A stretch of DNA of 64,000 bases from Candidatus Omnitrophota bacterium (GTDB lineage: Bacteria > Omnitrophota > Gorgyraeia > Zapsychrales > Zapsychraceae). The notes beneath the pieces were generated by a model. The model was not told the DNA's origin and did not search any database. It saw nothing but the letters and a program-made list of their open reading frames with translations. Made by a program: the position numbers and the translations under genes. Where the stretch lies: positions 702,361 to 766,360 of the forward strand of contig JBFWOS010000001.1 in the NCBI GenBank assembly GCA_050250375.1. The letters run 5' to 3'. This document shows, piece after piece, positions 1-64,000 of this stretch (within the stretch, counting starts at the first letter, position 1; each line of letters opens with the position of its first letter).

Positions 1-1391
1 CCGACCGGTTGATCTCGTTATCGTACTGCAGGACTGCCACCAGGTCCGGCGCGAATGTTGACGAACCGCTCAGGATGGCCGACGTCGCCAGGACAATGTC
101 GGTCCCCGGCGGGATCGTCCTGGAATCTTTGTCAATCAGCGCCACGCGGACATACGGGTAATACCGGTGGACCTCGCTTTCCAGTTTTTCAATCCCCATA
201 CCCATGGACCGCAGGTACGATCCTTTGCACTGCGGACAAATCGACGGCAAATCCATATGAAAATTGCAGCCGCGGCAGAGCATCGTTTTTTTTGAATACA
301 AATAAGAAAGGTTCGTGTTGCAGCGCGGGCATTTCACCATGTGCCCGCACTGGTTGCACTGGGTGAACGTGCTGAACCCTTTGCGGTTGAAATACAAAAG
401 CGCCTTGCCTTTCTGTTCAAAGACTTTCTGCAGGCTGTTTTGCAAAGGGAACGACAGGATGGATGACTTCTGCGGGTTGTAGTTGTTCATGTCAACCAGC
501 TGGAATTTCGCCGTCGCGGTGTCCGGATATTCTTTGACCGTCCACTGTTCCTGTTTGGCCGCGTGCCAGTGTTCAATATTGGGATTGGAACTGATAAGCT
601 TTAAGGAACATTGTTCGATCCCGGCCCTGATCTGCGCCACACGGTCGGCCCGGTAATGCGGGGACTGTTCTTCTTTGTACGCCTCGTTTTCAGCGTCCAG
701 GATAACAATCTGTCCGACGTTCGGGCACGGCGTGAACACGGCGGACCGGGTGCCGATCATCACGCACGGGGCGCGGCCGGTGATCTTCAGATGCTGCGCG
801 ACCTGTTCCTCCACCTTTAATTTTTTCTCGAGCAGGATCACCGGTACACTCACCAGATCCCGGATCCGCTTTCCGATTTGCCCGGCGTGGTCTTTTTCCG
901 GAGCCAATATAATGACGCTCCGGTTTTCCAGCGTAATCCGTTTAACCGATTCAATCAGATCCGGCCAGAATTGCCTGGACGACGCGTCAACCATCAGTTC
1001 TTTAACGGCCGGCGCTGACGCACGGGGCGCGGCCGGTTCAGCCTCCTCCAAATATTCAACCTTGCGGGCCTTGCGCATCGTCATGGGCAGCAGCCGTTCC
1101 AGGATTTCTCCCCAGGAACAGGCGTAATAGTCCGCGACCAGTTTGGTCCAGCGCAGCATCGGCTCCGTAATACCGGGCCGGCTGTCGAGGATGTCGATAA
1201 CCGGGTTTAACCGCTTGAATTCACTCTGCTCTTTGAATCCGACCACATACCCGGCCATCTTGCGGCCGTTAAATAATATTTTCACGCGCATACCGGTCTG
1301 GATGCGGCTGGTCTGGTCCGGCTGGATAAGATAATCAAAAGGGCCGTCAACGGGCAGGGCGACGACAACTAGGGCGATATTTTTTTTCATG
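1..1391 (-). CDS. priA: Primosomal protein N-prime (PriA), N-terminal ~460 aa; the 3-prime end runs off the window
   Basis: The minus-strand frame opens at the ATG at 1389-1391 and has no stop before position 1. The translation (MKKNIALVVVALPVDGPFDY...) includes the PriA Cys4 zinc-binding segment CNQCGHMVKCPRCNTNL...CRGCNFHMDLPSICPQCKGSYL. It is absent from the ORF track only because it lacks an in-window stop. Confidence 0.8.
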
Positions 1392-1412
1392 GCGTGGAGG
1401 TGTCAGGACCGG

Positions 1413-2480
1413 TTAATAAATGGATACGCCTTCGGCCGTTAAAACAACTTTATAGGGTCTTCCGTTAAAGAATTCTTTATGTGTGATCTTCTCGATTGCA
1501 TATTCCGCTTTTAAATTCCTTTCCAGCGCGATGGCCTTGGAAAAGGAAACAATATTCTCGTACGGCCTCGCGCAGACCACCGTCAACTCATAGTCCGCGA
1601 TCCCGCCGGGAGAGTATTCAAGCAACTGCTTATTGATCTTCGTAATCCTGTCTTTGACAGCCCTGGAGCTGTCCGTCAGATGAAGGACAAAGGCCGTTTT
1701 GGAATAGTCATTAAAACCCGTCAGAAAAATAGAATGTTTCGTGCCTGCTGCGAAAATGACCTGATTCAATTTCATGGTGTTGAAATTGTAGACGATCTCT
1801 TTTTCCGGTTCGACATTGATCACGCGGATGGCGTTTGCCTTCCCCGTCACGGTAGAAACCGTAAGGAGATATTCATTTTTACGGTTGGCGGCCGAAAGCC
1901 AAATCTCCTGCTGGTCTTCTTTATAAAAGGCCGAATCATAATCCATGGAAAACGTCCGGCTGAGGTCGGCCAGCCGCGTCACCTCCCCGCGGTGCGGATC
2001 TATCCGGATGGTCTTTGAATTGGCATTTTTGTTCTGGGCCAGAGCGATGAGCGAACCCGACGGTTCATCGTAATACATCGCGTTGACCTTGAATTCGAGG
2101 GACGATTTATAGAGAATTTCGCCGCTGTCCAGGCTCAGGACATATAATATGGATTGGTTATCGGATGTTGTGGTGAAAAAATACCGGCGGTTATACGGGT
2201 CAATCGCCGACGTGGATTTGCTCAGGTCTTCCAGATTGAACAAATTGGTAATGCTGAAGACTTCATTAAAATACCCGTTAAACTGGACATACTTGTAATA
2301 GTTTCCCTTTTTGACCAGGGCAAAAAACCTGTTCTGCCCGGGGTCTTCCTCCAGCAGTAAAAATTCGTCGTTTTGATACACATCAACTTCATCCTCGGTA
2401 AAGTCACCATAAGACCCGGCCGGCCACCCGATGATCAGCGTGATTAAAACAACCCATTTTATAAGATGCCGTTTGGCCAT
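1413..2480 (-). CDS. Hypothetical secreted protein (N-terminal signal peptide, no recognisable domain)
   Basis: 355-aa ORF. N-terminus MAKRHLIKWVVLITLIIGWPAGSYG is signal-peptide-like. It fits tightly between priA and the GT28 gene. Confidence 0.55.
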   Translation of the reverse strand: MAKRHLIKWVVLITLIIGWPAGSYGDFTEDEVDVYQNDEFLLLEEDPGQNRFFALVKKGNYYKYVQFNGYFNEVFSITNLFNLEDLSKSTSAIDPYNRRYFFTTTSDNQSILYVLSLDSGEILYKSSLEFKVNAMYYDEPSGSLIALAQNKNANSKTIRIDPHRGEVTRLADLSRTFSMDYDSAFYKEDQQEIWLSAANRKNEYLLTVSTVTGKANAIRVINVEPEKEIVYNFNTMKLNQVIFAAGTKHSIFLTGFNDYSKTAFVLHLTDSSRAVKDRITKINKQLLEYSPGGIADYELTVVCARPYENIVSFSKAIALERNLKAEYAIEKITHKEFFNGRPYKVVLTAEGVSIY

Positions 2481-2488
2481 AGAACTCC

Positions 2489-3574
2489 TTAGCGGATGTA
2501 CGCAATGATATCATTCACCGCTCCGGGTTTGCATAACGCTTTTGTCTTTTCCTTCATTTCCTGCAGTTTAACCGCCGACAATCTTATTTCCCTGAGCTTC
2601 CTGGCGATTTCACCGATGGTGCAGTCGCTGATCCCGATGTCATACTCTTTCAGAACTTTAATATTGTTGGTCTCCTGCCCGGGGATCGCGTTAAAAAAGA
2701 TTAACGGCAGGCGGCTGACCAGGGCCTCTGTGATCGACAGCCCGCCGGGTTTGGTCACCATCACGTCCGACACCGCCATCAGTTCATGCATGTTATCCAC
2801 CAGCCCCAGGATCTTCACCTGTTTATTCTGGCCGCCGGACAGCCGCCGGTACAGGTTCTGGTTGTGCCCGCAGATAACAATGATCTGAAAATCATTGAGC
2901 GCCTCGATCATTTCCTCAATCGGCCCGATCCCGAAAGAACCGGTCGCGATTAATATTGTAAACAGGTTTTGGTCCAATGCCAGTTTATTTTTGAGCTCCG
3001 TCAGATCATACGTCTGTGAAAACCGTTTATGCGAAGGGATCCCGGTCACCGATATTTTCGCCGGGTCAACCCCGAGTTTCTTGACTTTCTCCTGTGTCCA
3101 GCCGCACGCCACGCAATAACGGTCAACGGCATCCCCCAGCCAGATCCGGTGCACGTCATAATCGGTCACGCAGGAAATAAGGGTTGACTTGATCAGGTTC
3201 CGCTTCTTCAAAGATGACACAACTTCGTTCGGCATGAAATGGGTGGAGATAATAAAATCAAATTGATTGTCGATAAGAAAACGGTGCAGTTTTTGTGTGT
3301 TGAGGCCGTTCTGAATACGGCGGAGGACCCTGACCAGCGGCTGCAGCCACGGGATATCCACTAGGCGGAAGAAAATCCCCCAGACCAGCGGCCAGCGGGT
3401 GATCAAAAACGTGTAACTGCCCTTGTACATACCTTTGAACCACGGCGTCGCGTAATCCAGGGCGTCGATAAAAACGACTTCATGGGACGTGGTTGCCTGC
3501 AGCTCATCCCGGACGGCCTCGGCCGCCTTTTGGTGTCCCCCTCCCGCAGAAGCATGTATGAGTAAAATTTTCAT
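2489..3574 (-). CDS. Glycosyltransferase family 28, MGDG-synthase/UgtP-like (diacylglycerol glycosyltransferase family)
   Basis: N-terminus MKILLIHASAGGGHQKAAEAVRDEL is typical of the MGDG-synthase N-domain. The C-terminal half is GT28-like (GHNQ...KPGG...E). Confidence 0.7.
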   Translation of the reverse strand: MKILLIHASAGGGHQKAAEAVRDELQATTSHEVVFIDALDYATPWFKGMYKGSYTFLITRWPLVWGIFFRLVDIPWLQPLVRVLRRIQNGLNTQKLHRFLIDNQFDFIISTHFMPNEVVSSLKKRNLIKSTLISCVTDYDVHRIWLGDAVDRYCVACGWTQEKVKKLGVDPAKISVTGIPSHKRFSQTYDLTELKNKLALDQNLFTILIATGSFGIGPIEEMIEALNDFQIIVICGHNQNLYRRLSGGQNKQVKILGLVDNMHELMAVSDVMVTKPGGLSITEALVSRLPLIFFNAIPGQETNNIKVLKEYDIGISDCTIGEIARKLREIRLSAVKLQEMKEKTKALCKPGAVNDIIAYIR

Positions 3575-3610
3575 GGTCTTAAGGCCGGGCTGCCCGTCAA
3601 ATCCTTCGGG

Positions 3611-4219
3611 CTACACACTTTTTTTAGCGGTTACGGTTTTTCTGGGAGATGTCCGTCGGGTTTCGGAATGACCGTTGATCATGATCTTGGCCGCGGCCAG
3701 CAGATTCCTGGCGACAAAGTCCGGCTTGATCTTTTTTTCGCGCAGCCGTCCGGTGTCACTGCGTCCGGACAAGACAAAAATAGTCTTGCAGCCGGCGTTG
3801 CGGCCGGTGGCCATGTCCGTCACGGTGTCCCCGACAAAAAAGGCATTATTGGCGATCTGCATATCTTTTCTCAGCAACTTTACGGCCTTGCGGATGGACC
3901 CGATATTCGGTTTGCGGTCTTGACAATCCGAATCGGACCGGGCCGTGCTGTAATAAACCTCCCGGATGACGCCTCCCGCCTTGTTCACTTCCCTCAGCAT
4001 CTTGTTGGTGATCTGGTCGAGTTTCTTCTGGGTGAATATGCCTTTGCCGACCCCGGCCTGGTTGGAGACCACAAAGATGGTAAACCCGTCTTCGGTCAGC
4101 ATCCGGATCGCCTCGAGCGAACCGCGGATGAACTGGAAATTCTTGACCTTGGTGACATACTTCCCGTTGCCCGGAAATTTATTGATGACCCCGTCTCTGT
4201 CTAAAAATGCGATTTTCAT
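3611..4219 (-). CDS. gmhB: D-glycero-D-manno-heptose 1,7-bisphosphate 7-phosphatase (HAD family)
   Basis: FLDRDGVIN and DRKPNIG HAD motifs, about 200 aa. Collinear with E. coli GmhB. 4-nt overlap with the downstream GT2 gene. Confidence 0.8.
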   Translation of the reverse strand: MKIAFLDRDGVINKFPGNGKYVTKVKNFQFIRGSLEAIRMLTEDGFTIFVVSNQAGVGKGIFTQKKLDQITNKMLREVNKAGGVIREVYYSTARSDSDCQDRKPNIGSIRKAVKLLRKDMQIANNAFFVGDTVTDMATGRNAGCKTIFVLSGRSDTGRLREKKIKPDFVARNLLAAAKIMINGHSETRRTSPRKTVTAKKSV

Positions 4220-4980
4220 TTGGTTCGGTTATTTTTTTTCATTTCCCAATATTTGGCGTAACTCATAATTTGATACAAGGAGGCAAAATAGGCCACCATA
4301 AAACCGATAAACCCATCTTTATAGGCCTTCTTCCTGAAAAAGGTGCGCGTGAAGCGGTCGAACGCGCGCCACAAGGCCTTTCCTAATTTCACTTCACGGC
4401 CCGACTTGATCCATTTGGTCGCCTCCAGCGTCGTCTGACCGTTGAGTTTGGCCAGAAAATGGCTGAAGTCGCGGTAGCTGTAATGAATCATGTCCTTGGA
4501 CAGATGACCGTTTTTCCCGTCGAGTGAAGCGCCGGGATGGACCTCGGCCTCTTCATATTTGAACTTGTCCTTCAAAAACAGGCGCGCCTGGGCCGCCGGG
4601 TATTGTCCGCCCCATTTCACCCAGTAATCGCCGATATAATTCCGGCGCGGGATGGAATACGCCTGGCAGTCCGCCGTGGGCAGGACGGCATCGATCTCAT
4701 CACGCAGTTCAGGCGTGACCCGCTCGTCCGCGTCCAGGCTTAAAACCCAGTTATTTTTAGATTGGGCATAGGCCCAGTTGCGGTGCGCCCCTTCGACGTT
4801 CATCCGGCGCACAAAAAACCGGTCGGTAAATTTCCGGACGATCTGTTCTGTGCCGTCGGTGCTTTCATCATCCACCACAATGATTTCATCCGCCCAGCCG
4901 TGCACGCTTTTCAGGCATTCGTCAATCCGCTGTTCTTCATTTTTGGTAATCACAACAACTGTCACAGGTATCTTGCTCAT
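4216..4980 (-). CDS. Family 2 glycosyltransferase (LPS core/O-chain type)
   Basis: VVVITKNEE...DDESTDGT...LSLDADE is the GT-A DXD architecture. Confidence 0.8.
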   Translation of the reverse strand: MSKIPVTVVVITKNEEQRIDECLKSVHGWADEIIVVDDESTDGTEQIVRKFTDRFFVRRMNVEGAHRNWAYAQSKNNWVLSLDADERVTPELRDEIDAVLPTADCQAYSIPRRNYIGDYWVKWGGQYPAAQARLFLKDKFKYEEAEVHPGASLDGKNGHLSKDMIHYSYRDFSHFLAKLNGQTTLEATKWIKSGREVKLGKALWRAFDRFTRTFFRKKAYKDGFIGFMVAYFASLYQIMSYAKYWEMKKNNRTK

Positions 4981-4989
4981 GCGGCGGCC

Positions 4990-6090
4990 TTACACAAACC
5001 TTTTTAACGTGTCACACACCATATCGATATCATCCCGGGTCATGTGCGGATACATCGGGAGTGACAGGATTTCATTGGCTATCTTTTCCGAGACCGGCAG
5101 GTCGCCCGTCTTATAACCCGCGTCCTGATACGCCTCCTGCAGATGCACGGGGATCGGATAATGGATCAGCACGGCGATCTTGTTGGCCAGCATCTGTTCG
5201 ACGACTTCATCCCGCTTCGGGACCCTGACGGCGTAGGTCTGGAAAACATGCGTCCGGTCCTTCAGGACATTCGGCGTAATCACACTCTTGCATTCGGCCA
5301 GCTGTTCGTTGTAATACGCCGCGTTGTCCGCGCGCATACGGTTCCACTGGTCCAGATGTTTTAATTTCGCCGACAAGACAACCGCCTGGACGGTATCCAG
5401 GCGTGAATTATATCCCTTGATCTTATGGTCGTAACGGTTCTTGCGCCCGTAATCCCTTAACATAAAGATCTTGTCAAAAATCTCCTTGCTGCTGGTGACA
5501 ATCATACCCCCGTCGCCGAACGCGCCCAGGCTTTTGGTCGGATAAAAACTGAAACACGCGACATCCCCCAATGATCCGACCTTTTGGCCGTTATAGGCCG
5601 CTCCATGCGATTGGGCGGCGTCCTCAATCACGGCGATGTTATGGTCGCGGCAGATCGCGCTGATCTCGTCCATGTTTGCCGGCTGTCCGTACAGATGGAC
5701 AACGATCACCGCCTTGGTCCTGGGCGTAATCGCCTGTTTAAACTTGACCGGGTCGATATTGTACGTCTCCTCTTCAATATCGACAAAAACAGGAGTTGCC
5801 CCGGCATACGACACGCACAAGGCGGTCGCGATAAATGTGTATGAAGGCAGGATCACTTCATCCCCCACGGTGATATCCAGAGCCGCGATCGCCAGATAAA
5901 GCGCGTCGGTGCCTGAATTGACCCCGACCGCGTATTTCGCCTGGCAGTATTTGGCAAAGGCGACTTCAAAGTCCTTCTCTTCATCGCCGAGGATAAAATT
6001 CCCTTTTTCAAAAACTTTTTTTAGACCAATATCGATTTCATCCCTGATGAGTTCGTATTGTTGTGAAAAATCGATAAATTTGACGCTCAT
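4990..6090 (-). CDS. DegT/DnrJ/EryC1/StrS-family PLP sugar aminotransferase
   Basis: Catalytic lysine motif FSFYPTKSLGAFGDGG. Length and overall layout are typical of the family. Confidence 0.85.
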   Translation of the reverse strand: MSVKFIDFSQQYELIRDEIDIGLKKVFEKGNFILGDEEKDFEVAFAKYCQAKYAVGVNSGTDALYLAIAALDITVGDEVILPSYTFIATALCVSYAGATPVFVDIEEETYNIDPVKFKQAITPRTKAVIVVHLYGQPANMDEISAICRDHNIAVIEDAAQSHGAAYNGQKVGSLGDVACFSFYPTKSLGAFGDGGMIVTSSKEIFDKIFMLRDYGRKNRYDHKIKGYNSRLDTVQAVVLSAKLKHLDQWNRMRADNAAYYNEQLAECKSVITPNVLKDRTHVFQTYAVRVPKRDEVVEQMLANKIAVLIHYPIPVHLQEAYQDAGYKTGDLPVSEKIANEILSLPMYPHMTRDDIDMVCDTLKRFV

Positions 6091-7169
6091 AAGATTAACC
6101 CTACTTTGTTAAAGACTTCATCCACGGTGATTTCACTGAGACAACTCAGATGGGAACAATCGGTCATCCGGAACTTTCGGTAACACGGACGGCAGGCGAT
6201 GCCGGAAACCACGACGAAATGTTTTTTCTGGTTCGGCCACGGACCGTAAACGTTGTGGTCCACCGGCCCGAACATCGACACCGTGTTGGTCCCGGCCGCA
6301 ACCGCCATGTGCAGGGGACCGCCGTCATTGCAGACAACACCACGGCACCTGTTGAGGAGAGCCAATGACTGTCCTAAACTGGTCTGACCGAATGATTTAT
6401 ATACATTAGGGCACTGCCGGACAATTTCGGTGCAAAGTGTTTCCTCTGATTTGTCACCCATCAGTATAATCTGCACAGAGGATTTTTCAACGATTTTGTG
6501 GATTAATTTGATGTAATTTTCCTGCCCCCAGCGCTTGGAACCCGCGGATTTTCCCCAGCTGGAACCGCCTCCCGGAAATATCCCCAGCACCGGTTGGTCG
6601 GTCGATATTTTGTTTGATTTTAAAAACTGTGCGGCCCAGTCGCGGTGTTCCGGGGTGATGGTGATCTCTAGTTCACGTTGGATCGTTTCCACTCCGCAGT
6701 CAGACAGCAGGTCCAGGTAATATTGAACGACATGTTTGTCCTGAAAACCGGTCAGTTTGATTTTCTCAGTCAGAAACCGGGACCTGTTTTTATAATTAAA
6801 CCCGATCCGGGTCCTGATCCCGACCAGACTGGAGATCACGTTAAACATCTGGTTCATGGAAAAATCAAACAGGACATCGTATTGTTCCGCTTTGATCGTG
6901 CGGACAAAGCCGGAAAATTTTTTCAAGAATTCCCTTTTGGATTGTTTCCTGACGGCCTCAAATTCATCGCGTTCGTAGATATGGACTTTGCGGATCAGTG
7001 AGTGGTCTTCCAAGAGCGGGGCAACGCGTTTGTTCGCCATGTAATCGATGGCCGCGCCGGGAAAGTGATGGCGCAGGTTACTGACCAGCGGGGTCGTGAA
7101 CAGCACATCCCCGATGCCGAATATGTTGACGATCAAGATCCGCGAAGGATTCAGTTTCTTCAGGTTCAT
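6087..7169 (-). CDS. Family 9 glycosyltransferase (ADP-heptose:LPS heptosyltransferase family)
   Basis: N-terminus ILIVNIFGIGDVLFTTP and C-terminus GVVCNDGGPLHMA are GT9 heptosyltransferase signatures. Confidence 0.8.
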   Translation of the reverse strand: MNLKKLNPSRILIVNIFGIGDVLFTTPLVSNLRHHFPGAAIDYMANKRVAPLLEDHSLIRKVHIYERDEFEAVRKQSKREFLKKFSGFVRTIKAEQYDVLFDFSMNQMFNVISSLVGIRTRIGFNYKNRSRFLTEKIKLTGFQDKHVVQYYLDLLSDCGVETIQRELEITITPEHRDWAAQFLKSNKISTDQPVLGIFPGGGSSWGKSAGSKRWGQENYIKLIHKIVEKSSVQIILMGDKSEETLCTEIVRQCPNVYKSFGQTSLGQSLALLNRCRGVVCNDGGPLHMAVAAGTNTVSMFGPVDHNVYGPWPNQKKHFVVVSGIACRPCYRKFRMTDCSHLSCLSEITVDEVFNKVGLIL

Positions 7170-7215
7170 GGTAGGATTGTAACACCAGGGCCGGACATTT
7201 GTCGATCAGTGAATG

Positions 7216-7269
7216 AAAAAGGTGACGGACACCGTTTTTATATTGAAAAACGGTGTCCGTCACCTTTTT
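7216..7269 (-). terminator. Rho-independent terminator, bidirectional-capable hairpin
   Basis: Perfect inverted repeat AAAAAGGTGACGGACACCGTTTTT-atattg-AAAAACGGTGTCCGTCACCTTTTT. It lies directly after the methyltransferase stop at 7272 and is flanked by U-runs on the transcribed strand. Confidence 0.75.
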
Positions 7270-7271
7270 CT

Positions 7272-8351
7272 TTATTTCCTCACAATGTAATAATAATTGA
7301 GCGGATCGTGGTCCAGTTCCTTGATGTCGACCGAAGTAAACCCCGCTTCCTTCATCAGCGTCGTGGCCAGTTCCTTCCCCCACATGGCCCCGAGCCCTTC
7401 TCCGCCCTGGGCCAAAGACACACTCATGCAATGCGTGCAGGAAATGGTGTAAATGAACGGGGCCAGCGGATGGTCCAGGTTCTTTTCCACGTGGCTGGAC
7501 CCTTTGATGTCCTGGCAGAAATACGTGCCGTCTGGTTTAAGCGCGCGGTGGATGTTGGCGAGCATCTTGCGCGGTTTGGCCTGGTCGTGCACCGAATCAA
7601 AAGTGAAAATGACGTCGAACGTTTCTTTGTCATTAAACGCGGCGGCGTCCTGGACGGCAAAATCGATATTGCGTAATCCTTCCTCATGCGCCGCGGCCCT
7701 GGCTTTGGCAACAGCCTCGGCCGAAAAGTCGTAACCGGTAAACCGGCTTCTGGGGAAAGCCCGGGCCATCGCGATGAGCGCGCGCCCGCTGCCACAGCCG
7801 ACATCCAGCACCCGGATGCCTGACTCCAGCTGTTCCTTGAGACCATCGACCAACGGAAGGAGTTTTTCAACCAGCGGCGACACCACGGACTGATAACTTT
7901 CTTCGGCCATGACCTCGTGAAAACGGTTGTATTCCTCGTAACGCAGTCCGCCGCCTTTCTGAAAACTCTCCACGATGCGGTCCTCGACGTACGCCATGAC
8001 ATGGATCCACTGCGCGGTCACCGCGATGTTGTTGGGCGCGTTCCCGCGCGTCAGCCACGCCGCGTGCTCCGCCGGCAGGACGTACGTCTTCTTGACGGGA
8101 TCGTAATCCACGATGCGGCCCGTGACCATGGCCCCGAGCCATTCCCGCACATAACGCTCCTGAAGCCCGGCGGCATCGGCGATCTGTTGACTGGTAGACG
8201 GCGTAAGTTTCGCCATCGTGTCAAAGAGCCCGGTGCGGTAACCGATGCTGATCATCAGCCCCACGGCGCTCTGGTTGAGGATGCCGACACAGCGTTCGGC
8301 AAACGCGTCTTTTTTGGATGGATCGATTACGACTTGACAACTGTTACACAT
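7272..8351 (-). CDS. Class I SAM-dependent methyltransferase with an N-terminal winged-helix dimerisation domain
   Basis: VLDVGCGSG motif. AAGGAG lies 6 nt upstream of the ATG of MCNSCQ..., so the track N-terminal extension up to 8435 is 5-prime UTR. GC-rich relative to its neighbours. Confidence 0.8.
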   Translation of the reverse strand: MCNSCQVVIDPSKKDAFAERCVGILNQSAVGLMISIGYRTGLFDTMAKLTPSTSQQIADAAGLQERYVREWLGAMVTGRIVDYDPVKKTYVLPAEHAAWLTRGNAPNNIAVTAQWIHVMAYVEDRIVESFQKGGGLRYEEYNRFHEVMAEESYQSVVSPLVEKLLPLVDGLKEQLESGIRVLDVGCGSGRALIAMARAFPRSRFTGYDFSAEAVAKARAAAHEEGLRNIDFAVQDAAAFNDKETFDVIFTFDSVHDQAKPRKMLANIHRALKPDGTYFCQDIKGSSHVEKNLDHPLAPFIYTISCTHCMSVSLAQGGEGLGAMWGKELATTLMKEAGFTSVDIKELDHDPLNYYYIVRK

Positions 8352-8501
8352 AACATGCTCCTTTCTCAGGCGCGGCCCCGCTTCCGGGACGGCCCTAATT
8401 CCGTTTGTGGTTATCGGTTTGTTCCTGAAAAACATACAGGGTGTTTAAGGTTAAGATGGTGAATAATTCGGTCATGGTTTTCCTCCGTTTATCGTTTGAA
8501 T

Positions 8502-8657
8502 CTAAACTTCAATCCAATGGGTTCCGGGCATAGGCGCTGCAGACTTAAAAAGGTCTGCGGTGATCTCCACCCCGGGAAATTTTTCCGCCACCAGGTCATT
8601 AAAAGCGTCGATGTCAAAATAGGTTTTGTCTTCAATCCGGTAAAATATACGTTTCAT
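8502..8657 (-). CDS. Small hypothetical protein of 51 aa (start chosen at the internal Met with a GAGGAA SD)
   Basis: The track ORF 8502..8726 contains the TetR-type operator palindrome in its 5-prime part, so I chose the downstream start MKRIFYRIEDK. Confidence 0.3.
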   Translation of the reverse strand: MKRIFYRIEDKTYFDIDAFNDLVAEKFPGVEITADLFKSAAPMPGTHWIEV

Positions 8658-8674
8658 CAGAATTTCCTCAAAAA

Positions 8675-8690
8675 GACCGACCAGTCGGTC
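8675..8690 (-). promoter_or_regulatory. TetR-type operator palindrome GACCGAC-CA-GTCGGTC, copy 2, downstream of tetR and upstream of the small ORF and methyltransferase
   Basis: 16-bp perfect palindrome. A near-identical copy sits in the tetR promoter at 9320-9334. Confidence 0.5.
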
Positions 8691-8709
8691 ACAACTGCCC
8701 AAAAAAATT

Positions 8710-9306
8710 TTATCCCTTTTCTCCAATCAATGGCCGGATCGCCCTGGCCGCCTGGTCATACGGCCACGGGTCCTGATAAATCTCCGCATTGGTTAGCGCC
8801 CCGATCTGGATCAACAGGTACTGGTCCGCGACAAAATCCGGGTCAAGTTCCTTGTATTTCGGGTCGGATTCGATCAGGTCGCGCACCATTTCCCTGATCA
8901 CACCGCGGTAGACCTCATAGTGGTGTTTGGCCTCCTTGCGGATAGGGCTTTTGCCGTCCGTGACCTCGGCCGCCATGTTCGAAAACGCGCACCCGCGGTA
9001 CTCCGTCGAGACCATCCAGTCCCGCATGATCGTGTTGAACCCGATGTACTTCTGGTAAGGGTCCTTGATCCGGCCGACCATTTCCCGCAGTTCATACATC
9101 TCTCTGGCGTGGCGGTTGCGCATGTACGCGGCGCCCAGTTCGTCTTTGGTGGCAAAATGGGTATAAAACGTCCCCTTGGACACCCCGGCCTCATCGATGA
9201 TCTGCTGGATGCCGGTGGCGTTGTAACCCTGCCGGTAAAAAAGGTCGGTGGCGGCTTCGAGGATCCTGTCTTTGGCTGTTCCTTTTATTTGGCTTGTCTT
9301 GTTCAT
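8710..9306 (-). CDS. TetR/AcrR-family transcriptional regulator
   Basis: N-terminal HTH ILEAATDLFYRQGYNATGIQQIIDEAGVSKGTFYTHF. 198 aa. Confidence 0.85.
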   Translation of the reverse strand: MNKTSQIKGTAKDRILEAATDLFYRQGYNATGIQQIIDEAGVSKGTFYTHFATKDELGAAYMRNRHAREMYELREMVGRIKDPYQKYIGFNTIMRDWMVSTEYRGCAFSNMAAEVTDGKSPIRKEAKHHYEVYRGVIREMVRDLIESDPKYKELDPDFVADQYLLIQIGALTNAEIYQDPWPYDQAARAIRPLIGEKG

Positions 9307-9309
9307 GCT

Positions 9310-9346
9310 CTAAATATACGACCGACTGGTCGGTTTGTCAAGGGGT
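9310..9346 (-). promoter_or_regulatory. Sigma70-like promoter (TTGACA-17-TATATT) whose spacer holds the palindrome ACCGAC-tg-GTCGGT; predicted autoregulated, near-leaderless tetR promoter
   Basis: Read on the minus strand: cTTGACAaaccgaccagtcggtcgTATATTtagagcATG. Confidence 0.55.
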
Positions 9347-9435
9347 ATTTTAAAAAACTTTGCGGGAGGCGCGGGACAGGACGTTTGTCGAACATGGATA
9401 ATGACCAACTGCCCTCTACCTTACCTTTTCCACAT

Positions 9436-9906
9436 CTATTTTTTCTTTATCCTCAAATGTTCCTCGGGACCAAATCTGTTAAAAATAGAATGATAAATAA
9501 CGCTTCCTGGCAATCGCCATTCATTATAAGGATAACCGTCTTTCCCAATCTTTGAAATTTTTGGTTCTCCAAATTCCTTTTCAAAATAGTCGTTGAATTC
9601 TTTAAATGATTTATCTAGATCAATATAAGAAGACCGAAAGAATTCCAACTCTTTTAGAAGGCCCTTTCTTCTTGGCTCAAAATGAAATCCTAAATTATGT
9701 TTAAGTCCACCCAATGATTCGCAATAACTTTTGGCATAATAACCTTCAGTGACATGATTAAGCGTCACTTTATTATTTTCAAATATTTCAACAAACAGAT
9801 CTTCTTTAATATTCCAAGGAATAAATAAACTTGGCTTATCTATCTGAAATCCATTTCTTATATCCATAACAACCTTAAAAGAGAAGGGGATTTGTGCCGG
9901 CCACAA
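9436..9906 (-). CDS. Hypothetical protein (AT-rich, no recognisable domain)
   Basis: 156-aa ORF in a low-GC segment. Confidence 0.45.
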   Translation of the reverse strand: MWPAQIPFSFKVVMDIRNGFQIDKPSLFIPWNIKEDLFVEIFENNKVTLNHVTEGYYAKSYCESLGGLKHNLGFHFEPRRKGLLKELEFFRSSYIDLDKSFKEFNDYFEKEFGEPKISKIGKDGYPYNEWRLPGSVIYHSIFNRFGPEEHLRIKKK

Positions 9907-9929
9907 AAAAACGTGCCAGTTTGTGCCAG

Positions 9930-10490
9930 CTATCTATTTTCTTCAATCCAATCATGCGCAAGCTTATTAATTCGTTTAATCTGTTCTGGGGTTAAGCTTC
10001 GCATGATTTGATCTCGTAAACCACGGGCTCTCCATTTGGCCTGCATATCTGAAGATAGCTGCGTGTAAAACCGAGCAATCTCGAGCCAGAAATATGCTTT
10101 TTCAAAAGATTGTTCAATATTATCGCCGTCTCCATACATTACTGCCAAATTAATCATTCCCCTTGGATCTCCGGCATTGGCAGCCTCTTTATATAGAGAT
10201 ATTGCTTTTTCATTATCTTCTGCAACACCTAAACCCAAGTCATACATATAGCCTAAGTTAGTTTTCGCATATGATAAGTCCTGATCCACAGCCTTTTGAT
10301 AATACATAACAGCCTTCTCATAATCTTGCGGAACACCATCTCCAAATTGATATCTGCTTCCCATATTATTTAACCCAGCACCTTCTCCCATCGCCGCTAA
10401 TTTTTGATCCTCAGATAAACTAGAAGCAGTCACAGTTGCGCAGCCACTTAGAAGTAAAGAAAAAATTAACAAATAAATTTGCTTGCTCAT
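9930..10490 (-). CDS. Sel1-repeat lipoprotein
   Basis: Lipobox LLLSGC. Tandem Sel1-like repeats (GVPQDYEKAVMYYQKAVDQ, GVAEDNEKAISLYKEAANAG). Confidence 0.75.
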   Translation of the reverse strand: MSKQIYLLIFSLLLSGCATVTASSLSEDQKLAAMGEGAGLNNMGSRYQFGDGVPQDYEKAVMYYQKAVDQDLSYAKTNLGYMYDLGLGVAEDNEKAISLYKEAANAGDPRGMINLAVMYGDGDNIEQSFEKAYFWLEIARFYTQLSSDMQAKWRARGLRDQIMRSLTPEQIKRINKLAHDWIEENR

Positions 10491-10557
10491 AATATTTTAT
10501 CCTACACTTATACGATGGACACACCGCTTAAGTAGTGGCATTACATTACTTAACTAC

Positions 10558-10697
10558 TGGTCAATCCCCTTCAACTTCAAAAAATCGCGGACGGTTTGGA
10601 CGACATAATCCATCTGGTTCAATTCAAGGTCCTGGTGGATGCCGATATGGGTGCCGCGGGCGGAGCAGTATTCGGCTTCCCGGGACGTACTTAATTA
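10558..10697 (-). pseudogene. Relic of the last ~43 codons of a DegT/ColD-family gene, a diverged copy of the 3-prime end of the gene at 12222..13475
   Basis: Translates to EAEYCSARGTHIGIHQDLELNQMDYVVQTVRDFLKLKGIDQ*. The intact gene ends EAEYCAGHGTHIGIHQDIELNQLDYVAQTVRDFLKAKGINR*. About 80 percent nt identity over ~140 bp. In frame directly behind the Fic stop codon. Confidence 0.6.
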
Positions 10698-11894
10698 TTG
10701 ATTCAGTCCGCTGTCCTCTTTTAATGAGTAACTCGTGCTGCGGCCGCCGGCCGGGTCCTTAACCAAAACACCTTTTCCAACAAGATCAAGAATGTCCCGA
10801 TGAGCGGTATCCTGCGAACACTTGGTGATTTTCGCCCATTTTGAAGTGGTCAGTTTACCCTCAAAACTGTCAAACAACTTGTTGATCATTGTCTTCTGGC
10901 GTTCGTTAATGGATCCAGCCGGAAGAGAATCCCAGAAGCGCACCTTTTTGAACACACCGGACAATGTGGTTTCGGTTGTGTCCAGCGCCCGGCCCAAACA
11001 ATTTAAAAACCACACCAGCCACGCCGTGATATCAATGCCGTCTTTTGCGGCATGGATACTTTTCTGTGTCTTTTCAAGAATATCGTAATAGGCATTCCGT
11101 TCCTGCCGGATATGGTTCGACATGCTGTAAAAACGCTCCCGGCTGCCGTCGGCGCGCGCCAGCTGCATATCGGCAATGGCCCGGGCTATACGGCCGTTGC
11201 CGTCATCAAAAGGGTGAAGCGTCACGAACCACAAATGCGCGATACCCGCCTTGAGCACGGGGTCCAAGTCCTTCGATCCACCTGTGGTGAGCGAAGGCCT
11301 TCGACCTTGCGCAGGCCGAGCCGAACCATTGAACCAAGCCAGAAATTCCTTCGTTTCACTCTTGAGGCGGCCGGCTTCCGGCGCTTCATAATGGACCTTC
11401 TCCCGGCCAACAGGACCGGACACAACTCGCATGGGGCCATGACGGTCGTCGCGCCAGGCGCCAACGGTAATTTTATGCATTCCACTGTGTCCGGTCGGAA
11501 ACAAACCGGCCTGCCAGCCAAACATTCGATCCTGGGTAAGGGGCTTGTCGAAATTCTGAGTGGCATCGAGCATCATTTCCACCACCCCGTCCACGTGACG
11601 ATCAGACGGCACAAGCCCTCCAATGTCCATACCCAGCCTTCGCGCGATGGATGAGCGCACTTTGGCCGGATCAAGGACCTCCCCCTCAATTTCACTGCTT
11701 TTTAAAACGTCAAGAGTGAGCGTCTGTAAAACGGCCTCCGAACGCAAAGAAAATCCCAGCGTTTCCATGCGTCCGATCAATCGCCCCTGCCGGTTGCGCA
11801 CGGGACCTAATATCGACGTGATTTTTTCATGATCCCATGTAAACGTCGGCCAAATATCTAATTCATGGATGTATTTCATCCCGGTTCCCTTCAT
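10695..11894 (-). CDS. Fic-family protein (DUF4172-type N-domain, Fic core, C-terminal winged helix)
   Basis: Canonical Fic motif HPFDDGNGRIARA. The true start is probably the second Met (MKYIHELD, 11879), which is preceded by AAGGGAA. Confidence 0.9.
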   Translation of the reverse strand: MKGTGMKYIHELDIWPTFTWDHEKITSILGPVRNRQGRLIGRMETLGFSLRSEAVLQTLTLDVLKSSEIEGEVLDPAKVRSSIARRLGMDIGGLVPSDRHVDGVVEMMLDATQNFDKPLTQDRMFGWQAGLFPTGHSGMHKITVGAWRDDRHGPMRVVSGPVGREKVHYEAPEAGRLKSETKEFLAWFNGSARPAQGRRPSLTTGGSKDLDPVLKAGIAHLWFVTLHPFDDGNGRIARAIADMQLARADGSRERFYSMSNHIRQERNAYYDILEKTQKSIHAAKDGIDITAWLVWFLNCLGRALDTTETTLSGVFKKVRFWDSLPAGSINERQKTMINKLFDSFEGKLTTSKWAKITKCSQDTAHRDILDLVGKGVLVKDPAGGRSTSYSLKEDSGLNQ

Positions 11895-11919
11895 GTTTTA
11901 AGCGGCAAACAAACGACAC

Positions 11920-12142
11920 ATTCTCCGCATTTTCTGCGTAGAATATAACACATATTCTCCGCATTAACAAGCGGTATTTCAGACTAAAGAAGATGATCTT
12001 GTCGTAAAAAATACCTGCTTTTGCGGCAGAGTAAATTGATTATATATATGTAAGATATTAAAATATAACAACTTGAGATGGGTTGTTTAAACCACGTGTA
12101 TACGCTTAACCTTTGCGGAGATTAGGCCCATTATTCTCCGCA
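11920..12142 (-). promoter_or_regulatory. Array of ATTCTCCGCAT direct repeats (11920, 11954, 12133) plus one inverted partial copy (TGCGGAGAT at 12114) in the Fic upstream region
   Basis: An 11-mer is identical in three copies with similar flanks (acaCATTCTCCGCAT / acaTATTCTCCGCAT / catTATTCTCCGCAT). An A/T-rich stretch lies between them. Confidence 0.5.
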
Positions 12143-12221
12143 TATCCGGCTCTAATCCCAGGGGCACGTACCCTGTCTTTGGGAAGGGGAGTCCCGGTTT
12201 CGGGACAGAACTACAGCTTTT

Positions 12222-13475
12222 TTACCGGTTAATCCCCTTCGCCTTGAGAAAATCGCGGACGGTCTGGGCGACGTAATCCAGCTGGTTCAGCTCGATGTCC
12301 TGGTGGATCCCGATATGGGTGCCGTGGCCGGCGCAATATTCCGCCTCGGGGAATTCACCTTGTTTATGCCCCATAAAGCCGTAACTCGGGCACTGGGTCG
12401 GGATGGAGGAAAATAAATTTCTTGAGTCGATCCCCTGCTGTTCGATGTGTTGCACGAATTCGTCTTTCGTAAACGGGCAGTTTTCTTTCAGGATGATCGA
12501 GAAGGCATGCGGCCCGATTTTTTCATGTTCCTGTTCATGCAATGTGATAAAAAATTCCTGAAAATCCCTGAACAGGTTGATCAGATACAATAAATTCCGG
12601 CGGCGTTTGCCCAGGATATCCTGAAAGATGTCGATATTACCCAGACCGACAGCCGCTTCCATTTCGTTCATCTTGGCGGAAAAACCGATCCGCTGGAACT
12701 CAAATTTGTTGACGATGCCGTGGTTGCGCAGCGACTGCATGGCCTGGGCTTTTTTCTCGTCGTTGGTGATGATGATCCCGCCTTCAATCGTGGTCACGAT
12801 ATGGGCGGCGTAAAGGCTGAAGGCGGCCATGTCGCCGATCGAGCCGATCTTCTTCCCTTTATATTCCGCGCCATGCGCCTCGGCCGCGTCTTCGATAACG
12901 ATCAGGTTATGTTTCTTGGCGATGGCCATGATCTTATCCATCTCGGCCGGTTTGCCCATCAGATGCACGGGCATGAGGGCGCGCGTTTTTTGGGTGATCG
13001 CTTTTTCAATCAGGTCCGGATTGATATTCAGCGTGTGCCGGTCGACATCCACAAACACAGGCGTTAACCCGGCCTGCAGGACGGCATTGGCGGTAGCGAC
13101 AAAGGTCAGCGCCGGGATGATCACCTCATCCCCGCGTTGGGCGCCGTAATCATACAGCACCGCGCAGGCAATCGCGTCGGCGTCGGTCCCGCTGCTGACG
13201 GCCACGGCGTATTTCACGCCGAACAGTTTGGCGAAACGTTCTTCGAACTCCTGCACAAAACGCCCGCGCGTCAGCCATTTTGACCGCAACGCCTCCTGGA
13301 TCAGCTCAACGGAGCGGTCCGTCAGGGAAACGGTCCCGAACGGGACCTTGAAATCTTTCTTAGCCGACATGGCTGAACTATTTTCCATTCCTAAAGAACT
13401 CCATGGCTTTTTCGTAGCGCTCCGGCGTGCCGATGTCAAAAAATTCGCCTTTGGACTTAAACCCGTACAAACCAT
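12222..13475 (-). CDS. ColD/E1(DdhC, RfbH)-type PMP-dependent NDP-4-keto-6-deoxy-sugar 3-dehydrase
   Basis: DegT fold in which the Schiff-base Lys is replaced by His (FSLYAAHIVTTIEGG, cf. ColD/E1 FY.HHI.TMEGG). C-terminal Cys residues are present. The start is more likely an internal Met (13388 or 13370), because the track start overlaps the upstream gene by 98 nt. Confidence 0.8.
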   Translation of the reverse strand: MVCTGLSPKANFLTSARRSATKKPWSSLGMENSSAMSAKKDFKVPFGTVSLTDRSVELIQEALRSKWLTRGRFVQEFEERFAKLFGVKYAVAVSSGTDADAIACAVLYDYGAQRGDEVIIPALTFVATANAVLQAGLTPVFVDVDRHTLNINPDLIEKAITQKTRALMPVHLMGKPAEMDKIMAIAKKHNLIVIEDAAEAHGAEYKGKKIGSIGDMAAFSLYAAHIVTTIEGGIIITNDEKKAQAMQSLRNHGIVNKFEFQRIGFSAKMNEMEAAVGLGNIDIFQDILGKRRRNLLYLINLFRDFQEFFITLHEQEHEKIGPHAFSIILKENCPFTKDEFVQHIEQQGIDSRNLFSSIPTQCPSYGFMGHKQGEFPEAEYCAGHGTHIGIHQDIELNQLDYVAQTVRDFLKAKGINR

Positions 13476-14088
13476 CTTCGATCAGGGAGGGAAACACATC
13501 GTATTCCAACGAAAACTTTCCTTCTTCGGGCATCATCTCAAACACATCCTGGTTGAAACAATACCGCCCGGCGTTAATAAAGGCCGCGCCTTTGTCTTTT
13601 TTTTCTTCAAAGGCCAGGATCCGGTCGGAGTCGTCCATCGTCAGGCTCCCGTAGTCTTTGCTGTCTTCCATCCGCGCGGCCACCATAGACGCGGCCGCTT
13701 TCTTGGACCGGTGGAATTCGGCAAATTTCTTAAAGTCGACCTCGCAGTAACAATCCCCGTTTAACACAAAAAACGGATCGCTTTCAACGATGGGCTGGGC
13801 GTTCTTAACCGCGCCGCCGGTCCCGAGCGGTTCTTCTTCCCGGGAAAAATCGACGACGAAATCCCGGTCGTTCTTCCGGTAATAATCTTCGATCCACTGG
13901 GCCTTGTATCCGGTGCACAGGACAAAACGCTGAAAGCCCTGCTCATATAATTTTTCCATGACGATATCCAGAAACGGCCGCTCTTCAAACTGGACCATGA
14001 CCTTGGGCGTGTCGGGGTCAATGCTTCTCAAACGTTTGCCTAACCCGCCGCACAGGATAACGACATCAAGATTCTCCAGCATTGTCAT
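13378..14088 (-). CDS. Sugar-1-phosphate nucleotidyltransferase (HddC/GDP-heptose guanylyltransferase-like)
   Basis: VVILCGGLGKRLR nucleotidyltransferase motif. Start chosen at MTMLENLD because the track N-extension overlaps the kinase gene. Confidence 0.8.
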   Translation of the reverse strand: MTMLENLDVVILCGGLGKRLRSIDPDTPKVMVQFEERPFLDIVMEKLYEQGFQRFVLCTGYKAQWIEDYYRKNDRDFVVDFSREEEPLGTGGAVKNAQPIVESDPFFVLNGDCYCEVDFKKFAEFHRSKKAAASMVAARMEDSKDYGSLTMDDSDRILAFEEKKDKGAAFINAGRYCFNQDVFEMMPEEGKFSLEYDVFPSLIEDGLYGFKSKGEFFDIGTPERYEKAMEFFRNGK

Positions 14089-15076
14089 ATTCTCCGTTCG
14101 GTTGATAAAAAATAATCTGGCTGCCCAGGCTCTCGAATTCAAACGGTACCAGGAGCAAATCCTTTAATTTTTCCCTGACCTTCTTCTGTTTCTCCGGGGG
14201 GACAAATAATAATACGAACCCGCCTCCGCCCGCCCCGAGCAATTTTCCGCCGACCGCGCCGGACGCCTTGGCCGAGTCATAAATCTCGTCAATCATCGGG
14301 GTCGAAATCTTGTCGGAGAGTTTTCTCTTGATCTGCCAGCCCTCATCGAGGAGTTCGCCGAATTCTTTGAGCCGGTCTTCCTTGAGCAGTTCAAGCCCCC
14401 TGACCGCCATTGCGTGCATGGCCTTCAACTCCGGTTTCTTTTTGGGGATATTTTTAATCTGATGGGCCGCGATCACCGAGGCGGTCCGGGAAAACCCGGT
14501 AAAAAATAACATCAAATGGTCCTGAAACCGCTTCAAGCGGTCCGAGGGAATAATCACCTTGTTGACCTGCAGAAGCTGGCTCCCGCCGAATTCAATAAAA
14601 TTAAATCCTCCGTAAGCCGCCAGCGCCTGGTCCTGGCAGCCGACATTTTCATGGCACATCTGCTGTTCGATATAAATGGCCTCTTCCGTCAGTTTGGACT
14701 TGCTCGTCATCCGTCCCAGCAGGGCGTAAAGGCTGTTTAACAATCCGACGGTGAATGAAGAACTTGAACCCAGGCCGGTCCGGGCCGGCAAATCGCCGTC
14801 GTGGTGGATCTCGATCCCTTTATGGATGTCCAGGTATCGAAGGACTTCCCGCACGGCCGGGTGATCAATATCATTGATTTCGGAAACATGTTCCATCTTG
14901 GAGTAGATGATCCTGGACTTATGGTCGAAGAACGGCGGCAGGTACCGGCAGGTGATATAACAATATTTATTAATCGTCGTTGCCAGGACAGCCCCGGGGT
15001 TGTTTTCAAACCAGGCCGGATAATCCGTCCCTCCTCCGAAAAACGACATGCGAAATGGTGTGCGGCTGATGATCAT
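14066..15076 (-). CDS. GHMP-family sugar kinase (HddA-like D-glycero-D-manno-heptose 7-phosphate kinase / fucokinase-like)
   Basis: MIISRTPFRMSFFGGGTDYP N-terminus. GHMP motif PARTGLGSSSSFTVG. Confidence 0.8.
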   Translation of the reverse strand: MIISRTPFRMSFFGGGTDYPAWFENNPGAVLATTINKYCYITCRYLPPFFDHKSRIIYSKMEHVSEINDIDHPAVREVLRYLDIHKGIEIHHDGDLPARTGLGSSSSFTVGLLNSLYALLGRMTSKSKLTEEAIYIEQQMCHENVGCQDQALAAYGGFNFIEFGGSQLLQVNKVIIPSDRLKRFQDHLMLFFTGFSRTASVIAAHQIKNIPKKKPELKAMHAMAVRGLELLKEDRLKEFGELLDEGWQIKRKLSDKISTPMIDEIYDSAKASGAVGGKLLGAGGGGFVLLFVPPEKQKKVREKLKDLLLVPFEFESLGSQIIFYQPNGEYDNAGES

Positions 15077-16584
15077 ACCGGCTTCCTCTCCTCCAGGATT
15101 TTTCTCTTAAGTTTGATCGTGGTTGAACGGACCGTCTCATCATAGGCCGTCTGGCCGAATTTGGTTTTGAGCAGATCCAGGAATTGGCTGTTCGTGTGAT
15201 ATTTCATCCAGGCCTCGTCCCGGAAGGCGAGCACTTCCTGCGCCGAGAGATATTTCGTCGGCAGCGGCAGCTGATGATAGGAATGCTGGGAATACCCCGT
15301 ATACGTGTCCGGAAGTTTCCAGCCCTTTTCAAGCGCCATGCCGTACAGCGGACTGCCGGGGTACGCCATAGCCGAATAAAAATTGGCCTCTTCGGTGTTC
15401 ATCTCCATCGCCAGGTCCAGGGTCGTCTGCATGCTCTGGTGATCATCCTCGGGAAGGCCGAAAATGTAATTGGCGATGACGTTGATGTCATGCTCCCGGA
15501 TTTTCCCGACCACGTCCCTGATGTCGACATCTTCAAACCGGCCTTTGGTGACATCCTTGCGCACCCGGGTATTGCCGCTTTCGATGCCCAGGGCCAGCCA
15601 ATTGACACCGGCTTTTTTGAGGGTCTCGAGAAATTTTTCTTTGACCGTGTCCACCCGGGAATAACACCAGATGTTGAATTTGTATTTCCGTTCGATGATC
15701 AGTTCACACAGCTTCATAAAATGATTTGAGTTCAGGACGAACAGTTCGTCGGCGATCTTGATATTGGTGATCCCGCGTTTGGCGAGTTCATCAAATTCTC
15801 CAATGATGAATTCCGGGTCCCAGTAACGGAACACGGCACTTCCGTCGGAATACTGGTTTTCCTGCCGGTTGATGATGTTGATCATGCAAAACGAACATTT
15901 CATCGGGCAGCCGAGGCTGGTGTACAAGGCCGCGAACGGCTGGCGTTGGGAACCGTTCGGGTACGAATGCCACAGGCTTGTCCGGTAATTTTTCATCGGC
16001 AGTTTGTCCCAGGGAATACCCGGCAGTTCTTTGGGCAGGTCCGCCTTCTCGACGATCGGGGAGGGCGCGTTTAACACGACTGTTCCGTCCTGCCTGTATC
16101 CGAGTCCGGGAACGGCACTAAGTTTGTCTTTCAAATTGGTCTTAAGCAAAGTGGAAATCGTGTAAACCCCTTCGTTCTGGCAGACAAAATCGATGCACGC
16201 GTGATTCTCCAGCACTTCGCGGGATAACGCGGCGATGTGGCCCCCGACAAACAGAATCTTTACCTCCGGCAAGATATTCCTGAGCTCCTGCGCGAGCGCG
16301 ACGGCGCCTTCCATATTCTGCGAACTCGCGGACGGCTGCTGGCCGTAAACGACAAAACAGGCCACCTTCGGCTTTATCTCCTTGATCTTCCGGGCTGATT
16401 CTTCATCCGTTAAGTGCAGGGCCTCACAGTCGAGGATGTCCGCCGAAAACCCTCTCGAGAGACAGTGGCTGGTCAGCATACCGGCCCAGATCGGCGGCTC
16501 AATGGCAGAAAAATCTTTGCTTAAATCCTGGTAGATTTTATGCGAGGCATTGGGATGAACAAATAAAATATCAAGCTGTCCCAT
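15073..16584 (-). CDS. Cobalamin(B12)-binding radical SAM protein (class B rSAM)
   Basis: N-terminal B12-binding Rossmann-like domain (KILFVGGHIAAL). CPMKCSFC radical SAM cluster motif. 503 aa. 4-nt overlap with the kinase gene. Confidence 0.85.
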   Translation of the reverse strand: MGQLDILFVHPNASHKIYQDLSKDFSAIEPPIWAGMLTSHCLSRGFSADILDCEALHLTDEESARKIKEIKPKVACFVVYGQQPSASSQNMEGAVALAQELRNILPEVKILFVGGHIAALSREVLENHACIDFVCQNEGVYTISTLLKTNLKDKLSAVPGLGYRQDGTVVLNAPSPIVEKADLPKELPGIPWDKLPMKNYRTSLWHSYPNGSQRQPFAALYTSLGCPMKCSFCMINIINRQENQYSDGSAVFRYWDPEFIIGEFDELAKRGITNIKIADELFVLNSNHFMKLCELIIERKYKFNIWCYSRVDTVKEKFLETLKKAGVNWLALGIESGNTRVRKDVTKGRFEDVDIRDVVGKIREHDINVIANYIFGLPEDDHQSMQTTLDLAMEMNTEEANFYSAMAYPGSPLYGMALEKGWKLPDTYTGYSQHSYHQLPLPTKYLSAQEVLAFRDEAWMKYHTNSQFLDLLKTKFGQTAYDETVRSTTIKLKRKILEERKPV

Positions 16585-16587
16585 AAC

Positions 16588-16707
16588 TCAATACTGCCTA
16601 GTTAGTAGGGCACCCGCCAAAACTTTCTGTTTTGGCGAGGCCTCGCCCAATGAACAGCGTTCATTGGGCGGGTTAGGGTGAATAAATAGAATGTCTATCT
16701 GGCTCAT
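16588..16707 (-). repeat. Nested-palindrome element plus a relic duplicate of the first 12 codons of the rSAM gene
   Basis: Three overlapping perfect palindromes: GCCAAAAC-tttct-GTTTTGGC (16616-16636), GGCGAGG/CCTCGCC (16634-16647) and CGCCCAATGAAC-agc-GTTCATTGGGCG (16644-16670). Upstream at 16707-16672 is ATG AGC CAG ATA GAC ATT CTA TTT ATT CAC CCT AAC = MSQIDILFIHPN. The real gene starts MGQLDILFVHPN, and the differences are mostly at wobble positions. Confidence 0.5.
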
Positions 16708-16715
16708 CGGCTTGT

Positions 16716-17663
16716 TTAAACGTTACTGAGTTGGGATGTCACCTGCCGGACCTTCGGGATCACCGTGTAGCCTTTAATCAACTCGGTAATACCGTCCGCC
16801 AGGGAGACATCGGGCCTGAAGCCCGTCTTTTCAATTTTTTCATTACTGACGATATAATCCCTCTTATCAGGATCTTCGCCGGCATGGGATTCACTAAAAT
16901 TAAACCCGGGCACCTGTTTTTTGATTTCTTCGCACAGCTGCAACTTGCTGATATTCGCGTCACTGAGACCTACATTATAGGGTTCATCCTTCATCTTGTC
17001 AAAATGGTCGAGGGCATGCATGAACGCCTTGGCAATATCACGGACATGGATAAAATTGCGCATAAAATGGGCCTCAAACAATTCAACCGATCCGTCAAAG
17101 ACGGCCTTGTACGTAAAATCATTCACCAGAAGATCAAGCCGCATGCGCGGCGACACACCAAAGGCCGTGGCCAGGCGCAACGTGATCCCCTCTCCGGCTT
17201 CAAGGACCATCTGTTCGGCCTGGACCTTCAGCCGGCCGTAAACCGAGATCGGTTTTAACGGTGTTTCCTCCGTGCAGAACTTTCCTTTTTCCCCGATGCC
17301 GTAACCGCTGTTGGTCGTCGGATAAATGATCTTCTGTCCCGGACGGCGCAGTTTGATGATCTCCCTGAGGGCGTCAATTATAATTTCCTCGGCTTCTTTA
17401 GGATGACGGTCGCAGATCGGCGCTCCGGTCAGACACGCCAATGGAAAAACGGCATCGGCCTGCGGAACCAGCCGCTTTAACAACGCCGCGTCCCGCGTGT
17501 CGCCCCGGACAATGGCCAGGCCTTTATGGTGACAGCAGTCCAACAGCGACGTCTGGTTATACATAAAATTATCCAGCACCGTCACGTTATGCCCGGCCTG
17601 CAAAAGACGCGGGACCATAACCGACCCCAGATATCCGGCCCCGCCGGTGATTAATATATTCAT
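16716..17663 (-). CDS. NAD(P)-dependent epimerase/dehydratase (extended SDR)
   Basis: NILITGGAGYLGS Rossmann motif and YGRLK catalytic dyad. Start taken at MNILITGG, giving an ATGA overlap with the upstream gene. Confidence 0.8.
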   Translation of the reverse strand: MNILITGGAGYLGSVMVPRLLQAGHNVTVLDNFMYNQTSLLDCCHHKGLAIVRGDTRDAALLKRLVPQADAVFPLACLTGAPICDRHPKEAEEIIIDALREIIKLRRPGQKIIYPTTNSGYGIGEKGKFCTEETPLKPISVYGRLKVQAEQMVLEAGEGITLRLATAFGVSPRMRLDLLVNDFTYKAVFDGSVELFEAHFMRNFIHVRDIAKAFMHALDHFDKMKDEPYNVGLSDANISKLQLCEEIKKQVPGFNFSESHAGEDPDKRDYIVSNEKIEKTGFRPDVSLADGITELIKGYTVIPKVRQVTSQLSNV

Positions 17664-18592
17664 GTCGAAACCTCGTTTTTGTACCAATCGATTGTCTTTT
17701 GAATTCCAACGTTTAGATCTTCTTTAACCTTCAGCCCCAATTTGTTCATCCTGCCCGTATCCAACAGCTTCTGCATAACCCCATCCGGCATCGAACGGTC
17801 ATATGTAATCTGGCCTTTAAACCCGGTCAATCGGGCGATCAGCTGCGCCAACTCTTCAATGGTGATATCCTTCCCTGTCCCGATATTGACCACATCCTCA
17901 CCCGCATCATTTTTCAGCATAAACAGGGCCGCTTCGATAAAATCATCGACAAAAAGAAATTCCCGTCTCGCCTTCCCGGAACCGCCGACACTGACTTCCG
18001 GGCGGTTATTCCGGACCGCGTCGACAAATTTGTGGATCAACGCGCCCATGACATGCGCGGTCTTTAAATCCGTATCCGATCCCGGCCCGTACACCGTCGC
18101 GGGGATCATCACCGCCGTGTTCAGCCCGTACTGTTTCCGGAAACTGCGGGCGAGAGAAATACCGGCGATCTTCGCGATGGAATACGGCTCACTGGTCTTT
18201 TCCAGCGGGCCGGTCAGGATGGCGTCTTCGTTCATCGGCTGCGGGCATTCCCCGGGATAAACGCATGAACTGGCCAGATAGAGAATCTTTTTGGCTTTAA
18301 ACTTATTCGCCGCGTAAAAAATATTGCATTCGCTTTGAAGATTATGATAAATAAAGTCCGCAGGAGATTGTTCGTTCGCGGTGATCCCGCCCGACCGGGT
18401 CGATCCCAAAACCACATAGTCTGGACGGTGGGTCTGAAAAAAATCGTAAACCGATGCCTGGATGGCGGCGTTAAGCGCCAGGGCTGAAACGCTGAAGACG
18501 GATGGAAACCCCTGCGCGGTGAAATATCGGCAGAGCGCTTGTTCGATTATATCATTGTGCCCGACCAGTAATATCTTCGATGATTTGTCCAT
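17660..18592 (-). CDS. GDP-L-fucose synthase (Fcl/WcaG/ColC) homologue with a degenerate dinucleotide-binding motif
   Basis: Collinear with E. coli Fcl (PADFIYHNL, LASSCVYP, EPYSIAKIAG, NIGTGKDITIEELAQ, MPDGVMQKLLD). Catalytic S/C/Y/K/H are retained, but GxxGxxG reads GHNDIIE. Confidence 0.8.
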   Translation of the reverse strand: MDKSSKILLVGHNDIIEQALCRYFTAQGFPSVFSVSALALNAAIQASVYDFFQTHRPDYVVLGSTRSGGITANEQSPADFIYHNLQSECNIFYAANKFKAKKILYLASSCVYPGECPQPMNEDAILTGPLEKTSEPYSIAKIAGISLARSFRKQYGLNTAVMIPATVYGPGSDTDLKTAHVMGALIHKFVDAVRNNRPEVSVGGSGKARREFLFVDDFIEAALFMLKNDAGEDVVNIGTGKDITIEELAQLIARLTGFKGQITYDRSMPDGVMQKLLDTGRMNKLGLKVKEDLNVGIQKTIDWYKNEVST

Positions 18593-19131
18593 TATTTCCG
18601 GTTGTAATAATTCCCGTGTTCAATCAGCAGTGTCGGGCGGTTGTCTTTTCGTTCAAGGGCCTCTTTGTACGCCGGAAAAATATCTTCCGGTTCCTCAAGC
18701 TCAACTACATGGACCGTGGTCAGGAGCCGCCGGAAGGCCTCGGCATAATTCCCGACGTGCTGATGGCCGGGGTTGACCGGTTCATCCGGGCCGGTGGCCA
18801 CACGGATAATCACTCTGGGGACAAGCCGGTCCCCGCTGATCGCGGGTATTTTATCGAGCATGTTGGCCATATCACCCGTGGCCAGCAGTAAAAAATTCTG
18901 ACGCGGATAAACACTGATCGGAATATATCCGGCCAGCGCCATGCCGATGGTAAACTGCATCTGGAAACTCTCGTTGATCGGCATCTCAAGCGTCTTTTCC
19001 CGGGGCACATCCCGCAGGGTCTGGAACATAAACGTACCGGGTCCGGCGACCGTCTGCCCGACAAACATCGTATTCGGCTGCTGCGCCAGCCACTCCATGG
19101 TCCTTTTTAGTTCATCAAAATATTTCATCAA
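18592..19131 (-). CDS. TPP-enzyme Pyr-domain subunit (2-oxoacid dehydrogenase E1-beta / transketolase central domain-like), short form without the C-terminal E2-binding domain
   Basis: FVGQTVAGPGTFMFQTL...PINESFQMQFTIGMALAGYIPI resembles the E1beta N-domain. Only 179 aa. Confidence 0.6.
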   Translation of the reverse strand: MMKYFDELKRTMEWLAQQPNTMFVGQTVAGPGTFMFQTLRDVPREKTLEMPINESFQMQFTIGMALAGYIPISVYPRQNFLLLATGDMANMLDKIPAISGDRLVPRVIIRVATGPDEPVNPGHQHVGNYAEAFRRLLTTVHVVELEEPEDIFPAYKEALERKDNRPTLLIEHGNYYNRK

Positions 19132-19141
19132 TCAAATCCGT

Positions 19142-19756
19142 TTAAAATTTTATTTTCCAGCCCAGCCCGGAATGGGGGTATTCATTCTTGTATTGAAAAT
19201 AAATGATTTTCTTTTCGTATTTAGTCCCTTTAAACCACGGGTCAGGGCTTCCCCAGACTTCGCGGGTATCGGTCATGACGCTCAGACCGTTATCGCCGAC
19301 AATAAATTTGACAGGCAGATCAAAATTGACCGCGTATTTCACCGCTTCGTGAAAGATCCCTGTTTCCGCCGACATGTCCCCGCAAAAAAGAAAGGCACGT
19401 CCATTTTTCTTCTGGTTTTTCAGGCTCCAGGCCGTGCCCACGGCCGTGCCCATCAGGCTGCCGACAATCCCTGAACACAGGACTTTGTGTTCCGGAAAAC
19501 ACAGCGCGATGCTGTTCCCCTGAAGGATCGATTCTTTCAACGCATCCCGGGGAACACCTTTCAACAGGGCCAGTTCATGCGAGTCCCAGAACCCGAACAC
19601 AAAATCATCCGGCCCGATATTTTCTTCCCGGAAAATCCGGATCAGGGCATCTTCCCGCCCCGCCCTCAGATGGACCGGAGCGCGGATAACGCCCTGGGCG
19701 AAGATTTCAGCAATTTCCTTTTCGAAACTGATCAGATCGTCTTTAGTAATATTCAT
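19142..19756 (-). CDS. TPP-binding PP-domain subunit (E1-alpha / transketolase N-terminal-like), short form
   Basis: TPP motif GDMSAETGIFHEAVKYAVNFDLPVKFIVGDNG (GDG-x26-NN pattern). 204 aa. Confidence 0.65.
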   Translation of the reverse strand: MNITKDDLISFEKEIAEIFAQGVIRAPVHLRAGREDALIRIFREENIGPDDFVFGFWDSHELALLKGVPRDALKESILQGNSIALCFPEHKVLCSGIVGSLMGTAVGTAWSLKNQKKNGRAFLFCGDMSAETGIFHEAVKYAVNFDLPVKFIVGDNGLSVMTDTREVWGSPDPWFKGTKYEKKIIYFQYKNEYPHSGLGWKIKF

Positions 19757-19759
19757 TTG

Positions 19760-19918
19760 TTAAAAAATCGTGTAAATAAAAGGAGTCACCGCCGAAGTCT
19801 GAGCAAAAATGATCAGCAGACTTAAGATCACCAGAATAATGATGATCGGCGCGAGCCAATATCTTTTTCTGACCTTAAGAAACTCCCAGAATTCTTTTAA
19901 GATTGTAATTTTTGCCAT
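19760..19918 (-). CDS. SxtK-like small membrane protein (DUF5989-type), 52 aa
   Basis: MAKITILKEFWEFLKVRKRYWLAPIIIILVILSLLIIFAQ... is a single TM helix. Not in the ORF track because it is too short. Confidence 0.5.
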   Translation of the reverse strand: MAKITILKEFWEFLKVRKRYWLAPIIIILVILSLLIIFAQTSAVTPFIYTIF

Positions 19919-19920
19919 AA

Positions 19921-20466
19921 TTAAAATTGTTTGGTGTAGTGTTCCTGTTTAAACTCTTTAATTTCACGTTTGATCCAATAAGAATCCGCTTTCGGATCAA
20001 GCGCCCTGGTCAGATAATCCTTTTTCGCCATTTTTAAAAATAAGGCCACCGGTGTAAAAACCAGATAATACATCAATCCCAAAATGACGGCCGTTAAAAC
20101 ATGGCTGATCGCGTGCCCGCCCTTCATCCATACTTTGTAAACAGGCGCCAGCTGATCGACGTTAAGGATTGTCGTTATCAAAAATGCCGCGGCTATACAG
20201 AAAAACAACATCGGGAGCGGCGTCGGGTGGGACTGAAAAATCCGGAAAGCCGTAAATATCAAAACAAGGAATATCCAGGCATTTGCCTTCGGGGTCAGCT
20301 CGGAAGTCTTCGTCGTTACCCACAACACACCGGAAAAACCGGCCAGCAGGATCAGCACGGACACCGCACTAAAGCCAAGTTTATAGCTGTGAAAGCAGAT
20401 CAGGTACGGGATAATCAAGGACATCCCGTAACCATACACATATAAATCTTTTTTTTCTTTTTCCAT
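19921..20466 (-). CDS. SxtJ-like membrane protein
   Basis: Four predicted TM helices. Start chosen at MEKEKKDLYV, 1 nt after the carbamoyltransferase stop; the track extension overlaps the upstream gene by 146 nt. Confidence 0.55.
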   Translation of the reverse strand: MEKEKKDLYVYGYGMSLIIPYLICFHSYKLGFSAVSVLILLAGFSGVLWVTTKTSELTPKANAWIFLVLIFTAFRIFQSHPTPLPMLFFCIAAAFLITTILNVDQLAPVYKVWMKGGHAISHVLTAVILGLMYYLVFTPVALFLKMAKKDYLTRALDPKADSYWIKREIKEFKQEHYTKQF

Positions 20467-20467
20467 C

Positions 20468-22285
20468 TTAATCCAGAACCAGCGACATATTTTCTTTCTT
20501 ATACTTGTCCGACTTGGGCTGAAGGTTTTTATCCAGGATATAATTCTCAAGGACCAGGTAATCCATATCGGTGCACATAAAACACCGGTAGGCATCCTGG
20601 GGACTGCACACAATCGGCTCTCCCCTGATGTTGAACGATGTATTGATGATGACCGGGCATCCCGTCAGTTTGTCGAATTCCTTAATGATCTTGTAATACA
20701 ACGGATTGTCCGTTTCGTCAACCGTTTGTATCCGGGCCGAATAGTCAACGTGTGTCACCGCCGGAATGACGGAACGGCAGATTTTCAGTTTATCGATCCC
20801 GCTGGCCGACACTTTCTTCGATTCCGCGTTAATTTTCTTTTCGTTAACGTCCGCCACCATCAGCATGTATGGGCTGACCGTCGTATAATCAAAATACTCG
20901 GACACTTTTTCCTTAAGCACACTCGGAGCAAACGGGCGGAAGGATTCCCGGAACTTGATTTTCAAATTGATGATGGACTGCATCTTCTCGGAACGGGCAT
21001 CCCCGATAATGCTCCTGGCGCCCAGCGCTCGCGGGCCGAATTCCATCTTTCCGACGACCAGGCCGATCACCTTCTGATCATTGATCAAATGGGCGACCTT
21101 CAACGGCAGTTCGTCCGGATTGATACGGGTAAACGGCAGATTCTCCTGGCGTAAAAATTTTTCAATCTCTTCATTGTCGAAACGCGGCCCCAGATACGAT
21201 CCCCTTTGCAAATCATTGATCCCGTCCACGTCCCGCTTATTTTGTAAATATTGATACCAGATGAATGACGCCACCCCCAGGGCCCCTCCGGCATCACCGG
21301 CCGCCGGCTGGATCCAGATATTTTTGAACGGACCTTTTTTTAAAATCTTCCCGTTCCCGACACAGTTAAGAGCAACACCGCCGGCCAGACACAAATTGTC
21401 GGCCTTTGTCTGGGCATAAACATAGTTCGCCATCTTCAGCATAATTTCTTCCGTGACTTCCTGGATGGAACGGGCCAAATCCATGTGGTGCTGTTTCAAT
21501 TCCGATTCCGGGTCGCGGCGGGGATGGCCGAACAATTGGTGGAATTTTGAATTCGTCATCGTCAACCCGACGCAATAGTTGAAATAATCCATGTTCAGCC
21601 GGAACGATCCGTCATCTTTAATGTCGATCAGATTCTGCCTGATTAAATCTGTATACTTCGGCTCACCGTATGGAGCCAGCCCCATCACCTTGTATTCACC
21701 CGAATTCACCCGGAATCCCAGATAATACGTGAACGCTGAATAGAGCAGTCCCAAAGAATGGGGAAAATTAATTTCACCCAGAAGCTTGACGCCGTTGTCT
21801 TCACCCACTCCGTAACTGGTCGTGGCCCATTCACCGACGCCGTCCATCGTCAGGATCGCCGCTTTTTTAAAGGGCGACGGAAAAAACGCCGAAGCGGCGT
21901 GCGATTCGTGATGTTCGGTAAAAATGATCTCCCCGTCATAATTCAATTCACGAAGGAGAAGATCTTTGAGGAAGATTTTTTCTTTCAGCCAGACCGGCAT
22001 GGCCTTCAAAAAGGATTGGATGCCCAAAGGAGCGTAACTCAGGTAGGTCAATAGCAGCCGTTCAAATTTCAAAAAGGGTTTATCATAAAACCCCACGTAA
22101 TCCACCTCATCAATCGATATGTTCCCTTCCTTCAGACAAAATTCAACGGCGTTTTTGGGAAACGATTCATCGTGTTTCTTGCGGGTAAACCGCTCCTCCT
22201 GGGCCGCGGCGATGATTTCCCCGTCCCTGATCAAACAGGCCGCGCTGTCATGGTAAAATGCGGAAATTCCTAAAATATTAACCAT
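20468..22285 (-). CDS. NodU/CmcH-family O-carbamoyltransferase
   Basis: MVNILGISAFYHDSAACLIRDGEIIAAAQEERFTRKKHD and HHESHAASAFF motifs. 605 aa. Confidence 0.85.
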   Translation of the reverse strand: MVNILGISAFYHDSAACLIRDGEIIAAAQEERFTRKKHDESFPKNAVEFCLKEGNISIDEVDYVGFYDKPFLKFERLLLTYLSYAPLGIQSFLKAMPVWLKEKIFLKDLLLRELNYDGEIIFTEHHESHAASAFFPSPFKKAAILTMDGVGEWATTSYGVGEDNGVKLLGEINFPHSLGLLYSAFTYYLGFRVNSGEYKVMGLAPYGEPKYTDLIRQNLIDIKDDGSFRLNMDYFNYCVGLTMTNSKFHQLFGHPRRDPESELKQHHMDLARSIQEVTEEIMLKMANYVYAQTKADNLCLAGGVALNCVGNGKILKKGPFKNIWIQPAAGDAGGALGVASFIWYQYLQNKRDVDGINDLQRGSYLGPRFDNEEIEKFLRQENLPFTRINPDELPLKVAHLINDQKVIGLVVGKMEFGPRALGARSIIGDARSEKMQSIINLKIKFRESFRPFAPSVLKEKVSEYFDYTTVSPYMLMVADVNEKKINAESKKVSASGIDKLKICRSVIPAVTHVDYSARIQTVDETDNPLYYKIIKEFDKLTGCPVIINTSFNIRGEPIVCSPQDAYRCFMCTDMDYLVLENYILDKNLQPKSDKYKKENMSLVLD

Positions 22286-22413
22286 AGATCCTTTAAATAT
22301 TTGATTATTTCTTCATATAAAAGTGTACACTTCTTCGGGAGATACGCCATCCTAATATATACCTCCCTCACAACCAATATCGAACTTTAATGCACAGTGC
22401 GAAACGTTGAAGT

Positions 22414-23268
22414 TTACTTCAGAACTATATCCAACATTTTAATATATTTAGGATTTAAAGGCGTGCCATCATTCTTAATTGATTGTGAAATATAAAGAAG
22501 CGCCTCTGCCTGTCCATACTTGTTTTCAGTCCGAGTTACCAAGTAAAGAGCAGTATCGAAATCTTGCTGATCACTGTAATATTTAATCATAGGAAGGGTT
22601 GTATCGCTCCAGAAAGAAGTATCTTGTGATAACATTACGACATCAGTAGCCTTTTTATACTCTTTCAGCCCACTGTATGCCCCCGCAATACCAAGTAAAT
22701 GGCCATTCGCGTAATTTCCTGTTTTAAATTCTTCAATCGCTATGCCAACTAATTCAAGAGCCATTTTATAATCACCGGTTTTTTCATACAAGGCGTGTGC
22801 AGTATTAGCTAAAGCGTACGGGTCTTTTTGAGAAGCCGTAACGGCTTCCTCGTATTTCCCACTTTTTACCAATAACTGCACCGTATCCCATTTTTTCTGA
22901 TAACTCGGTATAGATGTTACTAAATAGCTGGTACCCGTGGTATCCTTTTTATATCTAGCATAAAGTTCCATTAGCTTTTTATGTTTATCGTCAATTCCCA
23001 AATTTTTATACTCGTCCGCAATATTTTTTAATATAGATAACTTTTCTGGCACAAAGCTATAATCTGAATGCAATATCCAAAAAGAATAATTCAATAGCGT
23101 CGCTTTCGCATTCTCTCCTTCTATTGATTTAATAATCATACCGTTAACCGGCTTTGCGGATAGATTTGGTCTAACGTTCTTAATCGAGCGTCCCTCAAGA
23201 AAGACTAATGCGCAGTAAACCAAGAAGGCTCCCACAATAAACAAAAATAAAACAGCTAATTTCTTCAT
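22414..23268 (-). CDS. Hypothetical membrane-anchored protein with TPR-like helical repeats
   Basis: N-terminal TM helix. AT-rich gene. Confidence 0.45.
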   Translation of the reverse strand: MKKLAVLFLFIVGAFLVYCALVFLEGRSIKNVRPNLSAKPVNGMIIKSIEGENAKATLLNYSFWILHSDYSFVPEKLSILKNIADEYKNLGIDDKHKKLMELYARYKKDTTGTSYLVTSIPSYQKKWDTVQLLVKSGKYEEAVTASQKDPYALANTAHALYEKTGDYKMALELVGIAIEEFKTGNYANGHLLGIAGAYSGLKEYKKATDVVMLSQDTSFWSDTTLPMIKYYSDQQDFDTALYLVTRTENKYGQAEALLYISQSIKNDGTPLNPKYIKMLDIVLK

Positions 23269-23359
23269 TTTTCACCTTTTGTTTTCGATGTCTTTGTCTC
23301 AAGTTAAACACTTAACCCACCATAGCCAACAACTCCGCCAGTTGTTAATTGCCAAACTT

Positions 23360-26300
23360 CTACAAACAATTTCCAGATTCACTGCCTGCATTGATAGTAG
23401 CTGATCCACTGATACTACAATCTCCAACAGTGGCCGCTTGCATATGAAAATTATTTGTTACAGTAACTTCTGAAGCTGCACTTAAGATGGCGTCGTCACC
23501 ACCAATCATATCAAATGAATCCGCGGTAATCTCTGCTCCCAAATTTATTTTGACGTCACTTGTTGACGTTGACCCCGTTGAGATCATTGAAGCACCCTCA
23601 GTAACTGTGACTTCGGATTCTGTACCAATCTCCACCTGTCTGTCGGCGCTCATTTCGAGGCTGGCAGCGGTAATCGCCGAGCTAATGCCAATCAATGCCT
23701 TACTGTTTGAACTCGTTCCCGTTGAAATGATCTCAAGTTCATCGTCAACATCCAAAATCATACCTGGACCTGTAGAGGCCTCTTGATTTGCTTCAAGTCG
23801 AACACTACCCGCATGAATTGTTGAAGTCTGCCCCATATGGGCTTTATTAGTGGAAGAGGTGCCCAGCGATTTAATGAGAAGCGGCCCGTCAACGTCGACT
23901 TGGGCGTTGCTGTAGATTTGTGCTATCTTGTATGCTTGCAAGGTCAATTCCGTGGCATTAATCGTTGAATTTGAACCCAGCTCTGTATCCCCGGTTTCTG
24001 AAACTAACGTCACGAATGTCCCGTTGATTGTCATTCCGTTCGAATTTGCGACCCCGGTTCGCCCATCAATGCAAATCCTTTCACCTGTGAGAACTTTTCC
24101 GGTTGCTATGGTTACCTTACAGGGAGAATGAATGTCAATGTTATCCATCGTGACATTGTAGTTAATTGTTAAATTTCTGTAATAAGTTCCCGTATAATCA
24201 TAATCAACAAGATAGTCTTCCAACTGTGAATCATTTGTAACGGTCGTTGTTGATGAACAGGTAACGCCAACCAGGTAGTCAGTTTTTATAGTACATGGCT
24301 CTTGCATAGGGTCGTTAATTGTGATCGTCAAATCCGGTGATCCTGGTGCATCTTCCCTATTTCCAACTTGGTCGGTTGCTATAGTATAAAACGAATATGT
24401 AGAACCGTTTACACCGACGAAGGACGTGAACGTTCCCGTGGTGGTTAAGGTTTCAGCATACGGACCTGAGTTTTCAGATACATAGATGGTGTATTCTTTT
24501 ATCCCCGAATGCGCGTCACTTCCTGACCACGAAATGTCAAAACTGGTCAAAGTGCCCGTTGATGCCATACTGTTCATGGAACTGGACGGTTTTGTATCAT
24601 CAATGGTGTTCAGCCAGGTATTGGTGGTGATTGGACTATTAGTGTCAAAAACTATGCTCGCACTATTGATTATTTCATCATTTGTTTCTACTGAATCTTT
24701 CGCCCGCACGGAAAATGTCACAAACCCATCGCCTTCGGGAGGATTATCATTAGGCGGTAAGAATCCAGCATTCGGATCATCCGTAAACATATGTGACTCC
24801 GGATCAAGAGAAATAAATTTCCACACGACGTCACCGGAAGCTGTGTTTAATGCAACCTCTATCCTCAAGATTAAGTCATTGTCAGGTCGCAAATCTACCT
24901 CGGTTATAAACTCTTGAATTCCGCTAGGCAGATTGATTATTTTTTCCGCAACTCCAATAGGTCCTAATTCAAAAGTACTTAAATCCAGAACCGTTGTATC
25001 TAGTTGGTCCGAAACGATAACTTCCTGCGCGGGTGCGCTTGCCGATTCGATATTCTCAAAATAAATTATATATTGCAAAGGCTGTCGTTTAGCAATATAT
25101 TTTTCTGAACCAAAACCCTGCGGACCAACAATAGCGTTAGGGTCTCGTGAAGTCACAAGAAAAATTATTTTCGCTAACTTATTTGCACCCCACCAAAAAT
25201 CCCAAGCTGTACTAACAACTCCTGAAGTGAGTTCCCATGTCACAATAGCTTTATCTATTAGCTGATTAAGTTCAGTCCATTTCAATACTTCATTAAACCC
25301 ACAGGTCGCTTTGCCCAGAGTCTGACCACAAAGTGATATCCACGGTTGTTCCCTTTGTTCCACAACACCATTGACCAATTTTCCATACGTTAGCAAAGAA
25401 TAAAATCCCAAACAAGATGTGTCGTATGGCGTTTCGATAGAACATCCCGTACCATTTGAGCTCCATTCACAAAATGTAACATTCGCCATAAGCACGGGTA
25501 AATTTTCTCTAATCCTGGAAACTAATGCAGGCATTTCTCCTGGTCTAATAGGTCTCAGGCCATATAAATGTTCTATTTGTATAGTTTTCGTTCCACCTCC
25601 GGGTAAATCAATCGTAACTTCTCCATCCTTGATGTCATTAAAAGGTATCTCAACAGGTCCCACCCCTCTTAGATTTAGGTATGTTTTATCATCCAATCGT
25701 GTTCCAATATAACCTTCCCCTTCAGGTTTTATGCTGGAGAACTCAGAATCATATATATTAAACCAGTCCAGAATACCATCCGGGGCATCTTCATTCGCCT
25801 TGTACCTCTGATTGGCATATTTTAGAGTTGTTGAAGGATTATTTGTTGCAGTTAGCGAGTCAGGCAATGGAAGTGTATTGTTTGTTGGTTCAAAATGTGT
25901 GACATTGTCACCAAAGCCAAAATCAATCACAGTACTACCAAAATTAAGACTGATGTTTCCAGAAGATAACGACGATTTTATTCTAATGGGAAAACTACGA
26001 GATGAATGAACCGGCAAATTTGCAACTATAAAACCTGCAACTGTGTCTTCAGCCAAATTCTTAAATGAGTCTGAGAATTCTGGGATCAGATAATCGACCT
26101 CATCAGGTATACCAACAAATAATTCCGCTGAAGTAATATCATTGTTTCCAATATTTCCATATGTAACCAAATAAGTTTGCTCTCTGTCGGGACGCATGTC
26201 TGTTCTACCAATAATATCCATCCACAGCCCACTTGGTGCTCCATCTTCAACGGTAAAAGCATTTTCACTTGTTATGGTATTTCCGGAATTTATTATCACA

Positions 26301-28135
26301 ATGGTCCAATCACCCTGTGCTTTTCCAGCTAGATCAAATGTCGCTTTCAACACTAGACCGTTATTTAGAATTTGAAGAAAGTCCCCTTCTATATCGTCTT
26401 CGCCAGATTTGGTTAACATAACATGGGTTCCTTCATCAAATACGCTGCCTGAAAACGTAATTGTTAAATTCCCAGTATCACCCCCTCGATCCGGATTGAT
26501 TGCCAACACGGTTTGTTGCTGAACAACTGTCCCATCATCACCATCTTCACCAACACCGTTTCCGCCGGTTGCGGTCGTAGTTCCGGTAAATGTTTCATTT
26601 TGACGGTGATAAATAGCTATTCGTCCACCGCCACCACCGCCGCCGGCGGCTGAACCGCCTACTAACTGGCTGTTTCCACCATTGGCCGTAATTACTCCGC
26701 TCCCGGTAAAATTCTCCGTAATGACATATATACTACCACCCGATCCGCCGCCAGACTGACTCCCCTGCGGCAATCCCATCCCGCCATTTGCAGATAATAC
26801 CCCGTTTACTGTTAACGTATCAGCAATATTTAGTTGAATCTTTCCACCACCTGTGCCGCCGCTACTAGGCGTGTAGACATTATTAATTGTAAATCCCGGT
26901 CCGGCACCCCCGCTGCCAAAATCTACCGGGGCTGTTGGTGAACCGTATGCAATCCCTCCCTGAGCTGTGCCACCTTCGCCGCCATACCCACCGCCTCCGC
27001 CGCCTTGCCCCTGATTCTCTAATGCGGCCCCAACTCCCATCCCGCCTTTGAACCCTTTGGAATCCGCGGAGACTTTTGAACCGGAAGTTATGGTGAGATT
27101 ATTGGCTTTTAAGAACAGGTTCCCCTCAATCAACGAGGTTCCTGTGACCGTTACGTCTTTGATATTGAAAGTTTCCTCACCATTAAGAAAAAATGACGAA
27201 GCGCCATCCAAAATTAACTGGGTCCCTGAAATAGTTACAGTCCCATCCGTAGTTGTCACGGAAGCATCATCGAGAGTAATGGTATCAAATTCAAGAGGAC
27301 TGTCATTCAACTGAAACCGCCATTGATGTCCAGCGATAAACTCATTGTTAGCCATGTCAATAAATCCGACCGTTCCGTCACCACCATCACCGCTTTCACC
27401 CAATTCTGTATGCCCGTGCCCACCTATGGCCCTTGCTGAACCGGTAAATGTTGACGATTCATAGTATACGGCAATGCGCCCGCCGCCACCACCGCCGCCG
27501 CGTAATGAACCTCCGTTTCCTCCATTAGCAACGATATCCCCTGAACCGGCCAGAGTACTTGTCGTAATATAAATTCCGCCGCCCGCGCCGCCGCCGCTTC
27601 TAAGATCACACTGAAATACACTTTCCCCATTAGCCGAAAGAGTCCCGCTCACCGTCAATGTATTTGCAACATCAAGCCAAATTGCGCCCCCGCCTCTGCC
27701 GCCGCTTTGATTACCGCCGCACACTGCCCCGCCCCCGCCGCTTCCCATTTGAAATGGCTGTGTGGCTGATCCATACCAAGGTCCTTTAGCCGACAGGATA
27801 GGCGTCGTTCCACCATTCCCACCGTGCCCGCCGCCACTTCCCCCAGTCACCGATGCTGAACCTGCCCCGGGGCCCTGATTGGCATTGTATCCCTTTTTAT
27901 CGGCGCTGATCCTTGATCCCGATGAAACTGTTATATTATCGGCGGTGATGCGGACTGTTCCTTCCAGCGTCAACGCCGCGTTGTTGGATACGGTCACATC
28001 ATCATAGGTGTATGCGCCGGTTGTAAGAGTGGTGTTGGTGGTTACGGTCAAGTCTGCGGCGAAAGCTGAATGACTAATTAAGAGAAAAGAAAGCAAGACG
28101 AAGGATTGTATAAATTTGAAAGGCCGTAGAATCAT
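23360..28135 (-). CDS. Giant secreted glycine-rich beta-solenoid protein with Ig-like/FN3 domains (adhesin-like)
   Basis: Signal peptide MILRPFKFIQSFVLLSFLLISHSAFA. Two tandem ~230-aa modules rich in GGxGG rungs (e.g. ANGGNGGSLRGGGGGGGRIAVYY / ANGGNSQLVGGSAAGGGGGGGRIAIYH). A clear FN3 domain (DISWSGSDAHSGIKEYTIYVSENSGPY...). Ser/Thr-rich beta-helix-like C-terminus. Confidence 0.75.
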   Translation of the reverse strand: MILRPFKFIQSFVLLSFLLISHSAFAADLTVTTNTTLTTGAYTYDDVTVSNNAALTLEGTVRITADNITVSSGSRISADKKGYNANQGPGAGSASVTGGSGGGHGGNGGTTPILSAKGPWYGSATQPFQMGSGGGGAVCGGNQSGGRGGGAIWLDVANTLTVSGTLSANGESVFQCDLRSGGGAGGGIYITTSTLAGSGDIVANGGNGGSLRGGGGGGGRIAVYYESSTFTGSARAIGGHGHTELGESGDGGDGTVGFIDMANNEFIAGHQWRFQLNDSPLEFDTITLDDASVTTTDGTVTISGTQLILDGASSFFLNGEETFNIKDVTVTGTSLIEGNLFLKANNLTITSGSKVSADSKGFKGGMGVGAALENQGQGGGGGGYGGEGGTAQGGIAYGSPTAPVDFGSGGAGPGFTINNVYTPSSGGTGGGKIQLNIADTLTVNGVLSANGGMGLPQGSQSGGGSGGSIYVITENFTGSGVITANGGNSQLVGGSAAGGGGGGGRIAIYHRQNETFTGTTTATGGNGVGEDGDDGTVVQQQTVLAINPDRGGDTGNLTITFSGSVFDEGTHVMLTKSGEDDIEGDFLQILNNGLVLKATFDLAGKAQGDWTIVIINSGNTITSENAFTVEDGAPSGLWMDIIGRTDMRPDREQTYLVTYGNIGNNDITSAELFVGIPDEVDYLIPEFSDSFKNLAEDTVAGFIVANLPVHSSRSFPIRIKSSLSSGNISLNFGSTVIDFGFGDNVTHFEPTNNTLPLPDSLTATNNPSTTLKYANQRYKANEDAPDGILDWFNIYDSEFSSIKPEGEGYIGTRLDDKTYLNLRGVGPVEIPFNDIKDGEVTIDLPGGGTKTIQIEHLYGLRPIRPGEMPALVSRIRENLPVLMANVTFCEWSSNGTGCSIETPYDTSCLGFYSLLTYGKLVNGVVEQREQPWISLCGQTLGKATCGFNEVLKWTELNQLIDKAIVTWELTSGVVSTAWDFWWGANKLAKIIFLVTSRDPNAIVGPQGFGSEKYIAKRQPLQYIIYFENIESASAPAQEVIVSDQLDTTVLDLSTFELGPIGVAEKIINLPSGIQEFITEVDLRPDNDLILRIEVALNTASGDVVWKFISLDPESHMFTDDPNAGFLPPNDNPPEGDGFVTFSVRAKDSVETNDEIINSASIVFDTNSPITTNTWLNTIDDTKPSSSMNSMASTGTLTSFDISWSGSDAHSGIKEYTIYVSENSGPYAETLTTTGTFTSFVGVNGSTYSFYTIATDQVGNREDAPGSPDLTITINDPMQEPCTIKTDYLVGVTCSSTTTVTNDSQLEDYLVDYDYTGTYYRNLTINYNVTMDNIDIHSPCKVTIATGKVLTGERICIDGRTGVANSNGMTINGTFVTLVSETGDTELGSNSTINATELTLQAYKIAQIYSNAQVDVDGPLLIKSLGTSSTNKAHMGQTSTIHAGSVRLEANQEASTGPGMILDVDDELEIISTGTSSNSKALIGISSAITAASLEMSADRQVEIGTESEVTVTEGASMISTGSTSTSDVKINLGAEITADSFDMIGGDDAILSAASEVTVTNNFHMQAATVGDCSISGSATINAGSESGNCL

Positions 28136-28205
28136 TTTATTGTCCTTTTATAAAATGGCGACTGGCGGAATTTTATTCCGTGTTCATCCAGTTTCTTCTT
28201 AGACG

Positions 28206-29159
28206 TTAACATTTTTGATGCCGCTGTTCAAACCAGTCGAATGTTTCCTTAAGCCCCTCATTAAGCTTGACCTTCGGCGTCCACTTTAAAACTTTTTTGG
28301 CTAATGAAATGTTCGGCTGCCGGGTCTTCGGGTCGTCAACGGGTAAGGGTTTATAGACAATCTTGCTTTTGGTTTTGGCCATCGTAAGGACCAGCTTGGC
28401 AAACTCCATGATCGTGAACTCATCCGGATTCCCCAGATTCACCGGACCGGAATGGTTTGACTTGATCATCCGGACGATCCCGTCCACCAGGTCGGAATAA
28501 AAACAGAACGACCGTGTCTGCTGTCCGTTACCGTAGACCGTTAAATTTTTGTTGTTTAAAACCTGGTCGATGAAATTCGGGACGACCCGTCCGTCCTTGA
28601 TCCTCATCCGGGGGCCGTAAGTGTTAAAAATACGGATGATCTTCGCGTCCACCTTGTGATAACGGCGGTATGCCATGGTCATCGCTTCCGCGAACCGTTT
28701 GGCTTCGTCATACACGCCGCGCGGACCGATGGGATTAACATGGCCCCAGTAATCTTCGGTCTGTGGATGGACCTGCGGGTCCCCATAGACTTCCGACGTT
28801 GACGCGATCAGGTACCTGGCCTTTTTCAGTTTGGCCAGCCCCAGGGAATTGTGCGTCCCTAACGCGCCGACCTTTAATGTCTGGATCGGATAGTTCAGAT
28901 AATCGACGGGTGATGCCGGTGAAGCGAAATGCAGGACATAATCGACATCGCCTTTGATGGTTATTTTTTTGGAGACATCGTGTTTCTTAAAGGCAAAGTC
29001 CTTGTTTTTCTTCAAATGTTTTATATTGTTCAGGTTCCCTGTGATCAGGTTATCGACACAGAGCACCTTGTTTCCTTCCGATAAAAACCGGTCACACAAG
29101 TGGCTCCCCAGAAAACCGGCCCCGCCTGTAATGACCACCACTTTCTTGTTCTTACTCAT
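28206..29159 (-). CDS. UDP-glucuronate decarboxylase (UDP-xylose synthase-like SDR)
   Basis: [35 protein letters not shown] closely matches the UXS family. Confidence 0.85.
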
Positions 29160-29176
29160 ATTTAAACTCCTTAAGT

Positions 29177-30478
29177 CTAAAAACGGATGACATTTTTATT
29201 GATTCCGGAACCGTAAATGTTTTTGATATCGAAGATCAGCCGGGCATTGCTCAGGACCAGTTTCCAGTTCACATTCGTGTGATCCGTCGCGGTAATCACG
29301 GCATCGTATTTCGCGACCGTGCTTTTGGTTAATTCAATGCTTTTCAAATCAAGGCCGCCGATCTTCAGGTACGGGATGATCGGGTCAAAATAATCCACCC
29401 GGCATTTCTTCTCCTGCAGGATTTCGATCAGCTTCAGCGGCGGAGATTTGCGCAGATCTTTGACGTCTTTTTTATAGGTCGCGCCGATCACCAGGATCCG
29501 GGCGCCCTGAAATTTCTTTTTCCTTAATTGAAAGGCCTGCTTTAAATAGTCAACCGCGTAAGCCGGCATGTTCGAATTGGTATCCGCGGATAATTTGATA
29601 TATTTGGAACTGAACCCATGATGTTTGGCCTTCCAGTAAAGATAAAGCGGATCATCGGGGATACAATGCCCGCCGACACCCAGGCCCGGATAAAACGGCA
29701 TGAACCCGAACGGTTTTGTTTTGGCGGCCTCGATTACCTCCCAAACATCAATCCCCATCTTGTGGCACATCATGGCCACTTCATTGATCCAGCCGATGTT
29801 GATGATCCTGAACGAATTCTCGAGGAGTTTGGTCATTTCCGCGGCTTTGGGCGATGACACCACATGGATTTTATTAATAATCTTTTTGTACAATAATTCG
29901 GTCAGTTCACCGCTGGCCGGATCCATCCCGCCGACCACCTTTGTAATGCGGGTCACATCATATTTTTTATTGCCCGGATCAATGCGCTCCGGCGAGAAAG
30001 AAAGAAAAAAGTCCCGCCCCGCTTTTTTGCCGTTCTTTTCCAGTTCCGGCAGGATAAGTTCTTCGGTCGTGCCCGGATAAGTCGTACTTTCCAGGATGAT
30101 CAAAGAATTTTTCTTGAAATATTTCCGGATGGTCCTGACCGCGCTGAGAATGTAGGTGATATCCGGCGTGTATTTTCTTTTTAAAGGCGTCGGCACGCAG
30201 ATGATCAGCACGTCCAGATCTTTAATTTCACTAAAATCGGTGCTGGCGGTAAATTTCCCGCTTTGCACAACTTTCGATAACTGCGCCGTCGGGATGTCAG
30301 AAATATAACTTTTGCGGCGGTTGACCTGACTCACACGGTCCACATCCATATCCAATCCGCGGACTTCATACCCGGCCTTCGCGAAATTAACAGCGAGCGG
30401 AAGGCCGACATAACCTAATCCGATGACGCCGATTTTCGCTTTCTTTTGATTGATTTTTTGTTTCAATTGCGTGGACAT
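29177..30478 (-). CDS. Nucleotide-sugar dehydrogenase (UDP-GlcNAc/ManNAc dehydrogenase WbpA/TviB/WecC-like)
   Basis: [30 protein letters not shown]-terminal Rossmann. Central and C-terminal UDPG_MGDP_dh domains. Confidence 0.8.
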
Positions 30479-30499
30479 ATGATTCCTCTTTATCGTTTA

Positions 30500-31819
30500 T
30501 CAGGCCGGACGTCCGATCCCGTAATATTCAAATCCCAGTTTATCCAGGCCTTTATCATGATAAAAGTTACGGCCATCGAATATCACCGGGTGATTCATCG
30601 ATTTCTTGATTCTTTCAAAATCCAGTTCACCAAACTCTTTCCATTCGGTAATCAGCAGCAGACAGTCGCACCCTTTGGCTAATGTGTACGCGTCGCTGCA
30701 ATACTGAATATCCTTAACCATCTTCTTGGAATTCTCTACCCCTTGCGGATCATAAGCCTTGATTTTCGCGCCTTCCTTCTGCAAGGCATGGATAATCTCG
30801 ACCGACGGCGCGTTGCGCATGTCATCGGTATCAGGCTTGAAGGCCAGCCCGAGCAAACCGATTGTTTTGTTTTTGACTATCCACATCTTGTCTTCAATCA
30901 GCTTGAGGAATGATTTTTTCTGGTCCTCATTGATCTCACGGACCTCTTCCAACAGTTTGAACTTATACCCGCTTTTCTCGCTCAGGCGGATAAACGCGTC
31001 AACATCTTTCGGGAAACAGCTCCCTCCGTACCCGATCCCGGCGTTCAGGAACTGCCGGCCAATGCGTTTATCATACCCCATCCCTTCGGCGACTTTGAGG
31101 ACATCCGCCCCCAACTGGGAACAAATCTGGGAAATGGCATTGATGAACGATATCTTTGTCGCCAAAAATGAATTGGACGCGTGTTTGATCAGCTCCGCCG
31201 AATTAATGTTGGTCACGACCATTTTCGGTTTTAACGGCTGATAAATCTCGCGTAATAATTTCTCGGCTTTCTTACTTTCGACACCGATCACCACCCGGTC
31301 CGGATTCATAAAATCTTCAACCGCGGAACCTTCCCTCAGGAATTCCGGATTTGAGGCGACGTCGAAATCAATGGTCAGCTTATCGCCTTTGCGGTATTTC
31401 TTCGGGATATATTTACGGATGGTCTGGGCCACCTTCTTGCCGGTCTCGGCCGGAACGGTGGATTTCTCGATCACGAGTTTATATCCGGTCATGCTCTCGG
31501 CGATTTCTCGGGCCACATTCTCGACATAGGTCAAATCCGCGTCCCCATTTTTCTTGGAAGGCGTTCCCACCGCGATAAAAATAACCGTCGCCTCTTTGGC
31601 CCCGTCCTTGATGGAATAGCTGAACGACATCCTTTTATTTTTGATATTCTTTTTGAGGAGATCTTCAAGCCCCGGCTCATAAATCGGGACCAACCCTTTT
31701 TTTAGTTTGTTGATTTTTGTCTTGTCCACATCAATGCACGTAACCTGATGCCCGATCTCCGCTAAACAAACTCCTGTGACGAGGCCGACATACCCGGACC
31801 CTACAATTGCGATTTTCAA
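30500..31819 (-). CDS. ugd: UDP-glucose 6-dehydrogenase
   Basis: MKIAIVGSGYVGLVTGVCLAEIGHQVTCIDVD...GGSCFPKD (catalytic Cys). Confidence 0.85.
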   Translation of the reverse strand: MKIAIVGSGYVGLVTGVCLAEIGHQVTCIDVDKTKINKLKKGLVPIYEPGLEDLLKKNIKNKRMSFSYSIKDGAKEATVIFIAVGTPSKKNGDADLTYVENVAREIAESMTGYKLVIEKSTVPAETGKKVAQTIRKYIPKKYRKGDKLTIDFDVASNPEFLREGSAVEDFMNPDRVVIGVESKKAEKLLREIYQPLKPKMVVTNINSAELIKHASNSFLATKISFINAISQICSQLGADVLKVAEGMGYDKRIGRQFLNAGIGYGGSCFPKDVDAFIRLSEKSGYKFKLLEEVREINEDQKKSFLKLIEDKMWIVKNKTIGLLGLAFKPDTDDMRNAPSVEIIHALQKEGAKIKAYDPQGVENSKKMVKDIQYCSDAYTLAKGCDCLLLITEWKEFGELDFERIKKSMNHPVIFDGRNFYHDKGLDKLGFEYYGIGRPA

Positions 31820-31853
31820 TTTAAACTCCTTTCTTTACTGCCTTAAATCCTGT

Positions 31854-33995
31854 TTATTGACGGATGGCGTCAGAACCGCTTTGTTTTCGCTCAAAAGTGG
31901 TCCCGAAATCAAATCCCATATCCGGAAAAGCCTTTAAGCGGAACAACAGCAGGAATTCCGTGCCGTCACCCGTCGTATCGTTGATCTTCAGATCCATAAT
32001 CCAGGAGTGCAGGTCCCTGGTCAGGGTGTATTCCTGCTCTTTTAGCTGGCCGCTTTCTACGTCGACACGCACGTAATTTCTAAACGCCCATTTAGGATTG
32101 ATCTTATAGATAAAATCGGTGGTAATCTGGTCATCCGCATCGTGGCTATAACGTTTGCCTAATCCGAAGGTCCATTTCGGGCCGCCATTGACATACATAT
32201 CGAAATTGGCCGTGTCCATATGCCCATCTCTTGTATCATAATCCGAATCAAAATACAAGGTCAGCCACTTATTCGGCTTAAAATCCACATCCGCCGTGAC
32301 CGTATCAAAACCGCTGTCGCGGTGGTCTTTGGCCAACCGGTAATCAACGCCGAAAATGGTCCGCAGGAGTTCCACGGTTTCCCCCCCGCGTTTGGTCTGT
32401 AATTTGTTTTCCACAGAGAAATTAAGATTATGGAGCTGATCCAGTTCATCAATCTCGTCAAACGAATTGAGTTCCGTGGGAAGGAGTGTCGGTTTGGTGG
32501 TGATCTCATAATTGATGGACGGGGTGATAATATGACGCAGCCGTGATATGTTAAGCCCCAGGGTATCCGTTTCCAAATCATAGATTTTATAAAATTTGGT
32601 GCTTAAACTGGCCCCGGTCCTGTAAACCTGCCGTAATTCATCTGTAATATCCGCATCCTCCGTTCGGGTATAAAACGTCTCTCGCCCGCCGACAAACGGT
32701 TTAACTTCAAAGATACCGGCCTTCATGGGATAAGAAATCTCATAATCCGTGTCCACCCGTTTCGTGCTTTCGCGGACCTCGCTCGGGGAGGCGTCTTTTT
32801 TGACCAGACTCACAAAAGAAGAAACATTTTTAAAGTAAAACCCGGAATCGTAGATTTCCGTGTTGTTCAGGTCGTAGCGCAATTCCGGCAAACGTTCGAC
32901 ATCGCCGACAAAACGGTTCACCCGGACATCCGACCTGAGACTGAGGGTTCCTCTGGGGAGAGTGTGGGTCATCAAAAAGAACGTATCAGGAAACGAATCT
33001 TCCTCGAATTCCCGTTCAAAATAGTCTTTTAGAAAATTATGATCGCTAAGCTTATAGTATTGGGCAATGGCGGTCGTGCGTTCATCGAGAATCCACTTGT
33101 GCCGCCATTCGATCTTATAGCGGTCCCTTTCTTGGGTGGGCGACAGCCGTTCATCCCAAATCCGGTCGGCATCAATCTTTCGTTCGTGGGTAAAATAAGT
33201 CCGCAGCATACCGGTCCCGTAGTTATCCGTCTTGTATTCGAAATCCGCCCCGGACCCTACATCCAGCAGTTCGCGGTAGTCCAGGTGGAGTGTCCCTTTA
33301 ACACGGTCCGACGCATAAAACCGGTATTGGGAAAGCAAAAACATGCCCCAATCACTGTCATACCCCGGGGACAGCAGCAGTTTTGGTTTTGTATCGTCGA
33401 TCCTGTGCCAGAACCGCGGCAGATACATCAAAGACACATCGCTCAGTTTCATCTGGACGCCGTGGGCGACGACCTTGTCTCCCGGATAGACCTCAATCCG
33501 CTTTGATGCAATACGGTATTCGGGTTTATCATAATCGCTGGTGGTCAGGTACCCGTTGGTCATGACGATCTTATTATCTTTTTCCATGGAAAGCTTTTCC
33601 CCGCCGCCGTAATATGGATACGCTAAAATCTTGGCCCCCATAAAATCCCCGGTCATGGTGTTGTAATCAAATGTCAATTCATTCCCGCGCAATTCACCGT
33701 GTTCCGTGATCAGCCGGACATTTCCGTTAGCCTTCGCCATATTTTTTTCCTGATAAAATTCGGCTTTATCACATATGAGGGTTGTCTTTTTATATTTGAT
33801 GACAACATTGCCCTGGACCATCACCTGGTTTTTCTCACGGTCATACTCAAGCACATCGCCGTTAAGTTCGACTTTTTCTTTATCAGGCTGGGCCAATCCG
33901 GCCGGAGGGTTTACGAACGGCAGAAAAACAAAAAGAAATGAAAGACATATCAGGGACAGCCGGTGAACACATTTATGGCGAGGTTTATGTTCCAA
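31854..33995 (-). CDS. lptD: LPS-assembly outer-membrane protein LptD (OstA family)
   Basis: Signal peptide, then an OstA-like N-domain (GDVLEYDREKNQVMVQGNVVIKYKKTTLICDKAEFYQEKNMAKANGNVRL) and a large C-terminal beta-barrel. Confidence 0.8.
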   Translation of the reverse strand: MEHKPRHKCVHRLSLICLSFLFVFLPFVNPPAGLAQPDKEKVELNGDVLEYDREKNQVMVQGNVVIKYKKTTLICDKAEFYQEKNMAKANGNVRLITEHGELRGNELTFDYNTMTGDFMGAKILAYPYYGGGEKLSMEKDNKIVMTNGYLTTSDYDKPEYRIASKRIEVYPGDKVVAHGVQMKLSDVSLMYLPRFWHRIDDTKPKLLLSPGYDSDWGMFLLSQYRFYASDRVKGTLHLDYRELLDVGSGADFEYKTDNYGTGMLRTYFTHERKIDADRIWDERLSPTQERDRYKIEWRHKWILDERTTAIAQYYKLSDHNFLKDYFEREFEEDSFPDTFFLMTHTLPRGTLSLRSDVRVNRFVGDVERLPELRYDLNNTEIYDSGFYFKNVSSFVSLVKKDASPSEVRESTKRVDTDYEISYPMKAGIFEVKPFVGGRETFYTRTEDADITDELRQVYRTGASLSTKFYKIYDLETDTLGLNISRLRHIITPSINYEITTKPTLLPTELNSFDEIDELDQLHNLNFSVENKLQTKRGGETVELLRTIFGVDYRLAKDHRDSGFDTVTADVDFKPNKWLTLYFDSDYDTRDGHMDTANFDMYVNGGPKWTFGLGKRYSHDADDQITTDFIYKINPKWAFRNYVRVDVESGQLKEQEYTLTRDLHSWIMDLKINDTTGDGTEFLLLFRLKAFPDMGFDFGTTFERKQSGSDAIRQ

Positions 33996-34887
33996 TCGTC
34001 GGGTCCTTTACCAGTATTTGCGCGCCGATGATCCCGGCATCATCCTGCAATTTGCAGCGGACGACCTTGACCATCCCGGCCTGGACCTTCATGCATTTTT
34101 TCTGCAAGGTGTCCTTGATCGCGGGATTTAGAAATTTGAAATTATTGGAAACACCGCCACCGATAATGACCAGCCGCAAATTGAGCAGGTTAATAACCCC
34201 GGCTAACGTCGTTCCGATGTAAGCGCCGGCTTCCTGCCAGAATTCTTTGGCTAACGTGTTCCCGATTTTGGCCAGATCATAGACTTCTTCCAGCCGGATA
34301 TTTTTGTTTTTGAACATTTTGCCGGCCTTTTCCTGCAGCACACCATTACCGACAAAACCCTCAAGCGTTCTATCATCCAACGGCATATGCCCGATCTCCC
34401 CGGCCACATAACCTTCCCCTCTGTACATCGCATTATTGAGGATCAGTCCTCCGCCGACTCCCGTGCCCAGGGTCACACAGATAAAATTCTGATATCCGAT
34501 CCCGGCCCCGTACTTCCACTCCGCCAGGGTGATCACATTCACGTCATTATCGATAAATACTGGCAAACCGATTTTATCCTGAAGTATTTTCTTGAGAGGG
34601 ACATTCCTCCAGCCGGGGATATTGGGTAAATAACTGACAATGCCTTTGACCGGATCGATGAGTCCGGGCAGACCGATTCCAAGGGCCTCAATGTCCCCTT
34701 TTGAAAGCTTTTGCTCCAAAAGCAGACCTTCGGCCGTCGAAACGATCGCGTTGATCAATTTAGTTTTATTCCGGCTGAACTTTTTGGTGGAAAAATGCTG
34801 GCGGGCGATAATTTTCCCATCCGGTGAAACAATCCCTAACTTTATATTTGTTCCACCGACATCAACACCAATAATATATTTATTCAT
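33985..34887 (-). CDS. ROK-family sugar kinase
   Basis: IIGVDVGGTNIKLGIV N-terminus. ROK Zn motif region CGCG-like (HMPLDDRTLEGFVGNG). Confidence 0.8.
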   Translation of the reverse strand: MNKYIIGVDVGGTNIKLGIVSPDGKIIARQHFSTKKFSRNKTKLINAIVSTAEGLLLEQKLSKGDIEALGIGLPGLIDPVKGIVSYLPNIPGWRNVPLKKILQDKIGLPVFIDNDVNVITLAEWKYGAGIGYQNFICVTLGTGVGGGLILNNAMYRGEGYVAGEIGHMPLDDRTLEGFVGNGVLQEKAGKMFKNKNIRLEEVYDLAKIGNTLAKEFWQEAGAYIGTTLAGVINLLNLRLVIIGGGVSNNFKFLNPAIKDTLQKKCMKVQAGMVKVVRCKLQDDAGIIGAQILVKDPTIGT

Positions 34888-35091
34888 TTTAAGTATTAAC
34901 TAGATATGTACTAGAATTATTCTTATATAGATAGTTTAAGTAATATTAATTTATTAGGCGTGAGGTCACTCAAGTTGGTTTTTATTGTACATGAAGGGTC
35001 CGGGCGATTCAACTATTGTTTATGCTTTTTAACGAGGGTATTGGACAATATTTCACGAATGAAAGTTTAGAGAAATACATGTTTTAGACGT

Positions 35092-36102
35092 CTATTCCCC
35101 GAACGAACAGACCCGGTTTCTGCCCTGCTTTTTTGCCTTGTACAAAGACCAGTCGGCCTTATCGATCAGTTCATCTTTTTTCCGGGCATCGGCCGGGAAC
35201 GTCGCGATCCCGATGCTCACGGTCACAGAAAGTGTGGCATCATAGGCCTTGACGACCCTTCCTTCAGCCACCGACCGGATACGTTCGGCCACATACTTGG
35301 CCCCTTTTATATCAGTATCCGGCAAAACAACACAAAATTCCTCCCCGCCGAACCGTCCGGGTATATCGATTTCCCGCGTGCTTTGTTTTATGATCTGCCC
35401 GATTTCCCGTAAAATCTGATCCCCCACCAGATGTCCGTAATTATCGTTGCAGTCTTTAAACCGGTCCACATCAATCATGAGAAACGCCAGGCTGAACCGC
35501 CGGGCCTTGGAACGGCCGATTTCTTCCTCAAGCCGCTGAAGGGTGTATCGTCTTGTATACATATCGGTCAGGCTGTCCGTGATGGCCGTGCGTTCAATCT
35601 CCTCATATAACCGAACCCTCCTCAGGGCCAGGGCGAATTGATGGCACAGGATCGCGGCCTTTTCTTTATCCTGAGGATTCAAGTCATCAATGCGGATGTA
35701 ACCCATTTGTGTATCCTTACTTTTCAGAGGGAAAACGTATTGACCGCTGCCCTCTTTATAAATATCCTTGTCCTTGACCGGCGTAGATATCAATTCACAC
35801 GATCCAAACCGGACGTGTTTCTGCAATTTTTCCTTAAAGATTTCAAAGGCGTCCTGCTGGGACAGACTCTTGGTGATTTCCCTGGTCATGTCGTACAATG
35901 TAAAAATCTTGATGGCTTCAGTTTCGACACTGCCTTTATTGGCGGACACGGCCTTCTGCTGATCCAGCAGTCCGGCGTGGATCTTGCGCATTTCCGCGGT
36001 TTTCTTTTCGTTGTCCTGCCGGATGTTATTAATCAGTTTCCGGATATAGGTCAGGACGACAATAACATAAAGCACGCTTAATATGGATAGACTTTCAAAC
36101 AT
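35092..36102 (-). CDS. Membrane-anchored diguanylate cyclase (GGDEF)
   Basis: RFGGEEFCVVLPD active-site motif. N-terminal TM. Confidence 0.85.
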   Translation of the reverse strand: MFESLSILSVLYVIVVLTYIRKLINNIRQDNEKKTAEMRKIHAGLLDQQKAVSANKGSVETEAIKIFTLYDMTREITKSLSQQDAFEIFKEKLQKHVRFGSCELISTPVKDKDIYKEGSGQYVFPLKSKDTQMGYIRIDDLNPQDKEKAAILCHQFALALRRVRLYEEIERTAITDSLTDMYTRRYTLQRLEEEIGRSKARRFSLAFLMIDVDRFKDCNDNYGHLVGDQILREIGQIIKQSTREIDIPGRFGGEEFCVVLPDTDIKGAKYVAERIRSVAEGRVVKAYDATLSVTVSIGIATFPADARKKDELIDKADWSLYKAKKQGRNRVCSFGE

Positions 36103-36111
36103 AACTGCCTC

Positions 36112-37407
36112 TTATGCCGGACATACCTTATTCCGCCCGGTTTCTTTTGCTTCGTAAAGCGCCTGGTCGGCCTTATGGATCAGTTCGTCCATAACCTTGG
36201 CATCGTACGGTAAACAGGCCACGCCGATCGATATGGTGATATTTGTTTTCTCACGCCTGAGAATGACCATGCGCTGCGCGACCATTTCGCGGATTTGTTC
36301 GGCCAGTTCACAGGCCGTCTTTTTCGAACAGTCCGGCAGCATGACGGCAAACTCTTCCCCGCCGTACCGGCAGACCAGATTGCCGGGCTGATTAAAGAAT
36401 TCATCCATCAGCGCGCCGACCGTCTTTAGAACGATATCCCCCGCCATATGGCCGAACTTGTCGTTGTACCCTTTGAATTTATCGATATCAATCATTAAAA
36501 AAGCAAGTTCACCGTCTTTATTTAATTGCCGTGAAATTTCTTTGGACAAACGTTCAAGCAAATACCGCCTCAAATAAAGTCCGGTTAGACCGTCTTTGAT
36601 GGCCAGTTCCTGGACATGGCTGTAGAGCTGGGCGTTTTCAATCGCCACCGCGCCCAGGTCGCCGATGGTCGTGAGGAAACGTAAATCCTGGGTGGAAAAC
36701 TTCTGGCTTAACGGGCTGTCTATTCTTAAAATCCCCAGCGCCTTTCTCCCGACGGTCATCGGAACGCTGATCAGCGAACGGATTACCCGTTCGTCTTCGA
36801 TCTTGATTTTATCGATATCAAACCTGAAATCATTCTTTATATCTTCAATCAGCAGCGGCTGCATGGTCTTGACGATCCAGTGGTCAAATTCATCGCCGTT
36901 TTTGGACTTAAGATTGATGCGCATTTGGCCTTTATGAGAGGACAAAATCCCCAGATCCCCGGTCTTCGAATGGAACAGGTACAAGATGACCGTTGAATCT
37001 TTATCGCCTAACAGATTGCGAACCTCGCGGGAAAGAGATTTGGTCGTATCTTCAAGGGACAAACACATGCTCAACCGTTCCGTCAGCCCTTTCAATTCAG
37101 AAAAATCCGTGATCTTGTCCTGAAACGAACGGATGGTCGCCCCTTCTTTTTTCAGGGAAAAATCAACCAGATTCATCTGCTCCCGGATATCCTGCAGATG
37201 CAGTTCTGTTTCAGCTTTTAATTTGTTGAGTTTCAGATGGGCGGGAACAAGGAACGCCAAAATCGCGGATAAAGAAAACCCGATTAAAAAAAATATCCTC
37301 GCATCAAGCGTGATTGCAAGGATAAACAGGCCTATTAAAGGAATAAATAGGATTAAAATGAGCGGGATAAAATTTTTATGATATTCTTTTTTCAGTTTCT
37401 GGGTCAA
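36112..37407 (-). CDS. Membrane-anchored GAF-GGDEF diguanylate cyclase
   Basis: [16 protein letters not shown]-like central domain. Two N-terminal TM helices. Confidence 0.85.
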
Positions 37408-38479
37408 AGAAGTGCACCTTGCTCATATCAAAAACGAGATCCATGTCGCGATTGACTTCTGGTCTGTTATGAGCCCCTACCCGGGCAATAAATGTGTGTT
37501 TGCCCGAATTTAGATACAAATACACCTCTGATCCTAAAGGCTCTACGACTTCGCAGACAGCCCGAATCGTGTTATCCGGAGACGACTGAGACACAAATAG
37601 TTTATCATAGATGTCTTCAGCGCGGATTCCAAAATCGACTTCTTTTCCTTCATAGGGTTTGATCGCCTTAAACATTTCTTCCACCAGTTTCACCTGAAAT
37701 TTACCCTCATCAAAATAATATTTCTGCTCTTTCTTGATAATCTTGCCTTTAAAAAGACTTATCGGCGGAGAACCGATAAAACTGGCGACAAATTTATTGG
37801 CCGGCTGGTCATAAATCGTCATCGGGTCGGCGCATTGCTGAACTTTTCCGTCTTTCATGACACAAATGCGGTCGCCTAATGTCAGGGCTTCGGTCTGATC
37901 ATGGGTCACGTAGATAAAAGTTGTCTGCAGCCTCAAGCGCAGTTTATGAATCTCTGTCCGCATCTGGACCCGCAATTTGGCATCCAGGTTGCTTAAAGGT
38001 TCGTCAAACAAAAAAACCAGGGGTTTGCGGACGATGGCACGCCCGAGAGCAACCCGCTGGCGTTCCCCACCCGAGAGTTGCTTCGGTTTACGTTTCAGCA
38101 TTTTCTTGATCCCGAGAATTTCCGCCGCTTCGGTGACCCGTTTTTCAATTTCCGGCTTTGGATATTTCCGTAATTTCAGCCCGAAGGACATATTTTCGTA
38201 GACCGTCATATGCGGGTAAAGGGCATAATTCTGGAAGACCATGGCAATATCGCGATCTTTGGCAGGGACATCATTCACCAGCCTGTCCGCTATCCAGATA
38301 TTACCTTCTGAGATATCTTCAAGTCCGGCAACCATGCGCAAAGTGGTCGATTTGCCGCATCCGGACGGTCCCACCAGGACCATAAACTCTTTGTTTTCAA
38401 TCCCCAGGCTGACATCATCAACCGCTTTGACGCCGCCTTTGTATATCTTAGAAACATTTTTTAATGATATTTGTGCCAT
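37376..38479 (-). CDS. ABC transporter ATP-binding protein, MalK/UgpC/MsmX type (no permease genes adjacent)
   Basis: Walker [10 protein letters not shown], signature [14 protein letters not shown], and the C-terminal TOBE/regulatory domain. Confidence 0.85.
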
Positions 38480-38638
38480 AAGTTTTAATTTTTCTCAGTT
38501 TGTTTAATATATTAGTTTTCTATTCTATTAAAAAACGTATCATTTTGCAAACAATTAAATTATATTTCTTGATAAATAATGGCTCCGTGCGGAAAAAAGG
38601 GGAATCGTTTGATGAACGCGGTGTTGGGAGATTAACGG

Positions 38639-39487
38639 TTAACGGCGGGAAGAGTTTGTATACTCAATAATCCTGGAAATCTGGTCCTTGAGATTTTTAC
38701 GTTCAACGATCATATCGATCAATCCATGGGCCAGCAGGAATTCGGAACTTTGAAAACCTTCCGGTAACTTTTGCCGGATGGTTTGCTCAATGACCCTGGG
38801 GCCGGTAAAACCGATCAGGGCCTTTGGTTCTGCCATAATGATGTCGCCGACTCCCGCAAAGGAGGCCATAATCCCGGCCATAGTCGGGTTGGTCAGACAG
38901 GAAATGTGCAGTTGTCCGGCCGCGTGATGCCGAGCCAAAGCGGAACAGGTCTTGGCCATTTGCATGAGGGAAAACACGCCTTCATACATCCTGGCCCCGC
39001 CTCCTGAACCGGAAACGATGATGACAGGAATTTTTCTTTGAGTCGCTGTTTCAATCGCGCGGGTAATCCTCTCGCCTACAACAGATCCCATCGAACCCAT
39101 GATAAATCTGGAGTCAGTGACGGCAACCATGACCGGAAGACCGTTCATCTGGCCTTCGCCGGATATGACCGCATCCGTCAATCCGGTCAATTTCTGATCC
39201 CCCGCCAGCTTTTCTTTATAAGTTTTTGGCCCTTTAAATTTTAACGGGTCCATCGAAATCAGATCACTGTCACGTTCTTTGAATGTCCCCGGATCAATTA
39301 ACTGGCTTATCCGTTCTTTGGCCGTTAACGAAAAATGGTACCCGCATTTGGTGCAGACATTGAGGTTCGCTTCCAGCTCTTTTTTATAAATGGTAGCGGA
39401 ACACTCCTTGCATTGGGCCCACAGCCCGGCAGGGATATCTTTCTTTTTAACATTAATGAGGGTAAATTTTTTTCGGCCGAATAACAT
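38639..39487 (-). CDS. accD: Acetyl-CoA carboxylase carboxyltransferase beta subunit
   Basis: N-terminal Zn ribbon CKECSATIYKKELEANLNVCTKCGYHF plus the carboxyltransferase domain. Confidence 0.9.
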   Translation of the reverse strand: MLFGRKKFTLINVKKKDIPAGLWAQCKECSATIYKKELEANLNVCTKCGYHFSLTAKERISQLIDPGTFKERDSDLISMDPLKFKGPKTYKEKLAGDQKLTGLTDAVISGEGQMNGLPVMVAVTDSRFIMGSMGSVVGERITRAIETATQRKIPVIIVSGSGGGARMYEGVFSLMQMAKTCSALARHHAAGQLHISCLTNPTMAGIMASFAGVGDIIMAEPKALIGFTGPRVIEQTIRQKLPEGFQSSEFLLAHGLIDMIVERKNLKDQISRIIEYTNSSRR

Positions 39488-39501
39488 CTTATTTTTTCCC
39501 T

Positions 39502-39576
39502 AAAAAAAACTGGTCACAAGCTGAACAACCCAAAATACAGATATTATGTATTTTGAATTTTCCGACATTGTGACCA
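39502..39576 (-). terminator. Putative terminator: long-range stem TGGTCACAA...TTGTGACCA enclosing an inner 8-bp hairpin, followed on the minus strand by a U8 run
   Basis: Lies between the DUF1015 gene stop and the accD start. Confidence 0.45.
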
Positions 39577-39610
39577 ATCTTCATTTATCCTATTATAATA
39601 TTATTATTAA

Positions 39611-40876
39611 TCATTCCAGGCTGTAAACGGTCATTCCGGACAAAACCTTTGGATAAAAATAGGTCGTTTTAGGAGGCATCTTCTCCCCGTTCAGCGCGAT
39701 GGCTTTCAGTTGGGCAATCTTGACCGCATTCATGATAAAGCCTGCTTCCGCGTTTGAATTATCCACTTCACTCGTAAGATCGTTCAGATTTTTTGTATAG
39801 GCGATATCGTCTGATTTTACCCCGACCTTGTCAAAAATAAAACACTTAAGAATGTTAGCATCCAGACTCTTTAATTCTTTCGACCCTTTTTTGACAAATT
39901 CATCAATCAATAATTTATTTTTAAGCCGCAGCAATTTAATCCCCTCCCGGGTATACAAACCGAAGGCGTGTTCATTTTGCCCCGCCTTGGCCAGCAGGAT
40001 TTGCAATTCATTTATCGTCTTGATCTTGTCGATCCGGAAATATTCTTCCAGAAAATCCATTTTCTTAGGGATTTTTTTGACAATCCGGTGCATGGGAAAA
40101 ATCTGCAGGTCCTTAGAATCCAGATTCGTGAAATACGTCATGACAAAGTTAAAGGGTTCTTTCCCGTTTGAATTCGGTGTTTCGCTTAATTTGAGCTTTC
40201 TGAGCTCATTCGCCATCTTGAACCGGTGGTGGCCGTCCGCGATAAACAGGTTCTGGTCAACGATTGAATCCTGAATCTCAGCAATGATGTCCGGATCCGT
40301 AAAATTCCACATCTTGTGGCGGACCCCGTCAGCATCCTTGATATCGATCATCGGCTCATTACTGAGTATATGTTTATTGAATATTTTCTCGACTTTGCGC
40401 TGCCGGTCGGAATAACAGACAAAAATTGAACTCAAACTTGAATTCAATGTCTTGGTCAGCTTAAAACGGTCATCGACCGCGTCATCATGCGTATTTTCAT
40501 GCGGATGGACCTTGGATTCTTCATCCTCCTGCATTTCGAGCAAAGCGACAAAACCCAGCCGGGAATGCTTTTCTCCCATGACCTTATATTCCTGCTTATA
40601 AAAATAAATAGCCGGTTTTTCATCCTGGATTAGGATCTTTTTCTCAATCCAGCCGTCATAAATCTTTTTCGCCCGGATATATTTATTGTTTTCCAGGTTG
40701 TCCCCCGGCATATCCTTGGCCAGATCGATATGCGTAAAGTTATACGGGCTGAGGTTCTGGAGCTCCGTCTGTAATTCCTGTGAAATGACATCATACGGAG
40801 GTGTAACGACCTCGGTGAAATCTTTGATTTTATTCTTATTGTAAAAGTAAGCTTTAAATGGTTTAATTCCAGGCAT
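39611..40876 (-). CDS. DUF1015-family protein
   Basis: MPGIKPFKAYFYN...VTPPYDVIS N-terminus and the conserved IADGHHR motif. Confidence 0.7.
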   Translation of the reverse strand: MPGIKPFKAYFYNKNKIKDFTEVVTPPYDVISQELQTELQNLSPYNFTHIDLAKDMPGDNLENNKYIRAKKIYDGWIEKKILIQDEKPAIYFYKQEYKVMGEKHSRLGFVALLEMQEDEESKVHPHENTHDDAVDDRFKLTKTLNSSLSSIFVCYSDRQRKVEKIFNKHILSNEPMIDIKDADGVRHKMWNFTDPDIIAEIQDSIVDQNLFIADGHHRFKMANELRKLKLSETPNSNGKEPFNFVMTYFTNLDSKDLQIFPMHRIVKKIPKKMDFLEEYFRIDKIKTINELQILLAKAGQNEHAFGLYTREGIKLLRLKNKLLIDEFVKKGSKELKSLDANILKCFIFDKVGVKSDDIAYTKNLNDLTSEVDNSNAEAGFIMNAVKIAQLKAIALNGEKMPPKTTYFYPKVLSGMTVYSLE

Positions 40877-40878
40877 AA

Positions 40879-41256
40879 TTAGTAGGTTCTCTTTTTCTTA
40901 AAGTTGTCTATCCAAGTGTATGTTAATCCCCCCAAAAAACCCCCGGCTGTGTCAGCCAATACATCCAATAACCCGGACTCTCTTCCAGCCACGAACGATT
41001 GATGATATTCATCGCTCAGGCCGTATAACAAAGATCCGATGGTTGCCAACATGATAATCGTTGGGCGGTCGATCCCGGGCCGGGAACCTTTTATAGCCCT
41101 GGCCAGCAGAAGACCGAACAAACCGTATTCGACAAGGTGGCAAAATTTATCAAAATGCGGTATTTTCTGCGGTGCCGGCACGTGGTGCAGTGACGACACA
41201 TAAAAAATAATACCAGAATAAAGAATAACTGGAAACCAAAATCTAATAAAATTCAT
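40879..41256 (-). CDS. VanZ-like family membrane protein
   Basis: 125 aa with 3-4 TM helices. FDKFCHLVEYGLFGLLL motif. Confidence 0.6.
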   Translation of the reverse strand: MNFIRFWFPVILYSGIIFYVSSLHHVPAPQKIPHFDKFCHLVEYGLFGLLLARAIKGSRPGIDRPTIIMLATIGSLLYGLSDEYHQSFVAGRESGLLDVLADTAGGFLGGLTYTWIDNFKKKRTY

Positions 41257-41271
41257 AAAATACGAACAATC

Positions 41272-41547
41272 CTAATCGTCCGACTTATTATCGCTTTTTA
41301 CCGCCGTTGCATCAGAGGCAGCCTTGGGAGCCCCTTCGGATTCCTTCTTTTTCGGTTCAGTTTTGGTCTTAAAATCGGTTTCATAAAAACCGGTCCCCTT
41401 AAATATGATCCCGCCGCCTGTCCCGATCAGCCGCTGGAGTTTCATCTTTCCGCATTTCGGGCATTTCCGAAGCTTTTTCTCCATCATTGATTGCAATTCT
41501 TCAAAACTGTGACCGCATTCCGTACACTCATATTCATAAGTCGGCAT
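41272..41547 (-). CDS. FmdB-family zinc-ribbon protein
   Basis: MPTYEYECTECGHSFE...CPKCG. Confidence 0.7.
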   Translation of the reverse strand: MPTYEYECTECGHSFEELQSMMEKKLRKCPKCGKMKLQRLIGTGGGIIFKGTGFYETDFKTKTEPKKKESEGAPKAASDATAVKSDNKSDD

Positions 41548-41556
41548 AAAACACCT

Positions 41557-42684
41557 CTATTTAAATACTTTCTTGATTTTTTCTTTGATTGTTTCCCCTT
41601 TGGCGATATCAATACCGCTGATCTTGGCCAATTCCATCAGTAATTTCCGCTGTTCCACCGACAATTTCTCCGGAACATCCAGCATGATTTTCACGTATTG
41701 ATCGCCTTGTCCGCCGCCGCGTAAATCAGGAACACCTTTTCCTTTCAACCGAAAAACCTTACCGCTTTGGGTGCCGGCAGGGATCTTCATGGAGACTTTC
41801 CCGTCTAATGTCGGGACCGATATTTCGGAACCTAACGCGGCGATTAAATAATTAATGTGAAGTTCCAGATAGATGTCATTATGATCCCGCTGAAACTGGC
41901 CATGCGGTAAAACATGAATATAAATATACAAATCACCTTTTCCGTCACGGCCGGTTTCACCTTCTCCCTGAACCCGCAGGCGTGAGGAGTTGTCCACCCC
42001 GGCCGGGATGTTGACATCGATATTACGCGTCAAACGGATTTTCCCGTGGCCACTGCAGTCAGGGCATTTTTCCGTAATCGTTTTGCCTTGCCCGCCGCAA
42101 TGGTGGCAGGTCTGCTGCATCCGGAAGAATCCGCTGGAGACAACCGTGTACCCTGAACCCTGGCATGCCGAACATTTGGTTAAACTCGTCCCGTTCTTGG
42201 CTCCCGTCCCCTGACAGGGCGCGCAATATTCATGCCGGGGAACTTTAATATTCTTCTTTATCCCCTTATAAACTTCTTCCAGGGTGATTTCGACTTCGTA
42301 CTGGATATCAGCGCCGCGATCGGCCCGGCGGCCGCCCCCTCGGGAAGCCCCGCCGAATATATCGCCAAAATTACCGCTTCCAAAAAACTGGCTGAAAATA
42401 TCACCCAGGTCGCCAAAATCCGCGCCTTTAAATATATCTTCCGCCGTGTAATTCTGGTCGATACCCGCATGACCGTACTGGTCATACAACTGCCTTTTTT
42501 TAGGGTCGGATAAAACGCCGTACGCTTCCGAAATCTCTTTAAACTTCTCCTCGGATTCCGCTTTCTTGCTTTCTTCAACGCGGTCCGGATGGAATTTCAG
42601 CGCCAGCGACCGGTATTTCTTCTTTATTTCCTGCACGGTCGATTCCTTGGATACACCTAAAATTTCGTAATAATCTTTTTTCAT
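41557..42684 (-). CDS. dnaJ: Chaperone DnaJ
   Basis: J domain (YYEILGV...HPDR), G/F region, and four CxxCxGxG repeats. Confidence 0.95.
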
Positions 42685-42760
42685 TCTGAGAATCCCGTCC
42701 CCATAAGATAACGTAATTGATTAAAATCATTCCTGACTTCAATTAACCAACACGATTGAT

Positions 42761-44701
42761 TTATTTTTCATCCTCTGCCTTAAAGTCGGCATCAATAACG
42801 TCATCGTTGCCTTTTGCTCCGCCCCCGGAACCGCCGTGAGAAGATCCTTCCTGCGATCCACCGGCAGACGACGATTTTTGTGACCCCGCTGCTCCGGCCC
42901 CGGCTGTTTGTTGGGCATCCTGGGAGGTGGCCTTGTAAACTTCTTCCGCCAGTTTATGGCTGGCCTTGGTCAAAGACTCTTTGGCTGTTTTTATCTTTTC
43001 GAGATCCTTGCCGGCAATGGCTTGCCGAAGTTTTTCCAATTCCGCCTCTATGTTCTTTTTGTCACTGTCTGATACCTTATCCCCATACTCCTTCAGGGAC
43101 TTTTCGGTCGAATACAAAAGGGCATTGGCCTCATTGGTCGCTTCAACCTCTTCCTTTTTCTTTTTATCCTGCTCGGCATACTTTTCAGCCTCTTTAACCA
43201 TCTTTTCAATTTCCGCATCGGATAATTTTGTTGAAGCGGTAATCTTGATGGACTGTTCTTTCCCGGTCCCTTTGTCTTTGGCCGTGACGTGGACAATCCC
43301 GTCCGTGTCGATGTCAAACGTAACCTCAATTTGAGGGACGCCGCGCGGTGCCGGAGGAATCCCGACCAGGTCAAAACGGCCTAATTCCGTATTGTCGCCG
43401 GCCATCTGACGTTCACCCTGCAAAACACGGATTGTCACCGCTGACTGATTTTCATCCGCGGTTGAAAATACCTGGCTTTTCTTAATCGGGATGGTTGTAT
43501 TCCGTTCAATCAACTTGGTCATGACCCCGCCCATTGTTTCTATCCCCAGCGTTAACGGGGTAACATCCAACAGCAACACTTCTTTCGCGTCACCCTTGAC
43601 GATACCGGCCTGAACAGCCGCTCCCAGGGCAACACATTCCATCGGATCAATGCCGCGTTCAATCTTTTGCCCGACCTGTTTTTCAACAAATTCCTGGACA
43701 ATCGGCATACGCGTCGGACCGCCGACCAAAATAACTTTATCCACTTTGACGTCCTCGCCCAGTTTACTGCTAGCGTCTTTCATGGCCTGGACAAGCGGAA
43801 TCTTGCACCGGTCAACAATGGAAGACACCAGACTTTCCAATTTCGCCCGGTCAATCGTCAGGGTTAAATGCTTTGGTCCCGAGGCATCCGCCGTGATAAA
43901 CGGGAGATTGACGTCCGTCGATACGGTACTGGACAATTCCACCTTGGCTTTTTCTGCGGCTTCGCGTAACCGTTGAAAGGCCATCTTGTCCGTCTTCAGG
44001 TCAATCCCTGTTTCCTTTTTAAATTCATCAATAATATGATCAATCAGGACATTATCCATATCCGTCCCGCCCAGATGATTGTCTCCGTTGGTGGCCAAAA
44101 CTTCAAAGGTGCCCGCCTCGTGTTCGGCATCCCATCCCATCTCCAGGATGGTGACATCCAGCGTCCCGCCGCCCAGATCAAAGACCATAATTTTCTGTTC
44201 TTTCCCAGCCTTATCGACACCGTAAGCCAGACACGCGGCTGTCGGCTCGTTGATGATCCTCAACACTTTTAAACCGGCAATTTCACCGGCGTCTTTTGTC
44301 GCCTGTCGCTGGTTATCATTAAAGTAGGCCGGCACGGTAATAACGGCCTCTTCGATTTTATCTCCCAGGAATTTTTCCGCATCGGCTTTTATTTTCTGCA
44401 GGATAAAAGCACTGATTTGCTGTGGAGTGAATTCTTTTCCGGCGACTTCGAATTTATGGTTCGTGCCCATTTTTCGTTTGGCCGCATAAATCGTCCCCTG
44501 TGAATTGACAGGCGCCTGCCGTCTGGCTGGTTCTCCGACCAGCTTTTGTCCGTCTTTAGTAAACGCAACGAAAGACGGAAATGCTTTACCCGAAGCAACA
44601 CCGGCTCCTTCAGCCGACGGAATAATAACCGGACGGCCGCCTTCCAAAACAGCCGCCGCTGAATTTGATGTCCCTAAATCTATGCCAATTGCTTTTGCCA
44701 T
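42761..44701 (-). CDS. dnaK: Chaperone DnaK (Hsp70)
   Basis: [18 protein letters not shown] and related Hsp70 signatures. 646 aa. Confidence 0.97.
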
Positions 44702-44729
44702 GGTTTCTTCCTCCTGATAATTTGAAATC

Positions 44730-45353
44730 CTATTTCGACGTTTTCATCGACACTTTAACTTTGACGGTCCGGATAACCTTTTCCCCCAGACGATACCCCT
44801 TCTGGAATTCCTCAAGAACAGTACCGTCTTCATGTTCGTCATTTTCCTCCTGCAGCAGAATTTCGTGCGCATGCGGATCAAACGGTTTACCTTTGGCTTC
44901 AATGGGGACCACCCCGTTCTTCTTTAACAAATCTTTAGCCTGGGACACGACCATCTCAATCCCCTTAATCAGGGCGTCCTGGTCCTGCTTTTGCTTGGCG
45001 GAGGACAGTGACAATTCCAGATTGTCCAACACCCCGAGAAAATCCAGCAAAAGCTCTTCATTCGCATACTTAATGAATTCAATCCTGTCCCGTTCCATAC
45101 GTTTTCTGGCGTTGTCAAATTCGGCGAATAGACGAATATATTTATCTTTGTATTCAGCGGCGTCCGCCGCCATCTTGTTGTATTCCGATTCCTTGATGCT
45201 GACCGTCTTGTCCTCTTTACTTTTAATTTTTTCGTCTTTACCCGCCTCATGCTCCGGGGAAACATCGCCGGCCTTACCTTCTTCAATGGGTTTCCCTGAA
45301 AGATCGTTTTTAGCTTTGTCTGTCATTTTTAAATCTTCTGTCATGTCCTTCAC
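44730..45353 (-). CDS. grpE: Nucleotide exchange factor GrpE
   Basis: [18 protein letters not shown] motif. Confidence 0.9.
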
Positions 45354-46091
45354 CTACGATAATTCTTCAATTAAGTTAGTAAAATACTCTAAAGTAGAAA
45401 CAACGCGTTCATAATTCATACGGGTCGGTCCCAAAATAGCCATTCTTCCCGTCGGTCCTGTCTTTGTCCGATAAGTTGTGATCACAAGCGAACAAGTGTT
45501 CATTTCAGCCAGGGCAATTTCCTGACCGATATAAATGTTGACCTTTTCTCTTAATTTCTGGTTGATTAACAACAGCAATTGTTCTTTTTCATCCAATGCT
45601 TTCAAGATGCTCTTAATTTTTTCGATATCCTGATAATCCGGGTACTGCACCACGTGATTAGCCCCCCGGAGGAAAATCTGATGCTCCTGGCCGTCAATAG
45701 AAATAATGCTGGTCAAACTTGTAATGTTGGATAATACCCTTGATGTTTGATCCAGTAAATTGTCCAGTTCGAGACTTTGTTTATCATATTCGTTTTTGAT
45801 CCTTTTTTTCTCTTCTTCAAGCAGATTGATTTCGTTCATCAAATTATCGACATAATACCGGTACCCTTTTTGGGTCGGTATACGCCCGGCTGACGTGTGC
45901 GGATGGGTCAAAAATCCTTCTTCCTCCAATTCCGCAAAGATATTCCTGATCGTTGCGGAACTCAACCCGATCGGATAGACATTTGAAATAAATGTAGAAC
46001 TGACCGGAGTCACGGTCTGGATATAATGCGCAATGGTCAAGGCGAGTATCCGGTCTTTCCTGAATTTTATTTCTTCTCTGGTTAAAACCAC
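45354..46091 (-). CDS. hrcA: Heat-inducible transcription repressor HrcA (short form, GTG start)
   Basis: N-terminal wHTH LSSATIRNIFAELEEEGFLTHPHTSAGRIPTQKGYRYYVD. Canonical hrcA-grpE-dnaK-dnaJ order. CIRCE immediately upstream. Confidence 0.8.
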   Translation of the reverse strand: MVLTREEIKFRKDRILALTIAHYIQTVTPVSSTFISNVYPIGLSSATIRNIFAELEEEGFLTHPHTSAGRIPTQKGYRYYVDNLMNEINLLEEEKKRIKNEYDKQSLELDNLLDQTSRVLSNITSLTSIISIDGQEHQIFLRGANHVVQYPDYQDIEKIKSILKALDEKEQLLLLINQKLREKVNIYIGQEIALAEMNTCSLVITTYRTKTGPTGRMAILGPTRMNYERVVSTLEYFTNLIEELS

Positions 46092-46139
46092 AATTATTTC
46101 CGGGTTAAATGGTTAATATTCTCATAAACTTGCTTAAAA

Positions 46140-46166
46140 TTAGCACTCACGCCCATTGAATGCTAA
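46140..46166 (-). promoter_or_regulatory. CIRCE operator (TTAGCACTC-N9-GAATGCTAA) upstream of hrcA
   Basis: Matches the consensus TTAGCACTC-N9-GAGTGCTAA with one mismatch. Confidence 0.8.
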
Positions 46167-46309
46167 GGGCGTATTATAACAAAATTCTTTATGTTGTCAA
46201 TATTAACGTATTCCGCCAGGCTTAATTTTCAAAATATCGATAATTTTATTGAACAACAAACTTATTAATATAATTAATAATATTATAAGTTTAATGTAAT
46301 TACCCGGGA

Positions 46310-46957
46310 TTACAGGGCTTCCAGCTTTTTGGTTAAAACGAGGACATCATCTAAATACTCTTCAATCACGGATGATTCGGTTACAAACCGCAACGCTTTA
46401 TGTATGCTTCTTCCGGTGGAATCAAATTCGACAATAATAGTCCCGGAAGAGATTTTGACCGCCATCATCGGTCTTCCCCAGGTGTCGACATCCTGGAACT
46501 TCTTCAATATTTTAAGTACCTTTACGTCATCCAAAAACACTTCGGCTGCCGGAGGATTATTACTGAAGGCTCCGAAATTCTGTAATTCTTTCGGCAAACG
46601 GACGACCCCATGCTGAACCGTCTTGGAATGTTCAATTAATTGGGTTCTTTTTTTCTCACCAAACGTTAATGTCAATTTGCTCGTTGTAGAAATTTTAATA
46701 TACGATTTGTAAATCTTATCTTTGAAACTAGCCGCTTCGATATCTTCATAATTAAATTTGTATCCTTCAAAATCAAAACTGATTCTGTAAGAATTCTGGT
46801 AATCCTCAATCGGGACTAACTTACCTTCCAATACTTTAGCCAAATCAGCCAGCAGATCTTCCCGGGATTTCTTTTTTGAGGGAGATCCGCTGTTGAGGAA
46901 CATGATCCCCGCAATAAATAAAATAACCACCCCGATGATAATTAAATTCGTTGTCAT
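46310..46957 (-). CDS. Hypothetical membrane-anchored protein
   Basis: N-terminal TM helix. 215 aa. Confidence 0.45.
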   Translation of the reverse strand: MTTNLIIIGVVILFIAGIMFLNSGSPSKKKSREDLLADLAKVLEGKLVPIEDYQNSYRISFDFEGYKFNYEDIEAASFKDKIYKSYIKISTTSKLTLTFGEKKRTQLIEHSKTVQHGVVRLPKELQNFGAFSNNPPAAEVFLDDVKVLKILKKFQDVDTWGRPMMAVKISSGTIIVEFDSTGRSIHKALRFVTESSVIEEYLDDVLVLTKKLEAL

Positions 46958-47901
46958 TGCATTTTGCCTTTATTTTCTGAAATCAATTGTCCGGCGTTAT
47001 CATAAATCCTGTTTGAGGTCTTAATTCCATTTTGATAACCGATTTCGCTCAACAGACCTCCACTGGCGTTATACATTTTGAAAGTCCCTTCCCTTTGATT
47101 ATTCATAAATTGACCAACGGTTTTTAACGCTCCATTTTCATGAAACTCCTGGTACAATCCTTCTCGCCGGCCTTTTACGATATTCATTTTTTGTTTTAAA
47201 GTGCCTGATGGGAAATATTCAACAATCGACGAACTGACCAGCTCTCCGTTGGTAAGCGTTTTCTCGCTTTTCAATTCTCCCGTGCTGTAAAACTCCTTGA
47301 CGGTGCCGTTTGGCACACCATCGTTCGCTTCGTATGATTTAACCAGATTTCCGGAAGAGTCAAATTCCCGGATCAATCCTTTTTGGGTACCGTTTACAAA
47401 TTCCGCTTCGTGTATGACTGTCCCTTCCGGCGAATATTCCCTGGCCTGGCCGTTCTCGACGTCTTTTTTATAGTTCCGGGTATAAAGCGGAAATCCGTTT
47501 GGCTGGTATTCTACCACCAGACCATCCAGTTGACCATCTTTATAATCGGCTTCACTGACCAACTTTCCATCTTCGCTAAACGTTCTGACCTGCCCATGAA
47601 GAACACCGTCTTTATACTTCATTTCAATTTTAGGCGAGCCGTTTAAATAATATCCTCTGGCCACATTTTGTATAATACCATTCTGGTACAATCCCTCACC
47701 GCTGAGTTTGCCGTTCTTATGAAAAATATTGAAAGGCCCGTTGGGCTGGCCGTCTTTGTATGTAATCAGCCGTTTCAGTTCTCCGGTTTCGTAAAACTCT
47801 TCGTACAAACCGTCCCGAATTGATGTCGGCAAGCCATCAGCAGTGACCGATGAAACAGCTGTTGCAACCATAAAGCAAACCATAAGAATTTTACATTTCA
47901 T
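46954..47901 (-). CDS. Secreted MORN-variant (YwqK-like) repeat protein
   Basis: Signal peptide. About 12 repeats of the G.Y..Y..G.L. type (KDGVLHGQVRTFSEDGKL...). Confidence 0.7.
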   Translation of the reverse strand: MKCKILMVCFMVATAVSSVTADGLPTSIRDGLYEEFYETGELKRLITYKDGQPNGPFNIFHKNGKLSGEGLYQNGIIQNVARGYYLNGSPKIEMKYKDGVLHGQVRTFSEDGKLVSEADYKDGQLDGLVVEYQPNGFPLYTRNYKKDVENGQAREYSPEGTVIHEAEFVNGTQKGLIREFDSSGNLVKSYEANDGVPNGTVKEFYSTGELKSEKTLTNGELVSSSIVEYFPSGTLKQKMNIVKGRREGLYQEFHENGALKTVGQFMNNQREGTFKMYNASGGLLSEIGYQNGIKTSNRIYDNAGQLISENKGKMQ

Positions 47902-47970
47902 ATAAATGTCCTGGCATTAACCACACGACCTTACGAGTTGGCCTGATATTTTCTACTATTATAGTATGCT

Positions 47971-50553
47971 TTAATTAATGGAAAATACTAATTCACCATT
48001 TTTTCCTTTTTCAATCAGGATTGAATCCTTTTCCTTGATCTCACCTTTTAACAGTTTCATCGCGAGCTGATCTTGAATCGATTTCTGGACCACCCGTTTT
48101 AAAGGACGGGCCCCGTAGACAGGGTCATATCCCCGCTGTCCTAATAATTCTTTCGCCTGTTCGGTTAATTCGAAGGTGATCTCTTTATCATGAAGCCGTT
48201 TCTTAAGGATTTCGATCTGGATATCCACAATCCGGTGAATATCTTTTTCCGTCAGCCGGTTAAAGATGATAATCTCATCAATACGGTTTAAAAATTCCGG
48301 TTTGAAATAATGCGTCAAAGCCCTTTGGATCTCTCCTTCAATCTCTTTCTTTTCAGACAGCCCCGCGATATCCCCGGAACCAATATTTGATGTCATGATA
48401 ATGACTGTATTCCTGAAATTAACCACACGCCCCTGTCCGTCGGTCAAACGGCCTTCATCGAGAATCTGAAGCAGTGTGTTAAAAACATCCGGATGGGCTT
48501 TCTCGATCTCATCAAACAGCAAGACCGCATACGGTTTTCGGCGCACGGCCTCCGTTAACTGCCCGCCTTCATCGTACCCCACATATCCCGGCGGAGCCCC
48601 GATCAGCCTGGACACACTATGTTTTTCCATATACTCACTCATATCGATCCGGATCATCGCGGATTCATCATCAAACAAAAACCCCGCCAGGGATTTGGCC
48701 AATTCCGTTTTCCCAACCCCGGTCGGACCGACAAAAATGAACGAGCCGAGCGGCCGGTTCGGATCACTCAACCCGGTCCTTGACCGTCTGATGCAGCTCG
48801 CGATTTTGTCGATGGCTTCATCCTGGCCGACAACCCTCTGTTTTAGGTTTTCTTCCATGTGGATCAGCTTTTCCGTTTCTCCCTCGAGTAACTTCGAAAT
48901 CGGAATCTTGGTCCATTTGGAAATAATCTGGGCGATGTCTTGATCGTCCACTTCCTCTTTTAACATTAGACCTTTTTTCTGCATATCAATCAGCTCTTTG
49001 TTGCGCTGTTGTAACTCTTTGTCCAAATCAACCAGCGTCCCGTATCGAATCGCAGCGACCTTGTCGAGATTTCCAATTTTTTCATACTGCTCCGATTCAA
49101 TCTTGGCCTGTTCAATGCGGGCTTTAATCGAACGGATCTTCTCGATGATGTCTTTCTCATTTTGCCAGCGGAGCCTCAGCTTCTTATTTTCTTCTTTCAA
49201 AGATTCCAACTCTCCCTCGATATTGAGCAGGCGTTGCTTGGAGGCGTCGTCCTTTTCTTTCTTTAAGGCCTGACGTTCAATTTCCAATTGACGAATCTTC
49301 CGTTCATTCACGTCCAATACCTGGGGCATGCTGTCGATCTCAATCCTTAAACGTGATGCCGCCTCGTCAATCAAATCAATGGCTTTGTCCGGAAGAAACC
49401 GGTCCGTTATGTATCGGTGGGACATGGTGGCGGCCGAGATTATGGCTGAGTCCTGTATCCTGACGCCATGGTGTATTTCATATTTTTCTTTTAAACCGCG
49501 CAAAATGGTAATGGTGTCTTCAACGGTAGGCTCAAGCACCATAACCGGCTGAAAACGTCTTTCAAGCGCGGCGTCCTTTTCAATATACTTACGATATTCA
49601 TCCAGCGTTGTCGCCCCGACACAGTGGAGCTGTCCCCGGGCCAGGGCCGGTTTTAACATATTCGACGCATCAAGCGAACCGTCGGTCCGTCCCGCACCGA
49701 CAATCGTATGCAATTCATCAATAAAAAGTATGATCTCTCCGGCTTTGGATTCAATTTCCTTCAAGACCGCTTTTAACCGGTCCTCAAATTCGCCCCGGTA
49801 TTTGGCGCCGGCAATTAATGCCCCCATATCCAGGGACACCACCTTCTTATTTTTTAATCCCTCCGGGACATCCCCCGAACTGATCCGAAGCGCCAGACCT
49901 TCCGCGATCGCCGTTTTACCGACCCCGGGCTCACCGATCAAGACCGGATTATTCTTCGTCCGTCGGGATAAGACCTGAATGACGCGCCGGATTTCTTCAT
50001 CACGTCCGATGACAGGATCCAGCTTGTTTGATTTTGCCAGATTTGTCAGATCTCGCCCATATTTATCCAAGGCCTGATATTTGTCTTCCGGGTTCATGTC
50101 CGTCACTTTTTGTCCCCCCCTGATTTTATGGAACAATTCTTTTAAATCACTTTCCTTGATGCCGTTTTGTTTTAAGATCTGATGAATGACCGTTGATGAA
50201 TCGCGGTAAAGGGCCAGCAGTATATGTTCCTGGGAGACATATTCATCTTTCATGGCTTTTGACTGATTCAAACTGTCTTTTAAGACTTCATTGAGCGGAT
50301 GAGAGACCGCCGGCTGAGAACCTCCCTGGACCGTGGATTTACGGGCCAGACTTTCGTCCAGCTTTTCCATAACTTCCCGACTGTTGACGCCCAGCTTCTC
50401 GATCAGATCACCGATAATCCCTCCATCCTGTTTCAGCAAAGCATAAGATAAATGGTCGGTGTCCACCTGTGCATGCGATAATTCATTCGCTAATTCAAAC
50501 GCTTTTTGCAAAGCTTCCTGGTTTTTCTGAGTAAATTTATCTAAACGGATCAT
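47971..50553 (-). CDS. clpB: ATP-dependent chaperone ClpB
   Basis: Two AAA+ modules ([16 protein letters not shown]) with the middle coiled-coil. 860 aa. Confidence 0.95.
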
Positions 50554-50579
50554 GGCCGAATACCTCTTTTTTGTGATTT

Positions 50580-50617
50580 CCTTTCATAAGGCGGATTTAA
50601 AGCCGCCTTATGAAAGG
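50580..50617 (-). other. 15-bp perfect stem hairpin (CCTTTCATAAGGCGG-atttaaag-CCGCCTTATGAAAGG) between hsp20 and clpB, not followed by a U-tract
   Basis: Seen directly in the sequence. Sits 27 nt upstream of the clpB ATG and its AAGAGG SD. Confidence 0.5.
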
Positions 50618-50639
50618 ATACTTTCCTTGATTATAGTGG

Positions 50640-51092
50640 TCAACCTTCAATTTCGATTTTCCTTACGACTGAATTTTCGTTCTTTTTCACGGTAACTTCC
50701 AACACCCCGTTTTCATATTTGGCTTTGACATTCGCCAGATCAATCTGTTCCCCCAAATCCAATCGTCGGACAAATTGGCCATACGAACGTTCGAGACGGT
50801 GATAATTCTTCTCCTTTTTTTCCGTCTCCTGCTTTCTTTCTCCTTTAATGGATAATACCGTGCCTTCGGCCGAGAGTTCAATATCTTTTTTATCAATCCC
50901 GGGAATATCGGCCCTGATCAAAAAATGATCTTTTTCTTCAGTAACGTCTATAGCCGGATTCCATTTTTGTGAAGATTCAATCAACGGTTTCAATTCCGGA
51001 AATAAAGTTAAGCCGAAGAACGGATGCTCTACCCCAAAAAAATCTTCTGTTGACGGTAAGTTCTTTCTTGGTTTCCAATGTGACAGGTTCAT
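50640..51092 (-). CDS. Small heat-shock protein (Hsp20/alpha-crystallin family)
   Basis: Alpha-crystallin domain (FLIRADIPGIDKKDIEL...GVLEVTV). Start set at MNLSHW because AAGGAGGAG lies 5 nt upstream; the track start is a 5-prime extension. Confidence 0.85.
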   Translation of the reverse strand: MNLSHWKPRKNLPSTEDFFGVEHPFFGLTLFPELKPLIESSQKWNPAIDVTEEKDHFLIRADIPGIDKKDIELSAEGTVLSIKGERKQETEKKEKNYHRLERSYGQFVRRLDLGEQIDLANVKAKYENGVLEVTVKKNENSVVRKIEIEG

Positions 51093-51149
51093 TTTACTCC
51101 TCCTTTTGATAATCCAACCATAAAACATGATTAATTAAATCCAAACTTT

Positions 51150-51176
51150 CTAGCACTCATTTGTAACGAGTGCTAA
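51150..51176 (-). promoter_or_regulatory. CIRCE operator (CTAGCACTC-N9-GAGTGCTAA) upstream of hsp20-clpB
   Basis: Near-perfect CIRCE consensus, 58 nt upstream of the hsp20 start. Confidence 0.85.
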
Positions 51177-51216
51177 CCTCTGGGCAAAAAAAATGGCCCG
51201 AACATAATCAAAAAAT

Positions 51217-51510
51217 TCATCCATCAGCCCCTCCTTTTCTATATTCCATTTCAATAATTAATTTTACACCGCTGATATTAACGCGTTTTTCCTTCATTAA
51301 ATAACGGATATGGATTAATGTGACAATCTGCTGTTTCGAATAACAACGGGTTTTACTCCCGATCCTTTTAGGACTGACGATCCCCAATTCATCAATCTTC
51401 CGTAAAGTCCAAATCGGAATGTCCACCATTTCGCTAACAACACCAATGACAAACAAAGGTGCATTTGGATTAATACTAAAATCAAATTGGTTAGTCGGCT
51501 GTTCAGTCAT
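51217..51510 (-). CDS. MerR-family transcriptional regulator (HspR-like)
   Basis: MerR HTH (LFVIGVVSEMVDIPIWTLRKIDELGIVSP). ATG at 51510 with an AGGAAG SD; the track uses an upstream GTG. Confidence 0.7.
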   Translation of the reverse strand: MTEQPTNQFDFSINPNAPLFVIGVVSEMVDIPIWTLRKIDELGIVSPKRIGSKTRCYSKQQIVTLIHIRYLMKEKRVNISGVKLIIEMEYRKGGADG

Positions 51511-51537
51511 GGTGATCACTTCCTGTAAGCTAATAAA

Positions 51538-51594
51538 AATATAGCATTATCTAATTACTTTGTCAAGATATACTATTTTTTTTAATTAGATAAT
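51538..51594 (-). promoter_or_regulatory. Sigma70-like promoter (TTGACA-17-TATATT) for the merR-like gene, with a perfect 12-bp inverted repeat ATTATCTAATTA / TAATTAGATAAT flanking the -35 box
   Basis: -10 at 51538-51543 and -35 at 51561-51566 (minus-strand sense). IR arms at 51546-51557 and 51583-51594. Confidence 0.5.
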
Positions 51595-51630
51595 CTAATC
51601 ATTTAAGGGGCTGAACGAAAACTTGAGCCG

Positions 51631-52905
51631 TCATTTTAAATTCTTAAATTTTCCAACGAGATTGGTAGGCACAGAGGCCCGGATGTTAATCTTGTCATTA
51701 TAATATTTAATGGAAAGGACCTCCCCCTCCTCATGCACAAGGCTGACCAAATCCATGCGGTGAATAGGGACATTTACATTAATTTCAATAAAAAGCCCGG
51801 AGAGCAATTCTGTAATCTTGTCGAATAACCCCTGAATCCCTTCGGCCTTTAAAACAGAAATGCAGACCGCATGTTCAAAATTCTTAGAAAAATCCGGCAG
51901 CCAGCTGCGATCCTCCAAACGGTCAATCTTGTTAAACACAAGGATGGTGGGCTTGTCCAACGACTCAAGATCTTCAAGAACTTCTCTAACGGCTTCAAAC
52001 ATCTGCCTGAAGTTCGGATGACTGATGTCAACAACATGCAAAAGTAAATCAGCATCCCTGACTTCTTCCAATGTGGCTTTAAATGATTCGATTAGATGGT
52101 GCGGCAATTCATGCATAAGTCCAACCGTATCCGAGAGAACTATTTTCTGATGATTCGGCAAAATGAACTGGCGGGACAGGGAGTCCAGCGTAGTAAACAT
52201 ACCATCCTGTGTTTTTTGATGGGCTCCCGTCAAATAATTCAACAAAGTGGATTTTCCCGCATTGGTATACCCTACCAATGAAACGCTCGGCAATCCTTTA
52301 TTAAATCTTTTCTTACGGCCTGTCTGGCGGTTCTGAACGATTAATTTTAACTCTTTCTTTAATCTTGAAATTCGAACAGAAATCCGCCGGCGGTCGACTT
52401 CAAGCTTTGTTTCGCCAGGCCCCAGCGTTCCTATCCCGCCGCCGAGCCTGGATAATTCCGCCCCTTTTCCGACCAGCCGCGGCAAAAGATATTCCAGCTG
52501 CGCTAATTCCACCTGCATTTTACCTTCCTGGCTTTTGGCGTGTCTTGCAAAAATGTCGAGAATCAACTGGGTCCGGTCGATTGTCTTAATTTTAAACACT
52601 TCTTCAAGGTTGCGTATCTGGCTCCCTTTTAATTCGTGGCTGAAAACGATTGCATCGACAGGTTTAATTTCACACAGAGCCAAAATTTCCGCTGATTTGC
52701 TGTCTCCGATAAAATTTTTGGCCGTCGGCTGCCTTACTTTGCAAATAATACTGTCCACCACTTGCCCCCCGGAGGCCTTGACCAACTCTTCCATTTCCAA
52801 ACGTTTATCCTCAGCCGCCCATTCCGTATGCTCCGTTTTTAAATCAATCGCCACAACCAAAACTTTTTCCAGCGAACCTTGTTTAGTCAAAAACTCACTT
52901 TTCAT
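51631..52905 (-). CDS. hflX: GTPase HflX
   Basis: HflX N-domain plus G domain (GYTNAGKSTLLN, DTVG). Confidence 0.9.
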   Translation of the reverse strand: MKSEFLTKQGSLEKVLVVAIDLKTEHTEWAAEDKRLEMEELVKASGGQVVDSIICKVRQPTAKNFIGDSKSAEILALCEIKPVDAIVFSHELKGSQIRNLEEVFKIKTIDRTQLILDIFARHAKSQEGKMQVELAQLEYLLPRLVGKGAELSRLGGGIGTLGPGETKLEVDRRRISVRISRLKKELKLIVQNRQTGRKKRFNKGLPSVSLVGYTNAGKSTLLNYLTGAHQKTQDGMFTTLDSLSRQFILPNHQKIVLSDTVGLMHELPHHLIESFKATLEEVRDADLLLHVVDISHPNFRQMFEAVREVLEDLESLDKPTILVFNKIDRLEDRSWLPDFSKNFEHAVCISVLKAEGIQGLFDKITELLSGLFIEINVNVPIHRMDLVSLVHEEGEVLSIKYYNDKINIRASVPTNLVGKFKNLK

Positions 52906-53825
52906 AATCCGGTTTTCTCTCTAATAATGTTAACGATATCTTTTTTGGGTGTACCTGGAGGCACGTCCATCCAATTCACACGTTTCTCTTTCCTAAACCA
53001 GGTTAACTGCCTTTTGGCAAACCGCCGGGTATTTTGTTTCATTAAATCTTTGGCGGCATCAAGACTGTATTCGTCCTGTAAATACCCACGAACCTCCCTG
53101 ATCCCAATAATACCCGATGCGCTGGGACTGAGTTCAACGCCCTCAATTCCTCTGACCTCTTCAATCAGCCCCGCTTCAAACATGATATCGACCCGCTTGT
53201 TAATCTGATCATATAAGATTTCCCTCCGGCAGTTTAACCCGAAAATGGCTATATCATATTTCCCCCATAGACCTTCACATTGATGTTGCTTGCCGGTTAT
53301 CGGTTGGCGTTCGACTAGGCAGACTTCAAGGGCACGGATTATTTTCTTCAGGTCATTGAAATGAATTTTCTTGGCCGCTTGCGGGTCCATGGACATCAAT
53401 CGATCGTGGAGATGCTCGTTTCCATAATCCTCCGCTTCTTTTCTTAACTGTTCCCTTAACTCCAGATCCGGGTCCGCCCCTTTGAAAATCCCGTCTAATA
53501 AAACTTTTACATATAACCCGCTGCCGCCAACGACCACCGGAAGTTGTTGGGAGTTTAATATGGACTCTACGGCGGCACTAGAACGTTGGTAAAAACGGGA
53601 CACATCAAATCGATCCGTCAATGAAACAATATTAACCAAATGATGCGGGATACGTTTCAGTATTTCAGCCGAAGGTTTGTTGCTCGCGATGTTTATTTCT
53701 TTATAAACCTGTACGGAGTCACAAGAAACAATCTGTAACGGGATGTCTTTAGCCAGTTCAAAGGCAATATCTGATTTTCCTGTAGCGGTTGGCCCAACAA
53801 TAAAAACGACTTTCTTTGAATGCAT
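52902..53825 (-). CDS. miaA: tRNA dimethylallyltransferase
   Basis: VVFIVGPTATGKSDIA P-loop with miaA-hflX synteny. Confidence 0.9.
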   Translation of the reverse strand: MHSKKVVFIVGPTATGKSDIAFELAKDIPLQIVSCDSVQVYKEINIASNKPSAEILKRIPHHLVNIVSLTDRFDVSRFYQRSSAAVESILNSQQLPVVVGGSGLYVKVLLDGIFKGADPDLELREQLRKEAEDYGNEHLHDRLMSMDPQAAKKIHFNDLKKIIRALEVCLVERQPITGKQHQCEGLWGKYDIAIFGLNCRREILYDQINKRVDIMFEAGLIEEVRGIEGVELSPSASGIIGIREVRGYLQDEYSLDAAKDLMKQNTRRFAKRQLTWFRKEKRVNWMDVPPGTPKKDIVNIIREKTGL

Positions 53826-53835
53826 AGAGAATAAT

Positions 53836-54597
53836 CTAAGGATAAATCCAGGCAGGATAACCTAATTTGGCCAGCTTTGATTTCAACCGTTCCGCTTCCT
53901 TGAGCACCGTCATTTGCCCAACACGGACACGGTAAAATTTTGTATTGTCCCTGTCGACGGTCTCAACAATATATGCGTATTGACCGTTACTTTTCAAAAT
54001 CTCCGCCAATTGCTCCGCTCTTTTAGGATCAACAAAGGCCCCTACCTGAACAGCAAAATACTGCTTCTCATCCAATAATTGCAGAGCTATATGATATTCA
54101 AAACTGTTCGGGAACCTTTCCACAATCTGATCAAGATACCAATTAGCGTCATTCCAGTTGGTCAGTTTTAAATTGATTCTTGCCGCCTTTAAATAAATCA
54201 AACTTAAGAACTGGGACCTAGGGCTTATTTGGAGAAGTTTCTGCAAGGCTTTCTGAGCCATCTTGTATTTTTCCTGCTGGTAATAACATTCAATAAGTCC
54301 AATATGGGCCTTATCTCTTATGTCATCGGGAGGATTGTCTTTTAATAAGCTTCGGAAAACCTTGATTGAATCCGAGTATTCTTCTAACCGCAGATGGCTG
54401 ATGCCCAGATAATATTTGGCCTCAAAAGACACGTCCTTTTTAACCACAGCAAAATTAAGCACTTCCATAGCCAATTTTTTTGAAAGGACAAAATCCTGTT
54501 TCATAACGGCTGTTTCGACATCGTTAATATCGGAAAAGGCCGGGTTCACGAAAAAGGAAACAATCAGGACACTGAGAAGATAATGATGTGATTTCAC
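53836..54597 (-). CDS. Secreted TPR plus SPOR-domain protein
   Basis: Signal peptide and TPR repeats. C-terminal SPOR domain (YFAVQVGAFVDPKRAEQLAEILK...YRVRVGQ). Confidence 0.7.
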   Translation of the reverse strand: MKSHHYLLSVLIVSFFVNPAFSDINDVETAVMKQDFVLSKKLAMEVLNFAVVKKDVSFEAKYYLGISHLRLEEYSDSIKVFRSLLKDNPPDDIRDKAHIGLIECYYQQEKYKMAQKALQKLLQISPRSQFLSLIYLKAARINLKLTNWNDANWYLDQIVERFPNSFEYHIALQLLDEKQYFAVQVGAFVDPKRAEQLAEILKSNGQYAYIVETVDRDNTKFYRVRVGQMTVLKEAERLKSKLAKLGYPAWIYP

Positions 54598-55065
54598 GCA
54601 GATATCGTATCAAAAATAACTATTTATTTCTACCAAAAAGAAAAGTCATCAATTCCTTACAGTCCGCTTGCGATCTCTTTAGCGTTTACATTCGCACAAT
54701 AATTTCCAACAATTCGCTCTTTTGAAATGAAATTCATGACAATGGTCGTCTCTTCGCTGAAGCAGACGATAATGATCGTGTGAACACGACTGCCTCTTTC
54801 CTTTCAGCCTGTGGGACTTACAACAATGTTCGCGCAGAAGACTCCGATGAGAGCGGCATGAAGATCGATATGAATATGGGGGCGTACTTATGCAATGACC
54901 ATAAGCGGTGGACACGACACACAACAAATTTATTAATATCGTAATGGTTATAACCTTCATACCTCTTCCTAAAAATATTTTTATCTTTATAGACATCCCA
55001 TTCTTTGAAGATTCACGCAGTATTAAACATTTTATAACCATAAAAGTTTCGATTTTCTTAGAAAT

Positions 55066-55105
55066 AAAAAACCCCGGATAGATTGTTTGTATCCGGGGTT
55101 GGTTT
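55066..55105 (-). terminator. Rho-independent terminator (CCCCGGATA-gattgtttg-TATCCGGGG, followed by U6 on the minus strand)
   Basis: Directly downstream of the 55132 stop. Confidence 0.75.
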
Positions 55106-55131
55106 ACACCGCTCCAATCAAAGATTTCTCC

Positions 55132-56007
55132 CTACTGGTCATCCTCCTCTTCTTTGTCCTTGCCAAACATCGATGTTTTTCGGTCATTATTCGAAACCGT
55201 GCCGTTTCGAAGCATTTTTCTCTTAAAACCCTTTTCTTCAAAATCTTTTGCCGGCCCGTCAAATCGTTTATTCTTCTTTTCAGAAATTATTTTTGCACCG
55301 AACTCTTTTTTCTTGAAGGCCTTCGTTTCATAACCTTCATCCGGAACCTCATCATCAAGCCTTTTACCACCGAATTTTTTCTTCTTCTTGGTTCGGTTAT
55401 AGTCTTCTATCTTTTTTCGTTGTTCGGAAGAACGGTATACATCGCTCTTACGATCTATTTCTTTTTTATTTTTCTGAAAAGAAGCTTCGCGTTCCGCGTC
55501 TTCTCTTTCACTTGGAGAAGCTTTATCCTTCATCTTCTCTGAGCCGGAAGAAGAACTTTCTTCCTTCTTCCGATTGAGTCTATCATTATTGCTTTCTTGT
55601 TCCCCATCATAAACCAAAGACTTCTTCTGTATTTTGGGCTGTTTAACTGTTATTGGTTTTTCATCATCCAGCGGTTTTTCTTCAACAACAGTAGAAACGG
55701 CGGCCCCATTCAATTCAGAATTTTTTTCAGTTCCCCGAAAATTCTTTTCCGATGGAAGGATATATTGCCGGCCTTTAACGGAATCCAGCATTTCCTTCTC
55801 GCGTTTAGGATCGATCACTTCATCAAATATCTCAGGGATGGATTTCTTTGAAGCCTCAGCTTCTTCAATAATCAATTCATACTCCTCATCCGAAATCTTC
55901 TCATGCAATAAATTTTCCACTTCTGTTTTTGTATAAGCAAAAACATCACTCACCCAGATAGAATTTACCATGAATACTGCAATCAGTAAGGTTTTAATAT
56001 TCATCAC
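55132..56007 (-). CDS. Secreted, highly charged K/E/D-rich low-complexity protein
   Basis: Signal peptide MMNIKTLLIAVFMVNSIWVSDVFA. The rest is low complexity. Confidence 0.5.
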   Translation of the reverse strand: MMNIKTLLIAVFMVNSIWVSDVFAYTKTEVENLLHEKISDEEYELIIEEAEASKKSIPEIFDEVIDPKREKEMLDSVKGRQYILPSEKNFRGTEKNSELNGAAVSTVVEEKPLDDEKPITVKQPKIQKKSLVYDGEQESNNDRLNRKKEESSSSGSEKMKDKASPSEREDAEREASFQKNKKEIDRKSDVYRSSEQRKKIEDYNRTKKKKKFGGKRLDDEVPDEGYETKAFKKKEFGAKIISEKKNKRFDGPAKDFEEKGFKRKMLRNGTVSNNDRKTSMFGKDKEEEDDQ

Positions 56008-56570
56008 TTATTACCCCGTCTTTGGTTTTCATTAAACATTTCAGAATTCTTTCTACTTCTAAATTTCTTCCGCATTTTTGCCTTTTCTTCCAAATCTAAT
56101 TCCTGCCAGCGTTTTCTCTTTTCTTTTATTCTTTCTTTCTGCTCAGGGGACAACTCATTATATTTTCTTCGACGCTCAATGATCTTATGCTTATCTTCAT
56201 CCGAAAGGGATTGCCAGCGCTGCTGTTTTTTATAGATCAATTCCTTTTCATTTTCAGGCATATTTTTAAATTTATCCCAGCGTTCCCTAATTTTGCGTTT
56301 TCGTTCGGGGGATAAATTTTTATACCGTTGGTACCGCCTCTCAATTTCCGCTTTCCTGTCCGGATCAAGTTCTTTCCACTTCTTCAGCCGCTCTTTATAT
56401 TTTGCTTTTTCTTCCGACGTTAACTGTTCCCATTTTTCTCTCGCCTGCTGTATTTTGACCGAGCCATCTTCCTCGGCCACAGCCAAACGAACATCCGCTT
56501 TTAAAAAATAGGCAGAAGACACCAGCAAAAACGCTAATAATATATTAACATATTTATTCGGTTCGTTCAT
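56004..56570 (-). CDS. DUF3106-like secreted repeat protein
   Basis: Four repeats of the ..RW..L.PE.K type (EKWEQLTSEEK / ERWDKFKNMPENEK / QRWQSLSDEDK / KRWQELDLEEK). Confidence 0.6.
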   Translation of the reverse strand: MNEPNKYVNILLAFLLVSSAYFLKADVRLAVAEEDGSVKIQQAREKWEQLTSEEKAKYKERLKKWKELDPDRKAEIERRYQRYKNLSPERKRKIRERWDKFKNMPENEKELIYKKQQRWQSLSDEDKHKIIERRRKYNELSPEQKERIKEKRKRWQELDLEEKAKMRKKFRSRKNSEMFNENQRRGNK

Positions 56571-56775
56571 CTATATCTCCCGGTTCTTCGTTATTCTCAA
56601 TATAATCCGAGTCGTCTTCAAGCATCTCTAAATTTTCCAAAATTTCAAAACTCTCCAGAATTTCTAATTCTTCCTTTGTCAATTTTTCTTCCCCCAAGCA
56701 CCGGGTGGATTGCGCCAGAAATAGGCCGACAATAAGGATTATGTATGCATGTTTAGGCGGCATAAGAAACTTCAA
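56554..56775 (-). CDS. Small secreted acidic protein with LE-x-LE repeats
   Basis: Signal peptide, then EELEILESFEILENLEMLEDD. Confidence 0.4.
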   Translation of the reverse strand: MKFLMPPKHAYIILIVGLFLAQSTRCLGEEKLTKEELEILESFEILENLEMLEDDSDYIENNEEPGDIDERTE

Positions 56776-57268
56776 ACTCCTCTAACTGCTCCAGAAATTC
56801 CATATCTTCAAGAAAATCAATATCTTCGATGATATCAAGATTTTCAGCCAATTCATAGTTTTCAAGGAATTCCAATTCATCAACGCTAAAGCTAACCATT
56901 TCAACTGGTTGCAAAGTATTTATCCTGAAATGATAAACCTGAATAGCCGCCGTAACCAATAAAACCAGACAAAAGGCGGACAATACCGGCACCCATTTTC
57001 GCCAATGAAACCTGATCGGGACGACACCTGACTTCGCCAAAACAGCTTTTTCGTCTGTCAGCCTGGTCCAAAAATCAGAAACATAGGCCGGGGACGGGTT
57101 GATCGTATCAATTCCGTCTAACATTTCCCAGGCCCTCCGCAGTTCCTCGGCATAGGCTTTAAGTTCGGCGTCCTTCTCCAAATATTCCATAACCAATTGA
57201 GAATCATTAGGATCTAGCTCGTTTTCAATATAGAGCGGGATCATTTGACGGATTTTCTTAGAATTCAT
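56753..57268 (-). CDS. Putative membrane-spanning anti-sigma factor
   Basis: Directly downstream of the ECF sigma gene. One TM helix. C-terminal acidic ELEFLENYELAENLDIIEDIDFLEDMEFLEQLEEFE tail. Confidence 0.5.
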   Translation of the reverse strand: MNSKKIRQMIPLYIENELDPNDSQLVMEYLEKDAELKAYAEELRRAWEMLDGIDTINPSPAYVSDFWTRLTDEKAVLAKSGVVPIRFHWRKWVPVLSAFCLVLLVTAAIQVYHFRINTLQPVEMVSFSVDELEFLENYELAENLDIIEDIDFLEDMEFLEQLEEFEVSYAA

Positions 57269-57328
57269 ATTTAACCTCCACTGTACCTTGTACCCACAAA
57301 AAAAACAAAAGTTTCGTTTATAATAATA

Positions 57329-57919
57329 TTATTTTACAAGACTTTTTAATTGTTCCCGCAGGTTTTCTTTGGCCCGGTTGAGCAATGATTTTACCGCCTT
57401 GGGTGAAACGTTCATAATTTGGGAAATCTCTTCATACGAAAACTGTTCGTACCGCCTTAAAAGAACCGCGACGCGTTGATTCTCCGGCAATGTGGCAATG
57501 GCCTTTCGGATCAGCAGGTTTTGTTCGTTCTGCAAGAGCTGTTCCCCCGGCGTTTTCTGCCGTTCATCCTTCAACTGAAACGTGACACGGTCTTCCCCGG
57601 CATTGACCTGCTCATCCATGGAAACCATCTTAAATCTTTTTTTCCTCAGTTCATTTAAACTAAGATTCTTGGCAATCGTAAACAGCCAGGTGAGGAATTT
57701 GGATTGCGGCTGATAATTGCCGGAAGCCTTATATACCCGGATGAAGACTTCCTGGGTTAAATCCTCGGCGATTTCCCGGCTGCCAACGTATCGGTAAATA
57801 AAATTCAGGACCCGGCTGAAATGAGCCGTCATCAGCTTCTCAAACGCCTGTTTGTCTCCCGCCTGAAAATCCAGCATCAGCCGGACATTCGGGTCATCCT
57901 TAAAATCAGCGACGCTCAT
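57329..57919 (-). CDS. ECF-subfamily RNA polymerase sigma-70 factor
   Basis: Region 2 (LTQEVFIRVYK) and region 4 (YEEISQIMNVSPKAVKSLLNRAKENL). Confidence 0.85.
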   Translation of the reverse strand: MSVADFKDDPNVRLMLDFQAGDKQAFEKLMTAHFSRVLNFIYRYVGSREIAEDLTQEVFIRVYKASGNYQPQSKFLTWLFTIAKNLSLNELRKKRFKMVSMDEQVNAGEDRVTFQLKDERQKTPGEQLLQNEQNLLIRKAIATLPENQRVAVLLRRYEQFSYEEISQIMNVSPKAVKSLLNRAKENLREQLKSLVK

Positions 57920-58919
57920 ATTGTTGATAATCCTCCGAACTCCTGACCCCGTCTTTGATCAAAGAAATGATTTCTTCGGTTAACACTTCGGAACCCTTCT
58001 GGTAAAGATGGTTTTTATCCCGCCAATATTCCGGCTTGTAGATATTCCGCAACGTGGGGATATAAATCTCCCCCCATTGTTTAAAATGGTGAAACATCTG
58101 GTCACTCGGAAGCACCGACGCAAAATCCGAAATGAACGCAAACGATAATTCGGTATCATACTCTTTACAAAGACCCCTTATTTTTTTCAAATAATATTCA
58201 GGATAAGACCCTGGCGGAATGATGTGCGGTCCTTTACTGACAGGATAAAACGGCTGGAAACGTCCATATTGATCAGAGAATTTTTTATTTTGTGTCAGCC
58301 GGGAATCATCCGCATAAAATCCTCCGGTTGCATCATTCAAGGGCAGTTCTACTAAATCGGGTTTATTTGCACATAGAGTTAATAACGGCCTCCGATAAAA
58401 ACGCGTTGAAAGCTCAGCCATATAATTAAAGATATGCTTGATCCTCTCTTTAAAATCAGGCGAATACGTCAGGACGCTTGGCCAACTTGAATTCTTAAAA
58501 TGATAATACACTTCATCCACAACTTCGGCGGGAGAGATTAAATATTTTGTGTACGGATGCGGGGCAAAGTCTTCCTGGCCGATCATTTCCACAAATATGT
58601 GCTTCACGTCGTGGTGTTCCAGTAAAGCCTTGATAACCAAATAATCAATGTCCCGGCCGGTCCAGTGCCGGCCGAAATTCCAGACTTGCGTGTGTTCAAA
58701 GGCATTTTCAATTTGTTTCGACCTGACCGCGCACCACGTCCTGGAACTTCCGACAAACACATAATCAACGGTTTGCCGGGGAGACTTGTAAATCTTGGAA
58801 TGGATCCAGGCCCACTTGGAATCGGGGACTTCCAATCCGTCCCAGCCGCTCCAGCAGGATAAAACGGCGGAGACCAGACAAAACACCAGAATAAGAATAA
58901 ATATCTTTAATGTTTTCAT
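57906..58919 (-). CDS. MBOAT-associated periplasmic protein (AlgJ/AlgX/DltD-like SGNH-fold candidate)
   Basis: Signal/anchor sequence. YVFVGSSRTW near the N-terminus resembles SGNH block I. Immediately downstream of the MBOAT gene. Confidence 0.45.
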   Translation of the reverse strand: MKTLKIFILILVFCLVSAVLSCWSGWDGLEVPDSKWAWIHSKIYKSPRQTVDYVFVGSSRTWCAVRSKQIENAFEHTQVWNFGRHWTGRDIDYLVIKALLEHHDVKHIFVEMIGQEDFAPHPYTKYLISPAEVVDEVYYHFKNSSWPSVLTYSPDFKERIKHIFNYMAELSTRFYRRPLLTLCANKPDLVELPLNDATGGFYADDSRLTQNKKFSDQYGRFQPFYPVSKGPHIIPPGSYPEYYLKKIRGLCKEYDTELSFAFISDFASVLPSDQMFHHFKQWGEIYIPTLRNIYKPEYWRDKNHLYQKGSEVLTEEIISLIKDGVRSSEDYQQYERR

Positions 58920-58920
58920 A

Positions 58921-60330
58921 TCAGAACTGAAAATAAATAAACGCCTGCTGGGCTATCCCCTTTAGCCCGATAATGGAAAATATAATAAAAAAACAGAAAA
59001 TGATGACCGAACGGACCGACCAGTGCGCTGCGTTAAACCACCGCCCGATTTTATCCAGATTGGGTTCGCACAAATAGTGTACGATGACGGAAATAGCCAA
59101 AAAACCCAATGCCGTATTCAAAGGTAAATGTCCTGCCGGACGATTAAAATCAAAGATTCCTGAAACATATTGTCCGGCTGACGTCAAAGTACCTGACCGG
59201 AAAAAAATCCAGGCCAGGCACGTCAAATGAAAAAAAACAACATTCCCGAAAAAATTATATTTCCGCGTTGAATGGTCAGTCTCTCTGTCGAACAATTTAT
59301 AAACCGCCAGGTACAGCCCGTGAAGGCCGCCCCACATGACAAACGTCCAGCTGGCCCCGTGCCAAAGCCCGCCCAACAGCATCACGGTCATCAGGTTAAA
59401 GATGCGCCGGCGCCGCCCAACACGGTTTCCGCCGAGCGGAATGTACAAATAATCCCTAAGCCAGGTCGACAGCGTGATGTGCCACCGCTTCCAGAAATCC
59501 GTTGGGTTGGCGGCGAAATACGGGCTGCGGAAATTCACCGGAATGGACAAACCGAAAATCAAACCCAACCCGATCGCAATGTCGGAATAAGCGGAGAAAT
59601 CGAAGAAAATCTGAAAGGCGTACGCGTAAGTACCCAAGAGCAATTCGAAAGAACTGTAACGCTCCGGCATTTGAAAGACCGGGTCCACCATGTAAAACCC
59701 CAGCATATCGGCCAATAAAATCTTCTTGGCCAGACCGTACAGGATAAGAAACAGCCCCGCGTCATCGCTGCGCCTGAATAAATTCTCTTTAAGCTGCGGA
59801 AGGAAATCTTTGGCCCGGACAATCGGCCCGGCGACTAACTGGGGAAACGCCGCGACAAAAAACAAAAAATTCAGCAGGGATCGTTCCGGTTTGATCTTCC
59901 CGAAATAAATATCCAGGGAATAACTCATCGTTTGAAAGGTATAAAAGGAAATCCCGACCGGAAGGATAATATTCAATACCGGCCAATGCGGGTCAAGCCC
60001 CAATGAAGCAAGAAGTCCCCCCAGGCTCTCGACAAAAAAATTAGCGTATTTAAAATAACCGAGCAGTCCTAGATTACCCGCAAGACTGACCGTTAAATAA
60101 ATTTTCTTCCTGGCAGGCGTTGCCGCGTAGAAAATCAAATACCCCATGCTGAAATCCAGCAAAGAGGAAAAAATGATCAGCCATAAAAAAGTGACGTTCC
60201 ACCAGCCGTAAAAAATATAACTGGCCGATAATAAGACAATAATCTGCGCCTTCGGATAATTTCGGAAAAAGAAAAAAAAGAGGAAGGTAAAAAACAAAAA
60301 CGGAGCAAAAATAATTTCCGTAAATGACAT
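58921..60330 (-). CDS. MBOAT-family membrane O-acyltransferase (AlgI/DltB-like)
   Basis: Many TM helices. Conserved [22 protein letters not shown] and WHGASW His motif. Confidence 0.85.
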   Translation of the reverse strand: [469 protein letters not shown]

Positions 60331-60374
60331 AGTTAACGCGGGGTTCCCCCGGCCTTATTGCGGCGCGTGAAAAT

Positions 60375-61514
60375 TTATGACTTCAGGGCGTTCTTCAGAT
60401 CGTCAATCAGGTCTTGCGCCCCTTCAATCCCCAGCGACACGCGGATGGTTTCCCGGGTAATTCCTGATTTTTTCAACCCGGCCTCTCCCATCGAGGCATG
60501 GCTCATCAGCCAGGGGTGTTCGATCAATGACTCAACCCCGCCCAGCGATTCCGCCAATGAGAAATATTTAAGTTTACTGAAAAATTTGTCAGGGGAAATC
60601 TTTGCTGTGTTCAGCTCAAACGACAGCATCCCGCCGAACCCGGTCATCTGTTTCTTGATCAGGTCCTGCTGGGGATGGCTTTTGAGACCCGGATAATAAA
60701 CCTTCTTGACATTTTTATGGGTTTCCAGAAATTGGGCAACCGCCAGAGCATTCTCCTGATGGGCTTCCATGCGCGGGCCCAGCGTCTTGATCCCACGCAA
60801 AACCAGCCACGCGTCAAACGGGGATTCGGAAACGCCCAGCGCGTTCACCAGGAATTTCCCGCGCTCCTGCGAATTTTTGTCGGCATAAATGATCGCGCCG
60901 CCGACCACATCACTGTGCCCGTTCAGATATTTGGTTGTTGAATGCACCACGATATCTGCGCCTGACTCAATCGGCTTCTGGAAATATGGTGAAAGGAACG
61001 TATTATCAACCACCGAGATGCATTTGTTCTCTTTGGCGATCCTGATCACCGCTTCCATGTCGACAATATTTAATAACGGATTGGACGGCGTTTCAATCCA
61101 GATCATCTTTGTTTTTTTAGTGATTGCTTTTTTAACGGCCTTCAGATCCCTCATATTAACAAACGAAAATGACATTCCCATCCCCGGGAAAACCTGATTA
61201 AACAACCGGTATGTCCCCCCGTAAATGTCATCCCCGGTCACTACGTGATCCCCGCTTTTCAGGAAAAATAAAACCGCGGTGATGGCCGACATCCCGGTGC
61301 AGGTCGCGGAAGCGCCTACCCCGCCTTCCAGCTGGGCGATATTCTCTTCCAGCGCCGTGCGGGTCGGATTCCCGGAACGGGTATAATCATAACCTTTATT
61401 TTTTCCCAGGGCGTCAAAATAAAACGTGGACGTCGGGTAAATGGGTGTCGTGACTGAATTGTAACTGGAATCTTTATAAACGCCGGTGTGCACGGCCTTG
61501 GTTCTGATATCCAT
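60375..61514 (-). CDS. Cys/Met-metabolism PLP-dependent enzyme (cystathionine gamma-synthase/beta-lyase or methionine gamma-lyase family)
   Basis: VVHSTTKYLNGHSDVVGG PLP-lysine motif. 379 aa. Confidence 0.85.
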   Translation of the reverse strand: MDIRTKAVHTGVYKDSSYNSVTTPIYPTSTFYFDALGKNKGYDYTRSGNPTRTALEENIAQLEGGVGASATCTGMSAITAVLFFLKSGDHVVTGDDIYGGTYRLFNQVFPGMGMSFSFVNMRDLKAVKKAITKKTKMIWIETPSNPLLNIVDMEAVIRIAKENKCISVVDNTFLSPYFQKPIESGADIVVHSTTKYLNGHSDVVGGAIIYADKNSQERGKFLVNALGVSESPFDAWLVLRGIKTLGPRMEAHQENALAVAQFLETHKNVKKVYYPGLKSHPQQDLIKKQMTGFGGMLSFELNTAKISPDKFFSKLKYFSLAESLGGVESLIEHPWLMSHASMGEAGLKKSGITRETIRVSLGIEGAQDLIDDLKNALKS

Positions 61515-61621
61515 ACTTACTCCTGATCATGATAAGACATTGAACGCGTTAATTTTCTAGCTATTATCGTGAAAAACCCGGCATTTGTCAAAAATAATAT
61601 CCGTCCGGAATGAATGCCTGT

Positions 61622-62113
61622 TTAGAATTGATACACAAAACTGTCCTTGAATTTCGGTTTCAATTTTGTGTTCAGCGCCCTGGCCTGCTCCATGCTGATC
61701 GTTTCCCCGATGCAGACCCGGTAACGGTTGACCGGTTCGGATGGGCGTGACGGGGCGATATACGCGTCGAACTCCTGTTTGACCAATTGTTCGACATATT
61801 GCGCGGCCTGTTCCCTGGTCTTAAACGAGGCGACCTGCACCGAATAAACTTTTTCCCGGCCGAACGGCGCTTCTTTGGGGGGAACCGCCTTCACTTCTTT
61901 TTGTTCCGCCGGTTTCGGCTGAGGCTGAACAATCTCGACCACCTTTGGTTTTGGCGCCGGTCCGTTGCTCACGACCGAAATGGTCTGCGTCTTCTCCTTT
62001 TGGTCACCCTTTTGGGAAATCAGGTTTTTCGTTTTATTCAGCAGCAATCCCAGGTCTCCCCCAAAAAAACCGCCCAGGAAAAACCCGATAAGAAAAATAA
62101 CAAAGTAACGCAT
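61622..62113 (-). CDS. SPOR-domain protein (N-terminal TM, Pro/Lys-rich linker)
   Basis: C-terminal SPOR domain YSVQVASFKTREQAAQYVEQL...YRVCIGE. Confidence 0.7.
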   Translation of the reverse strand: MRYFVIFLIGFFLGGFFGGDLGLLLNKTKNLISQKGDQKEKTQTISVVSNGPAPKPKVVEIVQPQPKPAEQKEVKAVPPKEAPFGREKVYSVQVASFKTREQAAQYVEQLVKQEFDAYIAPSRPSEPVNRYRVCIGETISMEQARALNTKLKPKFKDSFVYQF

Positions 62114-62206
62114 GGAACCTCCACTTAAATTAATTCAATAGCAAAACTAAGTTCAACCAGAGACTATAATACCAAGAGTCATCCGAATAATCAACGAAGC
62201 GAATCA

Positions 62207-64000
62207 TTATTCTCGGTCATCGACCGTGATCACCATTTCCGAACTGTTGGCCCGGATTTCCGGGACATACATCGCATGCGTCTGGTTCGGCATGCCGTGG
62301 AACGTCCCCGGCACTTCCGCCCGCAGTTCATAAGAGATCAGGTGTTTGCCTTCTTTCAATTTATCCACGAAGAACGCTGCCTTCTGGTCTCTTAACTCCT
62401 GGTAAATCCACGTCGTTTCCCCGGAAGGTTTGCCTTTAGAATCCAGTTTCTGCGCGTAAACCGATCCGCTGGTCAGCTGGACCGCCTCAAGCCCAGCCGG
62501 TTTATAATCTTCGATGATCAGATATTCATAATGGTTCTTTGCGTCGAGGATGATTTCCACCTTGATCCGGTCTCCGCTTTTAACGGTCGCGCCGTCTTCC
62601 AGCGGACGCCAATCGGTGTCATAACCTTTTAACAGCGTCTCCGCCGTGTCTTCAATCAAGTACCGGCGCTCCACAAAAACCTCATTGCCGGCCGGAGTGA
62701 TATTTTCCTCAAGGGTAAAATACTTCAGATATCCCGACGTATACAGGGAACCGGCGCCGTTCAGTCGGACTTCCACCGTGTTCTTCCCGTCTTTTAACGC
62801 CTCGTTCGGGAGTTCAATCATCCGGTTGAACGTGAATAAATTCCCGCGGTCAACCTGGCCCTCCCGGACCACCTTGCCGTTAAGCGTGACGGCATAGGTG
62901 AACTCAGGCGCGAGTTCATTGGTGGTTTTTAAATAATCCGCCAGTCCCAAAATCGCAATGGCGGTATCACGGGTGTTTTTCCAGCGCGCACCCCGTCGAT
63001 TCAGGGCCATCCACTTCACGGCCGGCTGGATCAATTCACTTTCAGGGCTGATGTTGGACAAGGCCTTGATCACAAACGCCGTCGCCTCCACGCCGCCTTC
63101 GCTGAACCGGTAATAAATCCCCGACTCACCCCAATGGACGGTCCCGTTCTCTTTATCTTCGATCATCCCGTTCGCCAGATTTCTGGCGAGGACCTGGGAC
63201 TTCTGCACGTCCCCGCGGTAATGCTGGGACAAGGCAAACAAGGCCCGGGTATACGGATTCAATTTGTCACGCATCTCCCACAACCGCAGGATTTGTTTAT
63301 TTTCATATTCACTGTTTGATTGGACCGCGGCCAAAGCGTGCAGCATCCAGGCCAGCATGTCCGGATTATTTTCTTCCTCCACCAATTCCTTCTGCAGATA
63401 CCGGACAGCTGAATCAATGACATTCCCTTTTACAGAAAGGCCGGCGGACCGGGCCGTGCCCAGGCCCCACACCACATACGCCGTCATGAAGCGGTCGGAG
63501 GAGCCTTCTTTCCACCAGCCCCAGCCTCCGTCGGAATGCTGAAAATCATACAGCCGTTCCAGACCGGCGGTGGTCATTTGGTTGAGTTTATTGACCGTGA
63601 GTTCCGTTTTTCGCTGCGGATGGTCAGGGTCTTCCCGCGGGATCAACACCTGATTAATATAATTGTCGATATCTTTTTCGCTTAAGCCCAAATCCTTGAG
63701 GGTCTTCTTGACAATGACCGCCGGTAAAAATCGGCTCATCGTTTGTTCCACACACCCGTAAGGAAAATCCGCCAGGTACGGCAAGGCATCAAGCATCGCC
63801 GCGGCTAATGACGGGGACAGGGTAATATTAAGGGAAGTCGATTCCTTGATCCGTTCTTTGGGAAGATCCAGCACAAACGTGTTGACGCTTTCGCCGGCCG
63901 GCTGATTGCGGTTGACGATAGACTGCGCGATGAACTTCTCGATCCCGTGCGGAATGACCGGGTAGGATTTGACCATCGCGTCCGCGTCCTCGGTCGCCTG
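62207..64000 (-). CDS. Alpha-2-macroglobulin-family protein, C-terminal ~590 aa; the 5-prime end is outside the window
   Basis: Thioester-region motif YGCVEQ with the downstream macroglobulin/receptor-binding-like domains. The minus-strand frame stays open to the window edge. Confidence 0.7.
   Translation of the reverse strand, partial: QATEDADAMVKSYPVIPHGIEKFIAQSIVNRNQPAGESVNTFVLDLPKERIKESTSLNITLSPSLAAAMLDALPYLADFPYGCVEQTMSRFLPAVIVKKTLKDLGLSEKDIDNYINQVLIPREDPDHPQRKTELTVNKLNQMTTAGLERLYDFQHSDGGWGWWKEGSSDRFMTAYVVWGLGTARSAGLSVKGNVIDSAVRYLQKELVEEENNPDMLAWMLHALAAVQSNSEYENKQILRLWEMRDKLNPYTRALFALSQHYRGDVQKSQVLARNLANGMIEDKENGTVHWGESGIYYRFSEGGVEATAFVIKALSNISPESELIQPAVKWMALNRRGARWKNTRDTAIAILGLADYLKTTNELAPEFTYAVTLNGKVVREGQVDRGNLFTFNRMIELPNEALKDGKNTVEVRLNGAGSLYTSGYLKYFTLEENITPAGNEVFVERRYLIEDTAETLLKGYDTDWRPLEDGATVKSGDRIKVEIILDAKNHYEYLIIEDYKPAGLEAVQLTSGSVYAQKLDSKGKPSGETTWIYQELRDQKAAFFVDKLKEGKHLISYELRAEVPGTFHGMPNQTHAMYVPEIRANSSEMVITVDDRE

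Follow-up and report, generated by a model that had tools for sequence, protein, structure and literature searches.

Two copies of one inverted repeat flanking a predicted leaderless tetR gene ahead of an Rv2258c-type methyltransferase gene in a Candidatus Omnitrophota bacterium

We analyzed a stretch of 64,000 nucleotides from Candidatus Omnitrophota bacterium (GCA_050250375.1, JBFWOS010000001.1:702361-766360), hereafter the window, with positions counted from its first letter. On its minus strand lie, in this order, a tetR gene, two small open reading frames (ORF1 and ORF2) and a methyltransferase gene, closed by a terminator hairpin, and one inverted repeat is present both in front of and behind tetR (Table 1). 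The hairpin at 7219-7266, a strong bidirectional terminator, lies between the methyltransferase gene and the heptosyltransferase gene.

Table 1. Features of the tetR-methyltransferase unit, in window coordinates.
Feature	Position	Strand	Remarks
-35 hexamer TTGACA, tetR promoter	9336..9341	-	11/12 match; equivalent TTGAC[AC] in 18/22 relatives
Putative operator copy 2 (site a), ACCGAC-CA-GTCGGT on the minus strand	9321..9334	.	In the 17-bp promoter spacer; same place in relatives; PaaR dyad at the same position (PMC2770484)
-10 hexamer TATATT, tetR promoter	9313..9318	-	6 nt (TAGAGC) to the tetR ATG
tetR, 198 aa, TetR_C_13 subfamily, NemR/AcuR/YxaF-like	8710..9306	-	Assigned by Pfam and family profile
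T7 run (U-tract in the tetR transcript)	8701..8707	-	Starts 2 nt behind the tetR stop; 11 nt separate it from the 14-bp core
Putative operator copy 1 (site b), GACCGAC-TG-GTCGGTC (16 bp) on the minus strand	8675..8690	.	Between tetR and ORF1; kept in relatives; co-varies with site a and the recognition helix
ORF1, 51 aa, no family match	8502..8657	-	GAGGAA 6 nt before the ATG; the NCBI annotation has the 51-aa form
ORF2, 26-aa hydrophobic peptide (MTELFTILTLNTLYVFQEQ...)	8395..8475	-	Preceded by GGAGGAAAACC (strong Shine-Dalgarno); homologues in L083, L163, L165
SAM-dependent methyltransferase, 359 aa, Rv2258c-like winged-HTH and class I domain, N-terminal MCxxC	7272..8351	-	PF21320, 1e-38; 5f8c, E 3.7e-111
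Perfect hairpin with 20-bp stem, T-runs on both strands	7219..7266	.	Bidirectional terminator, end of the unit

The repeat appears as GACCGACCAGTCGGTC (copy 1) and as ACCGACTGGTCGGT (copy 2), which have the dyad ACCGAC-NN-GTCGGT in common. The 14-bp cores are at 8676-8689 and 9321-9334, and the non-palindromic centre, CA or TG, places the two copies in inverted orientation. We counted exact occurrences of the dyad in the 64-kb window and in 100 dinucleotide-preserving shuffles of it, and obtained exactly two copies against 0.00 expected, which confirmed the claim of a preliminary description of this DNA that the same dyad occurs twice around tetR. Tolerating up to two mismatches brought four extra matches in the window, approximately the chance level. 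Additional regulon members were sought within the 64-kb window through a third exact site or the variant ACMGAC-NN-GTCKGT, and none was found elsewhere in it.

On the minus strand, copy 2 takes up the spacer, 17 bp long, of a promoter (TTGACA at 9341-9336, AACCGACCAGTCGGTCG, TATATT at 9318-9313) that matches the sigma-70 consensus at 11 of 12 positions, with an A/T-rich tract (9345-9358) at the UP-element position upstream of the -35. A dyad of 14-16 bp located in this way corresponds to a TetR-type operator, which is a dyad of some 15 bp that overlaps the promoter under its control. Since only 6 nt separate the -10 from the tetR ATG at 9306 and no Shine-Dalgarno sequence is present, the tetR mRNA must, as far as can be read from its promoter, be leaderless or nearly so. 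A sigma-70 scan of 22 relatives placed a -10 hexamer at +16, +19 or +20 from the start of the site-a operator in 18 of them, with scores of 8-11/12, and the distance from -10 to ATG was 5-8 nt in most relatives. Because this offset and this distance are conserved, a leaderless promoter with the operator embedded in it is a trait of the TetR family considered here. The preliminary description had placed copy 2 exactly in the promoter spacer and had called tetR near-leaderless, and both points hold. The encoded protein is a true TetR, matching TetR_N (PF00440) at 7e-17 and TetR_C_13 (PF16925) at 6.9e-10.

Behind tetR, copy 1 lies 20 nt past the stop codon (8710-8712) and 17 nt ahead of the ORF1 ATG (8657), in keeping with its earlier placement upstream of a small ORF and a winged-helix methyltransferase gene. 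The shorter start of ORF1 that had been favored was also the right one, as four homologues of 45-54 aa (L003, L083, L163 and L165) start at the equivalent ATG and have a Shine-Dalgarno sequence; the long TTG start, which would overlap tetR and put the operator inside the coding sequence, was discarded. These homologues were identified through synteny and share the motif MxR[IL]FY..[DN][KQ]x[YF][FL]D..A[FL] and a C-terminal [IV][EQ][VI]. A word-based search with ORF1 recovered ORF1 itself only, and no match was obtained for ORF1 in Pfam and NCBIfam or for ORF2 in Pfam. The ORF2 homologues (in L083, L163 and L165) are 42-43 aa long, hydrophobic and then charged, with the motif MxE[LI][LF]T[IL]; the ORF2 of the window is truncated.

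The methyltransferase has the HTH_65 winged helix and class I SAM domain that define the Rv2258c-like class (PF21320, 1e-38), and it aligns over residues 15-359 with Rv2258c of M. tuberculosis (5f8c, E 3.7e-111), which has the same winged-HTH and class I architecture. The first codons of its gene (8337-8351, minus strand) encode Met-Cys-x-x-Cys, as they do in the relatives examined (MCNSCQ, MCSNCN, MCTQCN, MCTNCS), and this MCxxC motif falls outside the region aligned to Rv2258c. We know of no substrate for Rv2258c itself. An OsmC-like gene is often found beside the methyltransferase gene (L003, L083, L163, L165), and the MCxxC motif, the OsmC neighbors and the single cysteine of the TetR together hint at thiol or metal chemistry.

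Related loci, about 35 in number and encoding TetR proteins of 21-74% identity, were collected by scanning genome and metagenome collections, by looking up contigs and by searching plasmids. The dyad was present in the tetR promoter (site a) of nearly all of them, and the two-site layout was found in approximately 30 loci from five phyla, Omnitrophota, Verrucomicrobiota, Planctomycetota, Cyanobacteriota and Alphaproteobacteria, with site b located 17-77 nt past the tetR stop. Loci with site b comprised the window, L003, L083, L084, L163, L164, L165, L169, L172, L173 and L174 (Omnitrophota-like), L004-L010, L086, L090 and L091 (Verrucomicrobiota), L196 (Aquisphaera, Planctomycetota), L195 (a Nostoc plasmid, Cyanobacteriota) and eight alphaproteobacterial loci.

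At four of these loci (L169, L174, L195 and L196) both sites read ACAGAC-NN-GTCTGT, and the recognition helix of the TetR starts with K-A in exactly those four (4/4), versus K-G in all 12 of the ACCGAC-type proteins compared. The sites, their positions, their conservation and this covariation can be read directly. Because the sites and the recognition helix change together and the layout is conserved, the TetR whose gene they flank very probably uses both sites as operators, and the covariation constitutes the strongest in-silico support for binding of TetR to both copies.

The genes behind tetR were compared in the same set. An Rv2258c-type methyltransferase gene follows tetR in 11 close relatives and is present in one more as a deletion remnant only. 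Where site b is present it comes with a T-run and usually also with ORF1 and ORF2. Three loci (L085, L166 and L167) have no site b and have the methyltransferase start 23-41 nt past tetR, so that in these three, co-transcription of the methyltransferase gene with tetR is unavoidable. Among more distant relatives, the genes that accompany tetR encode AhpD-like peroxidase-related proteins, alpha/beta hydrolases, PPOX flavoproteins, an HPP protein and MATE transporters, which together have a flavor of detoxification. At L084 (1386-1640), a relative with 68% identity, each operator has one mismatch, and all that is left of the methyltransferase gene is a C-terminal remnant of 19 codons (..LDHDIINYYYIMQK*) with a terminator behind it, for which reasons this locus is a decaying copy of the module.

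From these sites we infer binding, repression, a mode of action at copy 1 and release by an inducer. With good though not full confidence, we propose that TetR binds both copies, represses its own gene and silences ORF1, ORF2 and the methyltransferase gene until it is released by an inducer. The 198-aa TetR (8710-9306) would, as a dimer, occupy both dyad copies; at copy 2 it would occlude RNA polymerase at the near-consensus promoter and so autoregulate the leaderless tetR mRNA, and at copy 1 it would prevent ORF1, ORF2 and the Rv2258c-type methyltransferase gene from being transcribed. An inducing signal, either a small molecule or a modification of Cys106, would free both sites, upon which expression of the whole unit would proceed up to the hairpin at 7219-7266. 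The TetR-controlled regulon of the preliminary description is thus supported by the approximately 30 loci with the two-site layout, by the covariation of site and helix and by the downstream genes that are kept. As a switch the unit is of an ordinary kind; what is unusual is how well its layout has been conserved.

How TetR would act at copy 1 depends on whether a promoter exists there. We scanned 20 loci for a sigma-70 promoter at site b and found no conserved one, with best scores of 5-9/12 at scattered positions, scored by E. coli rules that may not be those of these phyla. The candidate hexamers of the window at copy 1 (GCAGTT and TCTTTT) are very poor, conservation downstream of site b stays below 0.7 bit at every position in the 20 loci, and inspection of the T-run region by eye gave no sigma-54 or ECF-type reading that is conserved. 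TTGAGG-16-TATATT (8671-8644), considered as a copy-1 promoter in the window, was discarded; it lies inside ORF1 and arises from R-I-F-Y codons. In the alphaproteobacterial loci, the MATE gene starts about 12 nt past tetR and site b lies inside its first codons, and the lack of intergenic room at these loci speaks against a promoter at site b, although these sites could serve promoters that lie concealed within the final part of tetR. Since no conserved promoter is present at copy 1, bound TetR would most likely be a roadblock to read-through from the tetR promoter; it may also occlude a weak local promoter. Either way, TetR-dependent silencing of ORF1, ORF2 and the methyltransferase gene is predicted. 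The preliminary description had assumed a promoter near 8690 and had taken its absence as evidence against the proposal. That assumption is not borne out by the scan, and the absence does not refute TetR control, because bound TetR could block read-through.

Roadblocks of this kind have precedents in elongation blocked by C.Kpn2I (PMC6237814), in further cases reviewed elsewhere (PMC10310618) and in the trpRBA operon of Chlamydia, where an operator between the regulator gene and the downstream genes terminates read-through (PMC6504234). In the latter case, the YtgR operator of Chlamydia trachomatis trpR-trpBA both represses the downstream genes and terminates transcripts from the upstream promoter (PMC6504234). 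Like copy 1, the YtgR operator lies between a regulator gene and co-directional structural genes. Unlike the TetR of the window, YtgR is a DtxR-type iron regulator and is not the product of the upstream gene, and its operator is in a 348-bp intergenic region with a mapped internal promoter, for which a U-tract rule is not described.

It is possible, but in our view rather unlikely, that ORF1, ORF2 and the methyltransferase gene have a weak promoter of their own with copy 1 as its operator, repressed by occlusion as at copy 2. Such a promoter would have the T-run as an UP-like element (at about -44 to -38), the operator as its spacer and a -10 beginning from the last T of the operator. In its favor, L003 and L010 have a canonical hairpin terminator between tetR and site b and would need a local promoter, which may then exist at other loci as well. 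About half of the loci also have a -10-like TAnnnN hexamer at operator position 13-19 (such as TATAAT in L196, TATATT in L174 and CATAAT in L173), and the T-run would be at the proximal UP position, as A tracts are at the UP position of site a. Against this stand the lack of a consistent -35/-10 pair across the 20 loci, the poor hexamers of the window, the low conservation downstream of site b and the crowded alphaproteobacterial loci, all given above. Copy 1 could instead be read as the intrinsic terminator of tetR, a hairpin GACCGA-CUGG-UCGGUC followed by UUUUU whose likeness to copy 2 would be incidental, and a terminator scan does list it, with 6 pairs, a 4-nt loop, a TTTTTGAGGA tail and a fold of -8.4 kcal/mol. 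We rejected this reading as very improbable, given that the U-tail is not conserved (AUGGGAG in L083, UUAGAAG in L163 and AUUAAUA in L165, the hairpin with U5 being found in the window only) while the dyad tracks an untranscribed site: the 14 bases of copy 1 exactly match the operator in the promoter and vary together with site a and the recognition helix. The region moreover folds no better than its shuffles (z -1.22).

Identical operators on both sides of a gene, here at a fairly constant distance of 630-702 bp from site a to site b, also bring to mind DNA looping, which over the ~645 bp of the window would strengthen repression of the tetR promoter alone and leave the downstream genes unregulated. 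The distance, however, merely mirrors gene length, and it converts into 60.0 to 66.9 helical turns with scattered fractions. Site b is also lost exactly where the methyltransferase gene is directly behind tetR, which ties it to control of the downstream genes. To our knowledge, TetR dimers are not known to form DNA-looping tetramers. With no helical phasing to support it, we discarded looping as highly improbable.

The T-run upstream of site b bears on the mode of action as well. Across 20 loci, the frequency of T was 0.65-0.95 at positions -19 to -13 and 0.05 at positions -12 to -10 relative to site b. A run of 4-9 T ends 11-12 nt before site b in about 19 of the 23 non-alphaproteobacterial loci, from four phyla and including Nostoc and Aquisphaera (window, L083, L163-L165, L169, L173, L005-L009, L086, L090, L091, L195, L196). 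The bases between T-run and site b are not conserved, the T-run is absent where site b is absent, and most loci have no hairpin before it. Two explanations offer themselves, namely the UP-like element of a weak promoter just described or a U-tract for release of a stalled polymerase. The fixed gap of 11-12 nt, the unconserved bases within it and the lack of a conserved promoter led us to consider that the T-run and copy 1 act jointly as a terminator that depends on the repressor, an idea that we regard as speculative and improbable. With TetR at site b, polymerase that started at the tetR promoter would stall while its active site is on the U-tract, and the all-rU:dA hybrid would let the stalled complex dissociate without a hairpin, so that an inducer would open the promoter and remove the terminator simultaneously. 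Work with the EcoRI Q111 roadblock reportedly gave about 12-18 nt as the distance from the RNA 3' end to the front edge of the polymerase. We also scanned viral contigs for T5-N12-operator and obtained 18 matches, 15 of which were one repeated phage sequence and none of which had a TetR nearby. A family of phage contigs from IMG/VR (L175-L190) carries ACCGAC-[GT]G-GTCGGT within the same AT-rich surroundings (…tttttctttcACCGACGGGTCGGTataaatgtttttgacaag…), and the contig DNA examined contains no TetR-like gene.

The dyad ACCGAC-NN-GTCGGT is already known as the operator of PaaR. In Burkholderia cenocepacia, the TetR-type repressor PaaR (BCAL0210) requires ACCGACCGGTCGGT(T), located between the -35 and the -10, for repression, and mutation of either half relieves it (PMC2770484); PMC9493321 cites EMSA binding by PaaR and its release by phenylacetyl-CoA, and a related site has been predicted for Thermus PfmR (PMC7022988). 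The TetR of the window resembles PaaR in having the identical operator core between -35 and -10 and several copies of it per regulon. It differs in gene order, paaR coming second in its unit in Burkholderia and the tetR of the window being a leaderless first gene, and nothing at the window locus points to the PaaR effector, phenylacetyl-CoA. No paa genes were found in the operon or within +/-3.5 kb in at least 20 relatives, for which reason we do not class this TetR as PaaR; the likeness is one of operator sequence and position. In the plasmid collection, the TetRs matched in Burkholderia and Cupriavidus lacked the exact dyad and were not beside paa genes, those of Burkholderia being unrelated. 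At site a of L083 (1688-1709), L163, L164 and L168, the operator ACAGACCGGTCGGTCTGT consists of two overlapping dyads offset by 4 bp, the outer half-site being supplied by the -35 TTGACA, an arrangement that recalls the 'dual overlapping inverted repeat' of PaaR.

By sequence, the TetR of the window groups with NemR, AcuR and YxaF. Its best characterised match was E. coli NemR (4yze), found with a profile that had been built without NemR (E 2.4e-27, residues 3-194 against 4-197); homology extends over the full length at 18% identity. Both proteins have their repressor gene first, followed by the genes of the unit in the same direction (nemR-nemA-gloA in E. coli, where these are detoxification genes). 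In the nemR promoter of MG1655 (L171, 1990-2026), which has the same architecture as that of the window, the dyad TAGACCGACTGGTCTAC fills the 17 bp between TTGCAC and TACACT, and the ATG follows 7 nt after TACACT. By sequence, nemR thus looks leaderless too. There are also differences: Lys175 of NemR, the sulfenamide partner, and its Cys21 and Cys116 are not conserved, with Glu at the position of Lys175 and no cysteine besides Cys106; the NemR box, TAGACC-N4-GGTCTA, has another register; E. coli has no second operator after nemR; and the cargo is NemA and GloA in one case and, in the window and its relatives, the methyltransferase with or without OsmC in the other. Because these residues, the dyad register and the cargo all differ, we regard the TetR of the window as NemR-like in its presumed working and not as a NemR orthologue. 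Its only cysteine, Cys106, aligns with NemR Cys106, which has been implicated in reactive chlorine sensing (PMC7464077), and Gly105-Cys106 is invariant among 24 aligned TetR relatives. Thiol-based sensing by this TetR is a plausible hypothesis that we would stop short of calling likely, and the Gly-Cys motif may simply be structural in the subfamily.

AcuR offers a further comparison. In the acuR-acuI-dddL operon of Rhodobacter sphaeroides, acuR is reportedly the leaderless first gene of the operon that it controls, which is also the place of the tetR gene in its own operon in the window. AcuR has a single operator and acrylate/DMSP genes as its cargo, and in both respects it is unlike the TetR of the window. 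The NCBIfam AcuR model (NF051457) was the second-best family match (E 4.9e-15), and its 55.4 bits, far under the cut-off of 247, led us to reject an assignment as AcuR.

This analysis assigns a regulatory logic to an uncharacterised module, consisting of tetR, two conserved micro-ORFs, an Rv2258c-type methyltransferase gene and sometimes an OsmC gene, in the uncultured phylum Omnitrophota and in relatives of the locus. It links the validated PaaR operator to a much wider clade of NemR-like TetRs, in which the operator change together with the change of the helix from KG to KA provides a usable specificity rule for regulon prediction. As Rv2258c-family methyltransferases are without a known substrate, a cognate sensor would be a route to it. 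The spacing between T-run and operator is a testable lead for a terminator that is free of a hairpin and conditional on a repressor. The points of interest are therefore the conservation across phyla, the covariation of protein and operator, the two conserved micro-ORFs and the T-run spacing.

Two further observations concern the surroundings of these loci. L005, from Rubritalea profundi (Verrucomicrobiota), is nearly identical over the region to L006, a MAG contig labelled Thermodesulfobacteriota, which suggests a mis-binned contig. Directly upstream of the tetR promoter in the window is a low-GC island (9350-10650; 0.33-0.42, against about 0.55 in the flanks) for which horizontal acquisition is possible. 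A 156-aa ORF without a match to any family and a gene for a Sel1-repeat lipoprotein-like protein lie in it, and it is followed by a gene for a DUF4172-Fic protein (10695-11894).

Follow-up and report, generated by a model that had tools for sequence, protein, structure and literature searches.

A ColD-type gene tail behind a SoFic-like Fic gene in an Omnitrophota sugar operon, a probable scar of one-sided homologous recombination

The stretch of DNA analysed here, called the window, comprised 64,000 nucleotides of a Candidatus Omnitrophota genome and held a nucleotide-sugar/LPS cluster as identified by Pfam and NCBIfam. The genes considered were all encoded on the minus strand, in the order of two epimerases, a B12-binding radical SAM protein (rSAM), a GHMP kinase, a nucleotidyltransferase, a DegT-family gene (12222-13388) given the working name ColD, and Fic. 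Past Fic, the order continued with a short stub similar to the end of ColD, a Sel1-repeat gene and a hypothetical gene, TetR, an HTH-methyltransferase, a family-9 glycosyltransferase (GT9) and a second DegT gene. The GHMP kinase matched the HddA heptose-kinase model and the nucleotidyltransferase matched the HddC model, each below the NCBIfam cut-off. No Rfam family reached its threshold anywhere in the 64-kb window. The features along the minus strand were as follows, where L170, L165 and L167 are relatives described below.

16672-16707, minus strand: rSAM start ghost, encoding MSQIDILFIHPN
16585-16671, minus strand: hairpin-rich insert of ~88 nt (counted as 16585-16672), which separates the ghost from the real rSAM start
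15073-16584, minus strand: rSAM (B12-binding radical SAM)
12871-13388, minus strand: 5' part of ColD, backbone (L170) type, 86-93% nucleotide identity to L170
12222-12870, minus strand: 3' part of ColD, putative imported tract of L165/L167 type, including the repeat copy 12223-12355
12146-12221, minus strand: 76-nt spacer after the ColD stop with a GTCCCGAAACCGGGAC hairpin, presumed donor DNA
11880-12145, minus strand: Fic promoter/operator region, with TGCGGAGAAT half-sites at 11920-11964 and 12114-12145
10695-11879, minus strand: Fic, 394 aa from MKYIHELD, with DUF4172, Fic and a C-terminal HTH-like part (Pfam)
10688-10716, minus strand: junction zone with the non-conserved Fic tail EDSGLNQ, the TAA (10697-10695) and ~8 nt before the ColD homology
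10554-10687, minus strand: ColD 3' stub, the last 41-43 codons and TAG of a probable former ColD allele (blastn, relatives)
7177-10553, minus strand: resident-side cargo from the stub to GT9 (Pfam, GC profile), containing the next four genes
9930-10490, minus strand: Sel1 lipoprotein-like gene
9436-9906, minus strand: hypothetical gene, 156 aa
8710-9306, minus strand: TetR
7272-8435, minus strand: HTH-methyltransferase, with a strong terminator hairpin
6087-7169, minus strand: GT9 (family-9 glycosyltransferase)
4990-6090, minus strand: second DegT gene

The blastn search within the window aligned 10555-10679 with 12223-12347 over 125 bp at 83.2% identity without any gap (E 5e-33), and the next-best matches of the stub within the 64 kb had E 0.16 or worse. 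A repeat search detected the same pair, 1668 bp apart. The longest exact run between the two copies was 16 nt, and the similarity stopped at both stop codons. When translated, 32/41 residues of the stub were identical to the C-terminus of ColD (tblastn, E 1.5e-20). The homology of the stub to the closer relatives L170, L171 and L172 began at 10687. Behind the Fic stop codon TAA (10697-10695), 46 codons (10694-10557) were open in the Fic frame and closed by a TAG (10556-10554). The figures in the earlier note, which had described about 140 bp of about 80% identity, 43 encoded residues and the TAA as the sole separator of the two frames, were essentially right.

The stub carried only 41-43 codons, lacking the complete PLP-fold domain (about 360 positions) and a start codon of its own. 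The sole ORF on its minus strand was a 22-aa TTG ORF, and the scan for promoters and terminators detected nothing on the minus strand inside the stub. The stub is a fragment of the DegT/DnrJ/EryC1/StrS family (PF01041), a remnant and no gene, and it has no function. That the frame stays open past the Fic TAA is coincidental, the remnant being young and short, and an in-frame arrangement is expected by chance in one case out of three. The same structure was present with 100% identity in a separate Logan assembly (L084), and a 1.2-Mb contig with identical Fic and ColD proteins is listed in the database.

The Fic protein, identical to the database protein P0001, was assigned by Pfam to DUF4172 (8e-32) and Fic (3e-12), and it matched the structure PDB 8cil (7e-89). 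The catalytic motif HPFxxGNGR was found as HPFDDGNGRIAR in the translation. PADLOC matched the gene to SoFic with 1.8e-36 over 18-351/361, and the score against the NCBIfam SoFic equivalog was 40 bits, not reaching the cut-off of 550. The nearly full-length profile match and the Fic motif identify the gene as SoFic-like at the level of prediction. The relatives of this Fic numbered in the thousands. The aligned ones (80-93% identical) ended 1-5 residues past the conserved SYSLK, and most of them were 4-6 residues shorter at this end than the window Fic. Across 80 metagenomic Fic loci, the nucleotide homology always ended at 10715-10729 and started at ~11962-11982, with the exception of L086, where the homology of the Fic unit started at 12143. 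Between the end of the Fic-family homology (~10717) and the onset of the ColD homology (10687-10690) lay ~29 nt. We also considered the stub as a conserved C-terminal extension of Fic, and this was rejected as 0/80 of the related Fic loci carried it. The ColD tail, Sel1, the hypothetical gene and TetR were likewise found near Fic in 0/80 metagenomic loci, and no conserved ORF occurred downstream of Fic among the 80. In another Omnitrophota genome (L081), a Fic of 88% identity was encoded within a defence island, alongside type III restriction, a Cap2/JAB pair and a deaminase.

The region 11880-12145 travelled with Fic. The comparison of the upstream regions of L085-L164 identified a conserved operator, with a 45-nt element that was 84-96% conserved where the coding sequence was only 70-75% identical. 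The operator consisted of the palindrome TGCGGAGAATAT...ATATTCTCCGCA over a sigma-70-like promoter (TTGC.. as -35 and TATATT as -10), with a third TGCGGAGAAT half-site behind it. In 56/65 loci the motif lay at most 200 nt upstream of Fic, and it was counted 114 times in 12.9 kb upstream of Fic versus 11 times in 443 kb elsewhere. Such conservation of the operator beyond that of the coding sequence suggested that Fic is autoregulated by its C-terminal HTH-like domain. As the gene had its own conserved promoter/operator, definite bounds and homologues in unrelated contexts, we regard Fic as a predicted portable, self-contained module of roughly 12145-10717. For the spacer between this module and ColD (12146-12221), the only matches in the loci compared were two exact words, 14-16 nt long and with E 0.03-0.5, which occurred in unrelated Fic loci.

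The closest relative was the Logan contig L170, with 89-91% nucleotide identity over 22281-12224 and an rSAM protein 98% identical. In L170, a Vsr gene and a C5 cytosine methylase of 28-36% GC began at the ColD stop (11170), and in L172 a hypothetical gene and DarT were located at the ColD stop (2335). L001 and L165-L169 had no insert, GT9 following ColD after a gap of 29-37 nt, and compared with these loci the window had 5045 extra bases (12221-7177), the stub included. In the more distant L002-L007, 2-9 kb of other genes lay between ColD and GT9. As each lineage carried different cargo or none, the ColD stop is a hypervariable cargo site, and by the predicted functions of the inserted genes it appears to be a hot spot for defence/toxin modules in the sugar operon.

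The intact ColD matched Pfam DegT over the full length (6.6e-105) and corresponded to a gene call of 388 aa in L083. The matches to PDB entries included E1 dehydrase (1.8e-54) and ColD (~1e-50), and aminotransferases scored higher (3e-65). ColD/E1-type sugar 3-dehydratases are marked by a histidine instead of the Schiff-base lysine. At the position where aminotransferases have the lysine motif, placed by eye, ColD read FSLYAAHIVTTIEGG. This sequence, together with the HddA/HddC-like and B12-radical SAM neighbours, suggested that the gene may encode a 3-dehydratase of the ColD/E1 type with a substrate of the GDP-heptose type.

The gene combined two lineage types in a mosaic. A count of informative sites among the window, L170 and L167 gave 500 L170-like vs 142 L167-like sites between the rSAM start and 12879, and 106 L167-like vs 45 L170-like sites between 12866 and the ColD stop. 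The maximum chi-square was 131 at 12879/12866, a value reached in 0/1000 permutations, and the sliding identities agreed with it. As the informative sites switched here, the last ~650 bp of the intact ColD appear to derive from an L165/L167-like lineage, and the breakpoint therefore marks a putative homologous crossover lying across Fic from the stub. The breakpoint at ~12870 could also stem from an unrelated recombination.

The affinity of the stub was investigated by comparison with the C-termini of 120 full-length ColD homologues. The stub shared 35/41 residues with P0127/L170 and 34/41 with P0122/L171, and most of the residues by which it was distinguished (S, R, DLEL, NQM, VVQTV and KLKG) occurred in these two intact proteins. 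The exceptions, without a counterpart in them, were the second position in 'SAR' and the DQ at the end; the tail of the stub reads ...CSARGTHIGIHQDLELNQMDYVVQTVRDFLKLKGIDQ. Between the stub and the intact tail there were 10 synonymous and 11 non-synonymous differences, giving dS 0.54, dN 0.12 and a ratio of 0.23 for 41 codons only. This ratio and the peculiar residues shared with intact homologues argue for an origin of the stub from a functional allele.

Over the last 123 coding bases, the identity of the stub was 0.83 to the intact copy, 0.83 to L170, 0.84 to L171 and 0.80 to L172, and lower to L167 (0.77), L165 (0.73) and L001 (0.68). The segment 10676-10615 was identical to L170 at 60/62 positions (97%) and to all others at 54/62 or fewer, so that the best-resolved part of the stub is assigned to the backbone (L170) type by its sequence. 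The last 58 nt showed 48/58 to the intact copy, 47/58 to L171 and 40/58 to L170. As this end was not L170-like, either the resident allele was itself a mosaic or the extreme end of L170 had been altered by its own insertion. Three other sources of the stub were considered and rejected. In-situ duplication followed by decay disagreed with the differences of the stub, which were mostly natural variants of intact homologues, and with the 97% identity of its 5' half to L170. Accretion of tandem islands was rejected because neither the GT9 side nor the relatives contained a third copy of the tail, and the second DegT gene (4990-6090) gave no match to the stub. As the window's other DegT failed to match, the partner would be an allele and not a paralogue, which narrows the earlier suggestion of recombination between paralogous or allelic sugar genes to its allelic half. 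We consider the stub to be probably a displaced tail, left over from the ColD-like allele of this genome before Fic was gained. None of the relatives examined had a second tail copy.

On the far side of the stub, the Sel1-repeat and hypothetical genes (9436-10490) had a GC content of 33-40%, compared with ~52% in the surroundings. Neither gene had a PADLOC match or a meaningful NCBIfam match, and the pair looks like a foreign and separate acquisition. This pair had been supposed to arrive together with Fic. It lies downstream of the stub, contiguous with the resident-type tail, and that supposition was not borne out; since Fic alone lies between the repeats, the pair was already present or came separately. 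Exact look-ups of the Sel1 and TetR proteins of the window matched only assemblies of the same genome, with no recipient-like context. The interval between the methyltransferase and GT9 (7180-7265) contained a perfect hairpin with a 20-bp stem between A- and T-runs (AAAAAGGTGACGGACACCGTTTTT...AAAAACGGTGTCCGTCACCTTTTT), which looks like a bidirectional terminator at the far edge of the 5-kb extra segment.

The sequences themselves show the homology of the stub and its allelic affinity, the mosaic breakpoint, the bounds of the Fic unit and the lack of the stub at other Fic loci. We infer an order of events, a one-step mechanism and a route of DNA entry that would account for this arrangement. 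The backbone chromosome would have been of the L170 type. DNA from an L165/L167-like relative, consisting of the last ~650 bp of ColD, the 76-nt spacer and the self-regulated SoFic-like Fic module, would have paired with the resident ColD and been joined to it by a homologous crossover near position 12870. The opposite end (~10690) would have been joined illegitimately, linking the sequence just past the Fic stop to a point ~131 nt before the resident ColD stop. The locus would have grown by 1668 bp and kept ColD intact as a mosaic, and the resident tail would have been orphaned and pushed 1668 bp away together with Sel1, the hypothetical gene, TetR and the methyltransferase. We judge such a single event, with a homologous crossover in ColD and an illegitimate join at the other end, to be the probable origin of the structure. 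The donor (L167-type ColD, spacer and Fic) was not found in the genome and metagenome scans of the collections searched, nor was the recipient (full-length stub-type ColD followed by Sel1). The earlier note had interpreted the stub as a ColD-type remnant and a recombination scar tied to the arrival of Fic, and this was upheld by the match to the ColD tail (E 5e-33) and by the absence of the stub from the 80 Fic loci. Its attribution to homologous recombination held for recombination as such and for the crossover inside ColD at ~12870. It did not hold at the stub, which marks the illegitimate join, because a homologous crossover leaves no duplicated tail.

The earlier note had also taken the rSAM start ghost, together with the stub, as evidence of one rebuilding of the locus. 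The ghost itself was real, as 26/36 of its bases were identical to the real rSAM start and 0/20000 shuffles reached its score. It was located 9 nt past the stop of the first epimerase gene (Epi1), where L170 and L001 start rSAM, and aligned with their true start. The 88-nt insert that follows was folded into two long hairpins (-48.7 kcal/mol, z -6.2). It was single-copy in the sequences examined and common only to L165-L167 (about 6717-6804) at the same site, L170 and L001 lacking it. A repeated mobile element or a known RNA was rejected as an explanation, the insert being single-copy and having no Rfam match in the window, and it may represent a structured leader or what is left of a small element. 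L165 and L167 shared the ghost and the insert with the same junction, the ghost there lacking the ATG and one base, and had neither Fic nor the stub. The ghost would thus be a separate and older feature of another lineage, and its proposed linkage to the stub did not stand. Only the patch 16696-16542 around the ghost was L167-like, and both 16540-12880 (~3.7 kb) and the flank upstream of the ghost were L170-like. As the block between them was of the same type as the upstream flank, the ghost and the stub were not two ends of one cassette. Spacers of 70-95 nt were observed upstream of rSAM also in more distant relatives, namely L003 (~4950-5025), L004 (~3990-4063) and L008 (~1765-1853); these contained many direct and inverted repeats of the GTCACC/GGTGAC type, unlike the 88-nt insert in sequence and the same in position.

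Other routes to the same structure were weighed against the single event. Two successive steps would give exactly the observed final structure. In the first, Fic would have inserted into ColD at a distance of 131 nt from its stop and truncated it. In the second, the import of an L167-type 3' end, including the stop and the spacer, would have restored the function, with one homologous crossover at ~12870 and one illegitimate join bordering the Fic operator on its upstream side. The mosaic breakpoint is indeed present, and as the spacer 12146-12221 had no convincing match, the second junction could be located there. However, this order requires a deleterious intermediate and two illegitimate joins, and the cargo of the relatives enters past the ColD stop codon, not inside the gene; we regard it as unlikely. 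One donor molecule of the L165/L167-like lineage might also have brought both the ghost patch (16696-16542) and the ColD-3'/Fic patch, as both foreign patches were of this type within an L170-type backbone, and discontinuous donor segments have been reported for single transformation events (PMC13344027). But the ghost pre-exists in L165 and L167, which have neither Fic nor the stub, ~3.7 kb of backbone-type sequence separates the two patches, and nothing dates both alike, leaving this joint import improbable. A Campbell-type integration, by one crossover within the 131-nt tail, of a donor circularised illegitimately from the Fic 3' flank to the ColD tail is the commoner product in E. coli, where most apparent products of homology-facilitated illegitimate recombination were single crossovers of circularised donors with duplications of 109-950 bp (PMC3240628). 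It predicts a donor-type 5' end of the stub, yet 10676-10615 was of the backbone type (60/62 to L170). It also leaves the L167-type tract of ~520 nt upstream of the repeat unexplained, and a repeat of only 131 nt, 83% identical and with no exact run beyond 16 nt, would be a poor substrate for recombination. Because of the type of the 5' end and the unexplained 520-nt tract, this integration fits less well, and we give it little chance.

An element that brings a surrogate gene end and integrates site-specifically, as e14 does in icd, leaving icdC, would produce the same anatomy, in which the intact gene has its 3' end replaced and the insert is followed by a diverged direct repeat of the tail, and the ColD stop is a recurrent cargo site. 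Nevertheless, Pfam detected no integrase or other recombinase domain in 7177-12221, and Fic was the sole gene between the repeats. The repeats, 83% identical with a longest exact run of 16 nt, contained no identical core; other Fic loci were without such repeats, and none of the relatives had a second copy of the tail. These results made site-specific integration very improbable. An assembly chimera of co-existing strains would be conceivable for a metagenome-assembled genome with a contig that is a mosaic of two lineage types. In contrast, the junction of Fic and stub lay in unique sequence with no shared k-mer, the repeats shared no more than 16 identical bases running, the identical structure occurred in an independent Logan contig, and the same proteins were recorded on the 1.2-Mb contig. 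With the junction unique and recurring in an independent assembly, a chimera has only a slight chance of being the explanation. Expression of the stub as a modulator of Fic, either fused to it when the stop codon is read through or as a separate small peptide, would agree with the 46 open codons in frame and with the report of a similar-sized antitoxin downstream of EcSofic, the 47-residue AS1 of E. coli (PMC12249575). The stub, however, has no start codon apart from that of the 22-aa TTG ORF, its sequence is plainly that of a ColD tail, and 0/80 related Fic loci have the stub or a conserved downstream ORF. The stop context TAA-T is a strong terminator in E. coli, and the Fic stop codon is in the context TAA-T. 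We consider expression of the stub extremely unlikely.

The single event with one homologous crossover thus retained as the preferred reading would make the stub a dated footprint of the entry of Fic, itself functionless. Annotators should mark the stub as a pseudogene fragment and neither merge it with Fic nor call it a small ORF. A single-gene SoFic-like module without a mobility gene would be able to enter an uncultured, small-genome phylum by one-sided homologous recombination, the anchor of the acquisition being a conserved cell-envelope sugar gene at whose end different defence/toxin modules accumulate in different lineages. A wider generalization, that the ColD stop in the Omnitrophota heptose/LPS operon is a recurrent capture site and that modules spread by recombination anchored in the sugar gene, is put forward tentatively and is more doubtful than the event itself. 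If true, the stub would be the first direct footprint of defence genes hitch-hiking on the exchange of surface-polysaccharide genes without a mobility gene.

Several known systems resemble parts of this arrangement. The Fic gene resembles SoFic, a single-gene anti-phage defence (PMC12249575), in its nearly full-length match to the PADLOC model, in the HPFxxGNGR motif and in having a relative within a defence island (L081). Unlike SoFic, it scored below the NCBIfam equivalog cut-off, and its defence role is predicted from sequence; unlike in E. coli Sofic, an AS1-like downstream gene was not conserved in the clade of the window Fic. In E. coli K-12, icd and icdC flank the prophage e14, icdC being a tail pseudogene (PMC13626634, citing Hill et al. 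1989). The likeness is that the insert supplies the 3' end of the intact gene, with a C-terminal pseudogene fragment on the far side as a diverged direct repeat, and the difference is that e14 is a 15-kb integrase-bearing prophage with a defined attachment site, unlike the insert of the window with its 1.67 kb, one gene, no recombinase and no identical core.

Displacement is also known from toxin loci. Kirchberger et al. 2017 (PMC5361080), citing Jackson et al. 2009, describe C-terminal displacement in Rhs, CDI and T6SS effector loci, and a displacement model, in which one-sided homology is likewise combined with an illegitimate join, has been proposed for the orphan 3' ends and orphan immunity genes of toxin loci. 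As in these loci, the conserved 5' part of the gene would act as an anchor, and an incoming 3' end with cargo would displace the old end, which is kept downstream as an orphan. Unlike in these loci, the gene of the window is a nucleotide-sugar-modifying enzyme and not a polymorphic toxin, the displaced tail and its replacement are equivalent alleles that share 32/41 residues, and the cargo is an unrelated defence-type gene with one displaced tail and no array.

Homology-facilitated illegitimate recombination, which combines one-sided homology with an illegitimate join, has been described in naturally competent bacteria and in a study of E. coli (PMC3240628). The window agreed with it in the switch of lineage at ~12870, in the non-homologous Fic cargo and in the join at ~10690 without extended homology. 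A donor-type tract with a homologous crossover lay on one side of the cargo (12879/12866, chi-square 131), and on the other side was a join without extended homology, Fic ending at ~10717 and ColD beginning at 10687-10690. Compared with that experimental system (PMC3240628), the case of the window is known from sequence only. It differs also in that the join fell inside the recipient's copy of the anchor gene, by which the 131-nt tail was duplicated and no recipient DNA deleted. The stub is an ordinary recombination scar, a further instance of a well-known kind.

What the first reader, a model, noticed from the sequence alone, without database searches (positions are those of the whole stretch)
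11895..12221. ATTCTCCGCAT repeat array in the Fic upstream region
Three direct copies of an identical 11-mer with similar 3-nt flanks (11920, 11954, 12133), plus one inverted partial copy (12114). They are embedded in an AT-rich 330-bp spacer between the Fic gene and the ColD-like gene. This layout is typical of multiple operator sites. The Fic protein itself ends in a winged-helix-like domain, so autoregulation is a reasonable hypothesis. A palindromic hairpin GTCCCGGTTTCGGGAC (12191-12206) lies right after the ColD-like stop.
Basis: seen in the sequence. Interest (0 to 1): 0.6.

Follow-up and report, generated by a model that had tools for sequence, protein, structure and literature searches.

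The report
Self-operator array of a Fic enzyme
The repeated 11-mer is real: it is the DNA site that this Fic enzyme's own DNA-binding tail most likely recognises at its own promoter, and the same box layout sits in front of related Fic genes across many bacterial phyla, which supplies the specific DNA target that had not been defined for this enzyme family.

Summary
Confirmed. Three exact ATTCTCCGCAT copies (11920, 11954, 12133) lie upstream of a minus-strand Fic gene. Two inverted copies (11935-11945, 12114-12124) and one degenerate copy (11900-11910) accompany them. In gene orientation the box is aTGCGGAGAATa.

The proximal boxes are wrapped round a sigma-70-like promoter. One fills the 17-nt spacer, one is fused to the -10 and the likely start site, and one lies in the short leader.

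The same layout precedes 80 of 80 orthologues (58-81% identical) from at least six phyla. Box density is 24/kb in the 140 nt upstream against 0.23/kb elsewhere, which is the chance level. No neighbouring gene is conserved.

The box sequence follows the protein. Where the first residue of the winged-helix recognition helix is His instead of Gln, all 11 direct boxes read TGCGT instead of TGCGG. This holds in 6 loci on several independent branches (Fisher p = 2e-8). Subfamilies with other helices use other boxes; Coxiella CbFic2 uses TGAAGCGATTA.

Best explanation: the Fic dimer binds these boxes and represses its own promoter. This mechanism is shown for CccR and suggested for SoFic. The motif and its multi-box layout appear undescribed. 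No binding or expression data exist here.

The parts
10695..11879 (-). Gene for a class II Fic enzyme (DUF4172 + Fic + C-terminal wHTH), 394 aa from the likely start at 11879. The ORF extends to an upstream ATG at 11894.
   Evidence: Pfam DUF4172 E 8e-32 and Fic E 3e-12. Motifs HPFDDGNGRIAR and SSEIEG are read in the translation. Orthologue alignments start at MKYI. PDB 8CIL matches at E 7e-89.
10722..10904 (-). Coding region of the winged helix-turn-helix domain (residues 326-386).
   Evidence: AF2 model: H326-338, H345-352, H356-368, strands 372-374 and 384-386, local pLDDT 83-96. Translation. It aligns to the CbFic2 HTH domain described in PMC10628234.
10776..10814 (-). Recognition helix QDTAHRDILDLVG. 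Its first residue, Q356, is the position that co-varies with box position 5.
11900..11910 (+). Box B4', a degenerate inverted copy (AAGCGGCAAAC) placed 9 nt after B4 in the 5' leader.
   Evidence: family D1. Close Omnitrophota relatives have a good copy (TTCTCCGCA) at the same place.
11920..11930 (-). Box B4 (ATGCGGAGAAT in gene orientation), in the leader just downstream of the predicted start site.
   Evidence: 19.2 bits.
11935..11945 (+). Box B3', an inverted copy (TGCGTAGAATA) fused to the -10 hexamer and covering the predicted start site.
   Evidence: I3. Family consensus tATATTc.cCGCA with an invariant final A. 14.4 bits.
11942..11947 (-). -10 hexamer TATATT, with a TG extension.
   Evidence: Positions 16-21 of the family consensus are conserved in 58-73 of 74 loci.
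11954..11964 (-). Box B3 (ATGCGGAGAAT), filling the 17-nt spacer between -35 and -10.
   Evidence: 21.7 bits, the maximum.
11965..11970 (-). -35 hexamer TTGTTA.
   Evidence: TTG is conserved in 44-53 of 74 loci at this position.
12005..12030 (-). Terminator-like hairpin plus T-run (CTGCCGCAAAAGCAGG TATTTTTT) between the distal palindrome and the Fic promoter. It probably ends transcription coming from the DegT gene.
   Evidence: Consensus match only; function is inferred.
12114..12124 (+). Box B1', the inverted half (TGCGGAGATTA) of the distal palindrome.
   Evidence: I7; 18.0 bits.
12133..12143 (-). Box B1 (ATGCGGAGAAT), the direct half of the distal palindrome. It lies about 180 nt upstream of the promoter instead of directly next to it as in most loci.
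   Evidence: 21.7 bits. Typical position in the family is -99/-79.
12191..12206 (.). Hairpin GTCCCGGTTTCGGGAC after the DegT stop. It is not part of the operator array.
   Evidence: The fold of the region is not significant (z -1.37).

Best explanation
The ATTCTCCGCAT copies (aTGCGGAGAATa in gene orientation) are operator half-sites for the winged-helix domain of the Fic protein encoded directly downstream. The basic unit is box, 9 nt, inverted box (20 bp centre to centre, two helical turns). A further direct box follows 14 bp later. In the window the proximal unit is wrapped round the fic promoter. B3 fills the -35/-10 spacer, B3' is fused to the -10 and the start site, and B4 (with a decayed B4') lies in the leader. 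A second palindrome (B1/B1') lies about 180 nt upstream as an auxiliary site. A Fic dimer bound here would occlude RNA polymerase, so the enzyme, a potential toxin, would limit its own synthesis (negative autoregulation). Shown here: the existence of the sites, their positions and conservation, their specificity to this gene, their overlap with promoter elements, the presence of a wHTH, and co-variation of box and recognition helix. Inferred: physical binding, dimer stoichiometry, and that the outcome is repression.
For: 1. All 80 orthologous loci carry 2-6 boxes within 160 nt upstream. Direct boxes peak at -99, -65, -45 and -11 and inverted boxes at -79 and -25. Density is 24.1/kb there against 0.23/kb in 488 kb of flanks; chance is 0.21/kb.
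2. The gapless consensus is ttg-N3-aTGCGGaGAATA-N5-tATATT-c.cCGCA-taa.a-TGCGGAgAATa. Boxes are near 2 bits per position and the spacers near 0, although the proteins are only 58-81% identical.
3. No conserved neighbouring gene exists, and the hosts span Omnitrophota, Bacteroidota, Planctomycetota, Pseudomonadota, Acidobacteriota and Verrucomicrobiota.
4. In the six loci where the first residue of the recognition helix is His, 11 of 11 direct boxes have T at position 5. In other loci the counts are 150 G, 5 T and 8 other. Locus-level Fisher p = 2.3e-8. Five of the six His loci have a non-His nearest relative.
5. Subfamilies with different helices have different boxes in the same layout: CbFic2 TGAAGCGATTA, Pantoea and Acinetobacter TGAGCCGAAT, Azospirillum TGAGGCGAAT, Legionella TTGAGTTATA.
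6. The protein is a full-length homologue of CbFic2 (8CIL; E 7e-89, TM 0.83), whose wHTH binds DNA at nanomolar affinity. CbFic2 activation saturates at 20 bp of DNA, which the authors propose spans both HTH domains of a dimer. This matches the 20-bp half-site spacing.
7. Precedents: CccR represses its own promoter through inverted boxes at -35/-10 (PMC9755527). The SoFic dimer binds the first 100 bp upstream of its own gene (bioRxiv 10.64898/2026.07.09.737422).
Against: There are no binding, footprint, transcription-start or expression data for this protein or any member of its clade. The promoter and start site are consensus predictions. Most conserved boxes are in direct orientation at 34 and about 20 bp, which a simple symmetric dimer does not explain; higher-order or flexible binding must be assumed. 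CbFic2 bound random DNA with high affinity and no sequence preference was tested. The co-variation statistic is not corrected for phylogeny, and the tree is an unbootstrapped NJ tree. The distal palindrome in the window is not at the family's usual position, so its function is less certain.
Confidence: 0.8

Rival explanations
1. The boxes are bound by the Fic protein, but the main consequence is not repression. Either binding activates the promoter, or the array is chiefly an allosteric platform that dimerises the enzyme and switches it between AMPylation and deAMPylation.
For: DNA binding stimulates CbFic2 activity, and DNA-induced dimerisation switches it to deAMPylation (PMC10628234). Upstream boxes at -99 to -65 are placed where activators often bind. 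Solo box modules occur away from promoters in L053, L076, L065, L049 and the window.
Against: Boxes B3, B3' and B4 cover the spacer, the -10, the start site and the leader, which is the classic placement for repression. The only tested relative with a defined operator, CccR, is a repressor. The two roles are not mutually exclusive.
Confidence: 0.12
2. The repeats act at the RNA level. Alternative hairpins between direct and inverted copies in the 5' leader would control translation or termination (attenuator-like), with GGAG in the last box serving as the ribosome-binding site.
For: Direct, inverted, direct copies could form mutually exclusive stems. B4 contains GGAG and abuts the ATG in many loci. 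Omnitrophota loci have a B4/B4' pair in the leader.
Against: There is no Rfam match. Folds are not better than shuffles (z -1.37 and +0.64). B1-B3 lie upstream of the predicted start site. The sequence itself is conserved rather than co-varying as pairs. Bacteroidota, which rarely use Shine-Dalgarno sites, conserve B4 equally. The box sequence co-varies with a protein residue.
Confidence: 0.04
3. The boxes are sites for an unrelated host factor (a global regulator, or DnaA-like boxes), or they are ends or recombination sites of a mobile Fic cassette.
For: The gene is scattered across phyla and lies on 457 plasmid records, so it moves horizontally. A module copy follows the gene in L053, and a roughly 100-nt duplicated flank containing a module follows it in L076. 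TGCGGAGAA shares 7 of 9 positions with the DnaA box TGTGGATAA (own knowledge).
Against: No host factor is shared with constant specificity across six phyla. There is no conserved neighbour or recombinase. The two positions that differ from a DnaA box are nearly invariant: C in 70 of 74 loci and G in 66 of 74. The boxes are interleaved with promoter elements and track the Fic recognition helix.
Confidence: 0.04

Closest known systems
CccR of Yersinia pseudotuberculosis (class II Fic + C-terminal HTH; PDB 7XUX; PMC9755527)
   Same: It is a Fic enzyme that binds repeated boxes near the -35 and -10 of its own promoter through its C-terminal HTH, as a dimer, and represses itself. This was shown by lacZ fusion, EMSA, DNase I footprint and ITC.
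   Different: It has a different box and geometry: two inverted 10-mers, AGATAATCAT-N26-ATGATAATCT, against arrays of 3-6 aTGCGGAGAATa boxes spaced 20, 14 and 34 bp here. The protein is only distantly related (fold TM 0.45-0.48, 16% identity). CccR is also a T6SS effector.
CbFic2 of Coxiella burnetii (CBU_0822; PDB 8CIL; PMC10628234)
   Same: It is the closest solved relative (E 7e-89; TM 0.83; 41% identity), with the same DUF4172-Fic-wHTH build, inhibitory motif and Fic motif. Its wHTH binds DNA, and about 20 bp of DNA promotes dimerisation and modulates activity. Its own upstream region has the same box/-10/box layout.
   Different: No specific DNA motif or autoregulation was reported; random DNA was used. 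Its boxes read TGAAGCGATTA and its recognition helix is SRTTAYRE, against SQDTAHRD here. It has been studied as a secreted effector that targets histone H3.
SoFic of Shewanella oneidensis (SO_4266; PDB 3EQX; bioRxiv 10.64898/2026.07.09.737422)
   Same: It is a dimeric class II Fic with a wHTH. It binds specifically to the first 100 bp upstream of its own gene, and autoregulation has been proposed. The PADLOC SoFic model matches the window protein over its full length (E 1.8e-36).
   Different: It is only remotely related in sequence (E 2e-5, Fic motif region only; TM about 0.57). The NCBIfam SoFic equivalog scores 40 bits against a cut-off of 550. No operator motif has been defined for SoFic.

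Membership tests
Self-operator of a Fic-wHTH enzyme (CccR-type autoregulation) | Repeated or palindromic boxes within the promoter of the Fic gene itself, overlapping -35/-10 | tested here: met
   B3 lies in the 17-nt spacer, B3' is fused to the -10, and B4 lies in the leader.
Self-operator of a Fic-wHTH enzyme (CccR-type autoregulation) | The encoded Fic protein carries a C-terminal (w)HTH DNA-binding domain | tested here: met
   AF2 model residues 326-386, overall pLDDT 90; 8CIL homology.
Self-operator of a Fic-wHTH enzyme (CccR-type autoregulation) | The protein binds the boxes specifically | not testable with these tools
   Indirect support only: the box co-varies with the recognition helix (His goes with T5, Fisher p = 2.3e-8; subfamily-specific boxes). 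EMSA or a footprint is needed.
Self-operator of a Fic-wHTH enzyme (CccR-type autoregulation) | Binding represses transcription of the gene | not testable with these tools
   Inferred from the box positions relative to the predicted promoter.
Self-operator of a Fic-wHTH enzyme (CccR-type autoregulation) | CccR operator sequence and geometry (AGATAATCAT-N26-ATGATAATCT) | tested here: not met
   The box sequence and spacings are different. The site works like the CccR operator but is not the same operator.
CbFic2-like DUF4172-Fic-wHTH class II Fic proteins | [quoted passage not shown] | tested here: met
   Pfam DUF4172 and Fic. SSEIEG and HPFDDGNGRIAR are read in the translation. Full-length match to 8CIL.
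CbFic2-like DUF4172-Fic-wHTH class II Fic proteins | DNA-stimulated AMPylation and dimer-dependent deAMPylation | not testable with these tools
   Known only for CbFic2.
SoFic anti-phage defence gene | Match to curated SoFic models | tested here: inconclusive
   PADLOC SoFic E 1.8e-36 over the full length, but the NCBIfam equivalog NF046030 scores 40 bits against a cut-off of 550. No defence-island context was examined.
Cis-regulatory RNA (riboswitch, attenuator or leader) | Conserved secondary structure in the transcript, or an Rfam family match | tested here: not met
   No Rfam hit at E<=10 other than noise. Fold z-scores are -1.37 and +0.64. Most boxes lie upstream of the predicted start site.
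Dispersed repeat (REP, MITE or similar) | Copies scattered through the genome regardless of gene context | tested here: not met
   There are no other exact copies in 64 kb. Density in 488 kb of orthologue flanks equals the chance level. The isolated PWM hit at 51755 lies inside an ORF with no partner box.
DnaA-box cluster | Match to TTATNCACA / TGTGNATAA | tested here: not met
   The two differing positions are fixed as C (70 of 74) and G (66 of 74) across the family.

The most novel reading that the evidence does not exclude
The promoter box array may be more than a repressor site. It may be the cognate allosteric ligand of the enzyme. In that reading, binding to box-N9-box' DNA dimerises the Fic protein and holds it in the deAMPylating (harmless) state, while protein not bound to its operator is the AMPylating (toxic) form. 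Examples would be protein made in excess, protein present after loss of the plasmid or locus, or protein titrated away by invading DNA. A single gene with its operator would then behave as a self-contained addiction or defence module. That could explain why the gene together with its promoter and boxes travels as a unit across phyla and plasmids.
Probability: 0.15. Interest if true: 0.8.

Novelty: new member of a known kind. Interest (0 to 1): 0.55.

Why it matters
Class II Fic enzymes with a winged-helix tail are very common; one search found more than 7,700 relatives at E<=1e-60. Their regulation is poorly understood. For the best-studied close relative, CbFic2, DNA binding controls enzymatic activity but only random DNA has been tested, and for SoFic only a 100-bp promoter fragment is known. 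The comparative analysis here gives three usable results. First, a defined 11-bp box and a 31-bp palindromic unit. Second, a predicted specificity-determining residue (Gln or His at the start of the recognition helix, pairing with G or T at box position 5). Third, matching boxes for several subfamilies in culturable hosts: Sinorhizobium meliloti, Ralstonia solanacearum, Agrobacterium, Pantoea, Acinetobacter and Coxiella. Together these make autoregulation and DNA-dependent activity switching directly testable with cognate DNA.

Tried and rejected
1. Rfam scan of 11700-12400 at E<=10 gave only two noise hits.
2. tRNA/tmRNA scan of the window found none.
3. RNA folding of the intergenic region and of the leader was no better than shuffles.
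4. Small ORFs of 20 aa or more in the spacer: nothing credible and none conserved.
5. Clustering of flanking ORFs over 81 loci to find a conserved neighbour that could be the regulator found none. Only the Fic gene and its antisense shadow ORFs recur.
6. Viral contigs held no relative of the protein.
7. The metagenome scan with CbFic2 returned only 7 loci, fewer than hoped.
8. tblastn for Fic pseudogene remnants next to the solo box modules (L076, L053, L065, window) found nothing significant.
9. Full-text search for the box sequence returned only unrelated primer and sequence hits. Searches for CbFic2, DUF4172 and autoregulation returned no paper that defines this motif.
10. DnaA-box resemblance was considered and rejected from the column counts.
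11. The strong PWM hit at 51755 was checked. It is a single box inside a 424-aa ORF and is taken as chance.

Full report
**Observation**

The 11-mer ATTCTCCGCAT occurs exactly three times in the 64-kb window, at 11920, 11954 and 12133. All three lie in the spacer between two minus-strand genes. An exact 11-mer is expected about 0.03 times in this amount of sequence.

The downstream gene (10695-11894, minus strand) encodes a DUF4172 + Fic protein. The upstream gene (12222-13475, minus strand) encodes a DegT/DnrJ/EryC1-family aminotransferase. Because the Fic gene is on the minus strand, the box in gene orientation reads ATGCGGAGAAT.

The repeat finder shows that the copies are halves of imperfect palindromes:
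- 11935-11963 is TGCGTAGAATAT-N5-ATATTCTCCGCA, 92% complementary.
- 12114-12142 is TGCGGAGATTA-N7-TATTCTCCGCA, 91% complementary.
- A decayed inverted copy follows the 11920 box at 11900-11910.

It has no U-run on the transcribed strand and no significant fold.

**Position relative to the promoter**

The only good sigma-70-like promoter facing the Fic gene is TTGTTA (11970-11965), 17 nt, TG-n-TATATT (11947-11942). Relative to it:
- Box B3 (11964-11954) fills the spacer.
- The inverted box B3' (11945-11935) is fused to the -10 and covers the expected start site.
- Box B4 (11930-11920) lies in the leader.

Orthologue alignments indicate that translation starts at the second ATG (11879, MKYIHELD), which is preceded by AAGGGA.

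**Conservation**

A scan of one genome per species returned 395 relatives. The best 80 (58-81% identity) come from Omnitrophota (the likely source of the window), Planctomycetota, Bacteroidota, Pseudomonadota, Acidobacteriota, Verrucomicrobiota and others.

Almost every locus has ATGCGGAGAAT, with at most one mismatch, two to six times directly upstream of the gene. The core TGCGGAGAA (at most one mismatch) occurs at 24.1/kb in the 140 nt upstream. In the remaining 488 kb it occurs at 0.23/kb, which equals the chance expectation of 0.21/kb.

Positions are fixed. Direct boxes lie at about -99, -65, -45 and -11, and inverted boxes at -79 and -25. Neighbouring-box spacings are:
- 20 bp from direct to inverted (86 cases).
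- 14 bp from inverted to direct (67 cases).
- 34 or 19-21 bp from direct to direct.

A gapless consensus over 74 loci reads ttg-N3-aTGCGGaGAATA-N5-tATATT-c.cCGCA-taa.a-TGCGGAgAATa, and in most loci the ATG follows. Box columns approach 2 bits each and spacer columns carry about none. At 58-81% protein identity neutral DNA would be randomised, so the boxes and the promoter hexamers are under selection.

In Bacteroidota the -10-fused element reads TATATTTG/A. By my own knowledge this fits that phylum's -7 promoter motif (TAnnTTTG), and the CCGCA core of the inverted box is kept.

**Which protein binds**

Clustering all flanking ORFs over 81 loci found no conserved neighbour. A regulator that travels with the boxes can therefore only be the Fic protein itself.

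Features of the protein:
- The Fic motif HPFDDGNGRIAR and the N-terminal inhibitory motif SSEIEG, which mark a class II Fic.
- A full-length match to PDB 8CIL, Coxiella burnetii CbFic2 (E 7e-89).
- A confident AlphaFold model (pLDDT 90) that superposes on 8CIL (TM 0.83) and ends in a wHTH: helices 326-338, 345-352 and 356-368, with wing strands 372-374 and 384-386.
- The recognition helix QDTAHRDILDLVG.

**Co-variation of box and recognition helix**

Among the orthologues, the first residue of the recognition helix (KITKCS-X-DTA) is Q, P, A, S, T, N or G in most loci and H in six (L003, L013, L015, L024, L034, L044).
- In the six His loci, all 11 direct boxes read TGCG-T.
- In the other loci the counts at that position are 150 G, 5 T and 8 other.
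- The locus-level Fisher p is 2.3e-8.
- The His loci fall on several branches of an NJ tree, and five of the six have a non-His nearest relative. The switch therefore happened repeatedly.

More distant subfamilies keep the layout but change both the helix and the box:

| Subfamily or host | Recognition helix | Box |
|---|---|---|
| CbFic2 clade | TSR(T/A)TAYRE | TGAAGCGATTA / TAATCGCTTCA, fused to TATAAT |
| Pantoea, Acinetobacter lwoffii | VSKATATRH | TGAGCCGAAT |
| Azospirillum | CSLPTAQRD | TGAGGCGAAT |
| Legionella adelaidensis | TSRATATRD | TTGAGTTATA |

This is the expected signature when the encoded DNA-binding domain reads the upstream boxes.

**What is already known**

- CccR, a distantly related class II Fic-HTH protein, represses its own promoter by binding AGATAATCAT-N26-ATGATAATCT as a dimer (PMC9755527).
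- CbFic2 binds DNA through its wHTH at nanomolar affinity. DNA stimulates its activity up to a length of 20 bp. The authors propose that 20 bp spans both HTH domains of a dimer. Only random DNA was used, and they state that a specific motif remains conceivable (PMC10628234).
- A July 2026 preprint shows that the SoFic dimer binds the first 100 bp upstream of its own gene, without defining a motif.
- Full-text searches found no paper that gives the TGCGGAGAA or TGAAGCGATTA boxes.

The principle is therefore known. The motif, its multi-box layout and its cross-phylum conservation appear to be new. The 20-bp centre-to-centre spacing of box and inverted box agrees with the CbFic2 length dependence.

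**Mechanism proposed**

A Fic dimer, possibly in higher-order assemblies given the additional direct boxes, binds the palindromic units. The proximal unit covers the spacer, the -10, the start site and the leader, and so blocks RNA polymerase. This would be negative autoregulation of a potentially toxic enzyme.

In the window the upstream unit (B1/B1', 12143-12114) lies about 180 nt from the promoter. AT-rich DNA separates them, and this stretch contains a terminator-like hairpin (12030-12005) that probably ends transcription from the DegT gene. Displaced or solo modules also occur in L049, L065, L053 and L076. This suggests auxiliary operators, though that role is not established.

Binding, stoichiometry and the direction of regulation are inferences.

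**Rivals**

- An RNA-level element is disfavoured. There is no Rfam hit, the folds are not significant, most boxes lie upstream of the predicted start site, and sequence rather than pairing is conserved.
- A host factor, a DnaA box or a mobility site is disfavoured by the phylogenetic spread, the lack of conserved neighbours, the fixed C and G at the positions that differ from a DnaA box, and the co-variation with the Fic helix.
- An activating or purely allosteric role for binding cannot be excluded and may coexist with repression.

**Specificity within the window**

A PWM trained on other loci puts 5 of the 6 best window hits in this spacer. The sixth, at 51755, is a lone box inside a 424-aa ORF. 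After removing the Fic-region hits, the number of remaining hits is near the shuffled expectation.

**Verdict**

The site is a new member of a known kind, the self-operator of a Fic-wHTH enzyme. Its value is practical: it provides a defined cognate DNA and a predicted specificity residue for a large enzyme family.

Noticed in passing
window 9400-10600: Directly downstream of the Fic gene, GC drops to 0.33-0.41 against about 0.5-0.58 around it. The stretch encodes a Sel1-repeat protein with a lipoprotein-like N-terminus (9930-10490, minus strand) and a 156-aa protein with no Pfam match (9436-9906, minus strand). It is possibly horizontally acquired DNA next to the Fic gene.
   Followed up: partly
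window 11265-11330 (residues about 184-205 of the 394-aa protein): The window's Fic protein has an insertion of about 17 residues (ARPAQGRRPSLTTGGSK) between the WFN motif and the helix before the Fic motif. It is absent from CbFic2 and shorter or absent in the orthologues checked. It is modelled with pLDDT below 50.
   Followed up: partly
window 12005-12091, minus strand: A second promoter-like site (TTTAAA/TAAACA, then TG-TATATT at 12067-12062) is followed about 30 nt later by a terminator-like hairpin with a T-run (12030-12005). Together they could give a transcript of about 50 nt, or they could be chance in AT-rich DNA. The -10 region resembles the Fic -10 (TGTTATATT).
   Followed up: no
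L076 4500-4620 and L053 4110-4165: A copy of the upstream box module lies downstream of the Fic gene. In L076 it is part of a roughly 100-nt duplication of the upstream flank and is followed by a HipA-like two-gene pair. In L053 it directly follows the stop codon. No Fic pseudogene remnant was found.
   Followed up: partly
plasmid collection (H1-H65; loci L094-L107): Relatives of this Fic protein are on 457 plasmid records (Pantoea, Phaeobacter, Agrobacterium, Ralstonia, Sinorhizobium, Acinetobacter and others), and 113 of these plasmids are typed as conjugative. Each sampled subfamily has its own repeated boxes upstream.
   Followed up: yes
L081 2440-2500 (Coxiella burnetii CbFic2 locus): The promoter of the experimentally studied CbFic2 gene carries GAAGCGATTAATGT-TATAAT-CGCTTCA followed by GAAGCAATT. 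This is a candidate specific DNA target that the published work, which used random DNA, did not test.
   Followed up: partly
window 12222-16584, minus strand: Upstream of the spacer lies a run of co-directional sugar-modification genes: a DegT-family aminotransferase, a nucleotidyl transferase, a 336-aa ORF and a 503-aa ORF. Only the first two were checked against Pfam.
   Followed up: no

What the first reader, a model, noticed from the sequence alone, without database searches (positions are those of the whole stretch)
15073..16584. B12-binding radical SAM enzyme inside a nucleotide-sugar operon
Class B (cobalamin-dependent) rSAM enzymes perform C-methylation or other radical chemistry on unactivated carbons (the Fom3, GenK, TsrM and HpnP types). 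Its gene overlaps by 4 nt with the HddA-like kinase gene and it is followed by the SDR/Fcl-like genes, which implies it acts on the sugar nucleotide. Sugar C-methylation or radical epimerisation in LPS is poorly characterised.
Basis: partly seen in the sequence, partly recalled or inferred. Interest (0 to 1): 0.6.

Follow-up and report, generated by a model that had tools for sequence, protein, structure and literature searches.

The report
Radical SAM enzyme in heptose-sugar cassette
The gene is a real B12-domain radical SAM enzyme of an unstudied but very widespread family that always travels with a set of heptose-sugar genes and a thiamine-dependent enzyme, so it probably helps build an unknown carbon-modified cell-surface sugar.

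Summary
Observation confirmed. ORF 15073-16584 (-) encodes a 503-aa protein with a B12-binding domain, a radical SAM core (C226/C230/C233) and a class-B fold. Its stop overlaps the start of a heptose-kinase-like gene (ATGA). The host is a Candidatus Omnitrophota MAG.

The gene is not a member of any curated family. The best matches, HpnJ and BchE, score about a quarter of their cut-offs.

It belongs to a conserved, mobile cassette found in Omnitrophota, SAR11, OM43, Prochlorococcus, Azospirillum and Solidesulfovibrio magneticus. The cassette holds:
- a heptose kinase, a GmhB-like phosphatase and a nucleotidyltransferase (plus a GmhA-like isomerase in some loci);
- a dehydrogenase 55% identical to C. 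jejuni Cj1427, the GDP-heptose C4-dehydrogenase;
- a ColD-type "aminotransferase" with His replacing the catalytic Lys, probably a C3-dehydratase;
- an Fcl-like reductase;
- a two-subunit E1-type thiamine enzyme.

The rSAM is tied most closely to the thiamine enzyme. The two are equally conserved, are often adjacent, and occur as a natural rSAM-E1alpha fusion seen in five sequence variants.

C-methylation is not shown. A non-methylating radical step coupled to the thiamine-dependent C-C chemistry is at least as likely. I found no published characterisation.

The parts
15073..16584 (-). Class-B-architecture radical SAM enzyme (B12-binding domain plus rSAM core), 503 aa. This is the finding.
   Evidence: Pfam; CxxxCxxC invariant; AF2 model and Foldseek; below every NCBIfam cut-off.
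14066..15076 (-). GHMP sugar kinase, HddA-like. Its ATG overlaps the rSAM stop (ATGA).
   Evidence: Pfam GHMP N and C domains. NCBIfam HddA 141.5 bits, cut-off 600. Best PDB hits are heptose kinases 3k85, 4usk and 4n3o. Co-occurs with the rSAM in 25 of 29 distant loci.
13378..14088 (-). Sugar-1-phosphate nucleotidyltransferase, HddC-like. The start is uncertain (14088 or 14082).
   Evidence: Pfam NTP_transferase 118.5 bits. NCBIfam HddC 155.6 bits, cut-off 300. Relatives are 234 aa. Fused to a GmhB-like HAD domain in SAR11 loci.
12222..13388 (-). DegT-family PLP enzyme with His in place of the catalytic Lys (FSLYAAHIVTTIEGG). Predicted ColD/E1-type sugar C3-dehydratase.
   Evidence: The alignment to perosamine synthase and 7b0m puts His opposite their Lys. 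E1 (3bcx) and ColD (2gms, 3gr9) are among the hits. His is conserved in the cassette's DegT-type gene in the loci examined.
16716..17663 (-). SDR 55% identical to C. jejuni Cj1427. Predicted NDP-heptose C4-dehydrogenase.
   Evidence: phmmer against 6vo6: 378 bits, E 2.3e-112. Identity 55% over 301 ungapped residues. The 6vo6 title is Cj1427. Cj1427 function from PMC10680097. An L-2-hydroxyglutarate oxidase gene sits in the cassette in three loci.
17660..18592 (-). GDP-L-fucose-synthase-like SDR. Predicted keto-reductase, possibly with epimerase activity.
   Evidence: NCBIfam Fcl 331 bits, cut-off 500. PDB Fcl hits at about 239 bits, plus further chains deposited as 'GDP-L-fucose synthase' (7anh, 7anc, 7m13), which from my own knowledge are C. 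jejuni heptose C4-reductases.
18592..19131 (-). E1beta-like thiamine-enzyme subunit, minimal form (179 aa, pyrimidine-binding domain only).
   Evidence: Pfam Transket_pyr. The PI-x-E activating-Glu motif can be read in the translation. 77% median identity across Omnitrophota.
19142..19756 (-). E1alpha-like thiamine-enzyme subunit, minimal form (204 aa) with a GD..(27)..GDN ThDP/Mg motif.
   Evidence: Pfam E1_dh and TPP_enzyme_C; sequence. 77.5% median identity across Omnitrophota. A full-size homologue is fused to the rSAM in P0162.
16585..16715 (-). Gap in front of the rSAM. It holds a decayed copy of the gene's original start codon region plus an insert of about 122 nt with two strong hairpins, which supplies the present 5' end.
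   Evidence: Sequence; alignment to relatives, where the gap is 7 nt; RNA fold z = -5.9; no Rfam match; not repeated in the window.
3611..4219 (-). GmhB-like heptose-1,7-bisphosphate phosphatase (HAD-IIIA).
   Evidence: NCBIfam NF006506 139 bits, cut-off 178; Pfam. In the same conserved locus in relatives. HAD or NTPt-HAD fusions occur in distant cassettes.
6087..7169 (-). GT9 glycosyltransferase, LPS heptosyltransferase-like. Candidate user of the product.
   Evidence: Pfam PF01075. NCBIfam heptosyltransferase II 130 bits, cut-off 134.6. Directly follows the cassette in relatives.
4990..6090 (-). Second DegT-family enzyme that keeps the catalytic Lys (a true aminotransferase). Part of the conserved Omnitrophota locus, not of the mobile cassette.
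   Evidence: Pfam 423 bits; FSFYPTKSLGAFGDGG motif.

Best explanation
The gene encodes a radical SAM enzyme with a class-B (B12-domain) architecture. It belongs to a large, uncharacterised subfamily that is a fixed part of a mobile sugar-biosynthesis cassette.

Proposed pathway, with steps marked as assigned by sequence or inferred:
1. Sedoheptulose-7-P is turned into an NDP- (probably GDP-) D-glycero-D-manno-heptose by a GmhA-like isomerase, the HddA-like kinase, the GmhB-like phosphatase and the HddC-like nucleotidyltransferase. These are assigned by homology. The isomerase is present in only some loci.
2. The Cj1427-like SDR oxidises C4, using 2-oxoglutarate as oxidant. This rests on 55% identity to the characterised enzyme and on lhgO genes in three cassettes.
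3. The His-type DegT enzyme removes the C3 hydroxyl, giving a 3-deoxy-4-keto-heptose. This follows from the ColD/E1 signature, and the same two-enzyme reaction has been demonstrated in vitro with the C. jejuni enzymes.
4. The E1-type thiamine enzyme and the radical SAM enzyme then act together, probably as a complex, to alter the carbon skeleton of this intermediate. The partnership is supported by evidence. The chemistry is inferred.

My preferred reading of step 4: the thiamine enzyme attaches an acyl (acetyl) unit. The radical SAM enzyme then performs a non-methylating radical step next to it, using 5'-deoxyadenosyl radical H-abstraction from the heptose side chain. That step would be C-C bond formation/cyclisation or a dehydration/oxidation that creates or consumes the carbonyl partner. 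An Fcl-like reductase finishes the sugar. In Omnitrophota a GT9 heptosyltransferase-like enzyme then places it in the LPS core.
For: Identity and fold of the rSAM.

Cassette conservation:
- About 40 Omnitrophota loci share the order E1a-E1b-Fcl-SDR-rSAM-kinase-NTPt-DegT(His).
- In 29 distant loci the rSAM keeps the His-type DegT (25), the E1-type pair (25), the kinase (25), SDRs (24) and NTPt/HAD (19) within 9 kb, in shuffled order. These loci include SAR11, OM43, Prochlorococcus, Colwellia, Marinomonas, cyanobacteria, Elusimicrobia and Bdellovibrionales.
- The S. magneticus RS-1 plasmid carries the full set plus SIS and lhgO genes.

Partner identities:
- SDR as Cj1427 homologue. Cj1427 function, and Cj1427 plus the C3-dehydratase giving GDP-3-deoxy-4-keto-heptose in vitro: PMC10680097.
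- His replacing Lys in the DegT enzyme.
- Kinase, phosphatase and heptosyltransferase.
- lhgO in three loci.

Coupling to the thiamine enzyme:
- The rSAM, E1a and E1b are the three most conserved proteins of the locus (77.3, 77.5 and 77.0% median identity). The kinase, SDR and DegT are at about 69-70%, and Fcl, NTPt and GT9 at 45-51%.
- The E1 pair is the commonest immediate neighbour of the rSAM in distant loci.
- A natural fusion joins a full rSAM, a 25-aa linker and a full E1alpha. It exists in five full-length variants from JGI, ENA and Logan assemblies, one of them on six contigs.
- E1-type pairs (AviB1/AviB2, Pau11/Pau12) are the proposed installers of C4-acetyl branches on keto-sugars (PMC4753412). 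YerE provides the ThDP paradigm on 3-deoxy-4-keto sugars (PMC9306805).

Leaning non-methylating:
- HpnJ and BchE are the best NCBIfam matches for all 34 diverse family members, with best E-values of 4e-50 and 4e-48. The best methylase family reaches 7e-37.
- The best solved-structure match is AprD4.
Against: - No biochemistry exists for any member, and every partner assignment is by homology.
- From my own knowledge, most characterised class-B enzymes are methyltransferases, and several (GenK, GenD1, Fom3) act on sugars or nucleotide-linked substrates.
- The N-terminal domain is almost as conserved as the core. That fits a real cobalamin site and therefore also fits methyl transfer.
- The preference for HpnJ/BchE over methylase profiles is only about 30 bits and may reflect profile properties.
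- The Azospirillum lipoferum locus has the rSAM, kinase and Fcl-like genes but no E1 pair within 14 kb. The thiamine partner is therefore not universal.
- Some marine loci also carry a YerE-type ThDP enzyme, so which ThDP enzyme does the C4 branching is unclear.
- The very tight rSAM-kinase linkage could mean the rSAM acts before nucleotide activation.
Confidence: 0.45

Rival explanations
1. It is a cobalamin-dependent C-methyltransferase of the GenK/Fom3/GenD1 type. It would add a methyl group to an unactivated carbon of the heptose-derived sugar, for example C7 (CH2OH to CH(OH)CH3) or the ThDP-installed branch.
For: - The B12-binding domain scores above the Pfam cut-off.
- The N-terminal domain is conserved, with invariant loop residues G81, P84, S87, G114, H116, E138 and G139.
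- The fold matches the methylases MgmA, TsrM, TokK and CysS.
- Many methylase profiles match weakly.
- No other C-methyltransferase is part of the cassette.
- From my own knowledge, most characterised class-B enzymes are methylases.
Against: - It does not reach the cut-off of any methylase family.
- The best profile matches across the family are the non-methylases HpnJ and BchE, and the best structural match is AprD4.
- The family occurs in SAR11 and OM43 genomes. From my own knowledge these lineages do not make cobalamin and are thought to lack cobalamin enzymes.
- Methylation does not explain a fusion to a thiamine E1alpha subunit better than the alternatives do.
Confidence: 0.3
2. It is an AprD4-like, cobalamin-independent radical diol dehydratase or dehydrogenase. 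It would convert a vicinal diol of the heptose (for example the C6/C7 side chain) into a deoxy-carbonyl. The E1-type thiamine enzyme would then use that carbonyl as acceptor for chain extension, and the SDRs would reduce the product.
For: - AprD4 (6fd2) is the best PDB match by sequence (E 3.5e-19) and by fold (TM 0.70/0.77).
- The AprD4 profile matches 32 of 34 family members.
- From my own knowledge, AprD4 acts on a sugar and is paired with a reductase. SDR reductases are in the cassette.
- A reactive carbonyl product would explain the fusion to the ThDP enzyme.
- Occurrence in SAR11 and OM43 fits independence from cobalamin.
Against: - The AprD4 profile scores 95.6 bits against a cut-off of 500, and the sequence match covers only the rSAM core, residues 214-434.
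- The N-terminal domain is well conserved, unlike what one would expect for a vestigial cofactor domain.
- The cassette already has a C3-dehydratase and a C4-dehydrogenase that supply a keto acceptor.
Confidence: 0.15
3. The rSAM acts before nucleotide activation, on a sugar phosphate. The dedicated GHMP kinase then phosphorylates the product at C1, so the rSAM substrate is not a nucleotide sugar. A related variant is that the E1-type enzyme mainly serves as a pyruvate-driven electron donor for the rSAM cluster.
For: - The rSAM-kinase pair is the most persistent pairing. It includes the ATGA overlap here, adjacency in L065, L067, L077 and L084, and rSAM-NTPt-kinase in L073, L076 and L082.
- The kinase is a distinct subfamily, at 141 bits against the HddA cut-off of 600.
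- No E2 or E3 partner, or other known acceptor for the E1 enzyme, was identified in the cassettes.
Against: - GmhA-, GmhB- and HddC-like genes, together with a Cj1427 homologue at 55% identity, point to the ordinary GDP-heptose route feeding later tailoring steps.
- NCBIfam equivalog cut-offs are strict, so a low HddA score does not show a new substrate.
- I know of no precedent for an E1-type enzyme reducing a radical SAM cluster.
Confidence: 0.1

Closest known systems
HpnJ (TIGR03471), hopanoid-associated B12-domain radical SAM enzyme
   Same: It has the same two-domain architecture and is the best curated profile match for every family member tested. By genetics, HpnJ also works on a sugar unit, converting the glucosamine of BHT-GlcN into a five-membered carbocycle (PMC9092360).
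   Different: The score is 144 bits against a cut-off of 577.6. No hopanoid genes were identified nearby. The partners here are GDP-heptose enzymes and a thiamine enzyme. HpnJ itself has no biochemical characterisation.
BchE (TIGR02026), anaerobic Mg-protoporphyrin monomethyl ester cyclase
   Same: It has the same architecture and is the second-best profile match, with full-length alignment (residues 6-471). It is a non-methylating ring-forming enzyme.
   Different: The score is 124 bits against a cut-off of 481. No tetrapyrrole genes were identified in the locus. JGI's automatic 'cyclase' names for homologues are over-annotation.
AprD4 (PDB 6FD2), radical SAM 1,2-diol dehydratase of apramycin biosynthesis
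   Same: It is the closest solved structure by sequence and by fold and acts on a sugar ring. From my own knowledge it is followed by a reductase.
   Different: Identity in the structural alignment is 18-19%. The profile score is 95.6 against a cut-off of 500, and the sequence match covers only the core. From my own knowledge AprD4 does not use cobalamin, whereas here the N-terminal domain is strongly conserved.
Class-B sugar and phosphonate C-methyltransferases (GenK, GenD1, Fom3; solved relatives TokK, TsrM, MgmA, CysS)
   Same: They share the B12 domain plus rSAM core and the fold. From my own knowledge, Fom3 also uses a nucleotide-linked substrate and sits in a cluster with a ThDP enzyme and a nucleotidyltransferase.
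   Different: No methylase family cut-off is reached. The ThDP enzyme here is E1-type, not a phosphonopyruvate decarboxylase. No PEP mutase gene was identified, and methyl transfer is untested.
C. jejuni capsular GDP-heptose modification pathway (GmhA/HddA/GmhB/HddC, Cj1427, C3-dehydratase, C4-reductases)
   Same: The cassette contains homologues of each of these. The SDR is 55% identical to Cj1427. It also has a His-type dehydratase, an Fcl-like reductase, and a kinase, phosphatase and transferase. Cj1427 plus the dehydratase give GDP-3-deoxy-4-keto-heptose in vitro (PMC10680097).
   Different: That review of the C. jejuni pathway does not mention radical SAM chemistry ('radical' occurs 0 times in PMC10680097), and to my knowledge it involves no thiamine enzyme. 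The cassette here adds both, so the end product must differ.
ThDP-dependent sugar branching: YerE/YerF (yersiniose) and the E1-type pairs AviB1/AviB2 and Pau11/Pau12
   Same: In both, a 3-deoxy-4-keto nucleotide sugar is made by a His-type dehydratase, then a ThDP enzyme and a reductase act (PMC9306805; PMC4753412). The cassette has an E1alpha/beta-type pair with intact ThDP motifs.
   Different: The papers read on those systems describe no radical SAM partner. The Omnitrophota E1 pair is a minimal 204 + 179 aa form. Direct similarity to AviB1/B2 was not tested.

Membership tests
Radical SAM superfamily | CxxxCxxC motif for the SAM-binding [4Fe-4S] cluster within a partial TIM-barrel core | tested here: met
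   C226/C230/C233 are invariant. PF04055 scores 69.6 bits against a cut-off of 29.5. The modelled core matches solved rSAM enzymes.
Class B (cobalamin-dependent) radical SAM | N-terminal Rossmann-like B12-binding domain preceding the rSAM core | tested here: met
   PF02310 matches residues 28-146 at 45.6 bits, cut-off 32.1. The model has a beta-alpha-beta N-domain. Fold matches include TsrM, TokK, OxsB, MgmA and CysS.
Class B (cobalamin-dependent) radical SAM | Actual binding of, and dependence on, cobalamin | not testable with these tools
   Only indirect evidence is available. The N-domain is nearly as conserved as the core. Against that, the best structural match, AprD4, is (from my own knowledge) cobalamin-free, and the family occurs in SAR11 and OM43.
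Class B rSAM methyltransferases (GenK/Fom3/TokK/MgmA type) | Methyl transfer from SAM via methylcobalamin to substrate (SAH plus 5'-dA products), or membership of a curated methylase family | tested here: not met
   Family membership was tested and failed: MgmA 84 against 360, PhpK 83 against 600, KedN5 53 against 700, HpnR 61 against 650, TsrM-type 39 against 500. The chemistry itself is not testable here.
HpnJ (TIGR03471) | Score at or above 577.6 bits, and hopanoid biosynthesis gene context | tested here: not met
   The score is 144 bits. The neighbours are sugar-nucleotide and LPS genes.
BchE (TIGR02026) | Score at or above 481 bits, and bacteriochlorophyll gene context | tested here: not met
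   The score is 123.6 bits. No tetrapyrrole genes were identified in the locus or in related loci.
AprD4 family diol dehydratase (NF033070) | Score at or above 500 bits | tested here: not met
   The score is 95.6 bits and covers the core only. AprD4 is nevertheless the best structural neighbour.
GDP-heptose pathway of the C. jejuni type (context of the finding) | Cj1427-type NDP-heptose C4-dehydrogenase | tested here: met
   The SDR scores 378 bits and is 55% identical over 301 residues to 6VO6, which is Cj1427. lhgO sits in three cassettes. Enzyme activity was not tested.
GDP-heptose pathway of the C. jejuni type (context of the finding) | HddA, GmhB and HddC equivalogs | tested here: inconclusive
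   All three are best or near-best matches but fall below the strict cut-offs: HddA 141.5 against 600, HddC 155.6 against 300, GmhB 139 against 178. The top PDB hits of the kinase are heptose kinases.
ColD/E1-type PLP/PMP sugar 3-dehydratases | His replacing the Schiff-base Lys of DegT-family aminotransferases | tested here: met
   His aligns with the Lys of 7b0m and perosamine synthase. It is conserved in the cassette's DegT-type gene in the loci examined, and the second DegT gene keeps Lys.
E1-type ThDP sugar-branching pairs (AviB1/AviB2-like) | Two-subunit E1alpha/E1beta ThDP enzyme with no E2/E3, in a keto-sugar pathway; sequence relationship to AviB1/B2 | tested here: inconclusive
   The architecture and the ThDP motifs are present, and no E2 or E3 gene was identified in the loci. 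Similarity to AviB1/B2 was not tested because no sequences were at hand.

The most novel reading that the evidence does not exclude
The radical SAM enzyme and the E1-type thiamine enzyme form one catalytic unit that builds a carbocyclic or higher-carbon sugar on a nucleotide-linked 3-deoxy-heptose.

The thiamine enzyme would add an acetyl unit at C4. The rSAM would abstract H from the C7 side-chain carbon and join it to the new carbonyl, closing a five-membered carbocycle. The product would be a caryose-type sugar. Caryose is 4,8-cyclo-3,9-dideoxy-nonose, and its biosynthesis is stated to be unknown (PMC9092360). A still bolder variant is direct coupling of a substrate radical with the thiamine-bound enamine.

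That would be a new enzyme partnership, radical SAM plus ThDP. It would also explain a sugar present in the LPS core of a whole candidate phylum and in abundant marine bacteria.
Probability: 0.15. Interest if true: 0.9.

Novelty: new variant of a known kind. Interest (0 to 1): 0.66.

Why it matters
- Class-B radical SAM enzymes are a large and mostly uncharacterised group, and very few are known from primary cell-surface glycan pathways.
- This subfamily is big: 613 clusters at 50% identity with E <= 1e-30.
- It is conserved at 72-82% identity in all 43 Omnitrophota-type loci compared.
- It is also present in very abundant ocean bacteria (SAR11, OM43, Prochlorococcus) and in cultivable Azospirillum and S. 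magneticus.
- The cassette extends the well-studied Campylobacter GDP-heptose pathway with two extra enzymes, a radical SAM and a thiamine E1 pair, which nature has even fused together.
- Working out the reaction would probably reveal a new carbon-skeleton-modified heptose derivative, and possibly a new type of radical/ThDP cooperation.
- It would give a chemical marker for the Omnitrophota envelope.
- All upstream substrates can already be made enzymatically, so the question can be tested directly.

Tried and rejected
- **Literature.** Full-text searches for radical SAM with cobalamin, GHMP kinase and nucleotidyltransferase, with heptose, and with O-antigen and transketolase found nothing relevant.
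- **Erwiniose idea.** I considered that the rSAM methylates C7 to give an 8-deoxy-octose as in erwiniose. I dropped this as a specific link because erwiniose and caryophyllose are explained by long-chain donors of YerE-type ThDP enzymes (PMC9306805).
- **Bradyrhizose.** The published 11-gene cluster is not described in enough detail to compare.
- **Trinickia caryophylli and Bradyrhizobium.** I could not check whether they carry the cassette.
- **Riboswitch.** I looked for a riboswitch, for example cobalamin or SAM, in the 131-nt leader. There is no Rfam match.
- **First genome scan.** The first attempt, with a 34-sequence alignment, failed for lack of a conserved stretch.
- **SDR structure.** A single-sequence AlphaFold model of the SDR was useless (pLDDT 34). 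It was used only to read the PDB title of 6VO6.
- **Cj1427 papers.** PMC7509852 and PMC7500870 are not held.
- **Plasmids.** tblastn against plasmids gave only four carriers.

Full report
**1.

The minus-strand ORF 15073-16584 encodes 503 aa. It has a B12-binding domain (PF02310, residues 28-146, 45.6 bits) and a radical SAM core (PF04055, residues 222-391, 69.6 bits). The cluster cysteines C226, C230 and C233 are invariant in diverse relatives.

An identical protein is recorded from a Candidatus Omnitrophota MAG on a 1.2-Mb contig. An AlphaFold model built on 32 sequences is confident (pLDDT 88.9, pTM 0.91). It matches the solved class-B-type enzymes: AprD4 is best (TM 0.70/0.77), followed by MgmA, TsrM, TokK, OxsB and CysS.

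The stop codon overlaps the start of the next gene in an ATGA. The whole run from the E1alpha-like gene to the DegT-type gene is packed with overlaps or gaps of about 10 nt or less. The exception is the 131 nt in front of the rSAM.

**2. It belongs to no curated family, but the family is large**

No NCBIfam cut-off is approached:

| Family | Score (bits) | Cut-off (bits) |
|---|---|---|
| HpnJ | 144 | 577.6 |
| BchE | 124 | 481 |
| ApyD | 114 | 750 |
| AprD4 | 96 | 500 |
| MgmA | 84 | 360 |

An exhaustive search of 1.8 billion cluster representatives finds 613 clusters with E <= 1e-30. Within Omnitrophota the protein is unusually conserved: the best 120 clusters are 76-88% identical.

**3. The neighbourhood**

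On the coding strand the order is:
- carbamoyltransferase;
- SxtJ-like membrane protein;
- E1alpha-like (204 aa) and E1beta-like (179 aa) thiamine-enzyme subunits;
- Fcl-like SDR;
- a second SDR;
- the rSAM;
- GHMP kinase (HddA-like);
- nucleotidyltransferase (HddC-like);
- a DegT-family enzyme.

Further along lie a GT9 heptosyltransferase-like gene, a second DegT gene, a GT2 gene, a GmhB-like phosphatase and an MGDG-synthase-like GT. On the other side lie UXS-like and UDP-sugar dehydrogenase genes and an LptD-like gene. This is an LPS-type locus. In a relative with a 2-Mb contig the same genes are contiguous from LptD to PriA.

**4. The gene set is a cassette that moves between phyla**

The 80 best were kept. 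Beyond Omnitrophota, at 46-60% identity, they come from:
- Pelagibacteraceae single-cell genomes;
- Methylopumilus and other Betaproteobacteria;
- a Prochlorococcus;
- Colwellia and Marinomonas ostreistagni;
- cyanobacteria, Spirochaetes, Bdellovibrionales, Elusimicrobia, Planctomycetes, Clostridia, Binatia and Deltaproteobacteria.

I searched six-frame ORFs of all loci with the window's proteins and clustered the ORFs of 29 distant loci. Within 9 kb of the rSAM these loci hold:

| Partner | Loci (of 29) |
|---|---|
| DegT-type gene | 25 |
| E1-type thiamine pair | 25 |
| GHMP kinase | 25 |
| SDRs | 24 |
| Nucleotidyltransferase and/or HAD phosphatase | 19 |

Gene order is shuffled, and several of the contigs are truncated, so these counts are lower bounds.

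Extra recurrent members are SIS (GmhA-like) isomerases, NTP-transferase-HAD fusions, an RmlC-like cupin and, in SAR11 and Prochlorococcus, a YerE-type ThDP enzyme.

Cultured carriers were found on plasmids. Solidesulfovibrio magneticus RS-1 pDMC1 has the complete set plus an SIS gene and an L-2-hydroxyglutarate oxidase. Azospirillum lipoferum 4B and A. argentinense Az39 carry reduced sets.

**5. What the partners are**

- **The second SDR.** It scores 378 bits against PDB 6VO6 and is 55% identical over 301 ungapped residues. [quoted passage not shown] An L-2-hydroxyglutarate oxidase gene sits inside the cassette in three unrelated loci. That is independent support for the same chemistry.
- **The adjacent DegT-family protein.** It has His where aminotransferases have the Schiff-base Lys (FSLYAAHIVTTIEGG). 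The alignment to perosamine synthase and 7b0m shows this directly, and E1 and ColD dehydratases are among its hits. The His is kept in the cassette's DegT-type gene in the loci examined, often as the classical FSFYYAHHMSTIEGG. The second DegT gene of the locus keeps Lys. So this is a ColD/E1-type C3-dehydratase. The Raushel group showed that Cj1427 plus the C. jejuni HS:5 C3-dehydratase make GDP-D-glycero-3-deoxy-4-keto-heptose in vitro.
- **The kinase.** Its best solved relatives are heptose kinases.
- **The phosphatase and the GT9 enzyme.** Both score just under the GmhB and heptosyltransferase II cut-offs.
- **The Fcl-like SDR.** It resembles GDP-fucose synthases. It also matches further chains deposited under that name (7anh, 7anc, 7m13), which from my own knowledge are C. 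jejuni heptose C4-reductases.

**6. The closest functional partner is the thiamine enzyme**

Three lines of evidence agree.

- **Conservation.** Across 43 Omnitrophota-type loci the rSAM, E1alpha and E1beta are the three most conserved proteins, at 77.3, 77.5 and 77.0% median identity. The kinase, SDR and dehydratase are at 69-70%, and Fcl, NTP-transferase and GT9 at 45-51%.
- **Adjacency.** In distant loci the E1 pair is the most frequent immediate neighbour of the rSAM.
- **Fusion.** Protein P0162 (829 aa) is a full-length rSAM, a linker of about 25 residues and a full E1alpha subunit. The E1alpha part is 49% identical to the one in the S. magneticus cassette. Its cluster has five full-length variants from JGI, ENA and Logan assemblies. 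One variant is on six contigs of up to 68.5 kb. The gene sits between an SDR and a further gene that starts 5 nt after its stop.

The Omnitrophota E1 subunits are minimal, but they retain the GD...N ThDP/Mg motif and the activating Glu motif. No E2 or E3 gene was identified in the loci, so this is not a 2-oxoacid dehydrogenase complex.

The known role for such pairs in sugar pathways is to attach an acetyl branch to a 4-keto sugar. AviB1/AviB2 and Pau11/Pau12 are the examples. The YerE/YerF paradigm operates on exactly the 3-deoxy-4-keto type of acceptor.

**7. What the rSAM itself does**

Nothing here proves the reaction.

For methylation:
- From my own knowledge, most characterised class-B enzymes are methylases.
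- The N-terminal domain is almost as conserved as the core.

Against methylation as the default:
- For all 34 diverse family members the best curated matches are HpnJ and BchE, with best E-values of 4e-50 and 4e-48. The best methylase family reaches 7e-37.
- Both HpnJ and BchE are non-methylating enzymes that make five-membered carbocycles. By genetics, HpnJ does so on a sugar.
- The best solved relative is the sugar diol dehydratase AprD4.
- The family occurs in SAR11 and OM43. From my own knowledge these lineages neither make cobalamin nor are thought to depend on it.

My best reading (confidence about 0.45) is a non-methylating radical step that is mechanistically coupled to the thiamine-dependent C-C chemistry on the 3-deoxy-4-keto-heptose.

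The rivals are:
- plain C-methylation (about 0.3);
- an AprD4-like dehydration that supplies a carbonyl acceptor (about 0.15). This overlaps my preferred non-methylating reading, so these figures are not meant to sum to one;
- action before nucleotide activation, or an electron-donor role for E1 (about 0.1).

The most novel reading not excluded is ring closure between C7 of the heptose and the ThDP-installed acetyl carbon. That would give the skeleton of caryose (4,8-cyclo-3,9-dideoxy-nonose), whose biosynthesis is stated to be unknown.

**8. Comparison and novelty**

The enzyme works like a class-B radical SAM enzyme, and it passes the architectural tests for that class. It fails the membership tests for every named family. 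The pathway around it is an extension of the Campylobacter GDP-heptose modification pathway. The review of that pathway read here does not mention radical SAM chemistry, and to my knowledge it involves no thiamine enzyme.

I found no paper that describes this cassette. I rate it a new variant of a known kind. It would move towards categorically new only if the radical/ThDP cooperation is shown.

**9. Limits**

- All functions are inferred from sequence, context and literature on homologues.
- Cobalamin dependence, the substrate and the product are untested.
- The A. lipoferum locus lacks the E1 pair.
- Some loci contain up to three ThDP enzymes, so the division of labour among them is unclear.
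- I could not check the genomes of caryose or bradyrhizose producers.

Noticed in passing
window 16585-16715 (minus strand): The rSAM's original start region (ATGAGCCAGATAGACATTCTATTTATTCACCCTAAC, aligning with the true start in relatives) is still present but is cut off by an insert of about 122 nt. The insert forms two strong hairpins (fold z = -5.9) and carries a diverged replacement 5' end with the ATG now in use. In relatives the same junction is 7 nt. There is no Rfam match and no other copy in the window.
   Followed up: partly
window 10555-10679 and 12223-12347: The last 125 nt of the His-type DegT gene are repeated at 83% identity just beyond the Fic/DUF4172 gene (10695-11894). The Fic cassette of about 1.67 kb therefore appears to have inserted into the gene's 3' end while bringing a replacement end. 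This is the same style of event as at the rSAM start. Short repeats ending in TTCTCCGCAT lie at 11896-12143.
   Followed up: no
window 7272-11894 and 22414-28135: Two blocks interrupt a locus that is contiguous in relatives (L001). One holds a methyltransferase, TetR, Sel1-repeat and Fic genes. The other is a low-GC (about 0.41) block with a 284-aa protein and a 1591-aa Gly-rich repeat protein carrying DUF7619.
   Followed up: partly
homologues P0124, P0126, P0134, P0141, P0191, P0260: Several family members carry inteins (Hint/Intein_splicing/LAGLIDADG domains). They sit at three or more sites: one right at the CxxxCxxC cluster motif (query residues about 228-232), one near residue 340 and one or more later in the core.
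   Followed up: partly
window 18592-19756; L044 13230-14390: The Omnitrophota E1-type thiamine enzyme is a very small form, with an alpha subunit of 204 aa and a beta subunit of 179 aa that lacks the transketolase C-terminal domain. A SAR11 locus (L044) carries this mini pair, a normal-size E1 pair and a YerE-type ThDP enzyme side by side, giving three ThDP enzymes in one sugar cluster.
   Followed up: partly
L085 (S. magneticus RS-1 pDMC1) 27453-28655; also L059 and L074: An L-2-hydroxyglutarate oxidase gene lies inside the cassette. That fits recycling of the L-2-hydroxyglutarate made by a Cj1427-type dehydrogenase. A NUDIX hydrolase sits between the rSAM and the kinase in S. magneticus and just after the kinase in A. 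lipoferum, and its role is unexplained.
   Followed up: partly
homologue P0180 (1173 aa); loci L067, L080, L082: Some lineages have a tandem double B12-rSAM protein, or two to four different B12-domain rSAM genes in the same sugar locus. This suggests several radical steps, perhaps including a true methylase.
   Followed up: no
window 19921-22285: A carbamoyltransferase followed by an SxtJ-like membrane protein matches part of the saxitoxin SxtI/J/K trio, and relatives also have a 52-aa DUF5989 gene. In some relatives (for example L013 and L015) the carbamoyltransferase and SxtJ-like genes lie on the other side of the cassette. This hints at O-carbamoylation of the glycan.
   Followed up: no
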